A stretch of 64,000 bases of DNA from an uncultured virus (IMG/VR IMGVR_UViG_3300025613_000003) (IMGVR_UViG_3300025613_000003), one strand, 5' to 3'; shown: positions 1 to 64,000, numbered from the stretch's first letter. Notes: generated by a model not told the origin, from the letters alone. Numbers and translations: made by a program.

Positions 1-143
1 ATTATTTGATTTTAAACATATTAGTTACTACTACTATTTGTATTATTCTGTATCTCAATTAGTTACGCTGTTTCTGTAACCTTTTTTATGTTCTTCTCGT
101 TCGTGCTGCTTATAGTTGTGTGTTACTTTTAGCATCGTTGTAA

Positions 144-1259
144 ATGCGTACAATTCGTCACTTGGGTTTGTTTGAGGGTATTGGTGGTTTCAGTATTGCG
201 GCCAGGATGAGGGGTTGGGATACGGTGGCTATGGTGGAGTGGAATCCATTCTGTCAAGTGGTGCTAAAGCATCATTTTCCTGATTCTGATATTTACGGGG
301 ACATAACAAAAGTTGACTTCAGACAATATGAAAACAAAGTCGAAATCATTACCGGCGGCTTCCCATGTCAGCCCTTCAGTACTGCCGGGAAGCGCGGAGG
401 CGATGGCGATGACCGATTTTTATGGCCGGAAATGTTGCGCGCTATTAAAGAGGTCAAACCCGTTGTCGTCATTGGTGAGAACGTTCCTGGAATCATCTCC
501 ATTTTCGAGCAGCAGGCGTCTGCTTCGGTGGAAGTTAAAACGCTTCAGTTATTTGATCAAGTTGACGGTTTCGGAAGAAGAAAAGATCATATCCGAATTC
601 ATAAGCGAATCGCAGCCGGAGTCATTGACGACCTCAAGCAAGCGGGATATTTACTCCCCGAAACAGAAGATGGGACACCAATCATTTTTTGTATTCCAGC
701 TTGCGGCGTTGAAGCCCCGCATGAAAGGCAAAGAATTTTCTTTGTTGCCTACCGTGACGGCGCACGGAGCGGATCGGAATACGAACTATGCACAGGGGGG
801 GACGTTCCTGAAGAACGGATTGATAAATGCGGGATTACTGCCGACACCGATTTCGGGCAATGCCCGGAACGGGGCCACCTCAATGGAGAACGGCAGGATG
901 AAACGGAAATTGGAGCAGGGTTGGACAATCGAGTTGCACGACCTGGCTCGGATGGGGATGCTGCCGACACCAACGGCGAGCGACAAAAATGCGAGAGGGA
1001 ACCAGCCGGGCTGGGAAGGTTCCGACCTATGTTCGACAATTCACCGGGTAACAAACCAGCCTGGCAAAACTTCCCAACTCAACCCCCGGTTTGTGGCGGA
1101 GATGATGGGCTTCCCCGTGAACTGGACGGAATCTCCTTTTCTAAGTGGCGAGAAGAATCAATCAAAGCCTACGGAAACGCGGTAGTGCCGCAGTTAGCTT
1201 TTGAATTTTACGAATTGGTTGAGCCGATACTATTGCATGCGTTAAAATCAAGAACATGA
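144..1259 (+). CDS. DNA (cytosine-5) methyltransferase, alpha-like polypeptide
   Basis: Motif I LFEGIGGF, catalytic GGFPCQPFS, ENV, motif VIII HERQRIF and motif X YGNAVVP; motif IX is absent from this frame. Confidence 0.92.
   Translation: MRTIRHLGLFEGIGGFSIAARMRGWDTVAMVEWNPFCQVVLKHHFPDSDIYGDITKVDFRQYENKVEIITGGFPCQPFSTAGKRGGDGDDRFLWPEMLRAIKEVKPVVVIGENVPGIISIFEQQASASVEVKTLQLFDQVDGFGRRKDHIRIHKRIAAGVIDDLKQAGYLLPETEDGTPIIFCIPACGVEAPHERQRIFFVAYRDGARSGSEYELCTGGDVPEERIDKCGITADTDFGQCPERGHLNGERQDETEIGAGLDNRVARPGSDGDAADTNGERQKCEREPAGLGRFRPMFDNSPGNKPAWQNFPTQPPVCGGDDGLPRELDGISFSKWREESIKAYGNAVVPQLAFEFYELVEPILLHALKSRT
328..1185 (+). CDS. Nested out-of-frame C5-methyltransferase beta-like polypeptide (TRD plus motif IX); start uncertain (328 or 721)
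   Basis: Long alternate-frame ORF with LLPT/LPTP repeats, ending in the motif-IX-like LNPRFVAEMMGFPVNWT. Confidence 0.7.
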   Translation: MKTKSKSLPAASHVSPSVLPGSAEAMAMTDFYGRKCCALLKRSNPLSSLVRTFLESSPFSSSRRLLRWKLKRFSYLIKLTVSEEEKIISEFISESQPESLTTSSKRDIYSPKQKMGHQSFFVFQLAALKPRMKGKEFSLLPTVTAHGADRNTNYAQGGTFLKNGLINAGLLPTPISGNARNGATSMENGRMKRKLEQGWTIELHDLARMGMLPTPTASDKNARGNQPGWEGSDLCSTIHRVTNQPGKTSQLNPRFVAEMMGFPVNWTESPFLSGEKNQSKPTETR

Positions 1260-3013
1260 AAAAGCAGAATGTTAATTCCATAGTAAGTTGGGTTCTGATG
1301 TTGTTTGCGTTAGGGACGTTGTTTGCGTTCTTGGATTTGGTGAAGTTGTGGCGTGGTGGTGGTATTCCTGGTCGGGATCCGGTCAAGGTCGTGGCCGATC
1401 AGGCCGAGGCGTATCCTAATCGTGGCCGGCTCAGCATGGCCTTGGTGAAGGCCAAGGCTAACGCATACGCTATCGCTTCCGATTATGACGGGTTGGTTGC
1501 GGCCTTGGCTTCCGATGCCGATGTCGTTATCGTGGTCGATACCGTAGATGTGACTGGCCGGAAACCGATCGTAATCAGTCGCGGCGGCGTCACGCTTTTA
1601 GACGCCGTGTTTGTTGGCCGCGGCTTTCACCAGGGCGGGTCCAGTACCGATGCGGCGGTAATCAACACCGGCGACAACAACGTGATCAACAACTGCGTGT
1701 TTATCGGCCCCGCCTCCAATCCCTACAATCAAAGCCACAACCAAAAGTATAGTTGGTGCGGGATCCGCAACGATGGCCGGAACCTCTTGGTTCAGGACTG
1801 CCGGTTCTGGAACTGTTACAAGTGGGGGTTGTGGTTTCGGAGCAACGGCAATAGCCGGGTCGAGAACTGCGTATTTGACGGGATACAGTGCGCCGGCTAC
1901 GGCTACGGCATTTGGGCCGGAAGTAAGTCGGATTCTACCTCGGTGACGGTGAAATCGTGTTGGTTTAACCGCTGCCGGGTCTTTGGCGATGCCGGAGGCC
2001 ATATCTGCGATGTGGAATGGATTGGCAACGGTTTTGGACCGGTCTGCAGCTATACCCAGCTTCAGCGCCATGACGCAAGCGTGAACCGGGGCTACGGAGG
2101 CCGAAATTTCACGGTTTTAGGCAATTATTTCTGGTCAACACAGAACCCGATCAACGTCCCCGTCCCCGCCGACAGCTCGGGCGTGGTCAAAATCAACGAA
2201 AACCACTTCGTCAGGGAGTGTTGTGGCTCCGGCGCGCCTCAGGGGTCGAGTTGGTGCGATGCCGCCCATAACCGCGTAGGCTTCGATTTAAACGAGTGCG
2301 GCGACAAATGGCCAAGAACCCGGTTCGAGATCAAAGCCGGCTCAGACACGATCAGAGGCGGCAACAGGGCTGTTTTTTCCACCGGGTTGGGGTCAAGAAC
2401 GCTTTGGAACACGGGAGGGGGCGATTTCATAGCCGGGGATAAGACCGAGGCGGTATTACCCCCGGGCGGTACCGATGTCATGGCCTGGCCCCTGGATCCT
2501 GAAAACATGGCGATTGCGCCGAGTTATCGCCGGGTCTATGTCGAACCCGATGAACCCGTACTGGTTTTCAGCTACATGCACACCAGCCCGCTGGTGACGG
2601 GTACGCCCTATGTTTTCGAGGTATTTGTCGGCGAGGCCGTGGCGTTTTGCGATACCCTGAACCGGATGGAGGCGTGGAGGACGGTGGCGCTGCCCCTGAA
2701 GCACCGGGGTCGTATCGCGTTCGGGATCAGAACCACGAGGTCAACGACTGCGCCGGATTCAAGCGAGATCGCGCTCTACGTGGACGATTTTTACCTGACC
2801 GGCTCGGTTCCGGCTCCGGGATGGAAGGATCTGCCCGGATTCGAGGCCGCGACAGCGGCGGGGGCGTGGCGGCAAAAGCTGATTGGGACCTGGAGTAGCG
2901 GCATCAGCCAAGGCTTCAGCCGTAGCGGTAGCCGGTCATGGCAATTCAGTAATCGATACGGAATGGCGGCGACAAAAGGTAACCTTGCGGTTTTAGAAAC
3001 GTATAGGAAGTAA
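1256..3013 (+). CDS. Membrane-anchored right-handed beta-helix (pectin-lyase-like) protein
   Basis: N-terminal hydrophobic segment; repeats such as INNCVF, VQDCRF, VENCVF, VKSCWF. Confidence 0.65.
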   Translation: MKKQNVNSIVSWVLMLFALGTLFAFLDLVKLWRGGGIPGRDPVKVVADQAEAYPNRGRLSMALVKAKANAYAIASDYDGLVAALASDADVVIVVDTVDVTGRKPIVISRGGVTLLDAVFVGRGFHQGGSSTDAAVINTGDNNVINNCVFIGPASNPYNQSHNQKYSWCGIRNDGRNLLVQDCRFWNCYKWGLWFRSNGNSRVENCVFDGIQCAGYGYGIWAGSKSDSTSVTVKSCWFNRCRVFGDAGGHICDVEWIGNGFGPVCSYTQLQRHDASVNRGYGGRNFTVLGNYFWSTQNPINVPVPADSSGVVKINENHFVRECCGSGAPQGSSWCDAAHNRVGFDLNECGDKWPRTRFEIKAGSDTIRGGNRAVFSTGLGSRTLWNTGGGDFIAGDKTEAVLPPGGTDVMAWPLDPENMAIAPSYRRVYVEPDEPVLVFSYMHTSPLVTGTPYVFEVFVGEAVAFCDTLNRMEAWRTVALPLKHRGRIAFGIRTTRSTTAPDSSEIALYVDDFYLTGSVPAPGWKDLPGFEAATAAGAWRQKLIGTWSSGISQGFSRSGSRSWQFSNRYGMAATKGNLAVLETYRK

Positions 3014-3024
3014 AAGCAAAGACC

Positions 3025-3294
3025 ATGAAATCACAGGAGCAGAAACAGAAACAGTACAGCGCCGAAGTCGTTGCCGACAAGGAGCTAAGGCGGGACATTG
3101 ACGCCGTCATTGCCAGAACAAGGGCGCTGCCGACAAGTCAGGAGCGCCGGATCTCGATCAGGAAATTGCAGGAGGCGGTGATGTGGCTGGGCATGGACTT
3201 GAAAAGACTTGGCGAGGCCAATCCGTATCCATCAAGCAAGGATCCCGACAGCGGTGACGTTATTGAACCCACCGCTGACGGCTTGAAAATGTGA
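3025..3294 (+). CDS. Acb2/Tad1-like helical-hairpin protein (candidate nucleotide-signal sponge)
   Basis: SQERRISIRKLQEAVMWLG resembles the RExSxAxTKLEEAxMW hairpin of this family. Confidence 0.5.
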   Translation: MKSQEQKQKQYSAEVVADKELRRDIDAVIARTRALPTSQERRISIRKLQEAVMWLGMDLKRLGEANPYPSSKDPDSGDVIEPTADGLKM

Positions 3295-3298
3295 TGCT

Positions 3299-3847
3299 GT
3301 GTTAGTCAAGAAAAAGACCAGGTACGAGGATAGCGAAATCATTGCCCTGGCCGTGACGGAACTGCTTGATCCCAGGCTATACGTCATTGCCCCAAATGTG
3401 TATTGGGGCCTTGGCCTAGGCTATGAGGCGGATATGCTCGTCATGGATGGACAAAACCGTATCACCGAGGTCGAGATCAAGGTCAGTAAATCCGATTTGA
3501 GAAAAGATTTTGTAAACAAGGCGGAGAAGCATCGCCACCGCATCGCCGTCATGGCCGGTAAGGCCCAGGACGCGGTTGTGACCCGGATGGTATTTGCCGT
3601 GCCGGAGAAACTGCTTGGCCTAGCCTTAGAGATTGTGCCTAAACGATACGGACTGATCGTGGTGGAGAGAACCGAAGCGGATAAATATCATTGCCAAGAC
3701 TATGACCTAGTCAAGGCCAGGTGGGTAAGGACCTGCCGCCACCCCGCATCGGCTCCGGGCATAGGCACCGCCAAGGCCCTGGAGCTGAATCGAAATCTCA
3801 GCATAAAGTATTGGAGCCTGAAACGTAAATTATTCAACATCCGTTAA
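3299..3847 (+). CDS. PD-(D/E)XK nuclease-like (MmcB-like) protein
   Basis: EADMLV...TEVEIKVSKSDLRKD motif. Confidence 0.65.
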   Translation: MLVKKKTRYEDSEIIALAVTELLDPRLYVIAPNVYWGLGLGYEADMLVMDGQNRITEVEIKVSKSDLRKDFVNKAEKHRHRIAVMAGKAQDAVVTRMVFAVPEKLLGLALEIVPKRYGLIVVERTEADKYHCQDYDLVKARWVRTCRHPASAPGIGTAKALELNRNLSIKYWSLKRKLFNIR

Positions 3848-3873
3848 GGCCGGAATTGATAAAGCCCCAGACA

Positions 3874-4698
3874 ATGTATCTAAGCGACAAGAAACTATTG
3901 ACGATTCTGAAACACTTTGTTTCGGATGGAAAAGCAGCATTAGATTGGACTAATGAACCGGCCCAATGCAACGGATTCTGCTACGCCACGAATCGGAACG
4001 CCATGGTGAGAACGCCGATGGTGACCAATACCGCATTTCCCCCTCTGCCCGAAGATACATTTCGTTACACGCAAATAACTACAACACATTCGGTGCGGAT
4101 TGAGGTCGAGTTCTTAACCGAGGTTGTGGCCATGGCCAAGCAGAGCCGGTACCAACATCCCCTGATCGAGATCGGTTGCTGTTATTTTACCCCGGCCCTG
4201 GTCGAGAATCTGCTATGGGTTTGTGACCAGGTCGAATCCAACGATCTGCGACTAATTCATTTAGGTGATTGGTATAACCCCTCCTTATTTGAAATCGGCG
4301 GCATAATCCAGGTCTTTTTGTTGCCATGGGCTCCCAAAGAAATAGTGGGTGAACAGGATCTATACCAAGGCGTAATCGCCCACGTTGACGCCCCCGCTAT
4401 CGGGGACATGGCCAAGCCGAAACGGTATCGGTCGATACCCGTTGAGGTCGAGGCCATGCAGTTTACGGATGCGGCAAAGGATCAGGTTTACGCCTGGGCG
4501 AGCCAAAAGTATAATGCCACATACCCAAGCCGGGACGAGAACGGTGATCCCATACTGATAATCACAACCAGTGAGGGCGATATGATCTGTGGCCTTGGCG
4601 ACTACGTAGTGGCGGAGCCGTTTCCGGTCAATGACAGAAAGCTGTATCCGGTCAAGGCCGCGATATTTCAAAAGCGATATTGGCGGGGCGATGACTAA
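3874..4698 (+). CDS. Two-domain phage protein: clamp-like N-terminal part plus conserved phage domain (possible internal start 4408)
   Basis: YATNRNAMVR in the N-terminal part; C-terminal RYRSIPVEVEAMQF...TSEGDM...GDYVV...YPVKAAIFQKRY is a common stand-alone phage domain. Confidence 0.5.
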   Translation: MYLSDKKLLTILKHFVSDGKAALDWTNEPAQCNGFCYATNRNAMVRTPMVTNTAFPPLPEDTFRYTQITTTHSVRIEVEFLTEVVAMAKQSRYQHPLIEIGCCYFTPALVENLLWVCDQVESNDLRLIHLGDWYNPSLFEIGGIIQVFLLPWAPKEIVGEQDLYQGVIAHVDAPAIGDMAKPKRYRSIPVEVEAMQFTDAAKDQVYAWASQKYNATYPSRDENGDPILIITTSEGDMICGLGDYVVAEPFPVNDRKLYPVKAAIFQKRYWRGDD

Positions 4699-5227
4699 GG
4701 CAATATCGACAGGATCCGGCATGGGCGGTCATCACAGTACCGCAAAGACGACAGGGACGGAGTGGATAACGCCGCCGTGGCTGATTGATCTCCTTGGCCC
4801 GTTCGACACCGATCCATGCGCTTGTCCGGGGCAGAAGATCAAAACCGCTACGACCATGATCACCAGCGGCGGATTGGAGGCGGAGTGGCGTGGCCGGGTC
4901 TGGCTGAACCCGCCTTATGGAAACCAGGTCGGGGCCTGGCTTGAGCGGCTTGCCAATCACTACGCCGGCGGCATCGCCCTTGTCTTTGCCCGAACCGAAA
5001 CCAGGTTCTTTCACGAACAGGTTTGGAATGAGGCGGCGGCGATATACTTTTTTCAGGGAAGGCTTCATTTTCATCACCGGGACGGTAGCCGGGCCAAGGG
5101 TAATGCCGGCGCACCATCTTGTCTTGTTGCCTATGGCAAACGCTCGGCCCGGGTCTTGAAATTGGCCTCGGACGTGATCGTGACCAAGCCGCGACTGCGG
5201 GGAAAATTTATCTGGCTCAGGCCGTAA
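4691..5227 (+). CDS. Phage-type DNA N6-adenine methyltransferase (Dam-like)
   Basis: EWITPPW, FDTDPCA, VWLNPPYG, LVFARTET motifs. Confidence 0.88.
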   Translation: MTKAISTGSGMGGHHSTAKTTGTEWITPPWLIDLLGPFDTDPCACPGQKIKTATTMITSGGLEAEWRGRVWLNPPYGNQVGAWLERLANHYAGGIALVFARTETRFFHEQVWNEAAAIYFFQGRLHFHHRDGSRAKGNAGAPSCLVAYGKRSARVLKLASDVIVTKPRLRGKFIWLRP

Positions 5228-5270
5228 CCTTGGCCGCGGCAAGTGCGTAAAAGAGATAAAATCAGCCACC

Positions 5271-5534
5271 ATGAAAGACAAAATCTACAAAAAACTGAAG
5301 GGGTTTCGCGCCCTCACGACCAAGAACTACCAAGACACGGACCACTGGACGCTGTGGACGGGAGAAACCCGAAACGGGGAAAAAAACGTTGCCATTGAGT
5401 ATGTCGAGGCCACGGTAAGGGTTTATGTATTCGAGGGGCATTTGCTCGATTACGATATGCAGTTCAGTGAAAACGTGCCTGCCATTGTCATTGTCACCGC
5501 CGTGGCTCAGGTATTGAATTCGGTGGGGAAATAG
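5271..5534 (+). CDS. Hypothetical protein (paralogue of the interrupted gene at 5556)
   Basis: ATG ORF in the operon; contains DHWTLWTG. Confidence 0.7.
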   Translation: MKDKIYKKLKGFRALTTKNYQDTDHWTLWTGETRNGEKNVAIEYVEATVRVYVFEGHLLDYDMQFSENVPAIVIVTAVAQVLNSVGK

Positions 5535-5555
5535 GCGATGGCAACCCCGGACGGC

Positions 5556-5846
5556 ATGGAAAACGATTTATATTCAAAACTGTCGATTCTGCCTCAGCTT
5601 ATCATGAGGGACTATGACCACAGCGATCACTGAACGTTGTGGACCGGTCCGGCTCGGCAGGGGCAGAAGAACGTCCATATCAAATGCAGGGATGGCGCAA
5701 TCGAGATCCTGATCTTTCGCGGTCGCCGCGTTTATAAAATGTTGGAAATAAAAAGGGGAAGTAAGCGCGTATCCGAGGTGAAAAAATTTGTGAAAAAGGA
5801 ATTGACGGGCTGCAAATCCTACGAACACTACAGGCCAAGACCATGA
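5556..5846 (+). pseudogene. Paralogue of 5271-5534 interrupted by in-frame TGA (5631-5633)
   Basis: MENDLYSKL...DYDHSDH*TLWTG aligns with MKDKIYKKL...NYQDTDHWTLWTG. Confidence 0.7.
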
Positions 5847-6469
5847 CCAATACGCAACCATCAGAGGCGAGGCTAAAGCTCCTGGCCAAGATCAAAGCCC
5901 TTGCCGACCGCGGCGTTGACGGGGAAAAGCGAAACGCCAAGGCCGCGCTTGACCGATACCTACGCGAAAGCGGTATGGACGTGACCGAGCTGGAGGCGCT
6001 GTTGATCCAGGCCGAGCGTAAGCCCCGGTATTTCGCCGCGGCCAAGTCCCGAAAAAATGAATTGCACCCGCTGTGGCTACAAATCATTTCCATGGCTCTA
6101 AACGACACGGATTTTGATTACATTGACTATTTGGGTGGTGGAAAATGGGGTTGGGAGGTGAACATGACCGGGGAGGAATACGCCAAGGCTTTGTCGTACT
6201 GGATCGCGCTCAGTACAAACTATTGGCTGCAGCGCAAACGCTATCTGGAGCAGCAGGAGCAAGTATTCACACACGCTTATGTAGAAAAGCACAACCTATA
6301 TGCCGAATCCGCAACGGAATTATCCACATCCAAGACCGATTTAGCTTACGTAAAGAAGCTGATAGCAGCTAAAAGTGAAATTGACCGCGTGGATATTGAC
6401 AAATTCCAGGCAAAGCTGTACCGTAACCACGGAAAAAGACTTGGACAGGGCTGGCCCGACACGAAATAA
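5843..6469 (+). CDS. Hypothetical protein with DUF2786-like N-terminus
   Basis: LAKIKALADRGVDGEKRNAKAAL; ATGA overlap with upstream gene. Confidence 0.6.
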   Translation: MTNTQPSEARLKLLAKIKALADRGVDGEKRNAKAALDRYLRESGMDVTELEALLIQAERKPRYFAAAKSRKNELHPLWLQIISMALNDTDFDYIDYLGGGKWGWEVNMTGEEYAKALSYWIALSTNYWLQRKRYLEQQEQVFTHAYVEKHNLYAESATELSTSKTDLAYVKKLIAAKSEIDRVDIDKFQAKLYRNHGKRLGQGWPDTK

Positions 6470-6562
6470 CTACGAAATCCACGAAAAACTCAAAAACAGG
6501 GATAAGGGTCAAGCCAAGGAAAAAAAACCGTTTTTTGCATGTCACGGCCAAGACCCAGTGAC

Positions 6563-6596
6563 GGGTCGGGAACCGGGTCGGAACCGGGTCGGAACC
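6563..6596. repeat. Three tandem copies of GGGTCGG(G)AACC
   Basis: gggtcgggaacc gggtcggaacc gggtcggaacc in an intergenic region. Confidence 0.85.
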
Positions 6597-6667
6597 GGCG
6601 CTGATTCCGATTAGAAAAAAACCCAAATTTTGTAACCTAAGCCGAAACCCTCCGTTACGTCAAGGAC

Positions 6668-7030
6668 ATGAACACCAACGTCACCGAAGTCGTTACCGCC
6701 GATCAGATCCGCTACCAGGGGGGACTGATCTTCATCTACCCCGCCGAGGCGGTGCCGCTGCGGGACGCGATTTGGGACTGTCCCGGCATGGCCATTGCCG
6801 CCGACCTGGGCGCGGTGGTGATGTTGCCATCGCCTGAATTCGAGCGGAAGCTCTGCCGGGAGATCGGCGTTGACTACGGCATGATCGACCGCCTCCGTCA
6901 CGGCGGCGATAACGCCGCCACGGCCTTAGTTGACGCCGTGATGAATCACTTCATTGCCGGTGGCGACTACATCATGGGCATGAGCAAGGGCCGTCACGAG
7001 GTCGAAGCCGTGGCGGTGATCCGAACCTGA
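6668..7030 (+). CDS. Hypothetical protein
   Basis: 120-aa ATG ORF preceded by AAGGAC and followed by a hairpin. Confidence 0.65.
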   Translation: MNTNVTEVVTADQIRYQGGLIFIYPAEAVPLRDAIWDCPGMAIAADLGAVVMLPSPEFERKLCREIGVDYGMIDRLRHGGDNAATALVDAVMNHFIAGGDYIMGMSKGRHEVEAVAVIRT

Positions 7031-7061
7031 GAATTAGTTGGAGCTGTCTGTGCCGTGGAGA

Positions 7062-7095
7062 ACGGGGTGGCGATGCCAATGCCACCCCGTATTTT
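7062..7095 (+). terminator. Intrinsic terminator-like hairpin
   Basis: acggggtggc-loop-gccaccccgt followed by atttt. Confidence 0.55.
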
Positions 7096-7121
7096 AAAAC
7101 CCGATCAAAACCCGTACCCCG

Positions 7122-7457
7122 ATGAAACGAAACCCAAAAATTTCCAAAACCAAAACCAAACCCAATCCGGTTCCGATCCAGCCCCGGCTTTATCCCGTTC
7201 CCGGATATGTTTTGCAATGTCCGAATGACGGCATGATCGTATTGGTTGCCACCACGGAAATTGATAAAATGGACGGCGAGATGGATTATAGAAGCAAAAA
7301 ACAGGCATTGGAAAAACACTTTAGCGGGGTCGTGCTAATTCCCGGAACTCCAAACGAGTTTCCCGTTGGGCTTTATTCGGATTATTGGGATTTGTCCAAC
7401 TTTGTATTGGTGGCGACCTCGGTTGAGGAAGCCGTAGCGATGTCATTGCTTTCGTAA
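7122..7457 (+). CDS. Hypothetical protein
   Basis: 111-aa ATG ORF, co-oriented with neighbours. Confidence 0.6.
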   Translation: MKRNPKISKTKTKPNPVPIQPRLYPVPGYVLQCPNDGMIVLVATTEIDKMDGEMDYRSKKQALEKHFSGVVLIPGTPNEFPVGLYSDYWDLSNFVLVATSVEEAVAMSLLS

Positions 7458-7481
7458 CCGAATCGGATAAGACAAGACGAT

Positions 7482-7748
7482 ATGAAAAACGCCACCGTCA
7501 TTAACAGCAAGATCCCGGAGCGAAAGCAGCTACCGCCCTTTCCGTTTCTGCTCATTGAAATCAAAACCAAACGGGTATGGATAACCAAGTCCATGGGTCC
7601 GAAAGAGGGCGGCGGCATGGTCTTTACCATTTCCCCTATTGGCGAGGACAGTGACCGAAACCGCTTTGAGGATAGCCAAAGCCTATTATCTGATCCTTGT
7701 GATTTCAGGCTACCGGAACCGGGTGAGAAGATTGTTATCGAGTACTGA
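7482..7748 (+). CDS. Tandem paralogue 1 (hypothetical)
   Basis: PPFPFLLIE...DFRLPEPGEKIVIEY. Confidence 0.75.
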   Translation: MKNATVINSKIPERKQLPPFPFLLIEIKTKRVWITKSMGPKEGGGMVFTISPIGEDSDRNRFEDSQSLLSDPCDFRLPEPGEKIVIEY

Positions 7749-7787
7749 GTAACTATGATCCGCACCGAATCAAAACCATAACCGACA

Positions 7788-8051
7788 ATGATAAAGGCGA
7801 CACTCACCCAACCCCCAGTCAATACCGAACCGCCCCGGTTTCCGTTCCTGGTGATTGAACGCAAAACCAATGCGATCTGGGTCACGATCGACATCACCCG
7901 AACACCCAATTCTGATAAAGACGGTTACAGCTATGGACTAAGCCCAATAGAAGGCGACATTAGGATGCTTGTATCTCAAGATGCACTACTATCTGGGGTT
8001 GGAGATTTCAGGCTACCCGCACCGGGAGAGAAGATCACCATCGAGTACTGA
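7788..8051 (+). CDS. Tandem paralogue 2 (hypothetical)
   Basis: PRFPFLVIE...DFRLPAPGEKITIEY. Confidence 0.75.
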   Translation: MIKATLTQPPVNTEPPRFPFLVIERKTNAIWVTIDITRTPNSDKDGYSYGLSPIEGDIRMLVSQDALLSGVGDFRLPAPGEKITIEY

Positions 8052-8084
8052 CCGAATCAAACCCTAATCAAAACCGAACCCGCA

Positions 8085-8345
8085 ATGAAATCAATGAAAC
8101 TTATTACCCAAGCCGGCACCGACCAAGAGCCACGAAAACTACCGTCCCGGCCATTTTATGTCATTGGCAAGGACAGCGGAACCGTATTCATAGTCACCGA
8201 TCATATAAGTCTTAACCATAATCTGTTTTTGACAGAAATAGAGAATGGAAAACGAACTACCCGAGCCGAATCCCGTGCTGACATTCTCAATCAAAAAGGT
8301 TACCGGTTACCGCTGCCGGGGGAAAAGATCGTGATCGAGTTCTAA
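8085..8345 (+). CDS. Tandem paralogue 3 (hypothetical)
   Basis: SRPFYVIG...YRLPLPGEKIVIEF. Confidence 0.75.
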   Translation: MKSMKLITQAGTDQEPRKLPSRPFYVIGKDSGTVFIVTDHISLNHNLFLTEIENGKRTTRAESRADILNQKGYRLPLPGEKIVIEF

Positions 8346-8355
8346 CGCAACGGCG

Positions 8356-8496
8356 ATGGCATTGGCTTGGATTGATAAGAAAAACAAGGGCGTGGCGTGG
8401 CGAATCGTCTTCCACGGCATAGCCTACGTCCGCATCGCCAACAACCGGGGCGAAACCAGGTTGCTGACGGTTGAACAGGTATTGACAATGTTATGA
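8356..8496 (+). CDS. Small hypothetical protein (46 aa, not in ORF track)
   Basis: ATG...TGA ORF MALAWIDKKNKG... filling the gap between genes. Confidence 0.45.
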   Translation: MALAWIDKKNKGVAWRIVFHGIAYVRIANNRGETRLLTVEQVLTML

Positions 8497-8503
8497 AAAC
8501 GAC

Positions 8504-8935
8504 ATGGACACGGCGGGTTTAATCACATTCATAATCTCATTCGTAGTTGCTTATTATCTGCTGCGGCGGCTACTGGCGACAACAATCAGTTCCGGCACCA
8601 GCTCTGGCAAAGGCGGGGACAACGGCGTTGACATCAGAGCCAATCAGGCCGGGGTAAGCGATGCCCTGATTACAAAACTTTGGGAAACCAAGGAGCAGAT
8701 CACCTTCTCCGAGTTCAGGAGGTTGATTCATACCTATAACTTTCCCCACCACGGGAGCTGGAGCCATGACGGCTATCAATTCCAGATTTATCAAATGTTT
8801 CAGGGCGATGTCCAAAGGCCGTGCCTTGTCATTATCAGCCGGGAACTTGGTGAAAAAAACTCAGATGGCGACCCCATAATCGCGAGTGTTTACTGCAAAG
8901 TCGGACAAAAGGAGGAATGGCAAAAGCGTATCTGA
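8504..8935 (+). CDS. Hypothetical membrane-anchored protein
   Basis: N-terminal TM LITFIISFVVAYYLL. Confidence 0.6.
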   Translation: MDTAGLITFIISFVVAYYLLRRLLATTISSGTSSGKGGDNGVDIRANQAGVSDALITKLWETKEQITFSEFRRLIHTYNFPHHGSWSHDGYQFQIYQMFQGDVQRPCLVIISRELGEKNSDGDPIIASVYCKVGQKEEWQKRI

Positions 8936-9102
8936 TACTGATGCTGTGGGCGGGGTTGTCGTCATGTTCTAAGACCTTGGTGCTGAATAACGGCGACTTG
9001 GTCCGGGCCAGGATACGCCACGGCAGCGAAGGCCCGGTATGCCGTGACAGCATCGGCAACGTAATCCCAAGCCACTACATTGATCGCGTAATAAAGAACT
9101 GA
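8917..9102 (+). CDS. Small putative lipoprotein
   Basis: Signal-like N-terminus ending in lipobox-like LSSC. Confidence 0.45.
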   Translation: MAKAYLILMLWAGLSSCSKTLVLNNGDLVRARIRHGSEGPVCRDSIGNVIPSHYIDRVIKN

Positions 9103-9103
9103 C

Positions 9104-9382
9104 ATGGCAAAAGAATCGGTACCGGACATGATCTGGAAGCGACATCTCGACATCGCCACAGCCCTTGTCGAAGGCGTCAAAATCGAGATCCGCTACGGCA
9201 ACGGCTTATTCGCAAGAGTGAGGGAAACGCCAAGACCGGGCGACACCATTTTGAAGGTGGAGTGCGTGAAGGTCCTGTCACCGGATCAAACAAGCCGGTG
9301 GGATGAAGCCTGGGATTTGTTGGTGGTGATACACGCTATTGAAACCGGAGAATACACACTTATCAAAACCAAGCCAAAATGA
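9104..9382 (+). CDS. Hypothetical protein
   Basis: Tightly packed ATG ORF. Confidence 0.6.
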   Translation: MAKESVPDMIWKRHLDIATALVEGVKIEIRYGNGLFARVRETPRPGDTILKVECVKVLSPDQTSRWDEAWDLLVVIHAIETGEYTLIKTKPK

Positions 9383-9570
9383 AAAAAGACGAGTACGTTG
9401 CCAAAACCGAGGAGTTTAAGAAAAAGCACGGAGCTAAGGCGGACAAGGTATCGTTGAAAAAGGACAGCAAGGGCTATTACTGCCATACCCACCGCGCCCG
9501 GAGCAAAAGCTATCGCAGCATCATGTCCATACCCGAAAGCGCAGTGGCCTTCATCAGCACAACGGGGTAA
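9379..9570 (+). CDS. Small basic phage protein
   Basis: ATGA overlap; YCHTHRARSKSY motif. Confidence 0.6.
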   Translation: MKKDEYVAKTEEFKKKHGAKADKVSLKKDSKGYYCHTHRARSKSYRSIMSIPESAVAFISTTG

Positions 9571-9584
9571 TTGTAGATCAGGAC

Positions 9585-9794
9585 ATGAATTCGCATATAG
9601 AATTTCTTCATAAAGAAATCGACAAGAGGGAAAACAAACTATTAGTTGATAAGTCGAATACGCTAATGGTAGAAAACGAATTTTGTAACGATTGCGGAAA
9701 TGAATTATGCGAATTGCATTTTCAACGATCAAAATTGTTACTGCAAGATGCCAACGATCTGAAGCGACTGAGGTCAATACTTCAAAACAACTGA
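9585..9794 (+). CDS. Hypothetical protein, possible Zn-binding
   Basis: CNDC...CELH. Confidence 0.5.
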   Translation: MNSHIEFLHKEIDKRENKLLVDKSNTLMVENEFCNDCGNELCELHFQRSKLLLQDANDLKRLRSILQNN

Positions 9795-9801
9795 ACTCAC
9801 G

Positions 9802-10050
9802 ATGACAACTGTAAGAATAGTCGATGCCAGCAATGGCCATGAATTTACCTCATTCAAAGAATTTGATGAGCAAAGCGCTAAAGCCGCGTTAGAAAAATTC
9901 GGAAACTATTTAATACGCAGAGTAGAAGTCACGGTACTCAACGAGCGCAACGGCCACGACCCCACTCTTGCTGATTTTATGAATGAGGGAATGGGGATGG
10001 AATGTAATTTTCAGGTCCTCGTCATGGTGCTGCCGCCGCTTGGGGCGTAG
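9802..10050 (+). CDS. Hypothetical protein
   Basis: Tightly packed ATG ORF. Confidence 0.55.
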   Translation: MTTVRIVDASNGHEFTSFKEFDEQSAKAALEKFGNYLIRRVEVTVLNERNGHDPTLADFMNEGMGMECNFQVLVMVLPPLGA

Positions 10051-10102
10051 CCACTGCGGTCATGGTCAAGAACAAAAAGCCATAGCATCGGCGTTAATCA
10101 AT

Positions 10103-10651
10103 ATGAATACCGAAGAACAACAGCAGATGCCGTCACCGGAGGTGACCGCAACAGCAGGAGCAGGGTTAGCCGAAGTAGCCCAAACCACCAGTCCCGAACA
10201 GAATGAAGTCAATGACCACGGCCAGGATCAGGACGAGGCTAAATCCAGCCCCGACCAAGCCGAAGCCAAGGCCGTTACTGCACAGGATCCGAATCCGGGC
10301 CGCGACGTCGATGCCAAGTACAAGGACTTGCGTCCGGTCCTGGTCGAGGACGACCCCGGCCACCGCTACATGATCCCGCTCTTTGAAAAGCCGGATCGTT
10401 TTCTCCTCCTGGAGTTCATCAAGAAAACCCCGGACCCGGAGGATACGACCCGGCTCCGAACCGAATACGATGGCACCACCAACGAGGCGGTTCTCGAAGC
10501 GTTGCTGATGCGATTGCGCCATCTCCAAATCCGCCGTCCCTGTCAGGAGAACCTGGAAGCAATTTCCGGCATCGTTCACGCCCTGGAGGCGTTGTACCAG
10601 CGCACCATGGACCGGCAAAGCCGCGGCGTTGAAGGACGCGAGTTGGCCTAA
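10103..10651 (+). CDS. Tad1-like (Thoeris anti-defence sponge) protein with disordered N-terminal extension
   Basis: GTTNEAVLEALLMRLRHLQ...PCQENLEAI...QRTMDRQSRGVEG matches the Tad1 pattern GxxNE..RL...CREN.A...RT.DR..RGVEG. Confidence 0.75.
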   Translation: MNTEEQQQMPSPEVTATAGAGLAEVAQTTSPEQNEVNDHGQDQDEAKSSPDQAEAKAVTAQDPNPGRDVDAKYKDLRPVLVEDDPGHRYMIPLFEKPDRFLLLEFIKKTPDPEDTTRLRTEYDGTTNEAVLEALLMRLRHLQIRRPCQENLEAISGIVHALEALYQRTMDRQSRGVEGRELA

Positions 10652-10715
10652 GCAAAACCCAAACCCTGAACCGGCGGCGGGGATCCGACACGCCGCCGGC
10701 TCTAAACCCAAGCCA

Positions 10716-11078
10716 ATGTCACAGAAGAAATCGCCTCGACTGCACTATGTTGATTACATTTTCCATTTTCAACAAGGGGCTTTGATAGAGGAAGAAGGCG
10801 CGGAGTTTCCGCTCACGGTCGAAATCGACAGCGCCGGTGCCGTGGTTCTAAATCAGGTCAGGGACAATGACCCGGATGCGGTAGTTACCAATATCAAGCA
10901 TTTGCGTAGATTGGTAAAGGCATTGGAGGATCATTTACCCAAAGCCGCCGCCCAATACAGACGTAAACGCGCAGGTGATCTGGAACGGGCAAGGCGAGAA
11001 AACGTTTTATATATGAAAATTCGCAAACTCGAAACCGAGTTGGAACAGCTCAAATCAGGGCGCAACCAAAAGTCATAA
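10716..11078 (+). CDS. Hypothetical protein with C-terminal coiled coil
   Basis: ATG downstream of the GC hairpin at 10671-10699. Confidence 0.55.
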   Translation: MSQKKSPRLHYVDYIFHFQQGALIEEEGAEFPLTVEIDSAGAVVLNQVRDNDPDAVVTNIKHLRRLVKALEDHLPKAAAQYRRKRAGDLERARRENVLYMKIRKLETELEQLKSGRNQKS

Positions 11079-11091
11079 AATCTGAACCGAA

Positions 11092-11310
11092 ATGGGAATC
11101 ATGGATGGTGCAAAGCAACTGCTGGTAAGGCAGGGCGTTAAGGCCAAAATTAAGGAGATCGCACAAAAGCAGGGGTGGCCACCAAGCCAGGTCTATGCCG
11201 TGATCAGAGCCGTTGATGACGGCGGCGATTTCCAAATGTTGCTGTACCGGAATGTGCCGGGACAGCCACCACAGTATGTGCGACCGCTGATACTATCGGA
11301 GTTGATATGA
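11092..11310 (+). CDS. Hypothetical protein
   Basis: Packed ATG ORF. Confidence 0.55.
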   Translation: MGIMDGAKQLLVRQGVKAKIKEIAQKQGWPPSQVYAVIRAVDDGGDFQMLLYRNVPGQPPQYVRPLILSELI

Positions 11311-11549
11311 TGCTGTTTCTGCTCCGGCTCGTCCGCGACATCGTCCGCGCCCTTGTAACGGCGGCGATGATGGTGTTGGTTTGCTACGCCGTAATCGCCG
11401 CCATACTGTTTGGCAACATGACCTATCCGTTTCGGTGCCGGGAAGGCGACACCTATAAGGAGGTCGGCGGCATCGTGTACCGGATCCACATCGACAAGAA
11501 CTGCGTTTGTGACACCATGGTTTATACCGACAAAAACCCAGGTAGATGA
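11307..11549 (+). CDS. Small membrane protein
   Basis: Hydrophobic N-terminal half; ATGA overlaps at both ends. Confidence 0.55.
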   Translation: MMLFLLRLVRDIVRALVTAAMMVLVCYAVIAAILFGNMTYPFRCREGDTYKEVGGIVYRIHIDKNCVCDTMVYTDKNPGR

Positions 11550-12121
11550 TATTCGATATGGCCTCGATATGGCAGATTAACAAAACCGTTTTCAAGAAAT
11601 TGTTTACGCCAAAGCCTACGGCCAAAGCCGCAACTGCCGTAGCGGCATCGGCATTTGATCAGGCCCTTGCGTTGTTGCCCTGGCGAAATCAAATCGCCGG
11701 CTATAACATCAAGTCCCTGATCTCAGGAAACGATTATGAAGTTGCGATCATGCCAAGTTACGGCAATGGCATATCCCTATACTTAAAGAGAGAAAACGGT
11801 AAGGTTTTGGCAAGGATTACAAGAAATGTGCAGTTCCAATTTGTAATTTCATCGGGCGAAGCCAATCCGCATTGGAGAATTTGGTTTGGAACAACACCGA
11901 TTGATGATAGCTTTGGCGTATTTGATATTTCCAATCAACTAATTGACATTAACAGCGCGACCGAATTGAATGATATGTTTCAACGATACCGGCGAATTGG
12001 ACTGGAGTTTGAAAAAGACGGCTTCGGCACATACAGGACAAGTCCATCACTGCTACGGCAGAGAATTGAATCCGAACGAAGTCAAAAACTGGATCAGATC
12101 AGAGCCTTATTTGCAAAGTAA
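11546..12121 (+). CDS. Hypothetical protein (distant paralogue of 12131)
   Basis: VAIMPSYGNG...FGTYR versus VEILPYHRNG...FGNYR. Confidence 0.6.
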   Translation: MIFDMASIWQINKTVFKKLFTPKPTAKAATAVAASAFDQALALLPWRNQIAGYNIKSLISGNDYEVAIMPSYGNGISLYLKRENGKVLARITRNVQFQFVISSGEANPHWRIWFGTTPIDDSFGVFDISNQLIDINSATELNDMFQRYRRIGLEFEKDGFGTYRTSPSLLRQRIESERSQKLDQIRALFAK

Positions 12122-12130
12122 AAACCGAGA

Positions 12131-12778
12131 ATGATGAAACTGTTTCAAAGAATAAGGTCATGGCTTGGACTCGCCGATGCCCCGCCACAGAATCAAACAC
12201 AATCTCGCTCGGTATCGGATGATCGATTACAAAAAGTAGTTGACTTGGCGGTTCGAGAAGGCGAGGCGTTTCAGCGTATTCGCAACCGCTACGGCGTGAG
12301 AGTTAAATACAAGATCGCCGGCCTTGATCTGGTCATGAACGATGCGTTTTGCGGGGTCGAGATCTTGCCCTATCACCGCAACGGCCTGACCTGTACGGCG
12401 ACGATTCATCACGGCAGATACGACCGTTACGGCCTGATGCCGAATCGAACCACGTTGTTTGTACTCAGGGATAGCGGCGGCCAAAGATATTGGGAGGTCA
12501 TGGTGAAAAAATTTTTCACGACCGAAACCGACACCTGGCATTATTGCGGAGCCAAAATATGTAACGGTATATTTCGATTTGAATCCGTGCTACAACTGTA
12601 CGATGAGTTGGGGTTTTTGGTCAAAGACAACGTACCGGGCGTTGTCGATTTCGGAAACTACCGAATCGACACCGATCACAAAGCCAAGACCGAGGCGTTG
12701 TATCGGCAACAGGCCAGTCAGATGGCGAGTGAGGTGGGATCTGCTTGGGAAAGTCATGTCAAAACCGAGGCGCAATGA
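12131..12778 (+). CDS. Hypothetical protein
   Basis: 215-aa ORF, paralogue of the preceding gene. Confidence 0.6.
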   Translation: MMKLFQRIRSWLGLADAPPQNQTQSRSVSDDRLQKVVDLAVREGEAFQRIRNRYGVRVKYKIAGLDLVMNDAFCGVEILPYHRNGLTCTATIHHGRYDRYGLMPNRTTLFVLRDSGGQRYWEVMVKKFFTTETDTWHYCGAKICNGIFRFESVLQLYDELGFLVKDNVPGVVDFGNYRIDTDHKAKTEALYRQQASQMASEVGSAWESHVKTEAQ

Positions 12779-13950
12779 AGAACATTCAGAACTATGTTGA
12801 CCGTATCAACGGCGGTGACGGCGTGTTGCAGTACGGGCGCAAGACCAAGTTAAACATTCTCTTTGTCAGGCCGGATCTGAGCGGGAGCTGTTACTACCGC
12901 ATGATACTACCCGGCATTCACCTCCAGGGCTTGGTACTTGATCCGGGCGATGTCCACTACGGCAAGGTATCGGTAGCCTTTACCAATATCGAACCCTATA
13001 ACGTGACCAAGCGGTATCGGGTCGCTGACCCGGTTTCGTTGACGGCGAGGCAGATTATCTGGGCCGATACGATTGTCTTTCCATTTCTCACCGCCGATCT
13101 GTACGAGGTATTCAATCAGATCAAGCGCATTAACGCCTCGGCGCAGATCGTGTTCCATGTCGATTTCGATCCCGAGCTGGTGCCGGCATCCAGTCCGTAT
13201 AAGGAGGCGTTTAACGACATCGCCGTGGGCAACATCTACCGCAACATGGAGGCGGCAGACGCCGTGGCTGTGACATCGGTCGCCTTGGCAAATCATCTCT
13301 GCGAAAAACTCAATACCGGCGTTGCTCCTGACGGTAAGATCCACATCGCCGCCATTGCCAACAGCCACAACATCAGCATGCAGGACGCCGGCATCAGCGT
13401 CATTGCGAATTCAACCTTTCACATGGTCGTGATGGCGGATTCGCAGCAGCTTCAGGACTTGAAAGCATGCCGTGACGACATCACCGCCATAAAGGACAAG
13501 TACCTGAGCCGGATCCGCATCACCGTCTTTGGCGGCAACGACAAGAACCCGGATTTTATCGAGGCCACGAAGGGGTACGCGCACGACACCGTGAAGCCAA
13601 CGGGGCTGTATCAATACTATAAAAGCCTGGTGGCGTTACGCCCCGACCTGATCTATATCCCGGTTGAGGACAGCCCCAGATCACAGCGTCAGAACGGGTT
13701 GAAGCGATTCATTGACGCCGCCATGATGCGGACGCCGATAATGGCCAGGAATCTGCCGCCTTTTACGGGCGTGATACAGCCTGGGGCGGCGGCGATTTAT
13801 GACGATCAGGCTCAGGCGTTGGAAATGGTGGAGATGGCGATGAATGACGGGGTCAGGACCAAGATGGGCGATACCGCCCACTATCAATACCGATCCGGTT
13901 TTAGCTTTGGCGATGACGTGCTGCAGTCGTGGCTAAACATTTACGGATAA
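12775..13950 (+). CDS. Glycosyltransferase (GT-B fold-like)
   Basis: SGSCYYRMILP, FHVDFD, ADAVAVTS and K(R)FIDAAMMRTPI motifs typical of phage GT-B enzymes. Confidence 0.7.
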   Translation: MKNIQNYVDRINGGDGVLQYGRKTKLNILFVRPDLSGSCYYRMILPGIHLQGLVLDPGDVHYGKVSVAFTNIEPYNVTKRYRVADPVSLTARQIIWADTIVFPFLTADLYEVFNQIKRINASAQIVFHVDFDPELVPASSPYKEAFNDIAVGNIYRNMEAADAVAVTSVALANHLCEKLNTGVAPDGKIHIAAIANSHNISMQDAGISVIANSTFHMVVMADSQQLQDLKACRDDITAIKDKYLSRIRITVFGGNDKNPDFIEATKGYAHDTVKPTGLYQYYKSLVALRPDLIYIPVEDSPRSQRQNGLKRFIDAAMMRTPIMARNLPPFTGVIQPGAAAIYDDQAQALEMVEMAMNDGVRTKMGDTAHYQYRSGFSFGDDVLQSWLNIYG

Positions 13951-14065
13951 CCACAAAATACCGTGTTTTACCATGCCACAACCGCAAAGAATCGAAAAAA
14001 CCGCGTTACGGCCTAGATGGTAAAAAACGGTAGGTTATGATTCAGTGAAAAAAAAGCAGAAATGT

Positions 14066-14097
14066 GTTGCTATGCCATGGTTTTGCACTTATTTTTG
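14066..14097 (+). promoter_or_regulatory. Possible Bacteroidota-type sigma-A promoter
   Basis: TATTTTTG (TAnnTTTG, -7 box) at 14090-14097 with TTG upstream, ahead of the giant-gene operon. Confidence 0.35.
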
Positions 14098-14115
14098 GCA
14101 TGAGCAGGGTCGGAA

Positions 14116-17079
14116 ATGAAACCAAAAGCCGTTGAACTTTTTTCAGGTTCGGGGGACCTTGCTGGCAATAGCGAAGGCCCGAATCCGCACGTCCAGGCCA
14201 AGGCTCAATCCAATTCCAAGGCCGAAACCCTTTCCCGCCCGAGAACGATATGGGCAAACCGCATGGTTTTTGAAGTCGGGGACTTGCTTACTAAATCACA
14301 ACAAGCCGATTCCGATTTTCTCAAATACAGACTGGAGCAGGAGCGCCTTTTTGAACGTGACGAAATCGCCGAGGAAACATTCAATGAAAACCTAGACGAA
14401 AAATTACTGGATGAGGTATCGGCGCTTTTGGGCGGCATCAAGTACGCAAAGATTGACGACCTCAGAATTGAGGTCAGGATCGCCGACCATGAAGCGGCGT
14501 TGTCCCGGCAAGGGCCGGAGCAACTATCGTATGTGATAAGTCACCGGGTTCAAAGCAAAGGCAGCAACAACACCTACTTTGACGGAAACTTTGACGAACC
14601 CGGCGATGTCGTGTATAAAATCTTGTCCGATGTTGACGCCGTCAAGGCCAAGCTACCGGGCGAGGACGAAGTCGAGGACGAAATGAGGGACGGCGGCATG
14701 GTCAAGGGTCCGAGCCACGACAACGGCGGGGTCAAGTTCAGGGTAGAGGATACGGGCCAGTTGGTCGAGGTCGAGGGCAGTGAGCCGGTGATAACACACC
14801 GAGCCATGCAGAGCCAGGACGTGATCGAACTGGAGGGAACGAATTTGGAGGTGCTGAACGAGATCAATACCAGGTTCGGAGGCAAGACCATGACCGATCC
14901 CGTGACTTCGCTTAGTGGCGGCGACACCGTCATTTGTAAGGTCAGCGCAAAGGACAAGACCCGGCGCAAGTTCAAGGGGACGCCGCGGCAGATCGTGAGC
15001 GCGATCAATGAAAGCGGCGGCTGCAAAGTCATTGACCCGGATCGAGCCGGATCGGTAGTGAAGGAGATGGGGCGTGGTGGCGTCACGGCAGCACCGGATC
15101 TGATTGAGCAATGGCTTGACGATGCCATCGCCTATCATCGCCACTACGGCACGGAGCCGCCCCGATACAGTGTTGAAGCCGTTGCCAAAGAGCCGGAGCT
15201 ATTGCAGAAGCTGGCCTTTACCTCCTACATCTACCGAGAGTTATTTGGCCTTGCCCCGGCTAGTGACCAGGTCGAAGCCGAAGCCGAAACCGAACCGGCA
15301 CAGGTAAGGCCGGGACAAGGCGATGACGTAGGCGATATAGCCGCCAGGTTTGGTCTTGACCGAGCCGTTGTAGAGGATCAGGTCAATATCGGCACAAGGC
15401 ATGAGCTGGAGCATACCCAGGATCCGGCGATTGCGAGAAAGATAGCCTTGGATCATTTACGTGAGCGACCGGACTACTATCTGCGACTTCGTGAAATGGA
15501 GTTGAAGCCGGTGGTTATGGAGGCTTTTCCAAGACCCATCGCCCATGCCGGGGCCGGTGCTGTGATCGGCACCGCCGCAGCGCATCTACACCATGTAATG
15601 CCGATGCCGCCAATTATTGTCGATGCCAAAATGAGTGGCGGCGGCGAAATCATAATCGATCCGGTACCGACCGAACCCAAGGTTCCGAATCTACTTTTTC
15701 CCGAATCCAGACCCGACCACGGCGGTGCCAGGGCGGCGATAACGATTTTAAGACGAGAGCGGATGCCAAGACTGAGCCGCGGCGGAGAATTGGTAGGAGC
15801 GGCAAATAAGTTGATGAGGTTTCTCGAAAAATTTGATACCGAATTTGAACTCGGGTTATCGGCCTCCGAACAGGGGTTCGTTAGAAAAATGGTTTCGGAA
15901 CTGAGATCGGGGGTTATCTACAACAAGACCCAGGTTGAAAAGTTGGCCGCAACTTATGGGATCAGCCAACAAAATCTTGCCAAGGAGCTAACGGAACTCG
16001 CAATCATCGTCCTGTCCCGGTCAATTATCAGCAGCGGCGGCGGCATAGAAAATGTTTTTTACAAATTGGTTGAGCTATATCAGATTCAGCCAAACCTAAG
16101 CCATCGCACCAGCCTGTCCACGATACTGCAGCAATACAGCACCCCGGCCCCCATGGCGTATCTGATGGGAAAATTCTGTGAGAAAAAGTATCAGTATTGG
16201 ATCAATAGCGCAGAGGGTTTGGGTACGATTGAGTCCGCGCTTAGGGTTTCGATTGAAAAGAACTATACCAATAAGGCCCGATTATTAAATTCGGAAACTG
16301 GTAAGTGGGGCGAATACGTGATGAAGCCATCGGGCGATAACCGGTTTTGGTTTGAACCCGATTCCGACAACGGCGACAAGGCCAAAGCCCTTGCATTTGC
16401 TGAAGTCGTTGCCATGACCCGAGCCGGATCGCTTGTTTTCGACTATTCCGACCCCCCTCAATATCTCGAAACCAGTGCGGGCAACGGCATGCTCACGATC
16501 TGGGCGAACCCGGCAGAATTTACCGTGAACGAAATCGATTCCGATCGATTAAGAAATCTCGCCTATCAACGGTTTGGCAAAATCACCAGCGTTGACGCCA
16601 GCGTTCCGAACAAGATCTGGCCGGACCGGGTTTATGACGCGGTTTTAACCAATCCTCCCTTTGGCTCGATTGAGGCACAGTCTTTTACCGGATACAAAAT
16701 CAAAGCCTTGGAGTTCGTGATGGCTCTGCTCACCCTGGAGAAAATGAGCCAGGACGGTAAGGCGGCAATAATTTGTGGCGGCACGACCCAATACGATAGC
16801 GCAGGCAGAATCAGAGCCGGGAAAGACCGCGAATTCATCAGCTACCTATACAGTCGATACAATGTCGTGGACATGATCAACATGGACGGGAAAAAACTGT
16901 ATCAAAAAATGGGTACTGGTTTTGACGTGAGGATTTTCCTTATTGACGGCGTGTATAACCGACCCGAACCCAACTACCCGCCGTTAAAAACACAAACACT
17001 ACCTTCCGACACGGTACTGAGCGATGCCAAGATCACGACTTGGCGAGAGTATTGGAACCGGATGAAACAACACCTATAA
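14116..17079 (+). CDS. Polyvalent protein with C-terminal DarB-like N6-adenine methyltransferase
   Basis: QYSTP, LETSAGNG, NEID, LTNPPFG; also GGMVKGPSHDNGGV domain and DUF5661-like ELEH..D..IA..IALDHL.E.PDYY. Confidence 0.8.
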   Translation: MKPKAVELFSGSGDLAGNSEGPNPHVQAKAQSNSKAETLSRPRTIWANRMVFEVGDLLTKSQQADSDFLKYRLEQERLFERDEIAEETFNENLDEKLLDEVSALLGGIKYAKIDDLRIEVRIADHEAALSRQGPEQLSYVISHRVQSKGSNNTYFDGNFDEPGDVVYKILSDVDAVKAKLPGEDEVEDEMRDGGMVKGPSHDNGGVKFRVEDTGQLVEVEGSEPVITHRAMQSQDVIELEGTNLEVLNEINTRFGGKTMTDPVTSLSGGDTVICKVSAKDKTRRKFKGTPRQIVSAINESGGCKVIDPDRAGSVVKEMGRGGVTAAPDLIEQWLDDAIAYHRHYGTEPPRYSVEAVAKEPELLQKLAFTSYIYRELFGLAPASDQVEAEAETEPAQVRPGQGDDVGDIAARFGLDRAVVEDQVNIGTRHELEHTQDPAIARKIALDHLRERPDYYLRLREMELKPVVMEAFPRPIAHAGAGAVIGTAAAHLHHVMPMPPIIVDAKMSGGGEIIIDPVPTEPKVPNLLFPESRPDHGGARAAITILRRERMPRLSRGGELVGAANKLMRFLEKFDTEFELGLSASEQGFVRKMVSELRSGVIYNKTQVEKLAATYGISQQNLAKELTELAIIVLSRSIISSGGGIENVFYKLVELYQIQPNLSHRTSLSTILQQYSTPAPMAYLMGKFCEKKYQYWINSAEGLGTIESALRVSIEKNYTNKARLLNSETGKWGEYVMKPSGDNRFWFEPDSDNGDKAKALAFAEVVAMTRAGSLVFDYSDPPQYLETSAGNGMLTIWANPAEFTVNEIDSDRLRNLAYQRFGKITSVDASVPNKIWPDRVYDAVLTNPPFGSIEAQSFTGYKIKALEFVMALLTLEKMSQDGKAAIICGGTTQYDSAGRIRAGKDREFISYLYSRYNVVDMINMDGKKLYQKMGTGFDVRIFLIDGVYNRPEPNYPPLKTQTLPSDTVLSDAKITTWREYWNRMKQHL

Positions 17080-17085
17080 ACCGTA

Positions 17086-20000
17086 ATGGAAACACAGGAT
17101 AAAGTACAGGTACAGAACGCCGACATCGGCACCAATCAGTACGAACCCATATCGGACATTTGCCGGAGCCTTGACACCGTGGTTCCGGCGGCGATGCGGT
17201 ACGAGCTACACCGCGCCATGGCCACGATTGACCGCAGGGTCAATGACGTTGACGAATACGTGGCGCAGAAGCTCGGCTACATCATGGGCGCATGCGGAAT
17301 GGATGAACGTGAGTACGGCCTGAAGTGCTTGTGTGATGCCTTCGGAGCCGAACAGGTTGACGGCATAGCGGCGGCGATATACAACATTGAGCAGCGAGGT
17401 CAGGCCGTTATCATCGGCGACCAAACCGGAATCGGAAAAGGCCGTCAGGCCGCTGGCGTGATACGATACGCAATGCGTATGGGCAAGCAGCCGATTTTCA
17501 TCACGGAGAAACCGAATCTGTTTAGCGACATCCTGCGCGACCTGATTGAAATCGGAAGCGATGACGCCATCCCGATGAAGTTCATGGAGGGATACAAAGA
17601 GGTGAAGAAAACCGGGGATGAGGGAGATGACGATGGCGATGGCGATGACGAGGAGGATGATCAAGACGAGGTCAACACCACCCTGATCAAGAAAGAGGTT
17701 TATCGCCCGAATCCGGCTTACGACAAGCAGATCCGTGGCCGAAAAATGGTGAAACCGTTTATCCTGAACTCGGGCATAAAAGCCAGCGCAAAGGATGAGA
17801 ACGGAAACATCATTTACGAGAGCGCACCCGCTACGGTAAGGAATAACGCAATCGAGAACAGGACGATACCAAAGCAATACGGATGCGTATTCGCCACCTA
17901 TTCTCAGTTTCGGGGCGCAATCGTAACGGAGAAAATGCAGTGGTTGTTGGCCGTGGCCAAGGACAACATCATCATCCTGGACGAAAGCCATAACGCAAGC
18001 GGAGCCAGTAATACCGGAGCGTTTTTGGCCGAGGTTCTGAAAGGAACGCAAGGCGTGGTATTCCTGTCCGCTACTTTTGCGAAGCGACCAGATAACATGC
18101 CGATTTACGCCACCAAGACCGCAATACAGGACGCGAACATGACCAGTACGGCCTTGATCTCAGCGATTGAACGCGGCGGTACCGCATTACAGGAGATATT
18201 GTCGGCGCAGCTCGTGAACGAGGGCCAGATGATTCGGCGTGAGCGCAGTTTTGAAGGTATCGAGGTCAACTACGTCTATATGGACAAGAGCCAGGACGAT
18301 GGCGACAAACCCTACCTGAATCTGGAGGACGAACAAAAGGCCGTGTTTGACATGGCAACGGCGGTGATTCGGGATATTATCGATTTCCAAAAAAATTACG
18401 TCCGACCCGCCGTAGCGGCAATGAATGATGACTTAAGAGGCAGGCAGGGTGAAGCCGGCATAACCAAGGGTACGGAATCAGCCGGGGTTTCGATGCCGCC
18501 GGAATTCAGCGGCGTTTTCAATATCATCAATCAACTCCTGTTCAGCGTCAAGGCCGATGGCGTGGCTCAACTCATTATTGACCGACTTCGACAGGGCAAG
18601 TCCGTGATCTGCGCCTTTGCCAACACCATGGAATCCTTTTTGGACAACATGGAGCATGAGGACGGAACCGGGGTTGAAGTCGGCGACAAAATCAATGCCG
18701 ACTTCAGCGTGGTGCTGAGAAAAAGGCTGGACGGGGTATTGCGCTATACCGTAAAGATCCCGGGACAGGACAATGAACAGGAACGAATTGACCCCGTGAC
18801 CTTGCCGGGGGACGGCTACGATGTTTACAAAAGCATCATGGCCAAGATCAGCCAGATGTCGGTCGGGATCACGATGTCGCCAATTGATTACGTTGTGGAA
18901 AAGATCGAACGTGCCGGATTCAGGGTTGGCGAGGTCACGGGAAGAAAAAACCGGGTCAAATTCAGCGCTGATTTTTCACAGGCGACCATGCAGCGCCGTG
19001 ACCAAATCACCGCCACCGATGCCTTCCGTAAATTCAACGACAACGAACTCGATGTGCTGATGATTAACCAAAGCGGAAGCACGGGGTCGTCAGCACAGGC
19101 CAAGGCGACCAAGCGGGTTCCGGCTGACAAGGTCCGTCAGCGTTGTATGGTAATTCTCCAAGCCGAACTGAACATCAACACCGAGGTTCAGAAACGTGGC
19201 CGCATCAACCGCACGGGTCAAATACTGAAACCGATTTACGATTACGCCATTTCGGCGGTACCGGCGGAGATGCGGTTGATGATGATGCTGCAGAAAAAGC
19301 TGAAAAGCCTTGACGCCAACACGACATCGAATCAGAAGCAGAGCCGAAAAGTATTGGACACCGTTGATTTTCTAAACAAGTACGGGGACGACCTCACCGT
19401 GGAATACTTGGTTGAGAATCAGGACATAATCAGGTTGATTGGTGATCCGCTGAAAATGCTCAATGAGAACGGCGGTCTTGTTGACCTGGGCAGCGTTGAC
19501 AAAACCGATGCCGCACACCGCGTCAGTGGCCGGGTCGCGATATTACCGATTGAGGATCAGGAGCGATTTTACCGGGAAATGACGGATCGGTATCTGTCAC
19601 AGGTTGAATACCTGAAAGAAATCGGCGAATACGACCTGGAGGTGGAGTACTACAACCTTGAAGCCGAAACGATAGAGCGCCAGGTCATCGTCCAGGGCAA
19701 GCCCGGGGCAACCACCGCGTTTGGCCGCAACACCGTCCTGGAAAAGTGTTGGTGCAACAACCTGAGAAAGCCGTTTGTGGCAAAGGATTTACGCGCCATC
19801 ATTGACCGCTATCTCGGGGGAAGATCAGCCGAGGACGTGGCCTCGCAGCAAATCCAGAAGATGAAAACCTTCATGGAGGAACAGGCTAAAATGAACTTTA
19901 ATGACTTGATTGCGAGAAGGGATGAGGAGGAAAAGAAGGTCGTTAATGAAAAATCGTACCGTAACCTGAAAACCGATGCCGAAAAGGAAAAGTATCTCAA

Positions 20001-21132
20001 GCTCCGGTTGGAAGAGATTCGAGAGGTTTATGCCGAAAAGATGGAGGCCGATAAACAGGGGTGGAATAACCGGTATCGGAACATTAAGAGCCGAATCGAT
20101 TTCTTCAGCGCCGGACGCATGATCGGGTATCCGTCCATGATGTATGAGCAGGATCAGAGCTGGTACAAGGGCGTTTGCCTTGGCGTTGAAATCAAGAACG
20201 AGATCAGCAACCCCTATGTGCCGAGCCAGATCAAGGTCAGGTTCGCGATTTCAAACAGCCTGAAGTCAATAAGCCTGCCCATGAGCAAGGTCATGGTGCT
20301 TGACACCATTGAGAAAATCACCAGGGATCGTATTGACTATTACGAGAGCGAAAGAGTTTTGGATGATTGGGACGAGATCTGTAGCGAAAGCAGCGGCGAC
20401 AGGGAGATACGCTACATCGTGACAGGAAATATCCTGCAAGGCATGGGCAAGACCGAGATAAAGGGAAAGCTCATCGACTACACCCTGAAAGAAGGCGGCA
20501 AGAAAAAAGGTATCCTGCTTCCCCAGGGCTGGGATCCGGTACAGGGCAAGGACGGACCACTCAAGGCCACGGTACCGATTATCAATGCCCTGAAGATTAT
20601 CAAGTCCATGCTGCCCGAGCGCATCATGACCACGACCGATCAGTTGTCGCTGATCAGAAAACGGGATTACGGCTATGACATATTGGTGCCGCTGAACAAG
20701 AGGATTGGAGGCAAGTTCTACCAGGACCCGGCCATAATGGAACTGGTTATTGACGGCGAATTCAACAAGGTCGGCTCCAACATGAAGGCGACCCTGAAAG
20801 ATGGCAAAATCGAACAGCTTGTCGGAATCTTACAGCAAAAGTTCAACTGCGCGGTTCTGCTCAATAAGAACGAGTTGAACCAAATTGATTCCGGCCCGAG
20901 CAGTTACAAAGATGAGGAAACCAAGGAGCCTATCGGAGCCGCATTTGAGGCCGAGGCCAAAAAACGACAGCAGCGTGACGAGATCGATGCCGAAAGAATG
21001 GAGGAGGAAAAGATTGCCGAGCATCGCCGCAGCCGCCACCTCGTAACCGAACGCAAACTTGCCACAGCGAACCTTACCCGCAAATTGGTTGTGGCCGCAA
21101 TGAAAAACGGGGCAAAAGCATCTGACTTTTAA
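17086..21132 (+). CDS. Strawberry-notch-family SF2 helicase (DarB-like)
   Basis: IGDQTGIGKGRQ (Walker A), LDESHNA, SAT, QKRGRINRTGQ. Confidence 0.88.
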   Translation: METQDKVQVQNADIGTNQYEPISDICRSLDTVVPAAMRYELHRAMATIDRRVNDVDEYVAQKLGYIMGACGMDEREYGLKCLCDAFGAEQVDGIAAAIYNIEQRGQAVIIGDQTGIGKGRQAAGVIRYAMRMGKQPIFITEKPNLFSDILRDLIEIGSDDAIPMKFMEGYKEVKKTGDEGDDDGDGDDEEDDQDEVNTTLIKKEVYRPNPAYDKQIRGRKMVKPFILNSGIKASAKDENGNIIYESAPATVRNNAIENRTIPKQYGCVFATYSQFRGAIVTEKMQWLLAVAKDNIIILDESHNASGASNTGAFLAEVLKGTQGVVFLSATFAKRPDNMPIYATKTAIQDANMTSTALISAIERGGTALQEILSAQLVNEGQMIRRERSFEGIEVNYVYMDKSQDDGDKPYLNLEDEQKAVFDMATAVIRDIIDFQKNYVRPAVAAMNDDLRGRQGEAGITKGTESAGVSMPPEFSGVFNIINQLLFSVKADGVAQLIIDRLRQGKSVICAFANTMESFLDNMEHEDGTGVEVGDKINADFSVVLRKRLDGVLRYTVKIPGQDNEQERIDPVTLPGDGYDVYKSIMAKISQMSVGITMSPIDYVVEKIERAGFRVGEVTGRKNRVKFSADFSQATMQRRDQITATDAFRKFNDNELDVLMINQSGSTGSSAQAKATKRVPADKVRQRCMVILQAELNINTEVQKRGRINRTGQILKPIYDYAISAVPAEMRLMMMLQKKLKSLDANTTSNQKQSRKVLDTVDFLNKYGDDLTVEYLVENQDIIRLIGDPLKMLNENGGLVDLGSVDKTDAAHRVSGRVAILPIEDQERFYREMTDRYLSQVEYLKEIGEYDLEVEYYNLEAETIERQVIVQGKPGATTAFGRNTVLEKCWCNNLRKPFVAKDLRAIIDRYLGGRSAEDVASQQIQKMKTFMEEQAKMNFNDLIARRDEEEKKVVNEKSYRNLKTDAEKEKYLKLRLEEIREVYAEKMEADKQGWNNRYRNIKSRIDFFSAGRMIGYPSMMYEQDQSWYKGVCLGVEIKNEISNPYVPSQIKVRFAISNSLKSISLPMSKVMVLDTIEKITRDRIDYYESERVLDDWDEICSESSGDREIRYIVTGNILQGMGKTEIKGKLIDYTLKEGGKKKGILLPQGWDPVQGKDGPLKATVPIINALKIIKSMLPERIMTTTDQLSLIRKRDYGYDILVPLNKRIGGKFYQDPAIMELVIDGEFNKVGSNMKATLKDGKIEQLVGILQQKFNCAVLLNKNELNQIDSGPSSYKDEETKEPIGAAFEAEAKKRQQRDEIDAERMEEEKIAEHRRSRHLVTERKLATANLTRKLVVAAMKNGAKASDF

Positions 21133-21134
21133 GC

Positions 21135-24100
21135 ATGACACCGGAAATCACCGACCTGGTAAATGCGCGGCTTAAAAGAGCGCAGCAATCCAAGGAATTC
21201 AAGGACACGGAGCAGCGTGCCTTTGGAACCCGGAAGGAGATGGCGGCGCTGAAGATGATTCGCCTCAGTGACTTGTCCGCACTTGAGGAGAACCCGGATC
21301 TTGCCGCAGAACTGGTAAAGAAGGATAAGGTCTGGCCAAAATACAGCCTTGACCAAGACATTGACCGGGGCGCAAGTGGCGGCACCGCCTATCTGAAGTA
21401 CCGGATGAGAAATGTTTACCCGGTCGCCAGTGAAAACTCCGCCCTTGCGCGTATGATCTATGTCGGCTTGGCCGATATGCTGTACCGTGACTTTGTCGAG
21501 GCCACCACACTTAATCAGATAGCGAAATCGCTAACCAAATACAAAAGTGATTTCCTGATTTACAGGGTTGCTGAAATCATCGCAGACGATGAGCAGCGGC
21601 AGCGACTTGGCGAAGAACAAAACCACTTCATCTCCACCAAAGACGGACAGGAGCGTTATGGCCTGGACCGGGACGTTCTGCTTGAGAACAGCGAATTATA
21701 CCGGGTGCTTAACCCGTTCGGAAAGCGGAAGATGACGGTTCGTGGCTATGAGCGGAGCGGCGACAAACTATTCGATTTCGTATTTGATAATGTCGGAATA
21801 ATCTGGCTGATTGAAAACGATATTTTCAGCAAGCGATCAGTTACGGCGTGGCATAAGTTTGTGCATTCCGCCATTGACGAGGCCACGGTTTATGAACCTT
21901 TGTCAAAGGAGGATAGCGATAAGAAACTGTTTTGGTTCAGAAAAGCGGTAACAGATTTTGAGGATCAAAGCAAGAAAATGACGGAGTATTGGCTCAGATT
22001 TAAAGACACGGATCGGAGCCGCCACCAGGAACTTTACGAAATCATTGACCAAGTTGAAAAAAACATTGAGCGCGTAACCGGCATCGGGTTTTGGATCAGG
22101 AGCGAAAACAAGCATATTTACCTTACGCAACTAAAGGAAAAGTACCGAACCAACATCGCGGTCCTTACGGATTGGCTCAGTCAAGCCGAGGCGTATTTGA
22201 AGGAAAGGCTTGAAAAAAATAAGAAGGAACTTACCAATCAGGAAAAACTTTTTCTGCCCCACGGCAATGTCTATACCTGGCACCCGAGCCACAAGCCAGA
22301 ATCAGAGGAACAAAAGGATAAGGAGAAGGACGAAGAAACCGGAACAGCGTTAGAGATCAACCGCGGCGTTCCGCTGCAATACATTAAGCGCATTGGCGGC
22401 TACGTGGTAAAAGACGAGGATGTTCAAGTCGATACCATTGTGAATCGGTACGGATTCAAGTCCGTGACCTTGGGCAACTACGTCAAGGATAACGAAGCCC
22501 GAGAGCATATACGCCACTTCCTGGGAGCCATCAGCGACCTTGGCGAGGTCTTGAACATGGACATTCGCCATCTCAACAGCATACACCAGCGAAGCCCACT
22601 CCAGGGCTTATCAATGTGGTTTGGTGCCGGAGGCCGTGGCGGTAAAGCCTCAGCTTTTTACATGTCCAGTAGTTGCGTAATCAACATAACCAAAACCAAG
22701 GGTGACGGCACGGTAGCGCACGAATACGCCCACTATCTCGATAACGCAGTTTATACCGCATTGCAGGACGGCGGATACGACATTCAGAACGCAAACCGAT
22801 CCATGATGAGTACGGTTCGGCAGTCGGGCGAGAAAAGGAGTAAGACCGGAATCTATAACAGCGAAGGCGCACGCTATTACATTGCGAACAGGCCGCAGCC
22901 GTTTATTGACCTGATGAACTTTATCTACGGCTTGCAAATACCATCATGGTTGCGCCTAAGCCAAGCCGAACTCTTGGAAAGGCGACAAAAAGAAGGTAAA
23001 GCCGTGGGCAAGCTCAGGGTCATGCGCGGAAGCGCAAAGTCATGGCGATTGCCTGAGCCGTCACCAGGGCAAAACATCGAGGAATACCTTAAACAAGTCG
23101 AGGTTCGATTCGGATCCATGACAAGGTTGTCCGATCTTTCCGGCAAGAACATGGACGTGCTGACTTGGATAGTGAATAAGTTTAATTTGCCCTATTACGA
23201 TTTCAGTACCACCAGCATGGGAAGTAATTTCTTCATGCACAGTCAGGCCATGACATCAAAGTATTGGAGTACGGCATGGGAGCTGTTTGCCAGAGGATTT
23301 GAATGCTACGTCTATGATTGGCTTGCCAAGAACGGCAGGGTCAACAACTACCTGGTAAGCGGAGCTAATTTCGACCACCCCGCCAGAGTTTATCCATACG
23401 GAACCGAGCGCGAAATCCTGTACTATCTCTACGACAACGTGGTGAAATACATAAAATCCGCGTTGAACATCCCCGACTTTCAACCCGTTCACGGCGAAAG
23501 GCAGGATGATTACGCCTCCTTGGAGCAGGGCCAGCAGCAACAAATTGGGGTCAGTATCAGCACGTCAGAACAGGGCGTAACCGAACGGGTTTCGGTTAGC
23601 TATAAGTTGGAGAAACTGATGCAGATTCTTGAACCCGAATTGGCACAGCCCAATCAACTAAGCCCGGAGGAGATGTTGCAGGAGCTACGGCAAGTGTATG
23701 AAACCGCTGTATATGTTCCCAATCTTCAGGCCGCGGCGGCACTTGGTATCAAACCCGAGGCTTATGAAAGCGGTCACCACTACTTCGTAAAGAATAACCA
23801 TACACATAATGTGCTGACAGAATCGGAATTAGTCGATGCCTATCAAAAATATGCTGCGGAAATGACGTTGCCGGTTATGACCGAGGATGTTGCGAAGTTG
23901 ACCACGTTCATAGAAAAACTCAACACCGGCAGCACAGCAAACGGTTACGACATCGCCATTGAATACGTTACATTTGAGCAGGCCGTTAAGGAAAAGGGCT
24001 TTAAGGCAAGGCATTGGCCAAAACAGTTGGGCGTAGTCGTATTCAGTTATGAATACGGCGGCGAACGCAGAACCGAATTTGTAAAGGGTACGGTCAATGC

Positions 24101-24170
24101 CACACGCGATCATTATTATGAAGTAAGGGAGAAAATAGAACTTTGGCGAAGACGACAACAGCAATCATAA
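21135..24170 (+). CDS. Large polyvalent protein (zincin-like metallopeptidase plus LPD1-like domain)
   Basis: AHEYAHYLD; YWSTAWELFARGFECYV...YP.G.ER. Confidence 0.8.
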   Translation: MTPEITDLVNARLKRAQQSKEFKDTEQRAFGTRKEMAALKMIRLSDLSALEENPDLAAELVKKDKVWPKYSLDQDIDRGASGGTAYLKYRMRNVYPVASENSALARMIYVGLADMLYRDFVEATTLNQIAKSLTKYKSDFLIYRVAEIIADDEQRQRLGEEQNHFISTKDGQERYGLDRDVLLENSELYRVLNPFGKRKMTVRGYERSGDKLFDFVFDNVGIIWLIENDIFSKRSVTAWHKFVHSAIDEATVYEPLSKEDSDKKLFWFRKAVTDFEDQSKKMTEYWLRFKDTDRSRHQELYEIIDQVEKNIERVTGIGFWIRSENKHIYLTQLKEKYRTNIAVLTDWLSQAEAYLKERLEKNKKELTNQEKLFLPHGNVYTWHPSHKPESEEQKDKEKDEETGTALEINRGVPLQYIKRIGGYVVKDEDVQVDTIVNRYGFKSVTLGNYVKDNEAREHIRHFLGAISDLGEVLNMDIRHLNSIHQRSPLQGLSMWFGAGGRGGKASAFYMSSSCVINITKTKGDGTVAHEYAHYLDNAVYTALQDGGYDIQNANRSMMSTVRQSGEKRSKTGIYNSEGARYYIANRPQPFIDLMNFIYGLQIPSWLRLSQAELLERRQKEGKAVGKLRVMRGSAKSWRLPEPSPGQNIEEYLKQVEVRFGSMTRLSDLSGKNMDVLTWIVNKFNLPYYDFSTTSMGSNFFMHSQAMTSKYWSTAWELFARGFECYVYDWLAKNGRVNNYLVSGANFDHPARVYPYGTEREILYYLYDNVVKYIKSALNIPDFQPVHGERQDDYASLEQGQQQQIGVSISTSEQGVTERVSVSYKLEKLMQILEPELAQPNQLSPEEMLQELRQVYETAVYVPNLQAAAALGIKPEAYESGHHYFVKNNHTHNVLTESELVDAYQKYAAEMTLPVMTEDVAKLTTFIEKLNTGSTANGYDIAIEYVTFEQAVKEKGFKARHWPKQLGVVVFSYEYGGERRTEFVKGTVNATRDHYYEVREKIELWRRRQQQS

Positions 24171-24178
24171 CCATAGCG

Positions 24179-25999
24179 ATGAAAACCTACACCTATCATA
24201 TCAACTTAGATGAGCGTGGCGAGTTCTTTGCCGATGTTCGTGACCAGGACGACAACACCGTGTATGAAATACACTTGCCCGATAGCGATGGCGGATCCGG
24301 CATCATCGGCGATGGCTTTATGAAACACGAAAGGGATGTGGCGGGACTGGAACGCTATCTCAAACAAATCGGCATCATGCAAAACCACGACACGCTTGAG
24401 CCGGATCAGGACAACAACGACAACAACTACATGGAAAACGGAGGAAATGTTGAGGAAACCCCATACTATATGGAGGTTGCCAATGTTATTGCACAGCAAC
24501 TTGGCGGCACCCGCCGCATGGCGTTATTGACCGGGGCGCACAATTTTGTTGCCGGTAAAGACGAAGGAACCGGGAACCCTTACCTGAGCTTCAAGATCAA
24601 GAACAATCCGGGAAAACCCAATTATGTCAAGATCAGCCTGAACAGTCTTGACTACTACGAATTGGAGTTCGGCGTTGTTTCGGGAGCCAATTACACCGTC
24701 ACAAGTGAGATTGGCGCACCCGGAGTTGATGCCGAAGATCTTTTGCGTTTTGTCGAAGACGGCACCGGAATGTATTTTAGCCTATTCGAGGACGGCGGCG
24801 AAATCGTCAGTCCGGCGGCATGGATCAGGGCCTTGAATTTGGAGGCGATGACGCCGGAAGCGGCTCAGTACATGCGGGATGAGGTATTGACTGATCCCGG
24901 CCTTGATCAGTTGGGTGCGGACGATCAGTTCTTTCAAAAGTTTGTGGCCTACATTCAAAAGAATGCGCCACAAGCGATTGGTAAGCCTGGACAGGGCGGC
25001 GGCGACAAGGCTCCGGCTAAGAAAATTCTCGAAGCCCGACTGAAGCTGATCGAGAAAATGATTGCGGCAAATCCCGGTAACGTGGTGCTGAAAACAAGGA
25101 AGAAGCTGGTGATGAAAATGATTTCGGGAACAGCCATGGCGAAAGGCGGGGAGGTTGAACCCGGCCATGGCCGGACCTATATCGTGTACGAACACAACGA
25201 ACCGATTTTCTCAGGACCGGAGCCGGACTTCATCGATTTCGTTTCAGCCCTGTATGGATACGAGGCCATGGACAACGACCAGTCCACAACGGATATGATG
25301 TTGGAGGATGCGGTTTCTGCCATAGTCGGAACCGATGCGGCACAGGGTCTTGACCTGGTGATTACATCGGCATCAAATCCTGCTGTTTATGACTACTGCG
25401 GCCAGAAGATGACAGCGGATCAGATCGAGAATATTCGACCCGCCGTGAACAAGCATTCGCTTTCTCAACTACAAAACGTTGGCGACAGCATTGACCTTGT
25501 TGACAGCCCGGGAATGATTATACGCCGGATCCCATCACAAGTCGAAGAATCGGTATCGGAGCCGTTTAAAAGAGGCGGGAGAATAAAATCCGCGCTCATG
25601 CGTGACCGAGCCTACAAATCAAATCAGCCGCACGAGCTTCGGTACAAGCGGGTTCGCAGCCCGAAAAACCCAAGGTACAAAATGGCTGATGGCGGAGAGG
25701 TTGCGGACTTAGAGCGAGAACTTCACAGGCTGCAGCGAGAACTTAATTCATCTCGACTAAATAAATATATTGAAGGAGATGAAAGCGATGAAGAAAAATT
25801 GCGTTTGGCTGAAAGGGAAAAAAAACTAGCAAGATTTAACGAAGTGCTGACACGGCTAAGGACAATAAGTCCGTCATTTAGTGGTGGCGGTCGTTTGAAA
25901 TCTGCTTTGATGCGCGACCGCGCCTACAAATCAGATGAGCCGCACGAACTTCGTTACAACCGGGTTCGTAGTCCAAAGAATCCACGGTACAATCGGTAA
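24179..25999 (+). CDS. Modular polyvalent protein with [MF]xxGG linkers
   Basis: MENGG, FEDGG, MAKGG, FKRGG, MADGG, FSGGG separate distinct modules; duplicated basic C-terminal module. Confidence 0.75.
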   Translation: MKTYTYHINLDERGEFFADVRDQDDNTVYEIHLPDSDGGSGIIGDGFMKHERDVAGLERYLKQIGIMQNHDTLEPDQDNNDNNYMENGGNVEETPYYMEVANVIAQQLGGTRRMALLTGAHNFVAGKDEGTGNPYLSFKIKNNPGKPNYVKISLNSLDYYELEFGVVSGANYTVTSEIGAPGVDAEDLLRFVEDGTGMYFSLFEDGGEIVSPAAWIRALNLEAMTPEAAQYMRDEVLTDPGLDQLGADDQFFQKFVAYIQKNAPQAIGKPGQGGGDKAPAKKILEARLKLIEKMIAANPGNVVLKTRKKLVMKMISGTAMAKGGEVEPGHGRTYIVYEHNEPIFSGPEPDFIDFVSALYGYEAMDNDQSTTDMMLEDAVSAIVGTDAAQGLDLVITSASNPAVYDYCGQKMTADQIENIRPAVNKHSLSQLQNVGDSIDLVDSPGMIIRRIPSQVEESVSEPFKRGGRIKSALMRDRAYKSNQPHELRYKRVRSPKNPRYKMADGGEVADLERELHRLQRELNSSRLNKYIEGDESDEEKLRLAEREKKLARFNEVLTRLRTISPSFSGGGRLKSALMRDRAYKSDEPHELRYNRVRSPKNPRYNR

Positions 26000-26038
26000 C
26001 ACCATATCAAAACCAACACTAATTCAACAACTAAGCCC

Positions 26039-26659
26039 ATGCGTTCAAAAGCAGAAATACAAGCAGAGATTGACGAGTTCAGCGCATTGCTGAAAGACGA
26101 TTCCGTACCGAAGGACGAAAAGGACTTCGCAACCCAAACCATTGCGGAACTGAAAGCCGAATTGGCTGAAGCCGAAAAGGGAGCCGCGGCAAAGGCGGAA
26201 GGCGGTAAAAAGCCGGAATCCGATTCCGGCAAGAAGCGCGGTCGTCCCGCCAAGCCGGAGGGGGAGAAGAAGAAACGCGTCCGTAAGCCGTCAAAGCCCA
26301 AGGCGAAGGACGAGAACGAACCCAGTTGCGAGGAGCTGTTGAAGAAGTTTCACGACCGCCGGGAGCAGGCGAAAAAGAGCCAGCGCCGCAGCCGTACCCA
26401 AAGCGTATTCGCCAAGGTTGCGGATCGGGTGGAATCAGCCGTGAACGCCGCGATCAAGAGCGTAGCCGCATCAGACATCAAAGAAAACCCGAAGAAGTAC
26501 ATCAAACTCATTGAGGACCTTCAGGACAACATGGAGAAGTTTCTCCAGAGCATGAAGGGCATCCTCGGTGATGAATACGATGCTCAGGAGTGGAAGGACG
26601 CGAGTAAGCACATACGTGAACTTGTGGACAAACTCAAGAAGAAGTACGAGGGCAAGTGA
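26039..26659 (+). CDS. Lys/Glu-rich protein with AT-hook-like motif
   Basis: KKRGRPAK; coiled-coil composition. Confidence 0.7.
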   Translation: MRSKAEIQAEIDEFSALLKDDSVPKDEKDFATQTIAELKAELAEAEKGAAAKAEGGKKPESDSGKKRGRPAKPEGEKKKRVRKPSKPKAKDENEPSCEELLKKFHDRREQAKKSQRRSRTQSVFAKVADRVESAVNAAIKSVAASDIKENPKKYIKLIEDLQDNMEKFLQSMKGILGDEYDAQEWKDASKHIRELVDKLKKKYEGK

Positions 26660-26716
26660 TGTTGACCAGGGCCAACTGACCCGGCTGTCCGGGAACCCCG
26701 TTGAAACCGCAAGGCC

Positions 26717-27262
26717 ATGACCTTGCGGTTTCAAGCCCTGAAATCGTACCTTCGTCAAAACCAATCAAAACCGCAGGATATGATTGCCCACAGCCTACAA
26801 CTACCGCCGGAAACCGACCTGGCCGACATTGCCTATCCGCACCTGATCTGGATCAGCGACAATCCCGAATCGAAAGAAACCGAGTTCCCGGACGAGGTCA
26901 AGAAACTGATTCGGAGCTGGAAGCTCGCCCTTGGCAACTACAGAAAGGCACCGAGCCAGGACTATCACGAACGCCTCACCCGCGACAGCATCAGGATCGC
27001 GGACTTGTTGCAGGACTGGTCGGAGCAGGATCTTCCACCCGACCCCAATACCCAGACGCCGCCACAGCAGCAAAGCCAAACCCCGCCTCCGGCAGTAACG
27101 GATCAAAAGGAATTGGCGGTGCTTGAAATCATCAACCGTGACGGCAGAATCCACAGAGATCAACTCCGAGCCATCCTCGGCCACCTCCCCAGCGGTCGCA
27201 TCAGCGTAGGCGCAACCGTACTGGATCAGAGCTGGTTGGTTTGGTATAAGCCAATACGATAA
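26717..27262 (+). CDS. Hypothetical protein
   Basis: 181-aa ATG ORF. Confidence 0.65.
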   Translation: MTLRFQALKSYLRQNQSKPQDMIAHSLQLPPETDLADIAYPHLIWISDNPESKETEFPDEVKKLIRSWKLALGNYRKAPSQDYHERLTRDSIRIADLLQDWSEQDLPPDPNTQTPPQQQSQTPPPAVTDQKELAVLEIINRDGRIHRDQLRAILGHLPSGRISVGATVLDQSWLVWYKPIR

Positions 27263-27263
27263 C

Positions 27264-27452
27264 ATGACCCCCGCCCAGGCACTGCACTTGCCCAACCCCC
27301 GAAACGAAAACATTCAATGGATGTTGATTGGCCTCACCATGACGGTGAGCATAATCACAGTCATTGCCATGGTGCATCAGATCAAGGTGAATCGACTGCA
27401 GCATGAGAAACTCATGACCGAGCGGAAAAACGGGAAAAACGGCGGCGGCTAA
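27264..27452 (+). CDS. Small single-TM protein
   Basis: WMLIGLTMTVSIITVIAMV. Confidence 0.55.
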   Translation: MTPAQALHLPNPRNENIQWMLIGLTMTVSIITVIAMVHQIKVNRLQHEKLMTERKNGKNGGG

Positions 27453-27505
27453 GTCCTGGCCGGAGATAGCGTGTGTTTCTACGCTTTATTGGTTGTGTTT
27501 CATGG

Positions 27506-27534
27506 CCGGTGCGGGAATCCGCACCGGTTTTTTT
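27506..27534 (+). terminator. Intrinsic terminator
   Basis: ccggtgcgg-gaat-ccgcaccgg followed by T7. Confidence 0.8.
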
Positions 27535-27629
27535 ACACATACGCCCCGGAAAAACAATAAAACCGGACACGGCGATATGAATTTGATTTTTGAGTAGTTT
27601 CGCATCAGGCATGAGAAAATCTGTTTTTA

Positions 27630-28064
27630 ATGGTTAATCCCGATCTTCCAAGTCTGTTCCGGCACATGGCCATGGTCGAGGCCAAGATGGGACGAAACGA
27701 GTTCTGGGGCAGGATCTACGAAGCCTTGGAGCGGGTTTCAGGCATTGACCACATCGGAATCGATCACGGCATCACCGCCATGGCGTCCGAACTTCAGGTC
27801 AAGCGCGATCACTTGTTCTACGCCAAGCAGGACCGGGCCGCAACCTACGCAAGGAAGGTGGTTTGGTGCGTTCTGAGCGATCACTACAACCTCGACTACA
27901 AAGAGATTGCCATAATTTTCGGCTTCAACAAATCCGGGGTCAAGCGCGTACTGGACGATTACGCCCGGATGAAATCGGACGGGAGATTGGCACAGGATCG
28001 GGAGTTCATAACCGCCGTTGATCGGGTGGTAAACAGAGTTTTTCCAGATAAAGACAAGGCATGA
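27630..28064 (+). CDS. HTH protein resembling the DnaA C-terminal domain
   Basis: ARKVVWCVL...YKEIAIIFG..KSGV. Confidence 0.5.
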   Translation: MVNPDLPSLFRHMAMVEAKMGRNEFWGRIYEALERVSGIDHIGIDHGITAMASELQVKRDHLFYAKQDRAATYARKVVWCVLSDHYNLDYKEIAIIFGFNKSGVKRVLDDYARMKSDGRLAQDREFITAVDRVVNRVFPDKDKA

Positions 28065-29290
28065 CCTATTTCAACTACGATCCGGGCCGTGGCCTGGACG
28101 GCGAGGAGCGCAAACAACTTGACCGTATTCAGCACATCCTGGCCAAGGCGCAGGCTCAGGGCTGGAACGACATTGTCGAGGCCGCGGCATCGGCCAAGGG
28201 TATCAATAACCGGACCCGGCTGAAGGACTTTTACCGAAAGGTATCGGCCATGGCTAAGGCCCGAGGCGATGTCCCGAACTTCAACCCCAACCCTAAACCA
28301 AATCCCAAACCAGCTATGGCGGATCAAGGCCACGACAACAAGGAGGTATTGGATCCCGTGCTTCAGGCACCACCGGTACGGCGTGAATACACGCAGAACA
28401 CAAGCGCTTCCGGCCACGGCCAGGCCACGACACAGCCAATACCAGAGGCCAGCTTCGGACACCGCCCCGCCCCGGCCCCCGAACCCGGACCGGGATCAGC
28501 AGCGCCGGGATCGGCACCGGACTTTGGCGGCGGCGGCTTGCCGCCACGGGAGCAGCAGGAAAACGCGGAGAAGTTGGCTAAGGTCCTGATCGATCTCTAT
28601 TGCGATAAAGTGCCGCAGCTTGCGGCGTGGCCGATCCGAACCCCGGAGAGCAAGATCACGCAACTGCATCGCAGCGGCGAAATCGACATGAATACCGAGA
28701 TGGCGGTACCGGCAGGAGCCGGAACCGTTTCCATGACCTTTGGAGAATACCTTCGCATACTACCGGAGCAAATCAAGGCCGCGGTGACGCCGGATGAGCA
28801 ATGGAAAGCGGGGGTATTTGAAAACCTCGTGATCGTGTTGAAGAAAAAGGGTGCCGGCATCACGCCGGAGCAAACCCTTATGCTCATGGTGGGTCAACAC
28901 CTGGTCGGTACCGCCCTGGCGGTATTGTCGGTGCGTGGCGACATCGAGCGCATGATGAAGGATATGCGGGAATTCAGTAAGGGAGCGGGATCGAATCGGA
29001 GTACGCCACCGCCACCGCCACCACCACCACCGCCGGGACAAGATGGCGGCGGCGGCGATGGCGACTTACCCCTTACCCCTGCCGAGGAAGTGAGAGAGGG
29101 TGGAGCCGGGATAGTGTTTGAGCAACCCCTTCATGACGGCGGCGTTGACGCCGGACACGGCGGATTCAACCCAGTCGAAATCAACCCCGCCATGGCCGGT
29201 GCGGCACCGGCACCGGATCTGATTGAGCAGCCCCCGGCCAATGCGGTTCTTCCCGACAATGACTTTAGTCCGAACCTTGGAAGCAACTGA
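28061..29290 (+). CDS. Pro-rich membrane-associated protein adjacent to packaging ATPase
   Basis: TPEQTLMLMVG...hydrophobic segment; poly-Pro tracts. Confidence 0.65.
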   Translation: MTYFNYDPGRGLDGEERKQLDRIQHILAKAQAQGWNDIVEAAASAKGINNRTRLKDFYRKVSAMAKARGDVPNFNPNPKPNPKPAMADQGHDNKEVLDPVLQAPPVRREYTQNTSASGHGQATTQPIPEASFGHRPAPAPEPGPGSAAPGSAPDFGGGGLPPREQQENAEKLAKVLIDLYCDKVPQLAAWPIRTPESKITQLHRSGEIDMNTEMAVPAGAGTVSMTFGEYLRILPEQIKAAVTPDEQWKAGVFENLVIVLKKKGAGITPEQTLMLMVGQHLVGTALAVLSVRGDIERMMKDMREFSKGAGSNRSTPPPPPPPPPPGQDGGGGDGDLPLTPAEEVREGGAGIVFEQPLHDGGVDAGHGGFNPVEINPAMAGAAPAPDLIEQPPANAVLPDNDFSPNLGSN

Positions 29291-29292
29291 CG

Positions 29293-30120
29293 ATGAGCGG
29301 GTTTCGGGAGGCGAAACTTGGAGCCGCCATTGGTAAGAAAGGCATCGGCAAGACGTATCAAACCCTGCAGATGGCCATGCAATACGTCTTGGGCAGACCC
29401 GGGGTTCCGGGCCGGAAGTATCTGATATTTGACGTGAATGATGAATTCAGCCGGGTCAAGTCCATAAGCATTAACCGCATCAGGGACTTTTCAGCGCAGC
29501 AGGCACCGGAGATCAGAAGGGTGAGGATATTCCGGGAGGAGGATGGCGAACCCATGACCTTGGGTGAGATGCAGGACACCTTGGCCCGGATCCTGGTGGA
29601 TTACCGCGGCGGCGGCTTCCTCATCGAGGATCCAAGCCGTTACCTGGGCGATCACGTTGGCGTTGACATTGTCGGAGCCATTATTTCACAGCGTCACAAG
29701 GACTGCGACATCATGATCCACTTCCAAACCATTGGGAAGTTGGCGCATCCAAAGATTTGGGGTAACATCAACTACGTGAGGTTACACAAGACCGTGGACA
29801 CGGTGGAGCGGCATCGCAATAAGTTTGGCGGCGATGACGAACATCTGAGCATAGCCCAAACCCTTGTCAATCTCCGGTACGAAAGCGGAGATCATCGGTT
29901 TTTCTGCTACCTGGACGTGGACAAGTTGAAGATATACGGCAAGTTCAGCCGGGACCAATTCGTACAGGCCGTGGAGTACTACATCAACACCAAGTTCAAA
30001 CGCATCATTGGCCCGATGCTGACCTTTCACGACTTCAGCACGGGCAAGCGCAAGTACGATGTCAAGACCGCGGCACAGATCAAGATCGAGGAACTTGTGG
30101 AGAAGTACTACGGCAACTGA
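29293..30120 (+). CDS. FtsK/HerA-superfamily P-loop ATPase, candidate genome-packaging ATPase
   Basis: Walker A GKKGIGKT, LIFDVNDE, Walker B FLIED, QRH...HFQ arginine-finger/sensor pattern; 275 aa with no nuclease domain. Confidence 0.75.
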   Translation: MSGFREAKLGAAIGKKGIGKTYQTLQMAMQYVLGRPGVPGRKYLIFDVNDEFSRVKSISINRIRDFSAQQAPEIRRVRIFREEDGEPMTLGEMQDTLARILVDYRGGGFLIEDPSRYLGDHVGVDIVGAIISQRHKDCDIMIHFQTIGKLAHPKIWGNINYVRLHKTVDTVERHRNKFGGDDEHLSIAQTLVNLRYESGDHRFFCYLDVDKLKIYGKFSRDQFVQAVEYYINTKFKRIIGPMLTFHDFSTGKRKYDVKTAAQIKIEELVEKYYGN

Positions 30121-30121
30121 A

Positions 30122-30337
30122 TCAAAGCCTTGGCGTTGAAAACGCCTCTACCCAAAAGAAAAACACGGCCAAGGCCGGGGCAAGGACGAGGTTTAACCCG
30201 AGTTCGACTGCGAGAAGGCCAAGGCCGTAGGGACGATCATCTTCATCCCAACTGAGGTAGAACAGGAGCTTGTCAACGGCGATGGCGAGGCCGATGGTGA
30301 GGTAGATTAGGGTCGCAAGTACTAAAATCATTGTCAT
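30122..30337 (-). CDS. Two-TM membrane protein
   Basis: Two hydrophobic helices. Confidence 0.55.
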   Translation of the reverse strand: MTMILVLATLIYLTIGLAIAVDKLLFYLSWDEDDRPYGLGLLAVELGLNLVLAPALAVFFFWVEAFSTPRL

Positions 30338-30344
30338 AGCGGTT

Positions 30345-30614
30345 TTATCTCTTTGGCAAGAGCGTGATCAAGACCTGAGTACTGTCGGAATTGTATTCGA
30401 CCTGGACGCGGTCGGCGGCGGTCACGGCCTCCATGTTTTTGACCTTGTCCTCCAAGACCTTGACCTTCCACTCAGCCTCAGACTGCAGGAATTCGGTTTC
30501 GGCTTGGTTCTGTTTATCTTCTGTTTGAAGTTTGATAATGGCGTAGCCAAATATCATCAACGAAATCAAAACCATTACCGCAGCTCCACCGCCGCTTATT
30601 CTGTTTATCATCAC
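30345..30614 (-). CDS. Membrane-anchored coiled-coil protein
   Basis: N-terminal TM; packed in the reverse operon. Confidence 0.55.
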   Translation of the reverse strand: MMINRISGGGAAVMVLISLMIFGYAIIKLQTEDKQNQAETEFLQSEAEWKVKVLEDKVKNMEAVTAADRVQVEYNSDSTQVLITLLPKR

Positions 30615-31243
30615 GATACCTGGTTTGGGATTTGTGGAACAACGAACAAACAGCCTCGCCGCGCCCCCGCGGCTTGTTTGTTGTAGAAAAGAATTGGGTC
30701 GGGGCCGTAGATTTCCTCGACCAGGTTCTTAACCCAGGAATACTCATAGACGATGCCCTGATCGGGATATACGTCAAACCCCATGGTTTCGTCCTCGGGG
30801 TTCTTGAAGTCGTGAATCGCCAGCACGGGCTTGATCCCGCTGTTGCGAATCGCTTCCAGTTCTTTCAGCACCGGGTTTTCGTACCAATGTGCATCGAGAA
30901 AGATCAGGACGTTGCCGTGGAAATTGCGCTTGATCGAGTAGGTACCGACTGCGACAAAGCCCTCCAATACACGGGTCAGGCAATCGGCGCTACTGCCCTT
31001 GATTGCGGTCACGTTCTTTAACCCGGCGTTGAGAAAGCGGGACATGGCGATGGCGTAGAATTCGTCATTGACCTCGATGGTTGCGACCTGGTCGAAATTG
31101 CGGCAGAGCCATTCCGTTGTTTTGCCGTGATAGGTTCCGGTTTCGATCACGACCTTGATGTTATACAAGTCACGGAGATCACGAAAGTATTCCTCCATGA
31201 AGGTGTCCTCGTTAAAAGGACCGTTGTCGAATGCCATTGACAT
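30611..31243 (-). CDS. Class I SAM-dependent methyltransferase (small-molecule/glycan type)
   Basis: IETGTYHG, TIE, GSSAD, IFLDAH, IHD. Confidence 0.8.
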   Translation of the reverse strand: MSMAFDNGPFNEDTFMEEYFRDLRDLYNIKVVIETGTYHGKTTEWLCRNFDQVATIEVNDEFYAIAMSRFLNAGLKNVTAIKGSSADCLTRVLEGFVAVGTYSIKRNFHGNVLIFLDAHWYENPVLKELEAIRNSGIKPVLAIHDFKNPEDETMGFDVYPDQGIVYEYSWVKNLVEEIYGPDPILFYNKQAAGARRGCLFVVPQIPNQVS

Positions 31244-31268
31244 GGTTATAGGTTTTGGTTAAGGATTA

Positions 31269-31568
31269 TTAGTTGAGGCAATAAGCGGCGGATCGCCCCT
31301 TCATTCCCGCCCGTTGGTAATCATGATATTGGTAATAATGCACGATTCCGATTTCGTCCAAGGCGGCTCCGCGCTCGTCATAAAATTTAAGATATTGATA
31401 TGCTGATTCCCCAATCTCTTTCCTTTTCCAAGTCAAATCAGCATCAGCGTAATAGACAACGGCGATGAAAGCGCACATCGTTCTTGCCGCGGCCATCATG
31501 AGTTCATCGCCAAGGTTAAAGTATCCAAGGCAGGCGACAAGACCGGGGCGGGAGTTAATTGAGGTCAT
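31269..31568 (-). CDS. Hypothetical protein
   Basis: Packed ORF; GYFNLGDELM resembles a pyruvyltransferase N-terminus. Confidence 0.45.
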   Translation of the reverse strand: MTSINSRPGLVACLGYFNLGDELMMAAARTMCAFIAVVYYADADLTWKRKEIGESAYQYLKFYDERGAALDEIGIVHYYQYHDYQRAGMKGRSAAYCLN

Positions 31569-31830
31569 GGTGGATCACGATTTTGATTGGTTTACGCAAA
31601 AGACCTTCGCCGGGTTTCAAATAAAGGATATTTCTGTTTCCGTATCTATCGGGTAGGACAAAGACGTTGACCTTGTAGATGACGCGGTAAAGCCCGTTGG
31701 AATCCCTTCGCTTTCCATCCACAACACTGGTAACGGCATTGGTCATGGCGTCCTCCCCGAATTCAAACGGTGTGATTTGGTGTAGGTCAAACACATCGTG
31801 ATAGGCTTGGATATGGACGGGGTTCTGCAT
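31555..31830 (-). CDS. Hypothetical protein
   Basis: Packed ATG ORF. Confidence 0.5.
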   Translation of the reverse strand: MQNPVHIQAYHDVFDLHQITPFEFGEDAMTNAVTSVVDGKRRDSNGLYRVIYKVNVFVLPDRYGNRNILYLKPGEGLLRKPIKIVIHHDLN

Positions 31831-31851
31831 AGTCTGGGACAGGACAAAAAT

Positions 31852-31881
31852 AAGGGGGTCGGAACCGTTTCCGACCCCCTT
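31852..31881 (-). terminator. Intrinsic terminator-like hairpin
   Basis: aagggggtcggaa-ccgt-ttccgaccccctt; T-run on the minus strand downstream of the 961-aa gene. Confidence 0.7.
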
Positions 31882-31899
31882 TGCTTGAAATATACCGGA

Positions 31900-34785
31900 C
31901 TAGACGTTGACCCAGTTCCCGCCCGGGAAGTGGGCATGGTATTGTTGCACAACGTATTCTAAGCCCAGGTTCGCATCGGCGTTGGTAAGGATTTGCGCCG
32001 GCACCATGTATAAGTTGAGGCCATCGTTTTGGCCGATGACGCGGTAGCCGTGCCGAATCGCTAGTTTACAGAACGCTGAAAACGAAGCACCGTAGTAGTC
32101 GTTGTTTCTCCAGACGTGATCGGGATTGTACGCGATGGTGACGGCTCGGTCCTGGGTTATGGTGCCGTTGAATTCGGCGATGATGATCTGGGGTCGGTAG
32201 CCACCGCCAAGGATCCGGTCCAGCACCCAATAGTCGTTGCCGTCGATGTCGATACTGAGCAGATCGAATTCCTTGGGAACTTCATACTTGGCAAAGAGGT
32301 TGCAGATGTTGTCGGCGGTGATATGCTCGGCTTTGACTTCGGCATTGCCCTTGTTGTCGCCGTCCATGAGCAGACCCCGCCAACCCTGCTCGATCAGGAA
32401 CCGGGTGTTGGAGAGGTGGAATCCGTCACCGGCTCCGAAGTCAACCAGGTAATGCGACTTGGCTCCAATGATTTCGATCAGGGTGTGGAGTATGCCCTCC
32501 TCTCCGCTTTGGCTGTATTTCTTCCACCGCGGCGCGGTCTTGATCGCGCTAGCGAGTTGTACGGGATTGAATCGGGTCGAGTTCATTTCCTCTTTTTTCA
32601 GCGGCATCCGGCTAAAGACCTGGAGTAGCATTTGCCGTACCCGCTTTTTCCAGGTGTGATTGTGATTCACCGAAAAAAAGTTTTGATATGCCCTTTGTTC
32701 CATATAGTCCCGGTATTGAGTCATATTCTGCCAATCCGGGTAAGGCATGAGCATGTAGCCATGGCTCACAACCTCGGTATCGTCAAGGGCTTCAATGAAC
32801 TGCATCAGGTTCCGTAACTGTTCCCTTAAAAAATCAACACTTCGGAACCCCGTTACCCAACCGCCAATCCAATCCTCGGCCATGCCGTCATAAAAACTGG
32901 TGTAGATAAGCGGAACCCCGGACGCTGCCGCAATCATAAGCCTGTCCGAGGTATAGCCTTCGCGGTGGAAATGGTTATGGCAGATGGCGATGTCAACGTC
33001 TTGGTAGAAACTGGTTTGATCCTGGTAGGGAATAACCGAAACATTGGCATTGGCGATGTCTTTCCAACCGTTTCCCGCCAACTTCAGGGGATTGAGAAGA
33101 TGTGGATATTCGGCCACGAAATCGGAAAGCATTTTCACTAGTTCGACCCTTTCCCGGCTCTGGGGAAAGCCGTCACCCTCGGGTAAGTCCACCTCCGTAC
33201 CGGTATAGTTGTGGCCAATCATGCCGATTGTGATCTTGTCGGATTTGCGCCGGCGATTGTATTTCGGGGACGGGAATGGTGCGGAGAAAAGGGCGGGATC
33301 GAAAGCGACTTGGAGGTAATCGCTCATGCCCGGAAATTCCTGATCGATGGCGCGAACATCGTCCATGTTGTTAAACAGGCAGATGCAGCCACGTCCGGCG
33401 AGCATGCGGTAGAACGAGAGATCGGAACGGACGTCACCGCTCCAATGCACAACCCGTGTCGTTGCCGCAATTTCCGAAACGGTTTCGGGCAGGATCACGC
33501 CCGGTCCCTGAATCTGCATGAACACAAGCGCGGGTTGATACAGACGGACGTGGGAAAGTATGGCGTCATTGAGCCTTGCCACGGCGTTACGGTCGGTGAG
33601 GAAAGCATGCCAGTCGATTTCGGTTACGCTGAAACCAAGTTCGGTAAAGGCGGAGCTGATTGGATTTGCATGTCCTTGCGGGTAGCTTGCGTTATTGGCG
33701 ATGTGGAGTACGCGGCAGCGGTGGCCTCGGTAGTCGTTGCCGAAGATTGCGGCAAGTCCGATGTCAATCGCTGCGGTTTCGGCCTTGGCGACCACTTCCT
33801 TTTCCTCAGCCTTTTGACCCTGATCGGTTTCATTCCCCGGCTCAGGTGCGGGTGCGCCCCCGACCGGTACCGGATCGGGATCTGGCTTGGCCTCGGCTGC
33901 AATGTCGTTGGCTGCGGCGGCTACGGGTTTTGACCGCTGCCGGTTCTCAATGATGGAGCGGATGACGTTGTTATCGTTCGGGAATTCGTTGATGCGATTT
34001 CGTAGATACTCTTTTACGTCATGGTCTTGTACTTCTCCATACCATAGAAAAATATGTCGGCGAAAACATTCCAAAACGAATCTGGATGAAGCCTTTGTGG
34101 TTGAGGCATCGTATATGCTGTCGCTGACAGCGTCCTTGTCAAAGTGCAGCCACAGCGATTCCGGCTCAACCAATTTGTACGGAGGCTCTATCCGGTCCTG
34201 GCCGGTATAGGTTCTGGCCTCGCTGTAATGTAGATGATAAATCGGAAGCTCGGCGGCGCAGTTGTAGAGGCGGTATCCGCGAAGGCTGAGTTCGTAACAG
34301 AATTTGTTGTCACAGCCGGGTACGCCCGGGGTGTAGTCAAACAGCGACCCCGGTTCAGGCACCGGGCCAAAGAATACCCAGGCGTCTTGTGAATCGGGGC
34401 GGTGAAAGGGTTGGGGATTGGTTACGCCATCGTATCGGCTCAGGGCGAAGGCGACCTTGTGCATGTCCTGGCCGTATTTCTTATACAGTCGGGACAAATA
34501 CACAATGGTCATGGGCGCAATCACGATGTCGCTGTTGCAGATGATGGTGATTTCCCCGTCTTGGCCGGGGCGGTGATTGACCAGGTCGGCGAACCGGATC
34601 CGGTTCGCGCCCTCAATCCAATGGCACTGAACCGTTGTGGACGGCATGTGCAGCATCACCGCCAAGTCATTGACGTAGTCGGCAACGTCTTGGTTAAGGG
34701 CCTGAGCGGTTTTGACCTCAAATCTTCGGATTAGGTTCTCGGGGACGTAGTTCTCGGCCACGATGTTGACGCTTATGTTTTCCAT
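31900..34785 (-). CDS. Multidomain glycosyltransferase / CgeB-like GT / FkbM-like methyltransferase fusion
   Basis: N-terminal CNSDI...DSQDAW...GCDN; central WSGDVR, SDRL; C-terminal YSQSGEEG, DFGAGDG, LSIDIDGNDYW. Confidence 0.75.
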   Translation of the reverse strand: MENISVNIVAENYVPENLIRRFEVKTAQALNQDVADYVNDLAVMLHMPSTTVQCHWIEGANRIRFADLVNHRPGQDGEITIICNSDIVIAPMTIVYLSRLYKKYGQDMHKVAFALSRYDGVTNPQPFHRPDSQDAWVFFGPVPEPGSLFDYTPGVPGCDNKFCYELSLRGYRLYNCAAELPIYHLHYSEARTYTGQDRIEPPYKLVEPESLWLHFDKDAVSDSIYDASTTKASSRFVLECFRRHIFLWYGEVQDHDVKEYLRNRINEFPNDNNVIRSIIENRQRSKPVAAAANDIAAEAKPDPDPVPVGGAPAPEPGNETDQGQKAEEKEVVAKAETAAIDIGLAAIFGNDYRGHRCRVLHIANNASYPQGHANPISSAFTELGFSVTEIDWHAFLTDRNAVARLNDAILSHVRLYQPALVFMQIQGPGVILPETVSEIAATTRVVHWSGDVRSDLSFYRMLAGRGCICLFNNMDDVRAIDQEFPGMSDYLQVAFDPALFSAPFPSPKYNRRRKSDKITIGMIGHNYTGTEVDLPEGDGFPQSRERVELVKMLSDFVAEYPHLLNPLKLAGNGWKDIANANVSVIPYQDQTSFYQDVDIAICHNHFHREGYTSDRLMIAAASGVPLIYTSFYDGMAEDWIGGWVTGFRSVDFLREQLRNLMQFIEALDDTEVVSHGYMLMPYPDWQNMTQYRDYMEQRAYQNFFSVNHNHTWKKRVRQMLLQVFSRMPLKKEEMNSTRFNPVQLASAIKTAPRWKKYSQSGEEGILHTLIEIIGAKSHYLVDFGAGDGFHLSNTRFLIEQGWRGLLMDGDNKGNAEVKAEHITADNICNLFAKYEVPKEFDLLSIDIDGNDYWVLDRILGGGYRPQIIIAEFNGTITQDRAVTIAYNPDHVWRNNDYYGASFSAFCKLAIRHGYRVIGQNDGLNLYMVPAQILTNADANLGLEYVVQQYHAHFPGGNWVNV

Positions 34786-34800
34786 ATCGGTTTCGGGATT

Positions 34801-35427
34801 TTAGGGTTTCATTTTTTTCAAACCGTCAACGATGGCTTTGATAGCCTTGTAGGTTTCGTTCTTGATCTCCTGATCTCGAACATCGGTTTGGGGATAGGAT
34901 AAGAGTATGAGTTGTAGTTGTTGGCTGTGGCCGGGATACTTCTTGACCATTTCCGAAGCCGACTTCAGCATGGCGTCCCAACCCGCATTTGCCTCGGCGC
35001 TGTCGGCTTCAAAGATGGGTTCGTACATGGTGATGCGGTCGCGGTAGTTCTGGATCATGTACTCCGCGTTTTTGAGATGCTGCCGGTCCTGGTGCCACTC
35101 AAACAATAGCGAAAATACTTCGGTGACGTGTCCGCGTTCAATAACCTTAATCAAGTCCATGTCGGGGAAAAGAGGCGCGGACAAGTCCTCTTGTTTTGCA
35201 AACTGCGACAGAGCCGATTCAAAACTAAAGCCGGGCCTTGTGGTGATAAACTTCGCCATGGCTTGTAATTTCATATCAGCAACTTTTATCTTTTCCCGGA
35301 GAAGGCCATAATAGATGGTCCAGTACTCAAGGGTACGTTTCAGTTCTTGTCGTGGCAGTGTCACCTTCGGCCCGGCGCTGTTATTCTTTTCCGGTGCCGG
35401 TTCGGGATTTTTGTTTACGATTTCCAT
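34801..35427 (-). CDS. Hypothetical helical protein
   Basis: 208-aa ATG ORF in operon. Confidence 0.6.
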   Translation of the reverse strand: MEIVNKNPEPAPEKNNSAGPKVTLPRQELKRTLEYWTIYYGLLREKIKVADMKLQAMAKFITTRPGFSFESALSQFAKQEDLSAPLFPDMDLIKVIERGHVTEVFSLLFEWHQDRQHLKNAEYMIQNYRDRITMYEPIFEADSAEANAGWDAMLKSASEMVKKYPGHSQQLQLILLSYPQTDVRDQEIKNETYKAIKAIVDGLKKMKP

Positions 35428-35446
35428 GGCTTTGATTGGTTTGGTT

Positions 35447-36073
35447 TTAGTAATCGGTTATTTTCGGTATGTGGCCAACGATATAGCCGCAGCCGTAGAT
35501 TTTGTCATAGCGGTTGCTGACTTGTTGAAGTCGTTGAATGAAATCGAAGTCGTGTCCGTAGCCGTCACAGCCCCGCCAGGTCAGGCCCGGTAGGTTATTG
35601 ACGTGGGCGATGTTGGAGGTGCCGCAACTGCCTTTGAAAAGGGCGGCGTTTCGGAGCTGGCTTTGGCTCGGCCCGGTCAGGATCCTGTCGTTGAAATAGC
35701 ACCAGTCAAGACCGAGTTCGTCAATTTTGGAACAGATATTGGACAGATGATTGGGCAGGATATAGTCATCGGCATCGAGATAGGCGATTATCGCCCCCTC
35801 GGCTACGTCAAGGCCGCGGCTTCTGACCTCGCCGCTGAACAATGGCTGCTTGTCGATTTCGTAGAGATAGATTTCGACATGACGATCCCACTTCTTCTCC
35901 CGACAAATCCGGTTCGTGATCTCGCAGCCATCGCTGACAATCACCAACTGTTTAAGGGCGTGATCATTTTTCAGGAATGAATTCACGGCGCGGACGAATT
36001 TTTTCTCCGCGTCTTTTGCCCTGTCCGGGTAGTGACCAAGGAACGAGGGCATGATGACGGATACAAATTTCAT
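35447..36073 (-). CDS. Glycosyltransferase family 2
   Basis: VSVIMPS, IVSDG, IAYLDADD. Confidence 0.85.
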   Translation of the reverse strand: MKFVSVIMPSFLGHYPDRAKDAEKKFVRAVNSFLKNDHALKQLVIVSDGCEITNRICREKKWDRHVEIYLYEIDKQPLFSGEVRSRGLDVAEGAIIAYLDADDYILPNHLSNICSKIDELGLDWCYFNDRILTGPSQSQLRNAALFKGSCGTSNIAHVNNLPGLTWRGCDGYGHDFDFIQRLQQVSNRYDKIYGCGYIVGHIPKITDY

Positions 36074-36774
36074 TTGCGGTATTTCCAGAACGGACGGTTT
36101 TCGTGATGGCAGATTCGGGAGGTATCGACCCAGACCTCCTGGCCACGGTTCATTAAGTCCTGGGCGAAGAATGTGTCGGGGTGGGCGTCAACGCCGGGTA
36201 CGTATCGGAACCGGAACTTGTTGAAAAGGGAGCGGTGGATGAGTACGCAACCAAGTCCGGCATGAAACGCAGGCTTTACCGAGCCATCCATCCACGCCAC
36301 TGCATCCAGTCCGAGATTGACAACGTTCTTGACGTATTCGTTGTCGTTGACTTCCTGTACCTGGATCATGATCTCGCTTGAGCGTCCCTGTCCTATGAAG
36401 TACGGCAAGGCCGCAACGCTTCGGCGCATGCAGATCAGGTCAATGACCGCGGTTGCGGGTGGAAACACATCGGTTTCCAGATGCAGGAGGTAATCGAATT
36501 TGTTGGATATGGCATAATCCAGGCAGCGGTTGTGGCTAACGGCCATGCGCTGGACAATGCTTGATCTACCGATTTTGGGCCTGACCCATTCCACGTCAAG
36601 ACCCATGGCCCTGATCTTGCGGCTGTAATGATTTTTTTCGCTGTTGTCGGCAAGGAAAAGGCCGAGGCGTTTTTTCGGGTATGCGAGGTTGATAACGTTC
36701 TGAAGCCAAGCCTCAAAACAGTAGTCTTTGACATCGGCGGTCGGGGCCGCGATCAGGACCTTGGGATAGTACAT
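36070..36774 (-). CDS. GT-A fold glycosyltransferase
   Basis: VLIAAP, DYLLHLETDV, GLGCVLI, D.FF, VWVDT. Confidence 0.8.
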   Translation of the reverse strand: MYYPKVLIAAPTADVKDYCFEAWLQNVINLAYPKKRLGLFLADNSEKNHYSRKIRAMGLDVEWVRPKIGRSSIVQRMAVSHNRCLDYAISNKFDYLLHLETDVFPPATAVIDLICMRRSVAALPYFIGQGRSSEIMIQVQEVNDNEYVKNVVNLGLDAVAWMDGSVKPAFHAGLGCVLIHRSLFNKFRFRYVPGVDAHPDTFFAQDLMNRGQEVWVDTSRICHHENRPFWKYRK

Positions 36775-36932
36775 CGGGTTATTTTCAGCAAATTAAGGCT
36801 TTAATTGTAACAAGCCCAAATAGTGTTTTTTCAGAGGGGAAATAGTTTTAAACCGGTTTTTTCGTTACAAAACCGGCCTTGCCTTCGCGTCCCTGCCATG
36901 TTATCATTGCCGTCACAAACAAACTCATTCTC

Positions 36933-37034
36933 ATGAAAGCGAAGGAACTCCTCATCATGTTCGGGGTCGGTGTAGCCGGCACTATGGTTGCCCTCTACGT
37001 CCACGACAAATACGTAGCTCCGAAGATGAAGTGA
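36933..37034 (+). CDS. 33-aa single-TM protein preceding the capsid-like gene (not in ORF track)
   Basis: MKAKELLIMFGVGVAGTMVALYVHDKYVAPKMK. Confidence 0.6.
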   Translation: MKAKELLIMFGVGVAGTMVALYVHDKYVAPKMK

Positions 37035-37078
37035 TCGTCCCCGTCAGGGACTAATCGTTTCTCAACCCATCTCAAGCC

Positions 37079-37867
37079 ATGAACAAGGGAAAATCTCAAC
37101 TCGGCGTATCCGCGTTCCTCGACAAGTACGAGAACAGCGAACGCTTTTCCGGTATGGACGGCCAGTACTATGGCACGTTCGAGGGCGAAGGCGTAAATCC
37201 TTTCACCCCGGAAGACCTCACCGCCGCCGATGGCATCGCCACCGGCACCCAGGGCGGTCGTGTACCGGTTTCCAAACCGTACATCCTCCAGGTGTATAAC
37301 ACCACCGGAGCTGACGCAACCTGCATCCTGTTCGGTTACAACGATTACAGCCTCACCACGAACTTCGGTTCTGCGGCGGGTATTGTCGTGACCGTGACCA
37401 GCGGCGGCAGCTACAACCGCTTGCTGGCTCAGAGCCAGAACAAGCCGTTTGAAATCGGTCTGTATCGCTGGAGCTGCGGCATCACCGCACAGCTCGATGT
37501 CGTGTTGACGATCAACTACGTTGACGCCAACGGACGCACGGCTTCCGATCCCGTTGCCCTGAGCAACTACAAGGACGCCTACCAGCAGCAGTCGGGAATT
37601 CTCGACATCTGGTACAGCACCAAGATCGATGGCAACACCTACCTGTCGTTCACGGTCCTGGCCGCAACGAACAGCTCGAACCGGTTGACGCTGTCGCTGT
37701 TCCCGAAAATGATCAGCGATCAGGCAAACCGTTTGGTTGCCGGCGGTGGCCCGACCAAGCAATTCACCACGCCTCGTCTGAGTGGCCGGAACGTTCCGAT
37801 CGTTCAGATCAACCGCGGCGGTGTCGGCGTGTCAACCCCGCAAGGGTTTGGCAAAGTCGTGGGCTGA
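37079..37867 (+). CDS. Candidate major capsid protein (jelly-roll-like, beta-rich)
   Basis: First large gene of the virion operon; strongly C-ending codons; strong hairpin directly downstream; alternating beta-strand pattern; paralogue at 42116. Confidence 0.55.
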   Translation: MNKGKSQLGVSAFLDKYENSERFSGMDGQYYGTFEGEGVNPFTPEDLTAADGIATGTQGGRVPVSKPYILQVYNTTGADATCILFGYNDYSLTTNFGSAAGIVVTVTSGGSYNRLLAQSQNKPFEIGLYRWSCGITAQLDVVLTINYVDANGRTASDPVALSNYKDAYQQQSGILDIWYSTKIDGNTYLSFTVLAATNSSNRLTLSLFPKMISDQANRLVAGGGPTKQFTTPRLSGRNVPIVQINRGGVGVSTPQGFGKVVG

Positions 37868-37884
37868 TCCAATCAGGTCCAAAC

Positions 37885-37920
37885 CAAAAGGGCAGGCGGT
37901 ACCAACTGCCTGCCCTTTTG
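37885..37920 (+). terminator. Intrinsic terminator/attenuator after the capsid-like gene
   Basis: caaaagggcaggcggt-acca-actgcctgcccttttg. Confidence 0.75.
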
Positions 37921-37935
37921 TCTTAAAACACAGCT

Positions 37936-38412
37936 ATGAAGATCCCGCTCAGTTCGATAATCGCCTTCAACAATCCCGAGGGCGCAATCAAGGTTTTGCA
38001 AGCCTACGGTTACGAAGTCGAAACCGATGACCCGCACTACCTTCAGCGCGGCCTTTCCCATCTGCTTCAGACCTTCGGCGAATCCGGCCTCAGCGACCTG
38101 GCCAAGGTTCATCCCGACCGGGAACTCATCACCCGCGTCAATGACGTCACGGCCAATGCCGGCGAGAACAAGAGCAACGCCTGTGGTTGTAGCGGCTTCA
38201 GCAGTTGTGACGGCTGTGGCGGTGGCTGTGGCGGGAGCAACTTCCACGGGCCGTGGAACCGCTGCCCTGGTCAGAGCCGAGCCGGCCTGATTCAGTACGA
38301 TGTCTATGGCTTTACCGGAAAGCAGAGCCAAGGCGATGGCTACGGAATCCTGTTGCTTGGCGGTATCGCCCTGGCGTTCGGCCTTATGTTTATCAAGGAG
38401 GCGAATCCATGA
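37936..38412 (+). CDS. Putative virion membrane protein, Cys-rich linker, C-terminal TM
   Basis: HPDRELI, CGCSGFSSCDGC, ILLLGGIALAFGLMFIK. Confidence 0.65.
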   Translation: MKIPLSSIIAFNNPEGAIKVLQAYGYEVETDDPHYLQRGLSHLLQTFGESGLSDLAKVHPDRELITRVNDVTANAGENKSNACGCSGFSSCDGCGGGCGGSNFHGPWNRCPGQSRAGLIQYDVYGFTGKQSQGDGYGILLLGGIALAFGLMFIKEANP

Positions 38413-39014
38413 TCATTGTAGAGCAGGACTTCTTCACCAACATCACCGGCACAGGCTTCGGCCAGAACCCGGAACAGGATCGTATGGTCGTGCTTCACCG
38501 CATCGCCAAACTGATCGCGACCAATCGCGCCGGCGTAATCGAGGCGATTCGGGCCAGTGGTGTTGCGATTCCGCACCGCGCCACCGACAAGGTCATTGTC
38601 AACAAGATCGTTGACAACATCGCCACAAATCAGCGCATGGTCACGGCCATTTCCTACTTGATTGCCCAAGACGACAACCTCTTGATTGACGGTCCACAAT
38701 TCTATGCCACAGAGGGCGGTGGTGATCAGGAGAAAAGTGGTTCTGGTGGCGGGGTTTCAATTATGGATCCTATTTCCACCGTTGTGTCTGGAATAGGAAC
38801 AGCAATAAATGGAATTTTCGGAGCCAAGGCGGCGAAGGAAAACAGAAAGGCACAAGAGGATAGAAACCGAACCGAACTTTTGTTAGCGATTCTCGCCAAC
38901 AAAGGCGGGGCAGGCAAGTCGGACAAAACCGCAACTGTGGTTTTGATTGTGCTTGGCGTAGTCACCGCCGCTGTAATTGGTTATATCGCGTATCAAAACC
39001 GAGATCAGAAATGA
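38409..39014 (+). CDS. Putative virion membrane protein, C-terminal TM
   Basis: VVLIVLGVVTAAVIGYIAY plus polar tail. Confidence 0.65.
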   Translation: MIIVEQDFFTNITGTGFGQNPEQDRMVVLHRIAKLIATNRAGVIEAIRASGVAIPHRATDKVIVNKIVDNIATNQRMVTAISYLIAQDDNLLIDGPQFYATEGGGDQEKSGSGGGVSIMDPISTVVSGIGTAINGIFGAKAAKENRKAQEDRNRTELLLAILANKGGAGKSDKTATVVLIVLGVVTAAVIGYIAYQNRDQK

Positions 39015-39811
39015 ACATTGACGAATTGAACGATTGGATTGGAGGAGCCGACCTGAATTTCAGTGGTGGCGGAGCCTTGCCCGTTGGCGTCATCGTCAAT
39101 GACAGCAGCGAAGGCGGCGGCGATGCCGATCTCACCGGCACCTCAATGGCGACAGCGTTCGAGAGCCGTAGCGCAGCCGCAGGTCCTCGTCCAAGCCAAA
39201 GTCAAAGCCGCGGCGTGATCGCTCGCGCACCCAGTCCTCGCCAGGTCGCCACAGCCGCAGCACCCGGTGGCCGTGTCGTGACCAACATCACCAGCGCCGG
39301 AACCGGCAGCAGCAGGGGACAGGGTGGCGGCGGTTTCGGTCAGGCCCCGACAAGCGGTGGCCGAACCACGACAGCGCAGCAAAGCCAACCCCGCCCAATG
39401 GGTCCGGGTCAGATTTCGTCATCGGGAACTCGTGCAAATCCAGCACAAGCCCTTGGCCGGGCCGTGACTATACCGCAGGGCCTAAGCCAAAGCGGCGGCT
39501 TGGCCACGACCCAGGGCGGCACCATAACGGCATCCGGCAGAACCGTGATTCAGCAGAATGTGAATACCGCCCCCGCCCCGGGCAATCACGGCGGCGGCAT
39601 TGTCCCGATCTTTTGGGATGACGCCCTAATTCCGGGACAAAGCAGCGGCGGTGGCGGCGGCGGCACCGCCCCTGAAACGGCAAGGACAGAGCCGGCACCA
39701 GCCGAAACCGAAACCAATACCGAAACCCCGGTCGATAAAAAGTCGGGACCGTCACCGATTATACCCATCTCAATCGCGGCGGCGTTATTCCTAATCATTA
39801 CGCTCAAATGA
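39011..39811 (+). CDS. Low-complexity Gly/Ser/Thr/Pro protein, C-terminal TM
   Basis: Disordered body ending IIPISIAAALFLIITLK. Confidence 0.65.
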   Translation: MNIDELNDWIGGADLNFSGGGALPVGVIVNDSSEGGGDADLTGTSMATAFESRSAAAGPRPSQSQSRGVIARAPSPRQVATAAAPGGRVVTNITSAGTGSSRGQGGGGFGQAPTSGGRTTTAQQSQPRPMGPGQISSSGTRANPAQALGRAVTIPQGLSQSGGLATTQGGTITASGRTVIQQNVNTAPAPGNHGGGIVPIFWDDALIPGQSSGGGGGGTAPETARTEPAPAETETNTETPVDKKSGPSPIIPISIAAALFLIITLK

Positions 39812-40251
39812 AAACCGGAGAATTAAAGAGCTGGATCATTACCGAGGACTACGTTGCGCCTCATCGCGGCAGCGGCCAAAGTCGCCAATTCAAAAAGGGC
39901 GAGAAAGTCACTGGCACGGCGTACATACCCCAGGCCGCAGCCAACGTCCGGGCCATGCCCATGGTCGTGGTTGACGACAACTATCTCGTCCCCGCCACTC
40001 ATATCGCCGAATACGTGAGTAAAACCGGAGGACAGGGATCGGTTGTGGCCGAGGCCAGTATTGTCCCCACCGTGAAGAAGGTTAGCGGCAGCGCCGGATT
40101 CAAGAAGGGGGCTTTGCTTGGCGGCATCGCCGGAGCCGGGTTCAGCTTTTTCAAGGGCAAGAACATCATGGTCTATGGCATCATGGGGGTGTTGATTGGC
40201 GGCACCATCGGTTATCTCTATTACGAAAACGAAAAAAAGGAGGCGGTCTGA
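39808..40251 (+). CDS. Putative virion membrane protein (two C-terminal TM)
   Basis: GALLGGIAGAG...IMGVLIGGTIGYLY. Confidence 0.65.
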   Translation: MKTGELKSWIITEDYVAPHRGSGQSRQFKKGEKVTGTAYIPQAAANVRAMPMVVVDDNYLVPATHIAEYVSKTGGQGSVVAEASIVPTVKKVSGSAGFKKGALLGGIAGAGFSFFKGKNIMVYGIMGVLIGGTIGYLYYENEKKEAV

Positions 40252-40252
40252 T

Positions 40253-40486
40253 ATGGATCCATGGCAAGAAATAATGCGCGACCTCACCAACGACAGTGAG
40301 CCGTACAGCGGAATCCTCACCCAAGCCCCGGCTGTGAAAAATACCGGTATCGTGGCCGGACCCCTGCCGCCGACCAATTCAATCAAATGGCCGGGTAAGG
40401 CTTCAGGCGACAAAACCGTAGTTGTAGTTGTAGTCGCCGTTGCCGTTGCCGCGGCGGCTACGGCTGTTTACTTCCTCAATCGCTAA
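40253..40486 (+). CDS. Small C-terminal TM protein
   Basis: VVVVVVAVAVAAAATAVYF. Confidence 0.6.
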   Translation: MDPWQEIMRDLTNDSEPYSGILTQAPAVKNTGIVAGPLPPTNSIKWPGKASGDKTVVVVVVAVAVAAAATAVYFLNR

Positions 40487-40490
40487 CGCA

Positions 40491-40730
40491 ATGGAGATCA
40501 TTAGCCTTAACCCATACCTGGCCGCTGACGGAGTAAAATCAGCAGCGGATAAAAGACAAGACGAGGTTCAGAAAGGCCGCGCCTTTCTTTTTGGCGGCAT
40601 CGGCCTTATCGGCGGTGTCGCCATGGCCGGCATCGGCGAGATGAAGAAGAAGAACGCAATCCTGACCGTGGTGGCTATGACGGCGGTGTTTTCCGCAATC
40701 GGTTATTTCCACCGGGTTAAAATCAACTAA
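40491..40730 (+). CDS. Small two-TM protein
   Basis: Two hydrophobic segments. Confidence 0.6.
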   Translation: MEIISLNPYLAADGVKSAADKRQDEVQKGRAFLFGGIGLIGGVAMAGIGEMKKKNAILTVVAMTAVFSAIGYFHRVKIN

Positions 40731-40735
40731 TCACC

Positions 40736-41083
40736 ATGAAGGATCCGAAAAAGAGTATCGAACAATCACTTGGCATGCCTGAGCAGTACGGCTCCGCCCT
40801 TGGCGATCTCGCCATTGGCATGAACCAGGCCGCACAGCAGGCTAATCAGCAGGCCAATCAGCAAGACGGTGACGGCAAGATCTGGAGCGTTATCGACAAC
40901 GCCATCACCACGGCGGGAAACATCTTCGGCAAGAACCCGCGACAGGGAGCCGGAGCCACGGACTATACGCCGTCACCACCCCCATCTCCGATGTCAACGG
41001 CTGCGGTTATCGCCATTGCCGTGGTATCGCTTGCCCTTGTGGGTGGCGTAGCCTATGCCGTGACCAAGAGCAAGAAAAAGTAA
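40736..41083 (+). CDS. C-terminal TM protein
   Basis: Pro linker, TM and KSKKK tail. Confidence 0.65.
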   Translation: MKDPKKSIEQSLGMPEQYGSALGDLAIGMNQAAQQANQQANQQDGDGKIWSVIDNAITTAGNIFGKNPRQGAGATDYTPSPPPSPMSTAAVIAIAVVSLALVGGVAYAVTKSKKK

Positions 41084-41115
41084 GCGCTGAACCAAATCTG
41101 TAAATACCAGACGAT

Positions 41116-41316
41116 ATGAACGGTACGCCAAATAAGGGTCATGTTCTCGGTGCTGCGGTGGGTTTCGCCGCCGGTGCCGGATACGCCTTTTACAAGAAAA
41201 CCGGGTTTTGGAAGGGTTGGGGTTTGGCCATCATTGGCTCGGTCGTGATCGGCGGCTTAGGCTATGGCATTGGCTATGCCATGAAAAAGGATCCCACCAA
41301 TCAGCCAAAGCAATGA
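41116..41316 (+). CDS. Small two-TM protein
   Basis: Gly-rich helical hairpin. Confidence 0.65.
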   Translation: MNGTPNKGHVLGAAVGFAAGAGYAFYKKTGFWKGWGLAIIGSVVIGGLGYGIGYAMKKDPTNQPKQ

Positions 41317-41319
41317 CCA

Positions 41320-42114
41320 ATGTTGGTAACCTATCCCACAAATGGAAAGCCGTTGTTGATAAGGGTAACGGTTACGCCCACGGTTGCCAAAGCCATCCGG
41401 GTCTTGGCCTTCGATCAGGACGCACCCAATACCCGGTACTTTGATTGGAATTTCAATCTACGTTCACCGCGGCAGCTTCGGCTAAAGTTTCCGGTGACGC
41501 CTAACAATATGGTGCTGGTAATCGCCGGCACCGAAATAGTGGCAAGGAGAGGCGGGGAGGATCGTTCTTTGAGGTTCTCGGATTATTCGGTTGAGGCCGG
41601 TAAGCCGTGCAATGCCTGGATGAGTGGCCATAGCCGCAAGTTCGACAAGTTCATGTCGGAATTCAATCAGAAGGCAAGTTATCTGCCTCCGGGTGAATAC
41701 CGAAGCAGTGACGGCGAATTTCTGATCAAGTACTTGCCCCAGATCGTTGACTACCAAACCAAGCGGGTGATGACAACGCCGGCTCGCATCGGCCACAAGT
41801 CGGGTACGATTGAAATCAATCGGGAGCAATGGCTAAGGTTCACGTTCCCGGCGCGGCAGATCATCTCCATGCACGAGTACGCGCACAAGTGGGAGAACGA
41901 GGCCAGCGGCACCACCAAGGATGACGAGATCGGAGCCGACCTGAACGCCATCTACAAGTACATGGGTCAGGGTTATCCCGGCATGGAGGCAAGACAGGTA
42001 TTCGCGCATGTGTTTTACCGGGCGCAGACGCCGTTGAACATTGACAGGTTGAACATTATCAATGACTACATCGACCGCTTTGAACGCGGCGACATCATAC
42101 CCGGATGCAGTTGA
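41320..42114 (+). CDS. Zincin-like metallopeptidase, candidate virion maturation protease
   Basis: TPARI...MHEYAH...DEIGAD (HExxH plus downstream E). Confidence 0.6.
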   Translation: MLVTYPTNGKPLLIRVTVTPTVAKAIRVLAFDQDAPNTRYFDWNFNLRSPRQLRLKFPVTPNNMVLVIAGTEIVARRGGEDRSLRFSDYSVEAGKPCNAWMSGHSRKFDKFMSEFNQKASYLPPGEYRSSDGEFLIKYLPQIVDYQTKRVMTTPARIGHKSGTIEINREQWLRFTFPARQIISMHEYAHKWENEASGTTKDDEIGADLNAIYKYMGQGYPGMEARQVFAHVFYRAQTPLNIDRLNIINDYIDRFERGDIIPGCS

Positions 42115-42115
42115 T

Positions 42116-42691
42116 ATGGAGGTCAGGTTATTTGAAGAAGTTGCGCCACCGCCGCTGAAGAACGGCGGAAGCCAGGGCTTGGGACCGTTTCGGTTCCCGG
42201 GCCTGAAAGACTATTTCAGCCTGAACGTACTCAACACCGTCAGCGACTTCGACTACCACTTGTTTGACCCGGTCACGAACCCGGCTCAGGCACCGTACTC
42301 AACCGATATTACCTCGGTTGGGGGCAAGACCTACGCAAGTGTATTCAACGAGGTGGTGAACAACGGATACGAAATCGAATTCATTAAGATCTACTATCCC
42401 GACCCCGCCACGGCGGTGAATCAACGCCGCGAAGAAATGTATAAGTGGTATCGGGACAGCAACGGCCAGGATCGGCGCGACCCCTTGATTCTGCTCAACG
42501 CAATCGATGTCTATCAAGAGAACCTAAACGTTATCAACTTGGATCTGCGCCAAAGCCCGATGATGCTGGACGGAACCAACTACCTCATATACCGGATGCT
42601 GAAGGACGTGGAACTCACCCTGTTCTTTTTCTACCGCCGAGTACAGAAATCGACTGCATTGGATGAAATGAAAAAATATCTACATGGCTGA
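42116..42691 (+). CDS. Capsid-like paralogue (candidate second/minor capsid protein)
   Basis: YRDSNGQDRRDPLILLNAIDVYQ...LDGTNYL aligns to YVDANGRTASDPVALSNYKDAYQ...IDGNTYL of 37079. Confidence 0.6.
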   Translation: MEVRLFEEVAPPPLKNGGSQGLGPFRFPGLKDYFSLNVLNTVSDFDYHLFDPVTNPAQAPYSTDITSVGGKTYASVFNEVVNNGYEIEFIKIYYPDPATAVNQRREEMYKWYRDSNGQDRRDPLILLNAIDVYQENLNVINLDLRQSPMMLDGTNYLIYRMLKDVELTLFFFYRRVQKSTALDEMKKYLHG

Positions 42692-43184
42692 AACCACAAC
42701 ATATAAGTTTTGGAAGGAGATGCCGATCTGGGCCAAGGGCGTGATCGGCACCGCCATTGCCGGATCCGTGGTTGTTGCGGCTTGGTCGATATGGAGCATG
42801 GTCAAGCGCCGGCGTGATCAGGAAAAGAACCGGGCATTGTTATCTCAGGTGAGAAAGGATTTGGCGGCTCTGTCCAAAAAGGGTATTGAACCCGGTTACA
42901 GCCAGGGCCAGTACAAGATCTGGGCCGACAGCCTGCAGGAGTGTTTTCAGGGTTGGGGTACTTGCAACAACTACCTGGACATATTCAAGATGATCCGCAA
43001 CGACGCCGATCTACTCCTACTCATTGACGCCTACGGTATCAGAAAAGTCAGCGGCGGCAAACTCAATCCCGTTGATCAGGAGGGTACGCTTCCACAGGCC
43101 ATGGTCGATGAGCTGGACGCAAACGAAATCTTTGTCGTCAACCAGGTCTTGGCGAAGAACGGGGTAAAAACAAGCATTGCATGA
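42684..43184 (+). CDS. N-terminal TM virion-module protein
   Basis: PIWAKGVIG TM followed by helical domain. Confidence 0.6.
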   Translation: MAETTTYKFWKEMPIWAKGVIGTAIAGSVVVAAWSIWSMVKRRRDQEKNRALLSQVRKDLAALSKKGIEPGYSQGQYKIWADSLQECFQGWGTCNNYLDIFKMIRNDADLLLLIDAYGIRKVSGGKLNPVDQEGTLPQAMVDELDANEIFVVNQVLAKNGVKTSIA

Positions 43185-43423
43185 AACTGAATTTTCAGAA
43201 AATCGCATTATACGGGTTGGCTACGATAGGGGCATACTTTGTCGTTGTCGCCCTTGTGAATTCCATCCCCAAAGCTCAACTCCCCAGCTTCGGTCTTGGA
43301 GGTGGCATAGGGGGCGGCAATCCTGCTCCGCCGCCCCCGCCTCCAGCCGTCCCGGCAGCGCCTCCGGTTCAGGCCGCACCACCTCCCGCCCCGGCAGCGC
43401 CTCCCGTACCGGGCATGATCTGA
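43181..43423 (+). CDS. TM protein with Pro-rich tail
   Basis: TM plus poly-Pro. Confidence 0.55.
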   Translation: MKLNFQKIALYGLATIGAYFVVVALVNSIPKAQLPSFGLGGGIGGGNPAPPPPPPAVPAAPPVQAAPPPAPAAPPVPGMI

Positions 43424-43429
43424 TACGCT

Positions 43430-43645
43430 ATGAAATTCATCACCTACACCCTGGCCGTGATCGGCGGCATCGCCCTGATCAGATACGGCAGAAACAAGAT
43501 GGCACAGAACCGCGGCGTCACCGCCCCGGCCAAAACCAAAACCGCTCCGGCTCCGCAATTACGAGGCCAGGAGCAGATCATCATCACGGTGCCGACCATT
43601 GAGGGCGACATCGGCATGATTGATTGGGTAGGAGGCCAGGGCTAA
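43430..43645 (+). CDS. Small N-terminal TM protein
   Basis: Packed ORF. Confidence 0.55.
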   Translation: MKFITYTLAVIGGIALIRYGRNKMAQNRGVTAPAKTKTAPAPQLRGQEQIIITVPTIEGDIGMIDWVGGQG

Positions 43646-43845
43646 TGAAGCCGGCGGTAAGAACGGCATTGATTGTGGCCGCAGCCGCAGCCGCAGCCGT
43701 TTATATGGTCGTGACCGCGACAAAAAAAACCACTCCGGCACAGGCTCCGACAACGGCGGGGACTGAGCCGGGTAAAACCGAATCACAACCTGTTCGGGAT
43801 CCGCTAGGTCCCGTTGTAGGTGGTAAAAAACCGGGATCGAAATGA
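43645..43845 (+). CDS. Small N-terminal TM protein
   Basis: TAATG overlap; Ala-rich TM. Confidence 0.55.
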   Translation: MKPAVRTALIVAAAAAAAVYMVVTATKKTTPAQAPTTAGTEPGKTESQPVRDPLGPVVGGKKPGSK

Positions 43846-44117
43846 ACAAGACGACAAAGATCATTCTCTATTCGTTACTGACCGTTGGTGCGGTGGCGGC
43901 GGCGGCGCAAGCCTATATTGCGTTTGCGCCCATCACCAGCGTTCGTCACGCCATCATCATTCTCCGGCGCAAGAACCCGGCACGGCTACGGCAAAACCTA
44001 ATCGCCATGGACAAGGGTTTTGTCATTGCCTGGGCGATGGCGGCTCGGGATGGAGAGAAGGAGTTCGGATATGAGAACAGGATTTTCAGCACCGAAACCG
44101 GGAGGGTCAAGCCATGA
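43842..44117 (+). CDS. Small N-terminal TM protein
   Basis: ATGA overlaps; AWA.A...F.Y...FST.TGR tail. Confidence 0.6.
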   Translation: MNKTTKIILYSLLTVGAVAAAAQAYIAFAPITSVRHAIIILRRKNPARLRQNLIAMDKGFVIAWAMAARDGEKEFGYENRIFSTETGRVKP

Positions 44118-44569
44118 AAGCGGGTAAGATCATAATCGGTACCGCCTTTGTTGCCGCATTCGGCACAAGCCTGTACTTCCTCTACACGAAACTGATTCGT
44201 CCCGAGCTGATGAAGCGCAGACAAAGTGGTGGTGCCGGATCGTCACAACCGCCACCGCTACCGAGTAGCGGCACGGTTCCGAAGCCGACACAATCCAGTT
44301 CAACGCCGCAGATTGTGTGGCCGCTGAAAAAGGGAAGCAAGGGCGCGGGCGTGAAGATGTTGCAGCAGGCCCTAATCGACCTCTACGGATCCTCGATACT
44401 GCCTCGTTACGGAGCCGATGGCGACTTCGGATCAGAAACGGAATCGGCACTAATCAGCAAGGGCTACCTGGCTCAAATCTTCCAAAAGGATTTTGACCTC
44501 ATCATCGCCGGGGCCAAGGCAAAAAAAGAACGCGAAACCAGTTCCGGCATTACGGGTTGGATTTCATAA
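44114..44569 (+). CDS. Membrane-anchored peptidoglycan-binding (PG_binding_1-like) protein
   Basis: LKKGSKGAGVKMLQQAL...GADGDFGSETESAL. Confidence 0.85.
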   Translation: MKAGKIIIGTAFVAAFGTSLYFLYTKLIRPELMKRRQSGGAGSSQPPPLPSSGTVPKPTQSSSTPQIVWPLKKGSKGAGVKMLQQALIDLYGSSILPRYGADGDFGSETESALISKGYLAQIFQKDFDLIIAGAKAKKERETSSGITGWIS

Positions 44570-44581
44570 TCGACACAGAAC

Positions 44582-45127
44582 ATGACACAGCACTCATTCT
44601 CAAGCGCAGACGCTACCGGCAGTCAAAACACGGCCATCCAGGCCAACTTGAAGGCCATGCAGGACCGCATCGTCAGGCTCCAGGCCGATCTTGACGCCGC
44701 CACCGCCGACTTCAACAAAAAGAAGCTGGCTTACGAGCAGGTCAAGGCCGCATACGACACCAACTACGCCGACAAGCGGCGTCAGAACGAACTCAAACCC
44801 CAGGTCATGGCGGCGGGATCGGCTATGGACGCGGCATTGGCGGTGATGAACAATGTCAAGGACAACCTCAAATCCGCCACTGACGAGTACGAACGCGCAT
44901 TGAAGAACGCCGAAGCCCAGGCCGTGATCAATCTCAGCCCGGAGCAACGCGCACAGTACGAACTCACCAAGGCCCAGGCTCAGGCCGCAATTGCAGCGGC
45001 AGATAAGGCCGCAGGTGGTAAGAAGTTGTTGCTCATCATTGTCGGCATCGGCTTGGGCTTAGTCGCTCTCGGCACCGCAATCTACCTGATCAAAAAAGGA
45101 AAAGCCGCACAAGCCGCGGCTGCATAA
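44582..45127 (+). CDS. Coiled-coil protein with C-terminal TM
   Basis: Heptad Ala-rich body; LLLIIVGIGLGLVALGTAIYLIKK. Confidence 0.65.
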   Translation: MTQHSFSSADATGSQNTAIQANLKAMQDRIVRLQADLDAATADFNKKKLAYEQVKAAYDTNYADKRRQNELKPQVMAAGSAMDAALAVMNNVKDNLKSATDEYERALKNAEAQAVINLSPEQRAQYELTKAQAQAAIAAADKAAGGKKLLLIIVGIGLGLVALGTAIYLIKKGKAAQAAAA

Positions 45128-45130
45128 GAC

Positions 45131-45775
45131 ATGGCCAGTTTCGACATAGCACAGGAAATTGTCAAGGCCAACGAAGGCGGTTACCAAAACAATCCAAAGG
45201 ATAGCGGTAACTACACCGGGGGCAAGGTCGGGGTCGGTGCCCAGATCGGCACCAACCATGGCGTTAGCGCCCCGGTTCTGATGGCATGGCTTGGCCGTAC
45301 CCCCACGGTCGAGGACATGCGTAACCTTGGCTATGCCACGGCGCTGCAGATATTCAAGCGCAACTACTGGGATTATCTCGCCCTGGACAACCTCGCCAAT
45401 CAGAGCATTGCCAACATGATCTATGACGGAGCCATCAACCAAGGCGTAGGCGCAAGCAAGAAAATGATGGCGGACGCCTTGATTGCCGTTGGCAAAACCG
45501 GACAAGGCACGGAATCGGCGTCAGCGCTTGTGGCCAAAATCAATTCCGTGAATCAGGAGGCGTATTTCAACGCCTACCGGGAAGCGAGAAAGAAGCGTTA
45601 CGACCGAAACCAAGGCCATTACGCATATTCGCACTGGATCAAGCGCCTCAACGAGATCGGTTTTTTTTTTAAAGAAAACCTGGCCGTGACGGTATTGGTC
45701 ACCACCGCCTTGTTGGCGGCGGCGGCGGCGATATATTACTGGAGAAAACCACTGATTAAAACCATCGATCAATGA
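45131..45775 (+). CDS. Glycoside hydrolase family 108 lysozyme with C-terminal TM
   Basis: NEGGYQNNPKDSG, TNHGVS, YWD, YDGAINQG, WIKRL; TM tail. Confidence 0.85.
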   Translation: MASFDIAQEIVKANEGGYQNNPKDSGNYTGGKVGVGAQIGTNHGVSAPVLMAWLGRTPTVEDMRNLGYATALQIFKRNYWDYLALDNLANQSIANMIYDGAINQGVGASKKMMADALIAVGKTGQGTESASALVAKINSVNQEAYFNAYREARKKRYDRNQGHYAYSHWIKRLNEIGFFFKENLAVTVLVTTALLAAAAAIYYWRKPLIKTIDQ

Positions 45776-46035
45776 CATTTCACGCCGACTACGAAAATCT
45801 CAACAGCGGATTCCTGGGCGGGATCTTTGAAACCAGAAGTGGGCGGGATCGGCGCGAGGCCGAGGCCGAGGCTATCCGTGCCAAGGCCCAGGTTGACGCC
45901 GCACTTGCCGCCTATCTGAACAACCCCGCCAACACCGGTTCCGGTCAGAGCCATGGCGTACCGACCTGGGCAAAGGCCGTTGCCGCCGCAGTCGGTATCG
46001 GCATAATCGCGGTCGTGGCTTACAAAATGATTTGA
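45772..46035 (+). CDS. Small C-terminal TM protein
   Basis: PTWAKAVAAAVGIGIIAVVAYK. Confidence 0.6.
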   Translation: MTFHADYENLNSGFLGGIFETRSGRDRREAEAEAIRAKAQVDAALAAYLNNPANTGSGQSHGVPTWAKAVAAAVGIGIIAVVAYKMI

Positions 46036-46520
46036 TGAAAACGCCGGGGCTGATACTGACTTCCTTGCTACTTGGCGGCTACGCCCTGCACTATGTGGTG
46101 CGGCAGCAACGGCTATTGACCAAGACCTCGATCAAGCCCTTGCGCTATCGCATACAAAAACTTGATGGTGACGACACCAGGATGACGATTGATCTGGCCA
46201 TGACGAACGGAACCGACATAAACTGCAAGGTTTGGGCGCGTGATCTGGCACTGAGTATCGGCTCAAACCGGGTCGGTACCGCATCCGTGCTGGACAAGGC
46301 CGTGGTTCCGGCAAGAAGCACCACCACCTTTACCGCGGCTCTTGCCTTCAGTCCAAAGAAGGCGGTGGCGTCCGGGCTAAAGGGTTTGTTTGGTGATTAC
46401 GCCGGACTTGCCGGCGTAGTGTTCAGGATCCAAGGCCATCTCACCGTTACGGCAGGGCTGTTCATCGGCCAGATCCCAATCAACATCGTCTTTAACCTGA
46501 GAGAGATCGTAGCGCAATGA
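46032..46520 (+). CDS. LEA_2/WHy-like membrane-anchored beta-sandwich protein
   Basis: N-terminal TM; LAMTNGT...VG...VPARSTT pattern. Confidence 0.55.
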   Translation: MMKTPGLILTSLLLGGYALHYVVRQQRLLTKTSIKPLRYRIQKLDGDDTRMTIDLAMTNGTDINCKVWARDLALSIGSNRVGTASVLDKAVVPARSTTTFTAALAFSPKKAVASGLKGLFGDYAGLAGVVFRIQGHLTVTAGLFIGQIPINIVFNLREIVAQ

Positions 46521-47623
46521 CCTGGCTCAAGTCCATAACACAGGCACAACGGGCATGGACCGGCGGCAGCGGCGGTGGCGGCACCCCCCCGGCACCCCCG
46601 CCAAGCCGCAAGCTGAAGCTGAACAACGCCGCGCCATGGCTGGGCAACGCCGCTCAGGAGGATGCGAGGTTGAACTATTGCATTGCCAAGGGATTTAACG
46701 GCATTCAGCTCTACGGCCTTTACGGCGTTTTCGGTGACCCCACCCTGGAGGGCTATCTCGCCTCCTTTATTCAGAAAGCCTACACCTTGTTCAATCTCAG
46801 CACCGTGGGCTGCATCATGGGTTCGGGCATAGCCGGGTTTCAGCTCGCCCTGACCTATAACGGCTCCGTTGCGGCCAACCAACGCTTCAACGACTTCAAC
46901 AAGGAGAATGAGTTTTGGAACGGCTACATGGTGCAATGGGAGGTATTGACCGCGGCTGCGGGTAGCACCTACACGATCACGATTGACGGCACCCCCTTCA
47001 GCTATGTCCGGGGCGGTGGCGACACCAATGATGACGTAGCCGCTGCGCTTGCGGCCTTGATTGACGCCGACCCTGATCTGGCCGGGACAAGCACGAATGA
47101 ATTCGTGTATGCGCGTAACACCGCGGATCTGCTCACCTACACATACAGCGAAACCGCCAACCTCGACCCGAGCCTGATCAACGAGGATTATGCGTCATGG
47201 ATTGCGAGCCTGCAATGGCTCGCGCCTCAACTGAGCGGAACGGAATTGATTTCGGCATACGTGGCCAATCCCGGCAACCGTTGGGCCGTAGCCGAGGCCG
47301 AGGACATGATTCAGGTCATTGACTTCTACGAGGGTACGAACTACACCACAGCACCGGATGAGGGTCAGACCGGGTTCCGGGATTATCAACTCCTGTACCT
47401 GGGACAAGCCTGCGTGAACCTTGGCCTTACCCAAACGTTTCAGACCTTGTTCTCAGCTGAACCCGTGTTCATGGGTCCATACCTTAACGCCAACGGCATC
47501 GCCGTTGCGGAATCGACCTGGGATACTCAGTACGGATTGGATACCTTCACGGGCAAGGATCAACTTGTTCACAACGGTTTCAATTACTTCGACTACAACG
47601 ACATGATCATCTACGTACCATGA
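46517..47623 (+). CDS. Putative virion surface protein with GH-like TIM barrel, paralogue A
   Basis: YC..KGFNGIQLYGL, FNKENEFW, FSAEP.FM; shared with 47620 and 52942. Confidence 0.6.
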   Translation: MTWLKSITQAQRAWTGGSGGGGTPPAPPPSRKLKLNNAAPWLGNAAQEDARLNYCIAKGFNGIQLYGLYGVFGDPTLEGYLASFIQKAYTLFNLSTVGCIMGSGIAGFQLALTYNGSVAANQRFNDFNKENEFWNGYMVQWEVLTAAAGSTYTITIDGTPFSYVRGGGDTNDDVAAALAALIDADPDLAGTSTNEFVYARNTADLLTYTYSETANLDPSLINEDYASWIASLQWLAPQLSGTELISAYVANPGNRWAVAEAEDMIQVIDFYEGTNYTTAPDEGQTGFRDYQLLYLGQACVNLGLTQTFQTLFSAEPVFMGPYLNANGIAVAESTWDTQYGLDTFTGKDQLVHNGFNYFDYNDMIIYVP

Positions 47624-48642
47624 GGCAGATCAAGTTAAATAACTGTGCGACCTGGCTCGGTAACGCCACATCGGAAAACAACCGATTGTCGTATTGCCTT
47701 AGCAAGGGCATTGTCGGCATTCAGCTCTACGGCCTGTACGGGGTATTTGGAAACGCCACGATGGAGGCCAGACTTGCGGCCTTTATCGCCAAGGCTTACG
47801 CCGCACCGTATAACATGCAGTACGTGGGCTGTATCATGGGTTCGGGCTTCAACGGCTTCCAGCTCGCAATCAACTACAACGCCTCGGTTGCGGCCAATCA
47901 GCGTTTCAACTTGTTCAACAAAGAGAATGAGTTCTGGTTCGGCATGCGCCGCGACTACGAAATCGCAAGCGTGTTGGTTGGGTTTACTTACAGCATCACC
48001 ATTAACCTGGTGACGTACAGTTATACCGCAATCGCCGGCGACACCGTCAACACCATTGCGGGACAGCTTGCGACCAGGATCACGGCGGCGAATTTCAACA
48101 TCGTGGTCAACGGCGACACCATATCCGTAACCGGACCGGGCATCGTGTATTGGTCAAGTTCAAACAGCGCACGCATAAACGTCAGCCTCATCAGCGAGGA
48201 TTTTGAGAGCTGGATTCAGTCAATTAAGGACATGAAGGCGGCGCTGTTACCGGGTCAATACATCAGCGCCTACGTTGCCAACCCGTTTAATAACTGGGGC
48301 ATGACCGAGGCGGATCAGATGGTGGGGCCATTGACTTGGTACGAAGGCACCAACTACACCACGGCACCGAACGCGACCACGACCAACTTCCGATACTATC
48401 AGCTCGACTACATCGGTAAAGCCGCTTTGGCCAAGATAATTCCCACCACGCAGAAGATACTGGCCTTGCACAGTGCCGAACCCGCGTTCATGGGGCCATA
48501 TCTGCAGGCCAACGGCCTGAACAACAGCGAGGCGACATGGAACGCGCAATACGCCGCCATGGCGTTTCCGGGTAAGACCGGCATCGTCCGTGACGGATTC
48601 TGCTATTTCGACTATAACCGAATGATAACCTACGTACCCTAA
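47620..48642 (+). CDS. Putative virion surface protein, paralogue B
   Basis: Extensive identity to 46517 (GIQLYGLYGVFG, VGCIMGSG, YEGTNYTTAP). Confidence 0.65.
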   Translation: MRQIKLNNCATWLGNATSENNRLSYCLSKGIVGIQLYGLYGVFGNATMEARLAAFIAKAYAAPYNMQYVGCIMGSGFNGFQLAINYNASVAANQRFNLFNKENEFWFGMRRDYEIASVLVGFTYSITINLVTYSYTAIAGDTVNTIAGQLATRITAANFNIVVNGDTISVTGPGIVYWSSSNSARINVSLISEDFESWIQSIKDMKAALLPGQYISAYVANPFNNWGMTEADQMVGPLTWYEGTNYTTAPNATTTNFRYYQLDYIGKAALAKIIPTTQKILALHSAEPAFMGPYLQANGLNNSEATWNAQYAAMAFPGKTGIVRDGFCYFDYNRMITYVP

Positions 48643-48645
48643 GCC

Positions 48646-48921
48646 ATGGCCGGATCAAACCTTGTCCAAACCAAATCCTATACCGTTGCGGCGGGAGCGA
48701 CCGCGACCACAACCGCGGGGGCAAAATCCATCGACTTCCTTTACCGTGGCACAGCCGACAACTGTACCTGGAGGGGGAGTATGATCGCTGACGGAGCGGT
48801 ACCGATTCCGCTGCCCCCGTCCGTACCCTACACTCTTGAATATAATGACAACGGATACGCAGCCGTGACGGTGGATAACACCACCGGCGATGGCGTAGTC
48901 GAAATCGTGGAAAAATTCTGA
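48646..48921 (+). CDS. Small beta-rich virion protein (vertex/adaptor candidate)
   Basis: 91-aa all-beta pattern immediately before the spike gene. Confidence 0.5.
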   Translation: MAGSNLVQTKSYTVAAGATATTTAGAKSIDFLYRGTADNCTWRGSMIADGAVPIPLPPSVPYTLEYNDNGYAAVTVDNTTGDGVVEIVEKF

Positions 48922-48923
48922 TC

Positions 48924-51900
48924 GTGATGAAGCACAGCACTAAAGCGTTTCGGACCTGGTTTGGTGGTGGCGGTAGCGGTGGCGGTGGCGGTGGCGGCGG
49001 CGGCACCACCCCGACCATTATCAACATCACCGTAGCTCAGGGTCAGGCTCTCCAGGCCAGTTCCACGCTTCAACCCGGTCAGTTCTACCGCATCATTGAC
49101 GTCACGCCGGATTGGCAAGTCATCGCCATGGCGGACAGTATCAGCCGCATGAGCTTTAACGGCGAAGGCATCTTCAACAGCAATTTGCGCTGTGCCGTGC
49201 TGTATAACCTCACCAGCAACCAACTCCTGCGTGTTGACGACCCCACGTATCAGAACACGATTGAGGGCTACGCCAACATCAGCGGCTTTCCCTGGGGGCA
49301 GGCCGCATACAACAACAACCGCGTCACCGGCGGCGGCGTCCTGATCCTGACCGGGGCGACTTTGACCAGCTTTGCCTATAACACCGTTGGGGAGGGGTCA
49401 ACTTTTGACCTGACCAACTGTTCGGCTCAGAACGTGACGCGCAACACCGTGATTGAAGGCAGCGCCTTTGACCTGAGCAGTTTCACCGGATTTGATGTCA
49501 CCGCCAACCTTTGCGATGGCGGAGCCACGCAGTCGTATTCGGGCTGTACCATGCTTGCCGGCGACATCGCCCAGAACCAGGCCCAAAGTGGCGGCACCAT
49601 TTCGCTTACGGGCTGTACCGTGGGAAATAACATCACCGCAAACAAGGTCACGGCCACGGCCTTGATTCAGTTCATATCGTCAACGCTGTTCAACCTGAAC
49701 TATAACGAGGTTTCGGCCTCGGGCCAGATCCTTGGCGATGCCACCACGACCAATACCGTTGGTATCAACAAAAACATTTGCGCCAGTGACGGCGTACTGA
49801 ATCTTAGCGGCGGCTTGACCGGAACGGTTTTTAACAACTCCGTCACCACGGCGGGGATTATGACCTTGGCGCAAACGAATACCACGGACGTGTGGGAGAA
49901 CGTGGTGAGCGGTGGCGGCACGATCAAGACCAGTGCCGCAACCCGGGTCAACCGCATCCGTCAAAACCTGGTACAGGGTAATGACACCCCGACCAACCTC
50001 GACCTTACCGGAGCGGATTTGTCATCGGGTCCTTACGATTGCTACGAGAACCTGGTCAGCAACGGCAGTCAACTCCATGTCATTGACTGCGTAGTCAACG
50101 GCCATATCCGCCATAACAGCCTGACCGGGCAGGGCGTTATCATCTTCGACAGCAGCAGCATTGGCGAGATCGGAAACAACACCGTTCAGGAGGAGGGTCA
50201 GATCTATGGCGATGCCGCAACCTCAACGGTGGAGATACTCTACAACCAGGTCGTAGGCGAATCCCTGCTCGATCTCACGGGCGTAACCGTTGGCGGCAAC
50301 GTCCAGTACAACCGCTTATCCAGCTTTGGCCGGGTATCCGGCACGGGTGCCGCCTTGGCGACCTTTGCCAACAACGTGATTGAATCCGTAGCCCAGGTCT
50401 TGATGGCGGGTGCGACCGTATCTGAATTTGAGGACAACATCATCACCTCCAGTTCGTATATCAACATCGAAAACGCCACGATTACGCTTGGTCTGACCGG
50501 GAACTATCTCAATGACGGCAGCTACATCGACTTAAGCGGAGCCAGCATTGGCCAGGGCGTTACCTCAAACGAGGTCACGGCCCAGAGCTACATCGAGATC
50601 AACACCGCCGTTGCATTTGTCGGCGGCATCGACCTCAACATGGTGAAGTCGTTGTCGTACATAGCCGTTGCCGCCACAGCCGAGGTTTCGGAAATCACCA
50701 AGAACATGGTCCTGTCCTGGTCGTATATCAACATCGGCCCCGGCCAATACGGACAGGCGCTTCAGAACAATGTTCAAAACACCAGCTTCATCAACCTGAT
50801 CCGTTGCGTAACCGCAGGGTTTGGATACAACAGCGTTTCGGAATTGTCGTCAATCTCCATGGTCGCCGACCCCGGCGTTACCCTCACCTTTCCCGGCTTC
50901 CAACGCAACACCGTTTATCAGTCAAGTTCAATCAGCTATACCGCATCGGTAAACACCAGCCATAACGCGGGACCGGACTACAATGAAATCGGAATGAATT
51001 CCGCTTTCAATAATCAGAACGGTACCGTTGAAGGATTCAGTAACAATCAATTCTTTACCACGGCACTGAGCTTTTCAGCCGGAGCGGGTAATATCAGCAG
51101 CTTCTCAAACAACACCCTGAGATTGGTGACGTTTACGGGAGAGCCGTTACAGGTTAATGAATTCGGCGGCAACAACCTGACCAGCACAAGTATTAACTGG
51201 ATTGGATCCGATTTCAACAACAGCGACATAAGGCTCAACACCATGTCCGTTGCGGTTGTGGACGTTTCAGGCACGGATTGTGCCGGGCCAATGAACTCCA
51301 ATCAAATCTTTAACAGCAGTACCGGGTCGGGATTGACGGTGACTAACTCAAGCATTACCGATAATGACGGCATTAGCGGAAACATTATCGAGATCGAGGG
51401 CAATATCTTCATCGATGGCGTAACCGCTCAGTCCGTGTATTGTAATCGCGCAACGCAATATGGCAGCATCAAACTCAGTAACGGCACCTACGACCTGATT
51501 CAGTTCAATAACGTCATGAACAGTAGCCGTATCCTGGACACCGGCACCGCCACGGCAATATTCAATTTGGAATACAATGTTTGTGATGGAGCCAGCACTT
51601 TTGAGATCACGGACATGAGCGCCGAGGACGTTTCCTACAACGTCTTGGGCGGCAACTCCGTTTTCGATCTCACCTCGGCGGTGGTGACTGCAAATGTTGA
51701 GGGCAATCAAGTCTTTGCCTCAACCTTTACCACGGCTGCGCTTAATTGTTCGCTATTGTCTTTCAACAAAATCCAATACTCGAACTGGAACAGTGCAGCC
51801 GATACCTTTGGCCAGATCATACACAACGAACTCATGGCCGCTACGGTTTCGACAGGTGGAAACAGTGGCGCAACCCTGGACGGGAACCGGATCCTTGGCG

Positions 51901-52664
51901 ACAGCCAATTCACGCTGAGTTCCGAATCCGGCACGTACAGTAACAACACCATTGACAACGGCTCGGTCGTGGCTTGTGATGGCAACACCTTCAACCGGTT
52001 CCGAAACAATCAGTTCATATCGGCATCGAATGTGACGATACAGTTCTCAGTATTTGATAACGTTGAGGGCAATATCATCAGCGGCGGCTCGACCCTGCAT
52101 GGTTTCAGCGTAATCACAAATTATTCATTCAATACCATACTGAATTCGATCTACACCGATCAGGTCGTTGACAGCGGTGACGTGAATTTCAACACATTCA
52201 ATACCTCCGACATCACGCTGAATTCGAGCATACATCATTGCGAGATCGTGGGAACTCAGGGTCGGGTCACGGTCGTGATCCCTCAGAATTACAGCTATTG
52301 TTCATTCACCTACGGGGTGGCGTCAACATTCAATGCCACGGCTGATTTTGCCGATGCGGCTCAATACAACTCCGTGACAAAGACGTGGACGCTTGCCAGC
52401 CCATACGACAGTTTTGTCGGGGTCTGGGCCATTACCAACTCCGTTGCCGGAACCGATCAGGTCGATAACGTAGTCAATGCCCCCGCCCATCCCGTCCTTG
52501 TCCAGGCCGATACCACGATTAAGCAGTTTCGTCAAAACGGAGGCAATATCCTGATCTCGGGCGCGGCCTCAACGGCGAACCTGGCCACAACAGAAGATAT
52601 TATTTCCTTTATCTTAGACCGCGCCGGAACGGGATGGCGCATGACCAATCACAGAACCTACTAA
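48924..52664 (+). CDS. Large beta-helix spike/receptor-binding fibre
   Basis: 1246 aa with many Asn-ladder repeats (xxN.V..GS.h.h), Gly hinge near N-terminus, LQPGQFYRIID. Confidence 0.75.
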   Translation: MMKHSTKAFRTWFGGGGSGGGGGGGGGTTPTIINITVAQGQALQASSTLQPGQFYRIIDVTPDWQVIAMADSISRMSFNGEGIFNSNLRCAVLYNLTSNQLLRVDDPTYQNTIEGYANISGFPWGQAAYNNNRVTGGGVLILTGATLTSFAYNTVGEGSTFDLTNCSAQNVTRNTVIEGSAFDLSSFTGFDVTANLCDGGATQSYSGCTMLAGDIAQNQAQSGGTISLTGCTVGNNITANKVTATALIQFISSTLFNLNYNEVSASGQILGDATTTNTVGINKNICASDGVLNLSGGLTGTVFNNSVTTAGIMTLAQTNTTDVWENVVSGGGTIKTSAATRVNRIRQNLVQGNDTPTNLDLTGADLSSGPYDCYENLVSNGSQLHVIDCVVNGHIRHNSLTGQGVIIFDSSSIGEIGNNTVQEEGQIYGDAATSTVEILYNQVVGESLLDLTGVTVGGNVQYNRLSSFGRVSGTGAALATFANNVIESVAQVLMAGATVSEFEDNIITSSSYINIENATITLGLTGNYLNDGSYIDLSGASIGQGVTSNEVTAQSYIEINTAVAFVGGIDLNMVKSLSYIAVAATAEVSEITKNMVLSWSYINIGPGQYGQALQNNVQNTSFINLIRCVTAGFGYNSVSELSSISMVADPGVTLTFPGFQRNTVYQSSSISYTASVNTSHNAGPDYNEIGMNSAFNNQNGTVEGFSNNQFFTTALSFSAGAGNISSFSNNTLRLVTFTGEPLQVNEFGGNNLTSTSINWIGSDFNNSDIRLNTMSVAVVDVSGTDCAGPMNSNQIFNSSTGSGLTVTNSSITDNDGISGNIIEIEGNIFIDGVTAQSVYCNRATQYGSIKLSNGTYDLIQFNNVMNSSRILDTGTATAIFNLEYNVCDGASTFEITDMSAEDVSYNVLGGNSVFDLTSAVVTANVEGNQVFASTFTTAALNCSLLSFNKIQYSNWNSAADTFGQIIHNELMAATVSTGGNSGATLDGNRILGDSQFTLSSESGTYSNNTIDNGSVVACDGNTFNRFRNNQFISASNVTIQFSVFDNVEGNIISGGSTLHGFSVITNYSFNTILNSIYTDQVVDSGDVNFNTFNTSDITLNSSIHHCEIVGTQGRVTVVIPQNYSYCSFTYGVASTFNATADFADAAQYNSVTKTWTLASPYDSFVGVWAITNSVAGTDQVDNVVNAPAHPVLVQADTTIKQFRQNGGNILISGAASTANLATTEDIISFILDRAGTGWRMTNHRTY

Positions 52665-52687
52665 CACCATCAAAATCTATAACCGAT

Positions 52688-52945
52688 ATGGCACAACAAA
52701 TCCCCGCCAAACTCATCGCCAAGGTATTTACGTCCGGGCGAAAGTATGTACTGGCTCTGCAATCGCTCAAAGGCGGCGAATCGAGCTGGAAACAGGTCTT
52801 GGATGACGCCTACGACAAGCTCGTGACCGAGGCCGTGATAGTGGCCGAGGCAGGTGAAACCGCGCCGGCAACGCCGGAGCAGGACCAGGTCAACGCCGTC
52901 ATTGCCGAGATCAAGAAACAAATCGTAGAAATCTGTCAGTCATGA
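52688..52945 (+). CDS. Hypothetical protein
   Basis: ATG MAQQIP..., overlaps next start. Confidence 0.55.
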   Translation: MAQQIPAKLIAKVFTSGRKYVLALQSLKGGESSWKQVLDDAYDKLVTEAVIVAEAGETAPATPEQDQVNAVIAEIKKQIVEICQS

Positions 52946-53955
52946 AGCTCAAGACCAGCATCGGCTACGGCGTAGTCATTGCCGCGGCTCTTATCGCCAT
53001 GCTTGGCTCCAACGCCCGGGCGCAGGATTCGGCTTTGGTTACGGTCACGGTCAAGGTCCCGGTCAAGCGCGACACCGTCACGATCAACACCTGCGTTAAG
53101 GACACGCTGTATCGTGGCCTTTACGTTGCGAAGTGGAATACCAAAGTCGGTGACGCCGTGCGTGAAACCATGTTGTTGGACTACTGCAAGCGGCTCGGAT
53201 TCAACACCCTTTCCTTTTACGATCTGGGCAGTATCCTTGGCACCAGCACGGGAAACAATAAGCAGGCCGCGTTCAACCGCAAGTGTGACAGCCTCGGTAT
53301 CCGTTGCGAGGCCGTAAGGGGCAGCGCCACCGACTTTAGCCAAACCACCAGGAGCTTTATGTTGGGGCGTTACAACCCGGCTGAACGATTTGACGGCTTC
53401 AACATCGAGTACGAGTTTTGGCGTGTGACGGATCGCAATGCCGGTTGGGTTCAGGACAGCCTCATCGTCGTCGCCATGAACACGGTCGCAAACCAAACCC
53501 TTGTCCGTGACCGAACCCAATACATTGGCTGGTTTGACGCCCCCGTGCAACGCCGCGCCCCCGAGTACCTGGCAAAGAACACCACGCACCTCCTTGTTCA
53601 TTATTACCGAACCAAAGTGGAAGCCGTTTATGGTAAATACAGATTGGACAGCCTTGACAAAATCGGCGTCCCGGTCCTGATCAGGCCGATATTTTCGGCT
53701 GAACCGGATTTCATGCAGAACCTGTTCAGAACCGTTACGCCCGACAGCGCATTCCGGTTATGGCATGCACAGTTCAAAGCCTTTGGCTACAAGAACCTGG
53801 TAAGCGATGGCTACCAAATCTTCAGCGATGACTTCCTCATGGTCAGCATAGCCCCGGCCATGCCGGCGGCGCGACTTGCACCGGACTGGAAGTACAGCCC
53901 CTTGTTTGAGAACGTAACCAAGCCGGAGCATTTGGAGCCGCTTCGTGAGCAATAA
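52942..53955 (+). CDS. Signal-peptide-bearing GH-like TIM barrel protein, paralogue C
   Basis: Signal peptide; YC..GFNTLSFYDL, ERFDGFNIEYEFW, IFSAEPDFM. Confidence 0.6.
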   Translation: MKLKTSIGYGVVIAAALIAMLGSNARAQDSALVTVTVKVPVKRDTVTINTCVKDTLYRGLYVAKWNTKVGDAVRETMLLDYCKRLGFNTLSFYDLGSILGTSTGNNKQAAFNRKCDSLGIRCEAVRGSATDFSQTTRSFMLGRYNPAERFDGFNIEYEFWRVTDRNAGWVQDSLIVVAMNTVANQTLVRDRTQYIGWFDAPVQRRAPEYLAKNTTHLLVHYYRTKVEAVYGKYRLDSLDKIGVPVLIRPIFSAEPDFMQNLFRTVTPDSAFRLWHAQFKAFGYKNLVSDGYQIFSDDFLMVSIAPAMPAARLAPDWKYSPLFENVTKPEHLEPLREQ

Positions 53956-53960
53956 AATGT

Positions 53961-54662
53961 GTGATTACCAGCGTCCTCGACACGGTTCTGGAATGGGCGG
54001 AGCGATATAAGCCCATAGCCCTGAGCCTTGGCGGCGTCAGCACATTCGTGTTGACGGCGTACAAGATGAGGCGAAAGCTAAGGATTCTGTATAATCGAAA
54101 AGTCGTGACCATGTTCAATCGCATCACGGGCAGAACCGCGAATAAACAATACCTCGATGACGCTATTTCGAGGCTTGAGTTGCTGCATCAAAAGCAGAAC
54201 CAGGCCATGCAGGAGCAGATCAAGGTCATTGCCTCCGAGGTAAAACAGGTCAAGTACCAGCTCACGCCCAATGGCGGGGGCAATTTCTTTGGCAAGATCG
54301 AGCGCGTAGAGCAGGAGGTGAGAGAGATCAGGGGTCACCAAATGGCAAGGGAGGATCTTCAGCCCGACCCCGTCATATACATGGACCTGACCGGGTCGGT
54401 ACAGCATGTGAATTTGCGGTGGATGCACATCACGGGCCGGGCCATGCACGAACACCGCAACGATGGCTGGCTAAACAGCATCCACGAAGACGATGTGCAA
54501 TACCTGAGCGACCGCATAAGCGAGAGCTGCAGGGGCAAGCGCAACATCATCACCCAGCGTCCGTTCCGGGTCATTAACAACGAGGGCGATGTCGTTGGCA
54601 GCTACAACTTGGAGGCGATCAGAACCGAAAACAACTACTATGGCGTCCTTCGACAGGTTTAA
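53961..54662 (+). CDS. Membrane/coiled-coil protein with C-terminal PAS-like domain (holin-region)
   Basis: LTPNGG motif; DLTGSVQHVNLRWMHITG...GWLNSIHEDD. Confidence 0.7.
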   Translation: MITSVLDTVLEWAERYKPIALSLGGVSTFVLTAYKMRRKLRILYNRKVVTMFNRITGRTANKQYLDDAISRLELLHQKQNQAMQEQIKVIASEVKQVKYQLTPNGGGNFFGKIERVEQEVREIRGHQMAREDLQPDPVIYMDLTGSVQHVNLRWMHITGRAMHEHRNDGWLNSIHEDDVQYLSDRISESCRGKRNIITQRPFRVINNEGDVVGSYNLEAIRTENNYYGVLRQV

Positions 54663-55038
54663 ACTGGTTTGGGATGAGCGGGTGCGCCGAACCAAGATCA
54701 CCTCGGTTTTGGCCGTGTTCATGGTCATTGCCGCGTTCGTGATTAGCATGACCATACTTCTTGGCTATTCCAAGATCAGCGGCGACCGCGAGAGCGTGAT
54801 CTTGCAGCCCTGGTTCATGGCCTTATCCATGGTCATCGGCACCTTTTTCAAAGCCTCGGATTCAAACCCGGCTCCGGCACCGGAAAGCCCAGACCTAGAT
54901 ACCGATGAAGTCATGGAAATCATCAACAGGGCCAAAACCGAGGGCCAAACCGTCACGGTCGAGGACATTATTAAGGTGCTGAAAATCAAGCCTAATCGTG
55001 ACCAAATGGAGCAGATCAGGCGCATGGTGAAACCTTGA
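54640..55038 (+). CDS. Two-TM holin-like protein
   Basis: Two TM segments, ALSMVIGTFF. Confidence 0.5.
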   Translation: MASFDRFKLVWDERVRRTKITSVLAVFMVIAAFVISMTILLGYSKISGDRESVILQPWFMALSMVIGTFFKASDSNPAPAPESPDLDTDEVMEIINRAKTEGQTVTVEDIIKVLKIKPNRDQMEQIRRMVKP

Positions 55039-55105
55039 CGCTTAAGCCTCGTATATTGTAATCTCTAAATCACTATATTCAATTCACTCCAAACCCCAAC
55101 AAATC

Positions 55106-55801
55106 ATGAAAAAAATCAAGTTCAAATGGATTACGGGATTGTTCATGCTCCTGCTCACGATCTCGATCTCGGCGTATTCGACACCGCAACGGCTCGATAC
55201 CGACACCGGAACCGAACTCTGTCCGGGGCAATGTCAGGGATCCTGCCATGACGCCATTGCCCAGGCCGAAGCCGTAGCCGTTCATGCCGTAGTCGCGGAC
55301 TACGCCTACCGCGTTCACAGCGACCACTACCGATACCTGGTCATGCGCGACGATGACGGCGGCGGAACCGGAACCGGAACTGAAGCTACTACTACCACTA
55401 CTACGAATTCCACGACAACTGCAGCCATTGACACCAGCGGAAATGACGGACCGGTTGATCCCAGAACCGGTGATCCCGATAGCTATAAATTGTTTTGGAA
55501 CAGCCCGTTCACGATGTGGTTCTTCGTCCTGCTCATTACGGGATGGATTGCGACAACGCTGAAGCTCAACAACGGCAAGGCCACTGTACCTATTCTATCC
55601 GCGATAGTAAGTTTTGCCATGAACATTTACGGGGACTGGATGGACCTGGGGCTTTACGCCGGATCCGGGCCGGGGGTTTCGGATTGGCAGAGCGTGATCG
55701 CCTACTCCATCGTGGCCTGGGCGCTGAGTAATGGCTTTGCCAAGGCCGATGCCGCCAGGGGATTCCTGGTCCTGATCAAGGTCAGGCCCCCGGTTGCGTA
55801 A
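55106..55801 (+). CDS. Multi-TM protein with signal peptide (holin-like C-terminus)
   Basis: Three C-terminal TM segments ending ALSNGF. Confidence 0.5.
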   Translation: MKKIKFKWITGLFMLLLTISISAYSTPQRLDTDTGTELCPGQCQGSCHDAIAQAEAVAVHAVVADYAYRVHSDHYRYLVMRDDDGGGTGTGTEATTTTTTNSTTTAAIDTSGNDGPVDPRTGDPDSYKLFWNSPFTMWFFVLLITGWIATTLKLNNGKATVPILSAIVSFAMNIYGDWMDLGLYAGSGPGVSDWQSVIAYSIVAWALSNGFAKADAARGFLVLIKVRPPVA

Positions 55802-55827
55802 TCAGGAAACAAGACATTGACAAGAAA

Positions 55828-55856
55828 CAACCGGCTCGGGCAACCGAGCCGGTTCT
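55828..55856 (+). terminator. Hairpin terminator
   Basis: aaccggctcgg-gcaa-ccgagccggtt followed by ctt. Confidence 0.6.
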
Positions 55857-55877
55857 TACCCTAAACACCTTTTCACA

Positions 55878-56117
55878 ATGGCGGCAAAGACCCCTCGACT
55901 GGTTTGCAAGAAAGGCCGGGACGGCCAATACTACACCTCGCTTGTGAGCCGTAACGGCAAAAAGGAAATGAGCTTGGGCGAAGGCTATAAACGTCCGTTT
56001 ACGGAGAAGATGCGGGCCACGCTGATCCGCGACCTCATCGCCGCCGAACTCGTAATCGTCAGGGCCGCGGCCAAGCCAGCGTCGGCGAAATCAAATCCGG
56101 TTCCGAAAAAGAAATAA
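55878..56117 (+). CDS. YegP/DUF1508-like small protein
   Basis: GRDGQYY..LVSRNGK...GEGYKR. Confidence 0.6.
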   Translation: MAAKTPRLVCKKGRDGQYYTSLVSRNGKKEMSLGEGYKRPFTEKMRATLIRDLIAAELVIVRAAAKPASAKSNPVPKKK

Positions 56118-56126
56118 GCCGATACC

Positions 56127-56810
56127 ATGCAGAATCGGTTTCCGTCATGGCTGACAATCCTCTTGTTGGGGATTGCCATTATTCTTTTCTATCAGCTATG
56201 CAATACCGCATCCGAGCTGAACCGGATCCGGGTCAACGCCGATGCGCTGAGTGACAGTCTGCATTACAGCCGCGACCGCCTTGGCCGTGAAACCGCGGTG
56301 ACGGCGGCATTGACAGGAACGGTACAGGACTTTAAAAACATCAACGCCGGCAAGGACAGCGTGATTGCCCGGCTCAAGGACGAGGTCAGCAAAAAAACCA
56401 TAGCCCTGGCCGTGATACAGAACGCGACCCGGACCCGGATCGTAACCCCCACCACCGTTGAGGTTATCGCCGCCGCACCGGATTCGGATCGGCCCTGCCC
56501 CGACCCGGTTTACACCACGACCTATTCCGATCACTGGAGCCAGTACACGATCCGAGCCGGATCGGACAGCATCTACCTCGATCACAAAGCCTTCAACGAA
56601 TTCGTTGTCGAGGAACGCCGCCGCCGCCGCGGCCTTTTCAAAGCCCAGGAGATTGAGTTACGGATTACCAACGCCAATCCCAATACCACAACTTTACGAG
56701 CCGAAGCCTATGTGGTGAAAAATAAGCAGAACCGATCCGGCTGGCTTGCCGGTGGTTGGCTGCTTGGCGTACTCAGCTATCATCTTCTTTTTGGGAGCCA
56801 TCCCAATTAG
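56127..56810 (+). CDS. Membrane-anchored coiled-coil protein (spanin-like candidate)
   Basis: N- and C-terminal hydrophobic segments, coiled coil, NPN motif; located in lysis-like region. Confidence 0.45.
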   Translation: MQNRFPSWLTILLLGIAIILFYQLCNTASELNRIRVNADALSDSLHYSRDRLGRETAVTAALTGTVQDFKNINAGKDSVIARLKDEVSKKTIALAVIQNATRTRIVTPTTVEVIAAAPDSDRPCPDPVYTTTYSDHWSQYTIRAGSDSIYLDHKAFNEFVVEERRRRRGLFKAQEIELRITNANPNTTTLRAEAYVVKNKQNRSGWLAGGWLLGVLSYHLLFGSHPN

Positions 56811-56832
56811 GTGCCTGTTCAGGCTCATTGTG

Positions 56833-56862
56833 AAAGCCGCCTCCGTAAGGGCGGCTTTTTTA
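56833..56862 (+). terminator. Intrinsic terminator
   Basis: aaagccgcc-tccgtaag-ggcggcttttttt. Confidence 0.75.
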
Positions 56863-56917
56863 CCCTCCTTTTTTCCCGAAATGAAACATTTTCAGTTACC
56901 GCCACGAATAAACAGCC

Positions 56918-57127
56918 ATGTCCGACACTCAAAACCCGATGGAACCATTTCTCACCGGCCTTTTTGTCGGTGCCGTGGCGGGAATAGCGTTACGGTCATG
57001 GCTCCTGTACCGTCAGAACAATCTGCCCCGGCTCAGGCGAAAGCTACGGGAAGCCGTTGAACGGGAAGATTACGAACGCGCCGCCATATTGCGGGATCGC
57101 ATCAACGAGGTTTTGAATCGTAAGTGA
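56918..57127 (+). CDS. Small TM protein with UvrB/C (UVR) motif
   Basis: LREAVEREDYERAAILRDRI. Confidence 0.75.
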   Translation: MSDTQNPMEPFLTGLFVGAVAGIALRSWLLYRQNNLPRLRRKLREAVEREDYERAAILRDRINEVLNRK

Positions 57128-57846
57128 TGGCAAAGGCTCGGAAGTCGGGAAAGAAACGGCCTGTGATGAAATCCAAGCCGTCACGCCGCCGCCGCGGCTC
57201 CGCACCCAACCCTGTGCCAAAACCGGCCAAGCCAAGGCGTAAACAAAAGCTACTGCCCTTTTTAAAGAAGGACGGGTCACCGAGGAAGAACACGGTGGTG
57301 ACGCCGTATCTGACCAAGACCGGGCAACTCAACCGCAGATTCAAATACCCGGAAGGGGTTAAGACCCCGCTTGATCTTTACAAACGCCTGAGTTTTCCCA
57401 AGGTGGGCAAGCTCGGCCTTGGCGCAATCAAGGGCAAGCCCTGGCTGAACCGTGACGGTAGCGTAAGGAAGGGGACGCGGATATCGAAATGGCTGACCAA
57501 GACGGGTAAGATCCGCAAGAACCGGAAACTTCCCGCCGGGGTAAAAACCGTGAAGGGGCTGTATTCCTACCTTCAGAAAAAGAACTTCAAACCAAGTCAG
57601 GCCCGGAAATCAGGCCGGGCCGTATCGTTTTCCAACTCAATGTTTGTCTGGATTTTCAAGGAGTACGTTACGAAAAACTTCAAAAAATGGGGCAAGGTCT
57701 ATATGGGCGGCAAACAAATAAGTTTTGAGAGATGGAACCTTTACGGTGATGACTACGTACAACGAATTACCGACCCCAACGATAGCCCACCCTCGGTTTA
57801 TTACGAGGTTGTGAGGTTGGATGACTACCGGTACCTCTTTTTCTAA
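57124..57846 (+). CDS. Highly basic protein with internal repeat (nucleic-acid binding)
   Basis: PFLKKDGSPRK..LTKTG..PEGVKT repeated as PWLNRDGSVRK..LTKTG..PAGVKT. Confidence 0.65.
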   Translation: MMAKARKSGKKRPVMKSKPSRRRRGSAPNPVPKPAKPRRKQKLLPFLKKDGSPRKNTVVTPYLTKTGQLNRRFKYPEGVKTPLDLYKRLSFPKVGKLGLGAIKGKPWLNRDGSVRKGTRISKWLTKTGKIRKNRKLPAGVKTVKGLYSYLQKKNFKPSQARKSGRAVSFSNSMFVWIFKEYVTKNFKKWGKVYMGGKQISFERWNLYGDDYVQRITDPNDSPPSVYYEVVRLDDYRYLFF

Positions 57847-57991
57847 GCAAACGCACAAGATCTTACTGAGATAAAAAACGACATGAGCAAACCCGAATTC
57901 CCAACCGTAGTCCGTGACGAAAATGGAAAACAAAAAGAAGTGTGGAAATATACATATTGAATTTCAACGTGTGTTGGGTATTTAGCCTGAC

Positions 57992-58087
57992 CGCTAACGG
58001 TTCGGGGCTTTGCGTAGTAGCCCTTAGTAAAAACTTAAAATTAACCACGACACTTGATAGGGCTATTACGCAAAACCCTTGTTAGCG
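57992..58087. repeat. attC-like site 1
   Basis: CGCTAAC-ggttc-ggggctttgcgtagtagccct...agggctattacgcaaaaccctt-GTTAGCG. Confidence 0.8.
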
Positions 58088-58125
58088 GTTCGTGCCAGTC
58101 GAGTAACCAATTAAAAAACGATACA

Positions 58126-58380
58126 ATGGCAAATCAAACAGTAGGACTTAGTTACGGGGTGTTGTCCGACCCATTAGACAAGCAACTTGACAAACAAGGC
58201 TTGAAGTATGACAAAAAGAAGATAGCACAATTTGAGGCAGAACGTGAAGCTGTAAATACTTTGCGTTTTGGTAGTGGATTGCTAACGGATAGCATGGTAG
58301 ATAAAATTCTGCCGAAACTCCATAAGAAAATCATTGCTCATGTTGCAAAGGCTAATGGTCAGTCGGTTGTCAAGGCATGA
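58126..58380 (+). CDS. Cassette 1 gene, hypothetical (frame open back to TTG 58054 inside the hairpin)
   Basis: Stop TGA abuts CCGCTAAC of site 2. Confidence 0.7.
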   Translation: MANQTVGLSYGVLSDPLDKQLDKQGLKYDKKKIAQFEAEREAVNTLRFGSGLLTDSMVDKILPKLHKKIIAHVAKANGQSVVKA

Positions 58381-58381
58381 C

Positions 58382-58473
58382 CGCTAACGGTTTGTGTATG
58401 AGCAGTGGCACTTGTACACACTTTCAAATTAGCACTAACTTGTCTGTGCCATTGCTTATACACGGTGTTATGT
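58382..58473. repeat. attC-like site 2
   Basis: CGCTAAC-ggttt-gtgtatgagcagtggcac...gtgccattgcttatacac-ggt-GTTATGT. Confidence 0.8.
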
Positions 58474-58500
58474 GCCGTTTTTATTCAATAATTTAGAAAT

Positions 58501-59043
58501 ATGAAGAAATATAAAACAATATTGATTGACCCACCTTGGGAATATGATGTACCTGTAAAAAGAAAAGATAGTAGAAAAGGCAGGGCTGAAAGAGCAGGTA
58601 AAACTATGCACCCACCTTATCCAATGATGAAAATGTCCGAAATTGAAAAAATGCCTATAAGTGAATTAGCTGATGACAATTGCCATTTGTGGCTTTGGAC
58701 TACTAATAAATATTTGCCTGATGCAATACGACTTTGTGAATTGTGGGGGTTTAAATTTTTTCATTTGGTTACTTGGGTTAAGCCGAGTGGAATAGGGATG
58801 TGGTTTGTTCATAGGACACAACCTTTGATATTCGCATATAAAGGTAAAATGAACTTTCAACGGAAATGCAATCCCAATGTATTATTTAGCGGAAATCCTA
58901 AACGGCATAGCGAAAAACCTGAATGTAGTTATGAACTTATTGAAGCTATTAGTTCAAGCCCCAAAATTGAATTATTTGCCCGTAGAGAACGTGAAAATTG
59001 GGATGTTTGGGGAAATGAAGTTGATAGCAGTGTCACTCTTTAA
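58501..59043 (+). CDS. Cassette 2 gene: MT-A70 family N6-adenine methyltransferase
   Basis: ILIDPPW, LWLWTTN, WGF, TWVK, HSEKP, IELFAR, WDVWGNE. Confidence 0.92.
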   Translation: MKKYKTILIDPPWEYDVPVKRKDSRKGRAERAGKTMHPPYPMMKMSEIEKMPISELADDNCHLWLWTTNKYLPDAIRLCELWGFKFFHLVTWVKPSGIGMWFVHRTQPLIFAYKGKMNFQRKCNPNVLFSGNPKRHSEKPECSYELIEAISSSPKIELFARRERENWDVWGNEVDSSVTL

Positions 59044-59049
59044 AATGGC

Positions 59050-59175
59050 ACATAACGGTTTCGGGCTTGGCGAAGTTGCCGAACCGAAAAGCTAAATTGA
59101 AAAACAAAAGTTGAAATTATGGACGAAAGTTTAATTGAAAAACAGAACGGCAATTTTGCCAAACCCGTGTTAGGC
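59050..59175. repeat. attC-like site 3 (contains the ATG of the downstream gene)
   Basis: ACATAAC-ggttt-cgggcttggcgaagttgccg...cggcaattttgccaaacccg-t-GTTAGGC. Confidence 0.8.
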
Positions 59176-60189
59176 GTAGTGCTTTCTTTATTCGATGGTA
59201 TGAGTTGCGGACAAATTGCACTCAACAGAGCAGGTATTTCCTATGGCAAATATTATGCTTCGGAGATTGATAAACACGCCATCAAAGTAACACAACACAA
59301 CTACCCAAACACTATACAACTTGGAAGTGTTACAGAAATTAAAGGCACGGATTTACCTAAAATTGATTTATTGATAGGCGGAAGCCCTTGCCAAGGATTT
59401 AGTTTCGCAGGAAAACAACTAAACTTTGAAGACCCACGAAGCAAACTATTTTTTGAGTTTGTTAGATTGTTGAAAGAAACAAAGCCTAAATACTTTTTGC
59501 TCGAAAACGTCAGGATGAAAAAAGAAAGCCAAGATGTTATTTCAAAATATTTAAGGGTTGAGCCAATTGAAATAAACTCAAACCTTGTATCTGCTCAAAA
59601 CAGAAGGAGGCTTTACTGGACTAATATACCAAACATTGAACAGCCAAATGATAAAGGGATTTTGTTAAAGGATATTATAGTTGATGGTGGGATTGATTGC
59701 CGAATGACAACCGAAGATAAAGCTTATGCCTTAACCGCATCATATAACGGTGCTGTTGCTTGGAATAGTATTGAAAAGAAGCAGCGGACAATGATATTAG
59801 ATGCTGTGAATGGTAAAAAGGTACATATTGATTTATTTAAAGAAGCACCTTACACCTTTTACGAAACAAGAACCAATGAAGGTAAAGAAATGAGGCGTAA
59901 AATTAGGATTGAAACAGGTAGGGATTCAACTCCAAGAAGCAAAGAATTTAAAATGTATTTACCATTGAAAGAGCAAAAAGCAAATTGTCTTGTAACAGTA
60001 GAAAGCCCTTTGGATTTTATAGTAGATAAAAGTTGGAAATACAGAAAGCTATACCCGATTGAAATGGAGAGATTACAAACTGTACCGGATGGATATACTA
60101 AAACAGCAAGCGATACACAAGCAAGACGAATGCTTGGTAATGGATGGACTGTTGATGTCATCGCTCATATTTTCGGAGGGATGTCTTAG
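59119..60189 (+). CDS. Cassette 3 gene: DNA (cytosine-5) methyltransferase
   Basis: LSLFDGMSCG, GGSPCQGFS, LENV, QNRRRLYW, ERLQTVP, LGNGWTV. Confidence 0.93.
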   Translation: MDESLIEKQNGNFAKPVLGVVLSLFDGMSCGQIALNRAGISYGKYYASEIDKHAIKVTQHNYPNTIQLGSVTEIKGTDLPKIDLLIGGSPCQGFSFAGKQLNFEDPRSKLFFEFVRLLKETKPKYFLLENVRMKKESQDVISKYLRVEPIEINSNLVSAQNRRRLYWTNIPNIEQPNDKGILLKDIIVDGGIDCRMTTEDKAYALTASYNGAVAWNSIEKKQRTMILDAVNGKKVHIDLFKEAPYTFYETRTNEGKEMRRKIRIETGRDSTPRSKEFKMYLPLKEQKANCLVTVESPLDFIVDKSWKYRKLYPIEMERLQTVPDGYTKTASDTQARRMLGNGWTVDVIAHIFGGMS

Positions 60190-60294
60190 CATTACGCCTA
60201 ACTACCAAATTGGCGAAACTTTACTTCGCCAACTATCTCATAAAAAGCAATAACACGAAACCATGACTATCACCCAACCCAAGAAAGGAAAAAA

Positions 60295-60525
60295 ATGTCA
60301 ACCATAGAATGCCCATCTATTGAAAAGCCTGTGAGGCAATTTTTATGCTACGTATTGCGAACCGCAAGTAATATGCGCTATCAAGAATTTACAGGTGAAT
60401 GGAAGCCAGTTCAACCCGAAAGATGGGAGAAATGGAATGTGCTTGCGGAAACAAAAGAGGGCGCAAGAAAAATTGCTAAATACCACTTTTATCAATCAAA
60501 AGGTGACAACATATATATTAAATAA
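60295..60525 (+). CDS. Hypothetical protein
   Basis: ATG ORF preceded by AAAGGAA. Confidence 0.55.
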   Translation: MSTIECPSIEKPVRQFLCYVLRTASNMRYQEFTGEWKPVQPERWEKWNVLAETKEGARKIAKYHFYQSKGDNIYIK

Positions 60526-60556
60526 TTGCATTAATTTATAATGAACACATGATTGC

Positions 60557-60940
60557 ATGATAGCCCCCTACTCAAAGGAAGTATTTAAGGCCAAGATTCA
60601 GGCCGGAATTAAGATCCATACCATTCGCAAGGACGTGAGTAAGCGATGGCGACCCGGCATGGTGATTGATCACTGGATGCACAACCCGCGTCATACCGCA
60701 AAGAACCCGCACAGGTTCGCAACCGGAACCGTTACTGCTGTGCAGGACATTGAAATCGACTACGTCAACAAGCGGGTAATGGTTGAGGGCAGGATTTTAT
60801 TTCCCGAAGAAATTAAGGAACTTGCGATAGCGGACGGGTTCGACAACATCAGGCAGTTTTATCTCTGGTTTTACCAGGCCGATACCCCGTTTGAACCCTG
60901 GCGAGGGAGATTGATTCATTGGACAAGTAAGCGATACTGA
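60557..60940 (+). CDS. ASCH/PUA-like protein
   Basis: IQAGIKIHTIR...WRPG...LAIADGF...IHW. Confidence 0.7.
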   Translation: MIAPYSKEVFKAKIQAGIKIHTIRKDVSKRWRPGMVIDHWMHNPRHTAKNPHRFATGTVTAVQDIEIDYVNKRVMVEGRILFPEEIKELAIADGFDNIRQFYLWFYQADTPFEPWRGRLIHWTSKRY

Positions 60941-60942
60941 TC

Positions 60943-61779
60943 ATGGCCAACACATACGTAACCTCCGGTAAGGCAGGCCAAAAAGCAAGGGCGAACGTGG
61001 AAGAAATCATTACCGTCCTGCGACCCTGTATAGTAACCTATACCCACAACTCTACCCATATCAAGACCGATATGGGCGACATGATGTTCACCAACGGCGG
61101 GGGCAAATTAAATCTTCGTGAATTGGTATTTATTAAAAGATTCCGCGAGCATTACGTCAGGGTCGGAAAGGGACTGGACTACGACCTTGGCTATGCCAAG
61201 GTGAAGCCCGTGTATCAAAAATTCAATCCATGGAAAGGATTGGCAAAGGACGTGGTGGAGATCGACATTCGCCGCGCCTATCCCACGGCGGGAAGGATAC
61301 TCGGCATAGTCAATGACCAATTCTACGAGGAGGGGATTAAGTTCCCCAAGCAAACCTTTCTGATTGCGATAGGGAGCCTGAACCGCAAACGCAAAACCAT
61401 TGCCGTGGATCAGACCGGGCGGCGTAAAATTTTGCGGGAGGAAAAGCCTATGCCATACATGAGTAATTTGTGGAGCAGCATCGTGGGCCACATCGATTTC
61501 GTCATGCAGAAAGCCTGGGCATTGGCCGGTGCGGACGCCCGGTTTTATTGGTGCGATGCCATTTTTGTCAGGAGGAGATCGGCGAGGAAGATACAGGAAT
61601 TGCTTTTGCAATACGGTTTTGAAAGCAGGGTGGTGACGTTGAAAAAGTTGGAGTGGGGTCCTGAGCATATTCTCGCCATCAACGAATACGGCGACAAAAA
61701 GACCTATTGCTATCCCCAGACCAAGATTGTAAATTATGAGAATCTCAATGAAGTAGCACGAAAATTCATCAGGAAATGA
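60943..61779 (+). CDS. Minimal family-B DNA polymerase palm-like protein
   Basis: EIDIRRAYPT (motif A-like), K..L..IG (B-like), FYWCDAIF (C-like); no exonuclease domain. Confidence 0.5.
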   Translation: MANTYVTSGKAGQKARANVEEIITVLRPCIVTYTHNSTHIKTDMGDMMFTNGGGKLNLRELVFIKRFREHYVRVGKGLDYDLGYAKVKPVYQKFNPWKGLAKDVVEIDIRRAYPTAGRILGIVNDQFYEEGIKFPKQTFLIAIGSLNRKRKTIAVDQTGRRKILREEKPMPYMSNLWSSIVGHIDFVMQKAWALAGADARFYWCDAIFVRRRSARKIQELLLQYGFESRVVTLKKLEWGPEHILAINEYGDKKTYCYPQTKIVNYENLNEVARKFIRK

Positions 61780-62273
61780 AGCCATTAAGTGAGCAGACAG
61801 TGATTAAGGGCGACAGGGACAGCATGACCGTGACGGAGCTGCAGTCGCTTTACCGGCGTTACCGCCACGTCTATTTCGAGAACCGGACCAGCACTGGTCC
61901 TGATGGCGAAGCTTTGGATGAGGATCCGCATGAGCAGAACGCCAGGGACGTGCTGCGGCTCCTGCGCTTGATCCGGTCCCAGAACCCGAAATGGACAAAC
62001 CTTGAAATCTGGGAGAACGAGATATTCCCTGACCGGGAGTTTTGGGAGTTCATTGCGATCCGGCACCGCCTCGGCATTGACACCGCCATGGCCTATGGTG
62101 AGTTCTGGATTCAGGAGAAGATCCACACCCGAGAACTGGATCAGATGAAGGGCGAGATCGGGATCCGGTCCGCATTTAAGTATTGGTTGCCAAAACGACT
62201 GAAATATGAGCAATCTCAACAGCAGGAAGACGGTGCCTTTAGCGAACGCACCCGCGCTAAGGCAGAATGGTAG
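61776..62273 (+). CDS. Hypothetical protein
   Basis: ATGA overlap; 165 aa. Confidence 0.55.
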   Translation: MKPLSEQTVIKGDRDSMTVTELQSLYRRYRHVYFENRTSTGPDGEALDEDPHEQNARDVLRLLRLIRSQNPKWTNLEIWENEIFPDREFWEFIAIRHRLGIDTAMAYGEFWIQEKIHTRELDQMKGEIGIRSAFKYWLPKRLKYEQSQQQEDGAFSERTRAKAEW

Positions 62274-63240
62274 TGGTGGTGACCTCGCCCTTGTCCAGGA
62301 CAAGATCGACCGCCTTCCCCTGGGCAGTACGGAACGGTTGGAGGCGATTCGGGCCTTGCCGGCGATGGCAGAGGATGAGGACGGCGTCAAGAAGGCGTTG
62401 ACGCTGATCTGGATCCTGATGGGGTTAAGCCTAAACCAAACCCCGGATGCCGCCGAAAGGGTGGTTCTGATCAGGGAAATCCAAGCCCACTACGGCAACA
62501 TGACCGCTGAGGAGCTATCAACGGGGTTTCGCCTGGGCCTTGGCGGAAAGCTGGATTATTTGCCGGAACTGAATCCCGGCCAGGTCTTTAGCATGGCCGT
62601 GGTATCGAAGGTGATGATGAGTTTTCAGCGTTACCGAGCGTATCAGATCAAGTCCAAGCCCGTCAGGACAGAGCCACAGCGTCAGGACCCGATGGGGCCA
62701 CCGCTACCGCCGGAGATCAGGCACCGCCGCACGGTCCAGGGCTTTGAACAGCAAGTCAACCACGTCCTCGACAGCCGCCGCCCCATCGATCACCTCGCCT
62801 TTTACGAGGAGGTTTATCACGCCATGGCCTATTTCAGGATGGTGCCGGAGATTGAACTGAACGAGTACAACGAACCCGAGTTAGATTTTGACCACAAGAC
62901 CGTATTTTATCGCTTCCTGGAGCATGTCATGGCCTTGGACATCAAACAGATCGGATTGAAGGAGGCCAAGGCCAGGTTTGAAAAGAACCGATACGGCGAC
63001 ATGGCCTTGTTTTACGCCAGGAAGGCCATTTGTAACGATTACTTCATCAAACTATACCAACAGCGCCATGCCAATCAACTACAAGGATTATCACCCGAAG
63101 TGGAGGCTGATAAGCAAACTAATCCGATACCGAAGGGCGGGGAACCGATGCGAGAACCCGGACTGCAGAGCCAGGAACGGACAGCCCCACCCCGTCACCG
63201 GAAGCCGGGTCGTATTAACGGTAGCGCACCTGGATCATGA
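62206..63240 (+). CDS. Hypothetical protein (possibly replication-associated)
   Basis: 344 aa; MTAEELSTGF.L...GKL pattern. Confidence 0.55.
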   Translation: MSNLNSRKTVPLANAPALRQNGSGGDLALVQDKIDRLPLGSTERLEAIRALPAMAEDEDGVKKALTLIWILMGLSLNQTPDAAERVVLIREIQAHYGNMTAEELSTGFRLGLGGKLDYLPELNPGQVFSMAVVSKVMMSFQRYRAYQIKSKPVRTEPQRQDPMGPPLPPEIRHRRTVQGFEQQVNHVLDSRRPIDHLAFYEEVYHAMAYFRMVPEIELNEYNEPELDFDHKTVFYRFLEHVMALDIKQIGLKEAKARFEKNRYGDMALFYARKAICNDYFIKLYQQRHANQLQGLSPEVEADKQTNPIPKGGEPMREPGLQSQERTAPPRHRKPGRINGSAPGS

Positions 63241-63376
63241 CCGGACCAACAACCGGTTTGATAACCTCCGTGCGCTCTGTCAGCGATGCCATTTAGCGCT
63301 GGACCTTCCTCATCACATTCAGAACCGCCGCTATGGCCGGAACTGGAAACGGAATCAGACCAGGTTGGAAATGTAA
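63068..63376 (+). CDS. HNH endonuclease-like protein
   Basis: RCE..C...VLTVAHLDHD..NN..NLRALCQRCH. Confidence 0.85.
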   Translation: MPINYKDYHPKWRLISKLIRYRRAGNRCENPDCRARNGQPHPVTGSRVVLTVAHLDHDRTNNRFDNLRALCQRCHLALDLPHHIQNRRYGRNWKRNQTRLEM

Positions 63377-63400
63377 GTCCTGTAAAGCAAAATCATAATC

Positions 63401-63736
63401 ATGGTGACTACGAATTGGAGAGAACATCGGGTAGCAATAAAAATACTCGAACTTAACCGTGAATACGAAGTACTATCGGATGATCAACCGGTGCTTAGTA
63501 TCGCAAGCCCGGTTGATAGTTTCTTTGAATGTGATTGTTGCAGTAACCTTTCCAAGTCAATGCAAGTTCTTAGACATAAGAACAAGCGAAGCAAAACGAT
63601 TCAGATATGTAACACTTGCTGCGAACTTTGGAGAGCGATTCAGGAAATACAATCGCTGCAATTAAGAGTATGTGACGATTGCGGGTCCGGGTTTGCATCG
63701 ACAGGACGATGCCCGGAATGTTTTCCCATGGGATAA
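63401..63736 (+). CDS. Zn-finger protein
   Basis: CDCC, CNTC, CDDC, CPEC pairs. Confidence 0.6.
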   Translation: MVTTNWREHRVAIKILELNREYEVLSDDQPVLSIASPVDSFFECDCCSNLSKSMQVLRHKNKRSKTIQICNTCCELWRAIQEIQSLQLRVCDDCGSGFASTGRCPECFPMG

Positions 63737-64000
63737 TGAAAATAAAATTTTGGATAGACAAGAAGAAGGTTAAAAACAAATCATATCAGACCACCATGAA
63801 CGACATCTGTATAAATTGTGGGAAAGAACACAAATCAAAGTTGTGGGGCGCAATATGTGATTGCGGAAAACATAAAACCGTTCATCAAATGAAATGCAAC
63901 GGCTGTGACAACATTATAGGATATTTGATTGAAGATGATTTTGTAGGGCCAAGTTTAGTGTATTGTCACGAATGCCTTAAAAAGGCAAAGACAAAAAAGG
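63736..64000 (+). CDS. Zn-ribbon protein, partial at window end
   Basis: TAATG overlap; CINC, CDC, CNGC, CHEC; no stop before the edge. Confidence 0.5.
   Translation, partial: MKIKFWIDKKKVKNKSYQTTMNDICINCGKEHKSKLWGAICDCGKHKTVHQMKCNGCDNIIGYLIEDDFVGPSLVYCHECLKKAKTKK

What the first reader, a model, noticed from the sequence alone, without database searches (positions are those of the whole stretch)
57990..60235. Integron-like cassette array inside a virus genome, loaded with DNA methyltransferases
Seen: an AT-rich block holds three genes separated by 92-126 bp imperfect hairpins bounded by ..TAAC and GTTA.., like integron attC R''/R' boxes. The sequence after each GTT is complementary to the far end of the same gene. 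Pairs: GTTAGCGGTTCGTGCC/GGCATGACCGCTAAC, GTTATGTGCCGTTTT/AAAATGGCACATAAC, GTTAGGCGTAGTGCT/AGCATTACGCCTAAC. For sites 2 and 3 it does not match the left arm of its own hairpin. Each stop codon sits in or abuts that end. Established: this cross-complementarity is the hallmark of cassettes that excise as circles and reinsert by site-specific recombination. Inference: the virus captures and shuffles anti-restriction cassettes (MT-A70, C5-MTase) using an integrase encoded elsewhere or by the host.
Basis: partly seen in the sequence, partly recalled or inferred. Interest (0 to 1): 0.92.

Follow-up and report, generated by a model that had tools for sequence, protein, structure and literature searches.

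The report
Phage gene-cassette array with integron-type hairpins
A phage-like genome from activated sludge carries three small swappable gene units, two of them DNA methylases that probably shield it from host restriction enzymes, each headed by a folding DNA hairpin of the kind bacterial integrons use to capture genes.

Summary
Window 57995-60202 contains three hairpin sites with TAAC/GTTA cores. The 15 bases after each GTT are complementary to the far end of the same gene.

My covariance model of the site finds exactly these three sites in the 64 kb. It also finds hundreds more in viral contigs, in isolated Flavobacterium phages, and in Bacteroidota chromosomes. In the chromosomes, arrays (one spanning about 500 kb) end beside a tyrosine recombinase.

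The reading "integron-like cassettes, integrase elsewhere" is supported, with three corrections:
- The hairpin belongs to the gene downstream of it, and the breakpoint is at the left TAAC.
- In phages the genes lie on the folding strand (197 of 203 cassettes). This is the reverse of the bacterial arrays (67 of 78 opposite).
- The recombinase linked to the arrays is Xer-like and lacks the IntI-specific insertion. None is encoded in the window.

Closely related isolated phages differ by whole units, with a breakpoint inside a shared 7-base TAACGTT. Contigs of other sludge samples leave the window's sequence at 60199-60202.

attC clusters with methylases in phages are already in print (Qi et al. 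2023). This site family and its mirrored layout did not turn up in my literature searches. Earlier notes of this scan describe the same family on other DNA.

The parts
57995..58084 (+). Hairpin site S1 (TAAC ... GTTA), head of unit 1
   Evidence: Scores 80.4 bits, E 7.7e-18, with site model R1. Fold -24.57 kcal/mol, z -4.34. 95-99% identical over exactly 57995-58084 to hairpins in L019, L004, L034, L087, L067 and L039.
58081..58096 (+). Right arm of unit 1 (GTTAGCGGTTCGTGCC), complementary to 58375-58389
   Evidence: Read. Fits with one extra T and one G.T position.
58126..58380 (+). Cargo gene 1, 84 aa, no known family
   Evidence: ORF list. No Pfam match. One weak PHROG match, phrog_25508, E 7.4e-4.
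58375..58389 (+). End arm of unit 1 (GGCATGACCGCTAAC); the stop codon TGA lies inside it
   Evidence: direct repeat D8 shows its likeness to the flank left of S1.
58385..58470 (+). Hairpin site S2, head of unit 2
   Evidence: R1 52.6 bits, E 7.4e-11. Fold -18.7 kcal/mol, z -2.96.
58467..58481 (+). Right arm of unit 2 (GTTATGTGCCGTTTT)
   Evidence: Inverted repeat I10 with 59042-59056, 15 nt, 93%.
58501..59043 (+). Cargo gene 2: MT-A70 family N6-adenine DNA methyltransferase, 180 aa
   Evidence: PF05063 E 4.3e-25. phrog_359 DNA methyltransferase E 9.6e-48.
59042..59056 (+). End arm of unit 2 (AAAATGGCACATAAC)
   Evidence: Inverted repeat I10. The 40 nt before this TAAC are 90% identical in L017, where a different hairpin follows.
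59053..59172 (+). Hairpin site S3, head of unit 3; its loop holds the ATG of the next gene
   Evidence: R1 123.8 bits, E 9.5e-29. 78-90% identical to sites in Flavobacterium phages and many viral contigs.
59119..60189 (+). Cargo gene 3: C5-cytosine DNA methyltransferase, 356 aa. It starts 50 nt before the GTT core and reads through the right half of S3.
   Evidence: PF00145 E 8.9e-47. ORF list. 85.7% identical over 490 nt to L009, hairpin included.
59169..59183 (+). Right arm of unit 3 (GTTAGGCGTAGTGCT)
   Evidence: Inverted repeat I11 with 60188-60202, 15 nt, 93%.
60188..60202 (+). End arm of unit 3 and end of the array (AGCATTACGCCTAAC)
   Evidence: Inverted repeat I11. Contigs of runs X4 and X9 stop matching the window at 60199-60202.
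60203..60235 (+). Sequence behind the array: an 8-bp stem (60210-60217 with 60225-60232) and no GTT core. Possibly a docking site or a decayed site.
   Evidence: Fold -8.0 kcal/mol, z -2.12. Array ends of other loci carry a similar TAAC + 8-10 nt + T(A/T)TACG(A/C)AAC motif or short hairpins (read by eye).
57850..57994 (.). AT-rich stretch left of S1, ending in a proper end-arm-like sequence (TAGCCTGACCGC before TAAC). Either a remnant of an older unit or the left half of the target.
   Evidence: D8. No R1 site lies here.
60236..60550 (+). AT-rich stretch right of the array with a 76-aa ORF (60295-60525) of no known family. Its status is open.

Best explanation
Window 57995-60202 is an array of three mobile gene cassettes of the integron kind. 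They belong to a site family shared by Bacteroidota chromosomal arrays and Bacteroidota phages.

Each unit reads, 5' to 3' on the coding strand: C, a 5-nt bulge (GGTTY), an imperfect stem of about 17-20 bp with a variable loop, GTTA, an 11-nt right arm, the gene, an 11-nt end arm complementary to the right arm, then TAA.

Proposed mechanism. The coding strand folds as single-stranded DNA. A tyrosine recombinase of the Xer/IntI type cuts at or next to TAA|C and exchanges strands with another such site. Units can then leave as circles and re-enter.

No such enzyme is encoded in the 64 kb. It would come from the host's own array, from a co-infecting element, or from an unseen part of the phage genome.

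The cargo is one MT-A70 and one C5 DNA methylase plus an 84-aa unknown. It most likely protects the phage DNA from restriction in different hosts.

Shown here:
- the site structure and its covariation;
- the per-gene arm complementarity;
- the unit boundaries and the linkage of hairpin to downstream gene;
- polymorphism at the cores in related phages and in other samples;
- the same sites beside a recombinase in bacteria.

Inferred:
- that this recombinase is the catalyst;
- which strand folds and the exact cut;
- the circular intermediates;
- activity in this particular phage;
- the anti-restriction role.
For: Structure:
- Over 43 sites, 91.7% of cells are paired and 10 of the 16 stem pairs change on both sides. 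0 of 500 shuffles reach the covariation score.
- G.U-type pairs are kept at two stem positions (25 and 32 of 43 sequences) and can form only on the coding strand.
- All three window sites fold better on the + strand.

Specificity: model R1 finds the three sites and nothing else on the + strand of the 64 kb.

Arm logic:
- In viral loci, 134 of 194 neighbouring sites have at least 9 of 12 complementary bases across the gene. This compares with 2 of 270 for a hairpin's own flanks and 71 of 5000 random pairings.
- In bacterial arrays the figure is 41 of 69. The same G (right arm) opposite T (end arm) occurs at position 8 in all 41.

Unit boundary:
- mumin6-1 equals filifjonk9-1 minus a three-unit block, with the breakpoint inside a shared 7-nt TAACGTT. 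The hairpin stays with the downstream gene. A further one-unit insertion sits at TAAC|TAC.
- Among 266 pairs of sites with hairpins at least 90% identical but in different contexts, 65 share only the right arm and 0 share only the left arm. 3 share both and 198 share neither.
- Hairpin identity follows the downstream gene: mean 0.765, with 38% of 77 pairs at 0.9 or more. It does not follow the upstream gene: mean 0.553, with 0 of 66 pairs at 0.9 or more, against a background of 0.561.

The window's own units move:
- S1 is 98.9% identical to the L019 hairpin over exactly TAAC..GTTA.
- S3 plus the methylase is 85.7% identical to L009 over 490 nt, behind a different upstream gene.
- The MT-A70 end recurs in L017 before a different hairpin.
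- In run X9 a contig holds the backbone 60199-61325 preceded by 956 nt unlike the window. A second contig with a C5-methylase-like gene stops matching at 60202. In run X4 a contig with the backbone from 60199 onward runs on into unlike sequence.

Enzyme:
- In one complete Bacteroidota chromosome (G002), every printed match lies on one strand between 3,486,425 and 3,982,505. The genome's best TIGR02249 match lies just beyond, at 3,985,825-3,986,625, on the other strand.
- The same layout is seen in G001 and G004.
- Homologues (33-55% identity) lie in 11 further bacterial array-derived loci (12 with the query's own locus L372).

Cargo: 35 of 150 non-redundant phage cassette ORFs are DNA methyltransferases.
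Against: - No recombinase was found in the window: Pfam on 79 ORFs, tblastn, and a profile search whose best E was 0.55.
- Only 1 contig among the viral loci L001-L124 holds one, and filifjonk9-1 has no annotated integrase.
- No circle, excision product or activity was seen. The run data are contigs, which break at repeats, so the junction evidence is indirect.
- The linked bacterial recombinase scores below the integron-integrase cut-off (224 against 265 bits). It lacks about 43 residues where IntI carries its specific insertion, which the literature treats as necessary for attC recombination.
- The site geometry (a 5-nt bulge on the 5' arm, 1 nt opposite) differs from my recollection of canonical attC.
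- 198 of the 266 similar-hairpin pairs share neither arm. Either hairpin types are few, or hairpins are also exchanged by another route.
- 60 of 194 neighbouring pairs lack arm complementarity.
- No relative of the window's backbone was found, so this very locus could not be compared between related genomes.
Confidence: 0.8

Rival explanations
1. The hairpins are repeated regulatory sequences, and genes are shuffled by ordinary homologous recombination between them, as proposed for the promoter-stem-loop (PeSL) cassettes of T4-type phages. No site-specific enzyme is involved.
For: - The outer stems are highly conserved (TAACGGTTTCGGGCTTGGCG and TTGCCAAACCCGTGTTA), giving about 20 nt of homology.
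- Most phages with arrays show no recombinase nearby.
- 198 of 266 pairs with like hairpins share neither arm, as if hairpins were also exchanged on both sides.
- Loops carry start codons in 79 of 193 cassettes, so the element has an expression role.
Against: - Homologous exchange does not create or maintain an 11-nt arm pair specific to each gene, yet this is seen in 134 of 194 cases.
- The mumin/filifjonk three-unit breakpoint lies within a 7-nt shared core where the two hairpins then differ, and the one-unit insertion directly follows a TAAC.
- Linkage is one-sided: 65 pairs share only the right arm against 0 sharing only the left.
- The same sites form arrays ending at a tyrosine recombinase in bacteria.
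Confidence: 0.1
2. The block is a dead souvenir: a piece of a host chromosomal cassette array picked up once by the phage, with no further mobility in phages.
For: - The block is 15 points lower in GC than the backbone.
- There is no recombinase in the window.
- The same site family exists in Bacteroidota chromosomes.
Against: - Gene orientation relative to the site is opposite in the two settings. In viral loci the gene is on the site's strand in 197 of 203 cassettes. In bacterial loci it is on the other strand in 67 of 78. The window's units have the phage orientation, so they come from a phage pool, not from a bacterial array.
- Units are polymorphic between closely related isolated phages.
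- Contigs from other samples diverge at this locus's right boundary.
Confidence: 0.05
3. The hairpins act only at the RNA level (terminators, processing sites or translational leaders between early genes), and the arm complementarity serves RNA folding.
For: - G.U-type pairs are conserved on the coding strand.
- Sites are always co-oriented with the genes in phages.
- Loops provide start codons and in-frame leaders.
Against: - The hairpins have no U-tract. The terminator scan found 4 sites against 2.6 expected, and none is a full hairpin site.
- In bacteria the same sites lie antisense to the genes, so RNA function cannot be the common denominator.
- An RNA role does not explain whole-unit gain and loss at the core.
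- It may well be an added function in phages.
Confidence: 0.05

Closest known systems
Clusters of attC sites lacking an integrase (CALINs) in phage genomes (Qi et al. 2023, PMC9892861; I read the abstract, passages and section 3.4)
   Same: Cassette arrays without an integrase in virulent phages, several carrying DNA methyltransferases. Anti-restriction was proposed as the benefit. Some phage sites were recombined by IntI1 in an assay.
   Different: - That study found only 17 CALINs in 10,705 phage genomes, and its main text does not mention Flavobacterium phages.
- Its Polaribacter phage P12002L has no match to my site model, so it holds a different site type.
- In the parts I read, it does not describe the hairpin heading its gene, the reversed gene orientation, start codons in the loop, or the bacterial arrays of this family.
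Sedentary chromosomal integrons (IntI, attI, attC cassettes; e.g. Vibrio)
   Same: AAC/GTT cores, imperfect hairpins that fold as single strands, each cassette's two ends complementary, long one-directional arrays ending beside a tyrosine recombinase, and much cargo of unknown function.
   Different: - The recombinase lacks the IntI-specific insertion and scores below the family cut-off.
- The stem has a 5-nt bulge on one side.
- The recombinase gene points the same way as the cassette genes in the bacterial arrays.
- In phages the genes are inverted relative to the site.
Integrons with the integrase co-oriented with the cassettes (Treponema-type 'inverted integrase' group; recalled, with only the search listing of PMC3607928 seen)
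   Same: In the Bacteroidota arrays the recombinase gene and the cassette ORFs run in the same direction (G004).
   Different: Those integrases are described as true IntI with the additional domain (recalled). Here the insertion is missing.
PeSL mobile regulatory cassettes of T4-type phages
   Same: A repeated stem-loop element stands in front of small accessory genes in plastic regions of phage genomes and mediates gene shuffling.
   Different: PeSLs are thought to act by homologous recombination and carry an early promoter. Here there are fixed AAC/GTT cores, gene-specific complementary arms, and bacterial counterparts beside a recombinase.

Membership tests
Integron (IntI + attI + attC cassettes) | An integron integrase (tyrosine recombinase with the IntI-specific additional domain) next to the array | tested here: not met
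   - No tyrosine recombinase in the window.
- The recombinase beside bacterial arrays of the same sites scores 224 bits against a cut-off of 265 for TIGR02249.
- It aligns to IntI4 (2a3v) in two pieces, with 20 residues where IntI4 has 63.
Integron (IntI + attI + attC cassettes) | attC: an imperfect hairpin bounded by ..AAC and GTT.. cores | tested here: met
   TAAC/GTTA are invariant in 43 of 43 aligned sites. Stem covariation gave 0 of 500 shuffles as high.
Integron (IntI + attI + attC cassettes) | The two ends of each cassette are complementary to each other rather than to the neighbouring cassette | tested here: met
   Window pairs I10 and I11. 134 of 194 pairs in viral loci. 41 of 69 pairs in bacterial loci.
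Integron (IntI + attI + attC cassettes) | Canonical attC geometry (central spacer, extrahelical bases) and recognition by the published attC covariance model | not testable with these tools
   No IntegronFinder or HattCI model was at hand, and Rfam has no matching family. By eye the spacer is very asymmetric (5 nt against 1 nt), which differs from my recollection of canonical sites.
Integron (IntI + attI + attC cassettes) | The gene lies upstream of its own attC, on the strand opposite to the folding (bottom) strand | tested here: not met
   In phages the hairpin heads its gene and shares its strand: 197 of 203 cassettes, with linkage shown. The feature is met in the bacterial arrays: 67 of 78.
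Integron (IntI + attI + attC cassettes) | Recombinase-dependent excision as circles and insertion at attI | not testable with these tools
   Only contigs of public runs could be laid. No raw reads or assays were available.
CALIN (cluster of attC sites lacking an integrase) | Two or more attC sites close together with no integron integrase nearby | tested here: met
   Three sites within 1.2 kb of each other by my own model. No recombinase in 64 kb. Not tested with the program that defines the class.
PeSL-type regulatory cassettes | The repeat carries a promoter and exchange is by homology along the repeat | tested here: inconclusive
   No sigma-70-like promoter in the hairpins, but Bacteroidota promoters are not covered by that scan. 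The three-unit breakpoint falls in a 7-nt core and the one-unit insertion directly follows a TAAC, not along the repeat.

The most novel reading that the evidence does not exclude
Phages of Bacteroidota run their own version of the integron.
- They use the same folded-site family as their hosts' chromosomal arrays. One such array spans about half a megabase, and these arrays are served by Xer-like recombinases that lack the insertion held to be essential for integron chemistry.
- The phage cassettes are built mirror-wise. The recombining strand is the coding strand, and the site sits in front of its gene and doubles as its leader, often supplying the start codon.
- This would make a separate, phage-only market of exchangeable genes, mostly DNA-modification enzymes against restriction. 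Because of the inversion, cassettes taken from bacterial arrays would sit antisense to the phage's genes, and phage cassettes would sit antisense to the cassette genes in a bacterial array.
- The window's three units, far lower in GC than their backbone, would be recent purchases on that market.
Probability: 0.55. Interest if true: 0.9.

Novelty: new variant of a known kind. Interest (0 to 1): 0.78.

Why it matters
Integrons are regarded as bacterial devices whose enzyme needs a special insertion to handle folded single-stranded sites. Phages were thought to carry at most stray pieces of them.

Here one site family links three things:
- very large cassette arrays in Bacteroidota, a phylum in which the program paper I read reported only integrase genes without cassettes and later one complete integron;
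- a recombinase without that insertion;
- a large pool of phage cassettes with inverted gene orientation.

If the mechanism holds:
- it widens what counts as integron chemistry;
- it gives a concrete route by which virulent phages swap anti-restriction genes, and so change host range in nature;
- it provides a searchable marker (site plus orientation) for telling phage arrays from bacterial ones in metagenomes.

For this window itself the practical yield is modest: a three-unit, integrase-less array.

Tried and rejected
- **Relatives of the backbone.** Patterns from the flanking proteins 57124-57846 and 60943-61779 found no relative in viral contigs or metagenome contigs. The same locus could therefore not be compared in related genomes.
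- **Backbone ORFs against isolated phages.** tblastn of 28061-29290 and 46517-47623 gave no match. No capsid or terminase was recognised in the window, so 'phage' rests on weaker grounds: a GH108 endolysin, PHROG matches for 20 of 43 ORFs, the absence of cellular core genes, and the phage-type cassette orientation.
- **Rfam.** Only four chance-level matches, E 3-9.
- **The 14-mer GACCGCTAACGGTT**. A hit count of that size is expected by chance in a collection this large (my estimate). Those loci (L125-L204 and on) were not used for counts.
- **A generic TAAC...GTTA hairpin detector**. It was noisy and missed S1 on the + strand. I dropped it in favour of the covariance model.
- **Polaribacter phage P12002L**, the published methylase CALIN. 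It has no match to my model at E <= 0.01.
- **Run data**.
  - Bins without cover in X4 and X8 (for example over the C5 methylase) are not used as evidence.
  - X9 record 25, which ends at 57998, may simply be a contig end.
  - For X4 record 16 I could not tell which end of the record runs beyond 60199 (159 or 551 nt).
- **HUH/IS200-IS605-type single-strand transposition** was considered because of the TAAC next to a hairpin. I rejected it: no such transposase is present, and that mechanism predicts no complementary arms.
- **Whole genome** of the window: not held.
Full report
**What is in the window.**
Between 57995 and 60202 lie three genes on the + strand, each preceded by an imperfect hairpin that begins with TAAC and ends with GTTA:
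- S1: 57995-58084
- S2: 58385-58470
- S3: 59053-59172

The genes are an 84-aa ORF of no known family (58126-58380), an MT-A70 adenine methylase (58501-59043) and a C5 cytosine methylase (59119-60189).

The block has 36-38% GC against 50-56% around it.

Two pairs match at 15 nt and 93% (I10 and I11). The third fits with one extra base. For S2 and S3 the right arm does not fit the left flank of its own hairpin. Each stop codon lies in or against the end arm. After the last end arm (60188-60202) there is only an 8-bp stem and no GTT core.

**Is the hairpin a real, recurrent element?**

An alignment of 43 sites has invariant TAAC and GTTA. Its 16-pair stem shows changes on both sides at 10 pairs. 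91.7% of cells are paired, and 0 of 500 shuffles reach the covariation score. Two stem positions keep G.U-type pairs (25 and 32 of 43 sequences), which can form only on the coding strand.

A covariance model built from this alignment (R1) finds the three window sites at 123.8, 80.4 and 52.6 bits. It finds nothing else on the + strand of the 64 kb; the only other hits are weak reverse-strand echoes of the same sites.

It also finds:
- 11 sites in 8.3 kb of Flavobacterium phage mumin6-1 and 15 sites in 10.8 kb of filifjonk9-1, all on the gene strand;
- 135 matches in 40 viral loci;
- 156 matches in 37 viral loci.

**The arm rule holds across the family.**
Of 281 distinct matches, 270 had recognisable cores; 11 were dropped.
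- Among 194 neighbouring site pairs, 134 have at least 9 of 12 complementary bases between the stretch after GTT and the stretch before the next AAC.
- A hairpin's own two flanks reach this in 2 of 270 cases, and random pairings in 71 of 5000.
- No pair reached 12 of 12 in the viral set.

In the bacterial arrays, 41 of 69 pairs reach 9 of 12. All 41 carry G in the right arm opposite T in the end arm at position 8. That is a wobble on the + strand of the model and would be a mismatch on the other strand.

**Where the units begin and end.**
The isolated phages mumin6-1 and filifjonk9-1 are collinear except for two differences:
- a three-unit block, whose breakpoint lies within a shared 7-nt TAACGTT, after which the two hairpins differ;
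- a single-unit insertion at TAAC|TAC at the array's end.

In both cases the hairpin stays with the gene downstream of it.

The wider sample agrees:
- Pairs of sites sharing the downstream gene but not the upstream one have similar hairpin interiors: mean 0.765, with 38% of 77 pairs at 0.9 or more.
- Pairs sharing only the upstream gene do not: mean 0.553, with 0 of 66 pairs at 0.9 or more, against a background of 0.561.
- Among 266 pairs with hairpins at least 90% identical in different contexts, 65 share only the right arm, none share only the left arm, 3 share both and 198 share neither.

So the unit is hairpin, right arm, gene, end arm, and the exchange point is at the left TAAC. This is the mirror image of the textbook cassette, in which the gene is followed by its attC.

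**The window's own units.**
- S1 is 95-99% identical, over exactly 57995-58084, to hairpins in at least six other viral loci. There it is followed by other arms and genes.
- S3 with the start of the C5 methylase is 85.7% identical over 490 nt to L009, behind a different upstream gene.
- The end of the MT-A70 gene recurs in L017 followed by a different hairpin.

Twenty public runs from 13 studies hold parts of the stretch. The best holders are activated-sludge metagenomes. Laying the contigs of four runs showed:
- Backbone on both sides in X1, X4 and X9.
- In X9, a contig covering 60199-61325 (12 differences) is preceded by 956 nt unlike the window.
- In X9, another contig with a diverged C5-methylase gene stops matching at 60202 and goes on for 26 other letters.
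- In X4, a contig covers the backbone from 60199 onward and runs on into unlike sequence.

These are contigs, which break at repeats, so they show alternative neighbours at the core but not the process.

**The bacterial counterpart and the likely enzyme.**
In whole genomes reached through the loci, R1 gave 22 to at least 150 matches per genome. In G002, a complete Bacteroidota chromosome, all printed matches lie on one strand between 3,486,425 and 3,982,505.

The best match in that genome to the integron-integrase family lies just beyond the array's end, at 3,985,825-3,986,625, on the other strand. An insertion-sequence-like gene lies between it and the array. The same layout is seen in G001 and G004. 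Homologues at 33-55% identity lie in 11 further bacterial array-derived loci (12 with the query's own locus L372).

The G004 protein (530 aa) compares as follows:

| Comparison | Result |
|---|---|
| TIGR02249 (integron integrase) | 224 bits, cut-off 265 |
| Archaeal XerA / integron-integrase model | 216 bits, cut-off 220 |
| Best solved relative | Vibrio IntI4 (2a3v) |
| Alignment to IntI4 | two pieces, with 20 residues where IntI4 has 63 |
| Alignment to XerA | one unbroken piece |

It is therefore an IntI-like or Xer-like recombinase without the IntI-specific insertion.

No such protein is encoded in the window: tblastn found none, the profile search's best E was 0.55, and Pfam on 79 ORFs found none. 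Among the viral loci only one contig (L073/L074) has one. Filifjonk9-1 has no annotated integrase.

**Phage arrays are inverted relative to bacterial ones.**

| Source | Cassettes examined | Longest ORF on the site's strand | On the opposite strand |
|---|---|---|---|
| Viral loci | 203 | 197 | 6 |
| Bacterial loci | 78 | 11 | 67 |

Five of the 11 bacterial exceptions sit on one contig, L284, that looks mis-binned.

In bacteria the layout is the classical one: the gene is followed by its site, the folding strand is antisense to the gene, and the recombinase gene runs the same way as the cassette genes. In phages the folding strand is the coding strand.

In 79 of 193 phage cassettes the first in-frame ATG lies inside the hairpin, at a median of 50 nt before the GTT core. 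Such hairpins are longer (median 118 nt against 86 nt). The window's C5 methylase is of this type: its ATG at 59119 lies 50 nt before G59169. The other two genes start 34 and 38 nt after the core.

Because of the inversion, the window's units cannot simply be a piece of a bacterial array.

**Cargo.**
200 phage cassette ORFs of 50 aa or more collapsed to 187 non-redundant ones, and 150 of these were scanned:
- 35 are DNA methyltransferases: 27 N6_N4, 5 C5, and 1 each of Dam, MT-A70 and N6.
- 12 match other families, among them a TET-associated glycosyltransferase, YopX, Rad52, HNH and a PAPS-reductase domain.
- 103 match nothing.

This fits an exchangeable anti-restriction kit, but that role is an inference.

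**What is known.**
- Qi et al. 2023 (PMC9892861) reported integrons and 17 integrase-less attC clusters in 10,705 phage genomes. These included virulent phages with methylase cassettes, and IntI1 recombined several of their sites. I read the abstract, passages and section 3.4. Their main text does not mention Flavobacterium phages, and their Polaribacter phage has no match to my model.
- The IntegronFinder 2.0 paper states that Bacteroidetes had shown only In0 elements before, and then one complete integron in Salinibacter (passages).
- Ghaly et al. 2022 list Bacteroidota among phyla with integrons and name the additional domain as defining IntI (passages).
- My full-text searches returned no paper describing this site family, the inverted phage cassettes, or arrays of this size in Bacteroidota. 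Subscription journals and the supplements of Qi et al. were not seen.
- Earlier notes of this scan describe the same family on other DNA, including phages with their own short Xer-type recombinase beside the array. I reached my reading before opening them, and I checked their main claims on my own data.

**Verdict.**
The region is best filed as a new variant of a known kind: an integrase-less cassette array in a phage, of a Bacteroidota-specific site family with mirrored cassette layout and a non-canonical recombinase. The mechanism is inferred, not shown.

Noticed in passing
G002 (contig C1) 3,486,425-3,982,505; locus L370: A complete Bacteroidota chromosome holds an array of the same hairpin sites spanning about 500 kb. 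At least 150 matches were scored (the cap), and all printed ones lie on one strand. The array ends beside an IntI/Xer-like recombinase, with an insertion-sequence-like gene in between. This would be among the largest cassette arrays I know of.
   Followed up: partly
Array ends in viral loci; window 60203-60235: After the last TAAC, many arrays carry either a motif of the form N8-10 + T(A/T)TACG(A/C)AAC or a short hairpin of about 45 nt ending in TGTTA, which my model does not detect. These may be a docking (attI-like) site and a second, minimal site class. I judged this by eye and did not count it.
   Followed up: partly
Arms of all units, e.g. window 58477/59046 and 59179/60192: Position 8 after GTT is G opposite T in the end arm. 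This held in 41 of 41 complementary bacterial pairs, and the viral list shows the same pattern. The wobble is conserved on the folding strand and may be a recognition feature.
   Followed up: partly
window 59088-59147: The loop of S3 holds a 22-nt direct repeat (59088-59109 and 59126-59147, 86%, repeat D4) around the methylase start codon.
   Followed up: no
window 144-1259 and 4631-5227: Two further DNA methyltransferases (C5 and Dam-like) lie outside the array and have no hairpin sites. The phage therefore also carries fixed methylases.
   Followed up: no
window 3025-3294: An 89-aa ORF has a weak match, below the cut-off, to the Acb2/Tad1 hairpin domain of anti-CBASS/anti-Thoeris sponges (E 3.7e-4, 21.1 bits against 27).
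   Followed up: no
window 14116-24170: Three very large ORFs (987, 1348 and 1011 aa) carry DUF5661, Strawberry-notch-like helicase and LPD1 polyvalent-protein domains. These are typical of large polyvalent proteins of phages and conjugative elements.
   Followed up: no
window 30611-36774, minus strand: A block of minus-strand genes encodes glycosyltransferases and methyltransferase-fold proteins, inside an otherwise plus-strand genome.
   Followed up: no
L284 (contig binned as an archaeal MAG): This contig holds two arrays of the phage-type orientation on opposite strands. It is probably a phage contig binned by mistake.
   Followed up: no
window 57124-57846: The gene just upstream of the array encodes a very basic 240-aa protein with no family match and no relative in the collections scanned.
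   Followed up: partly
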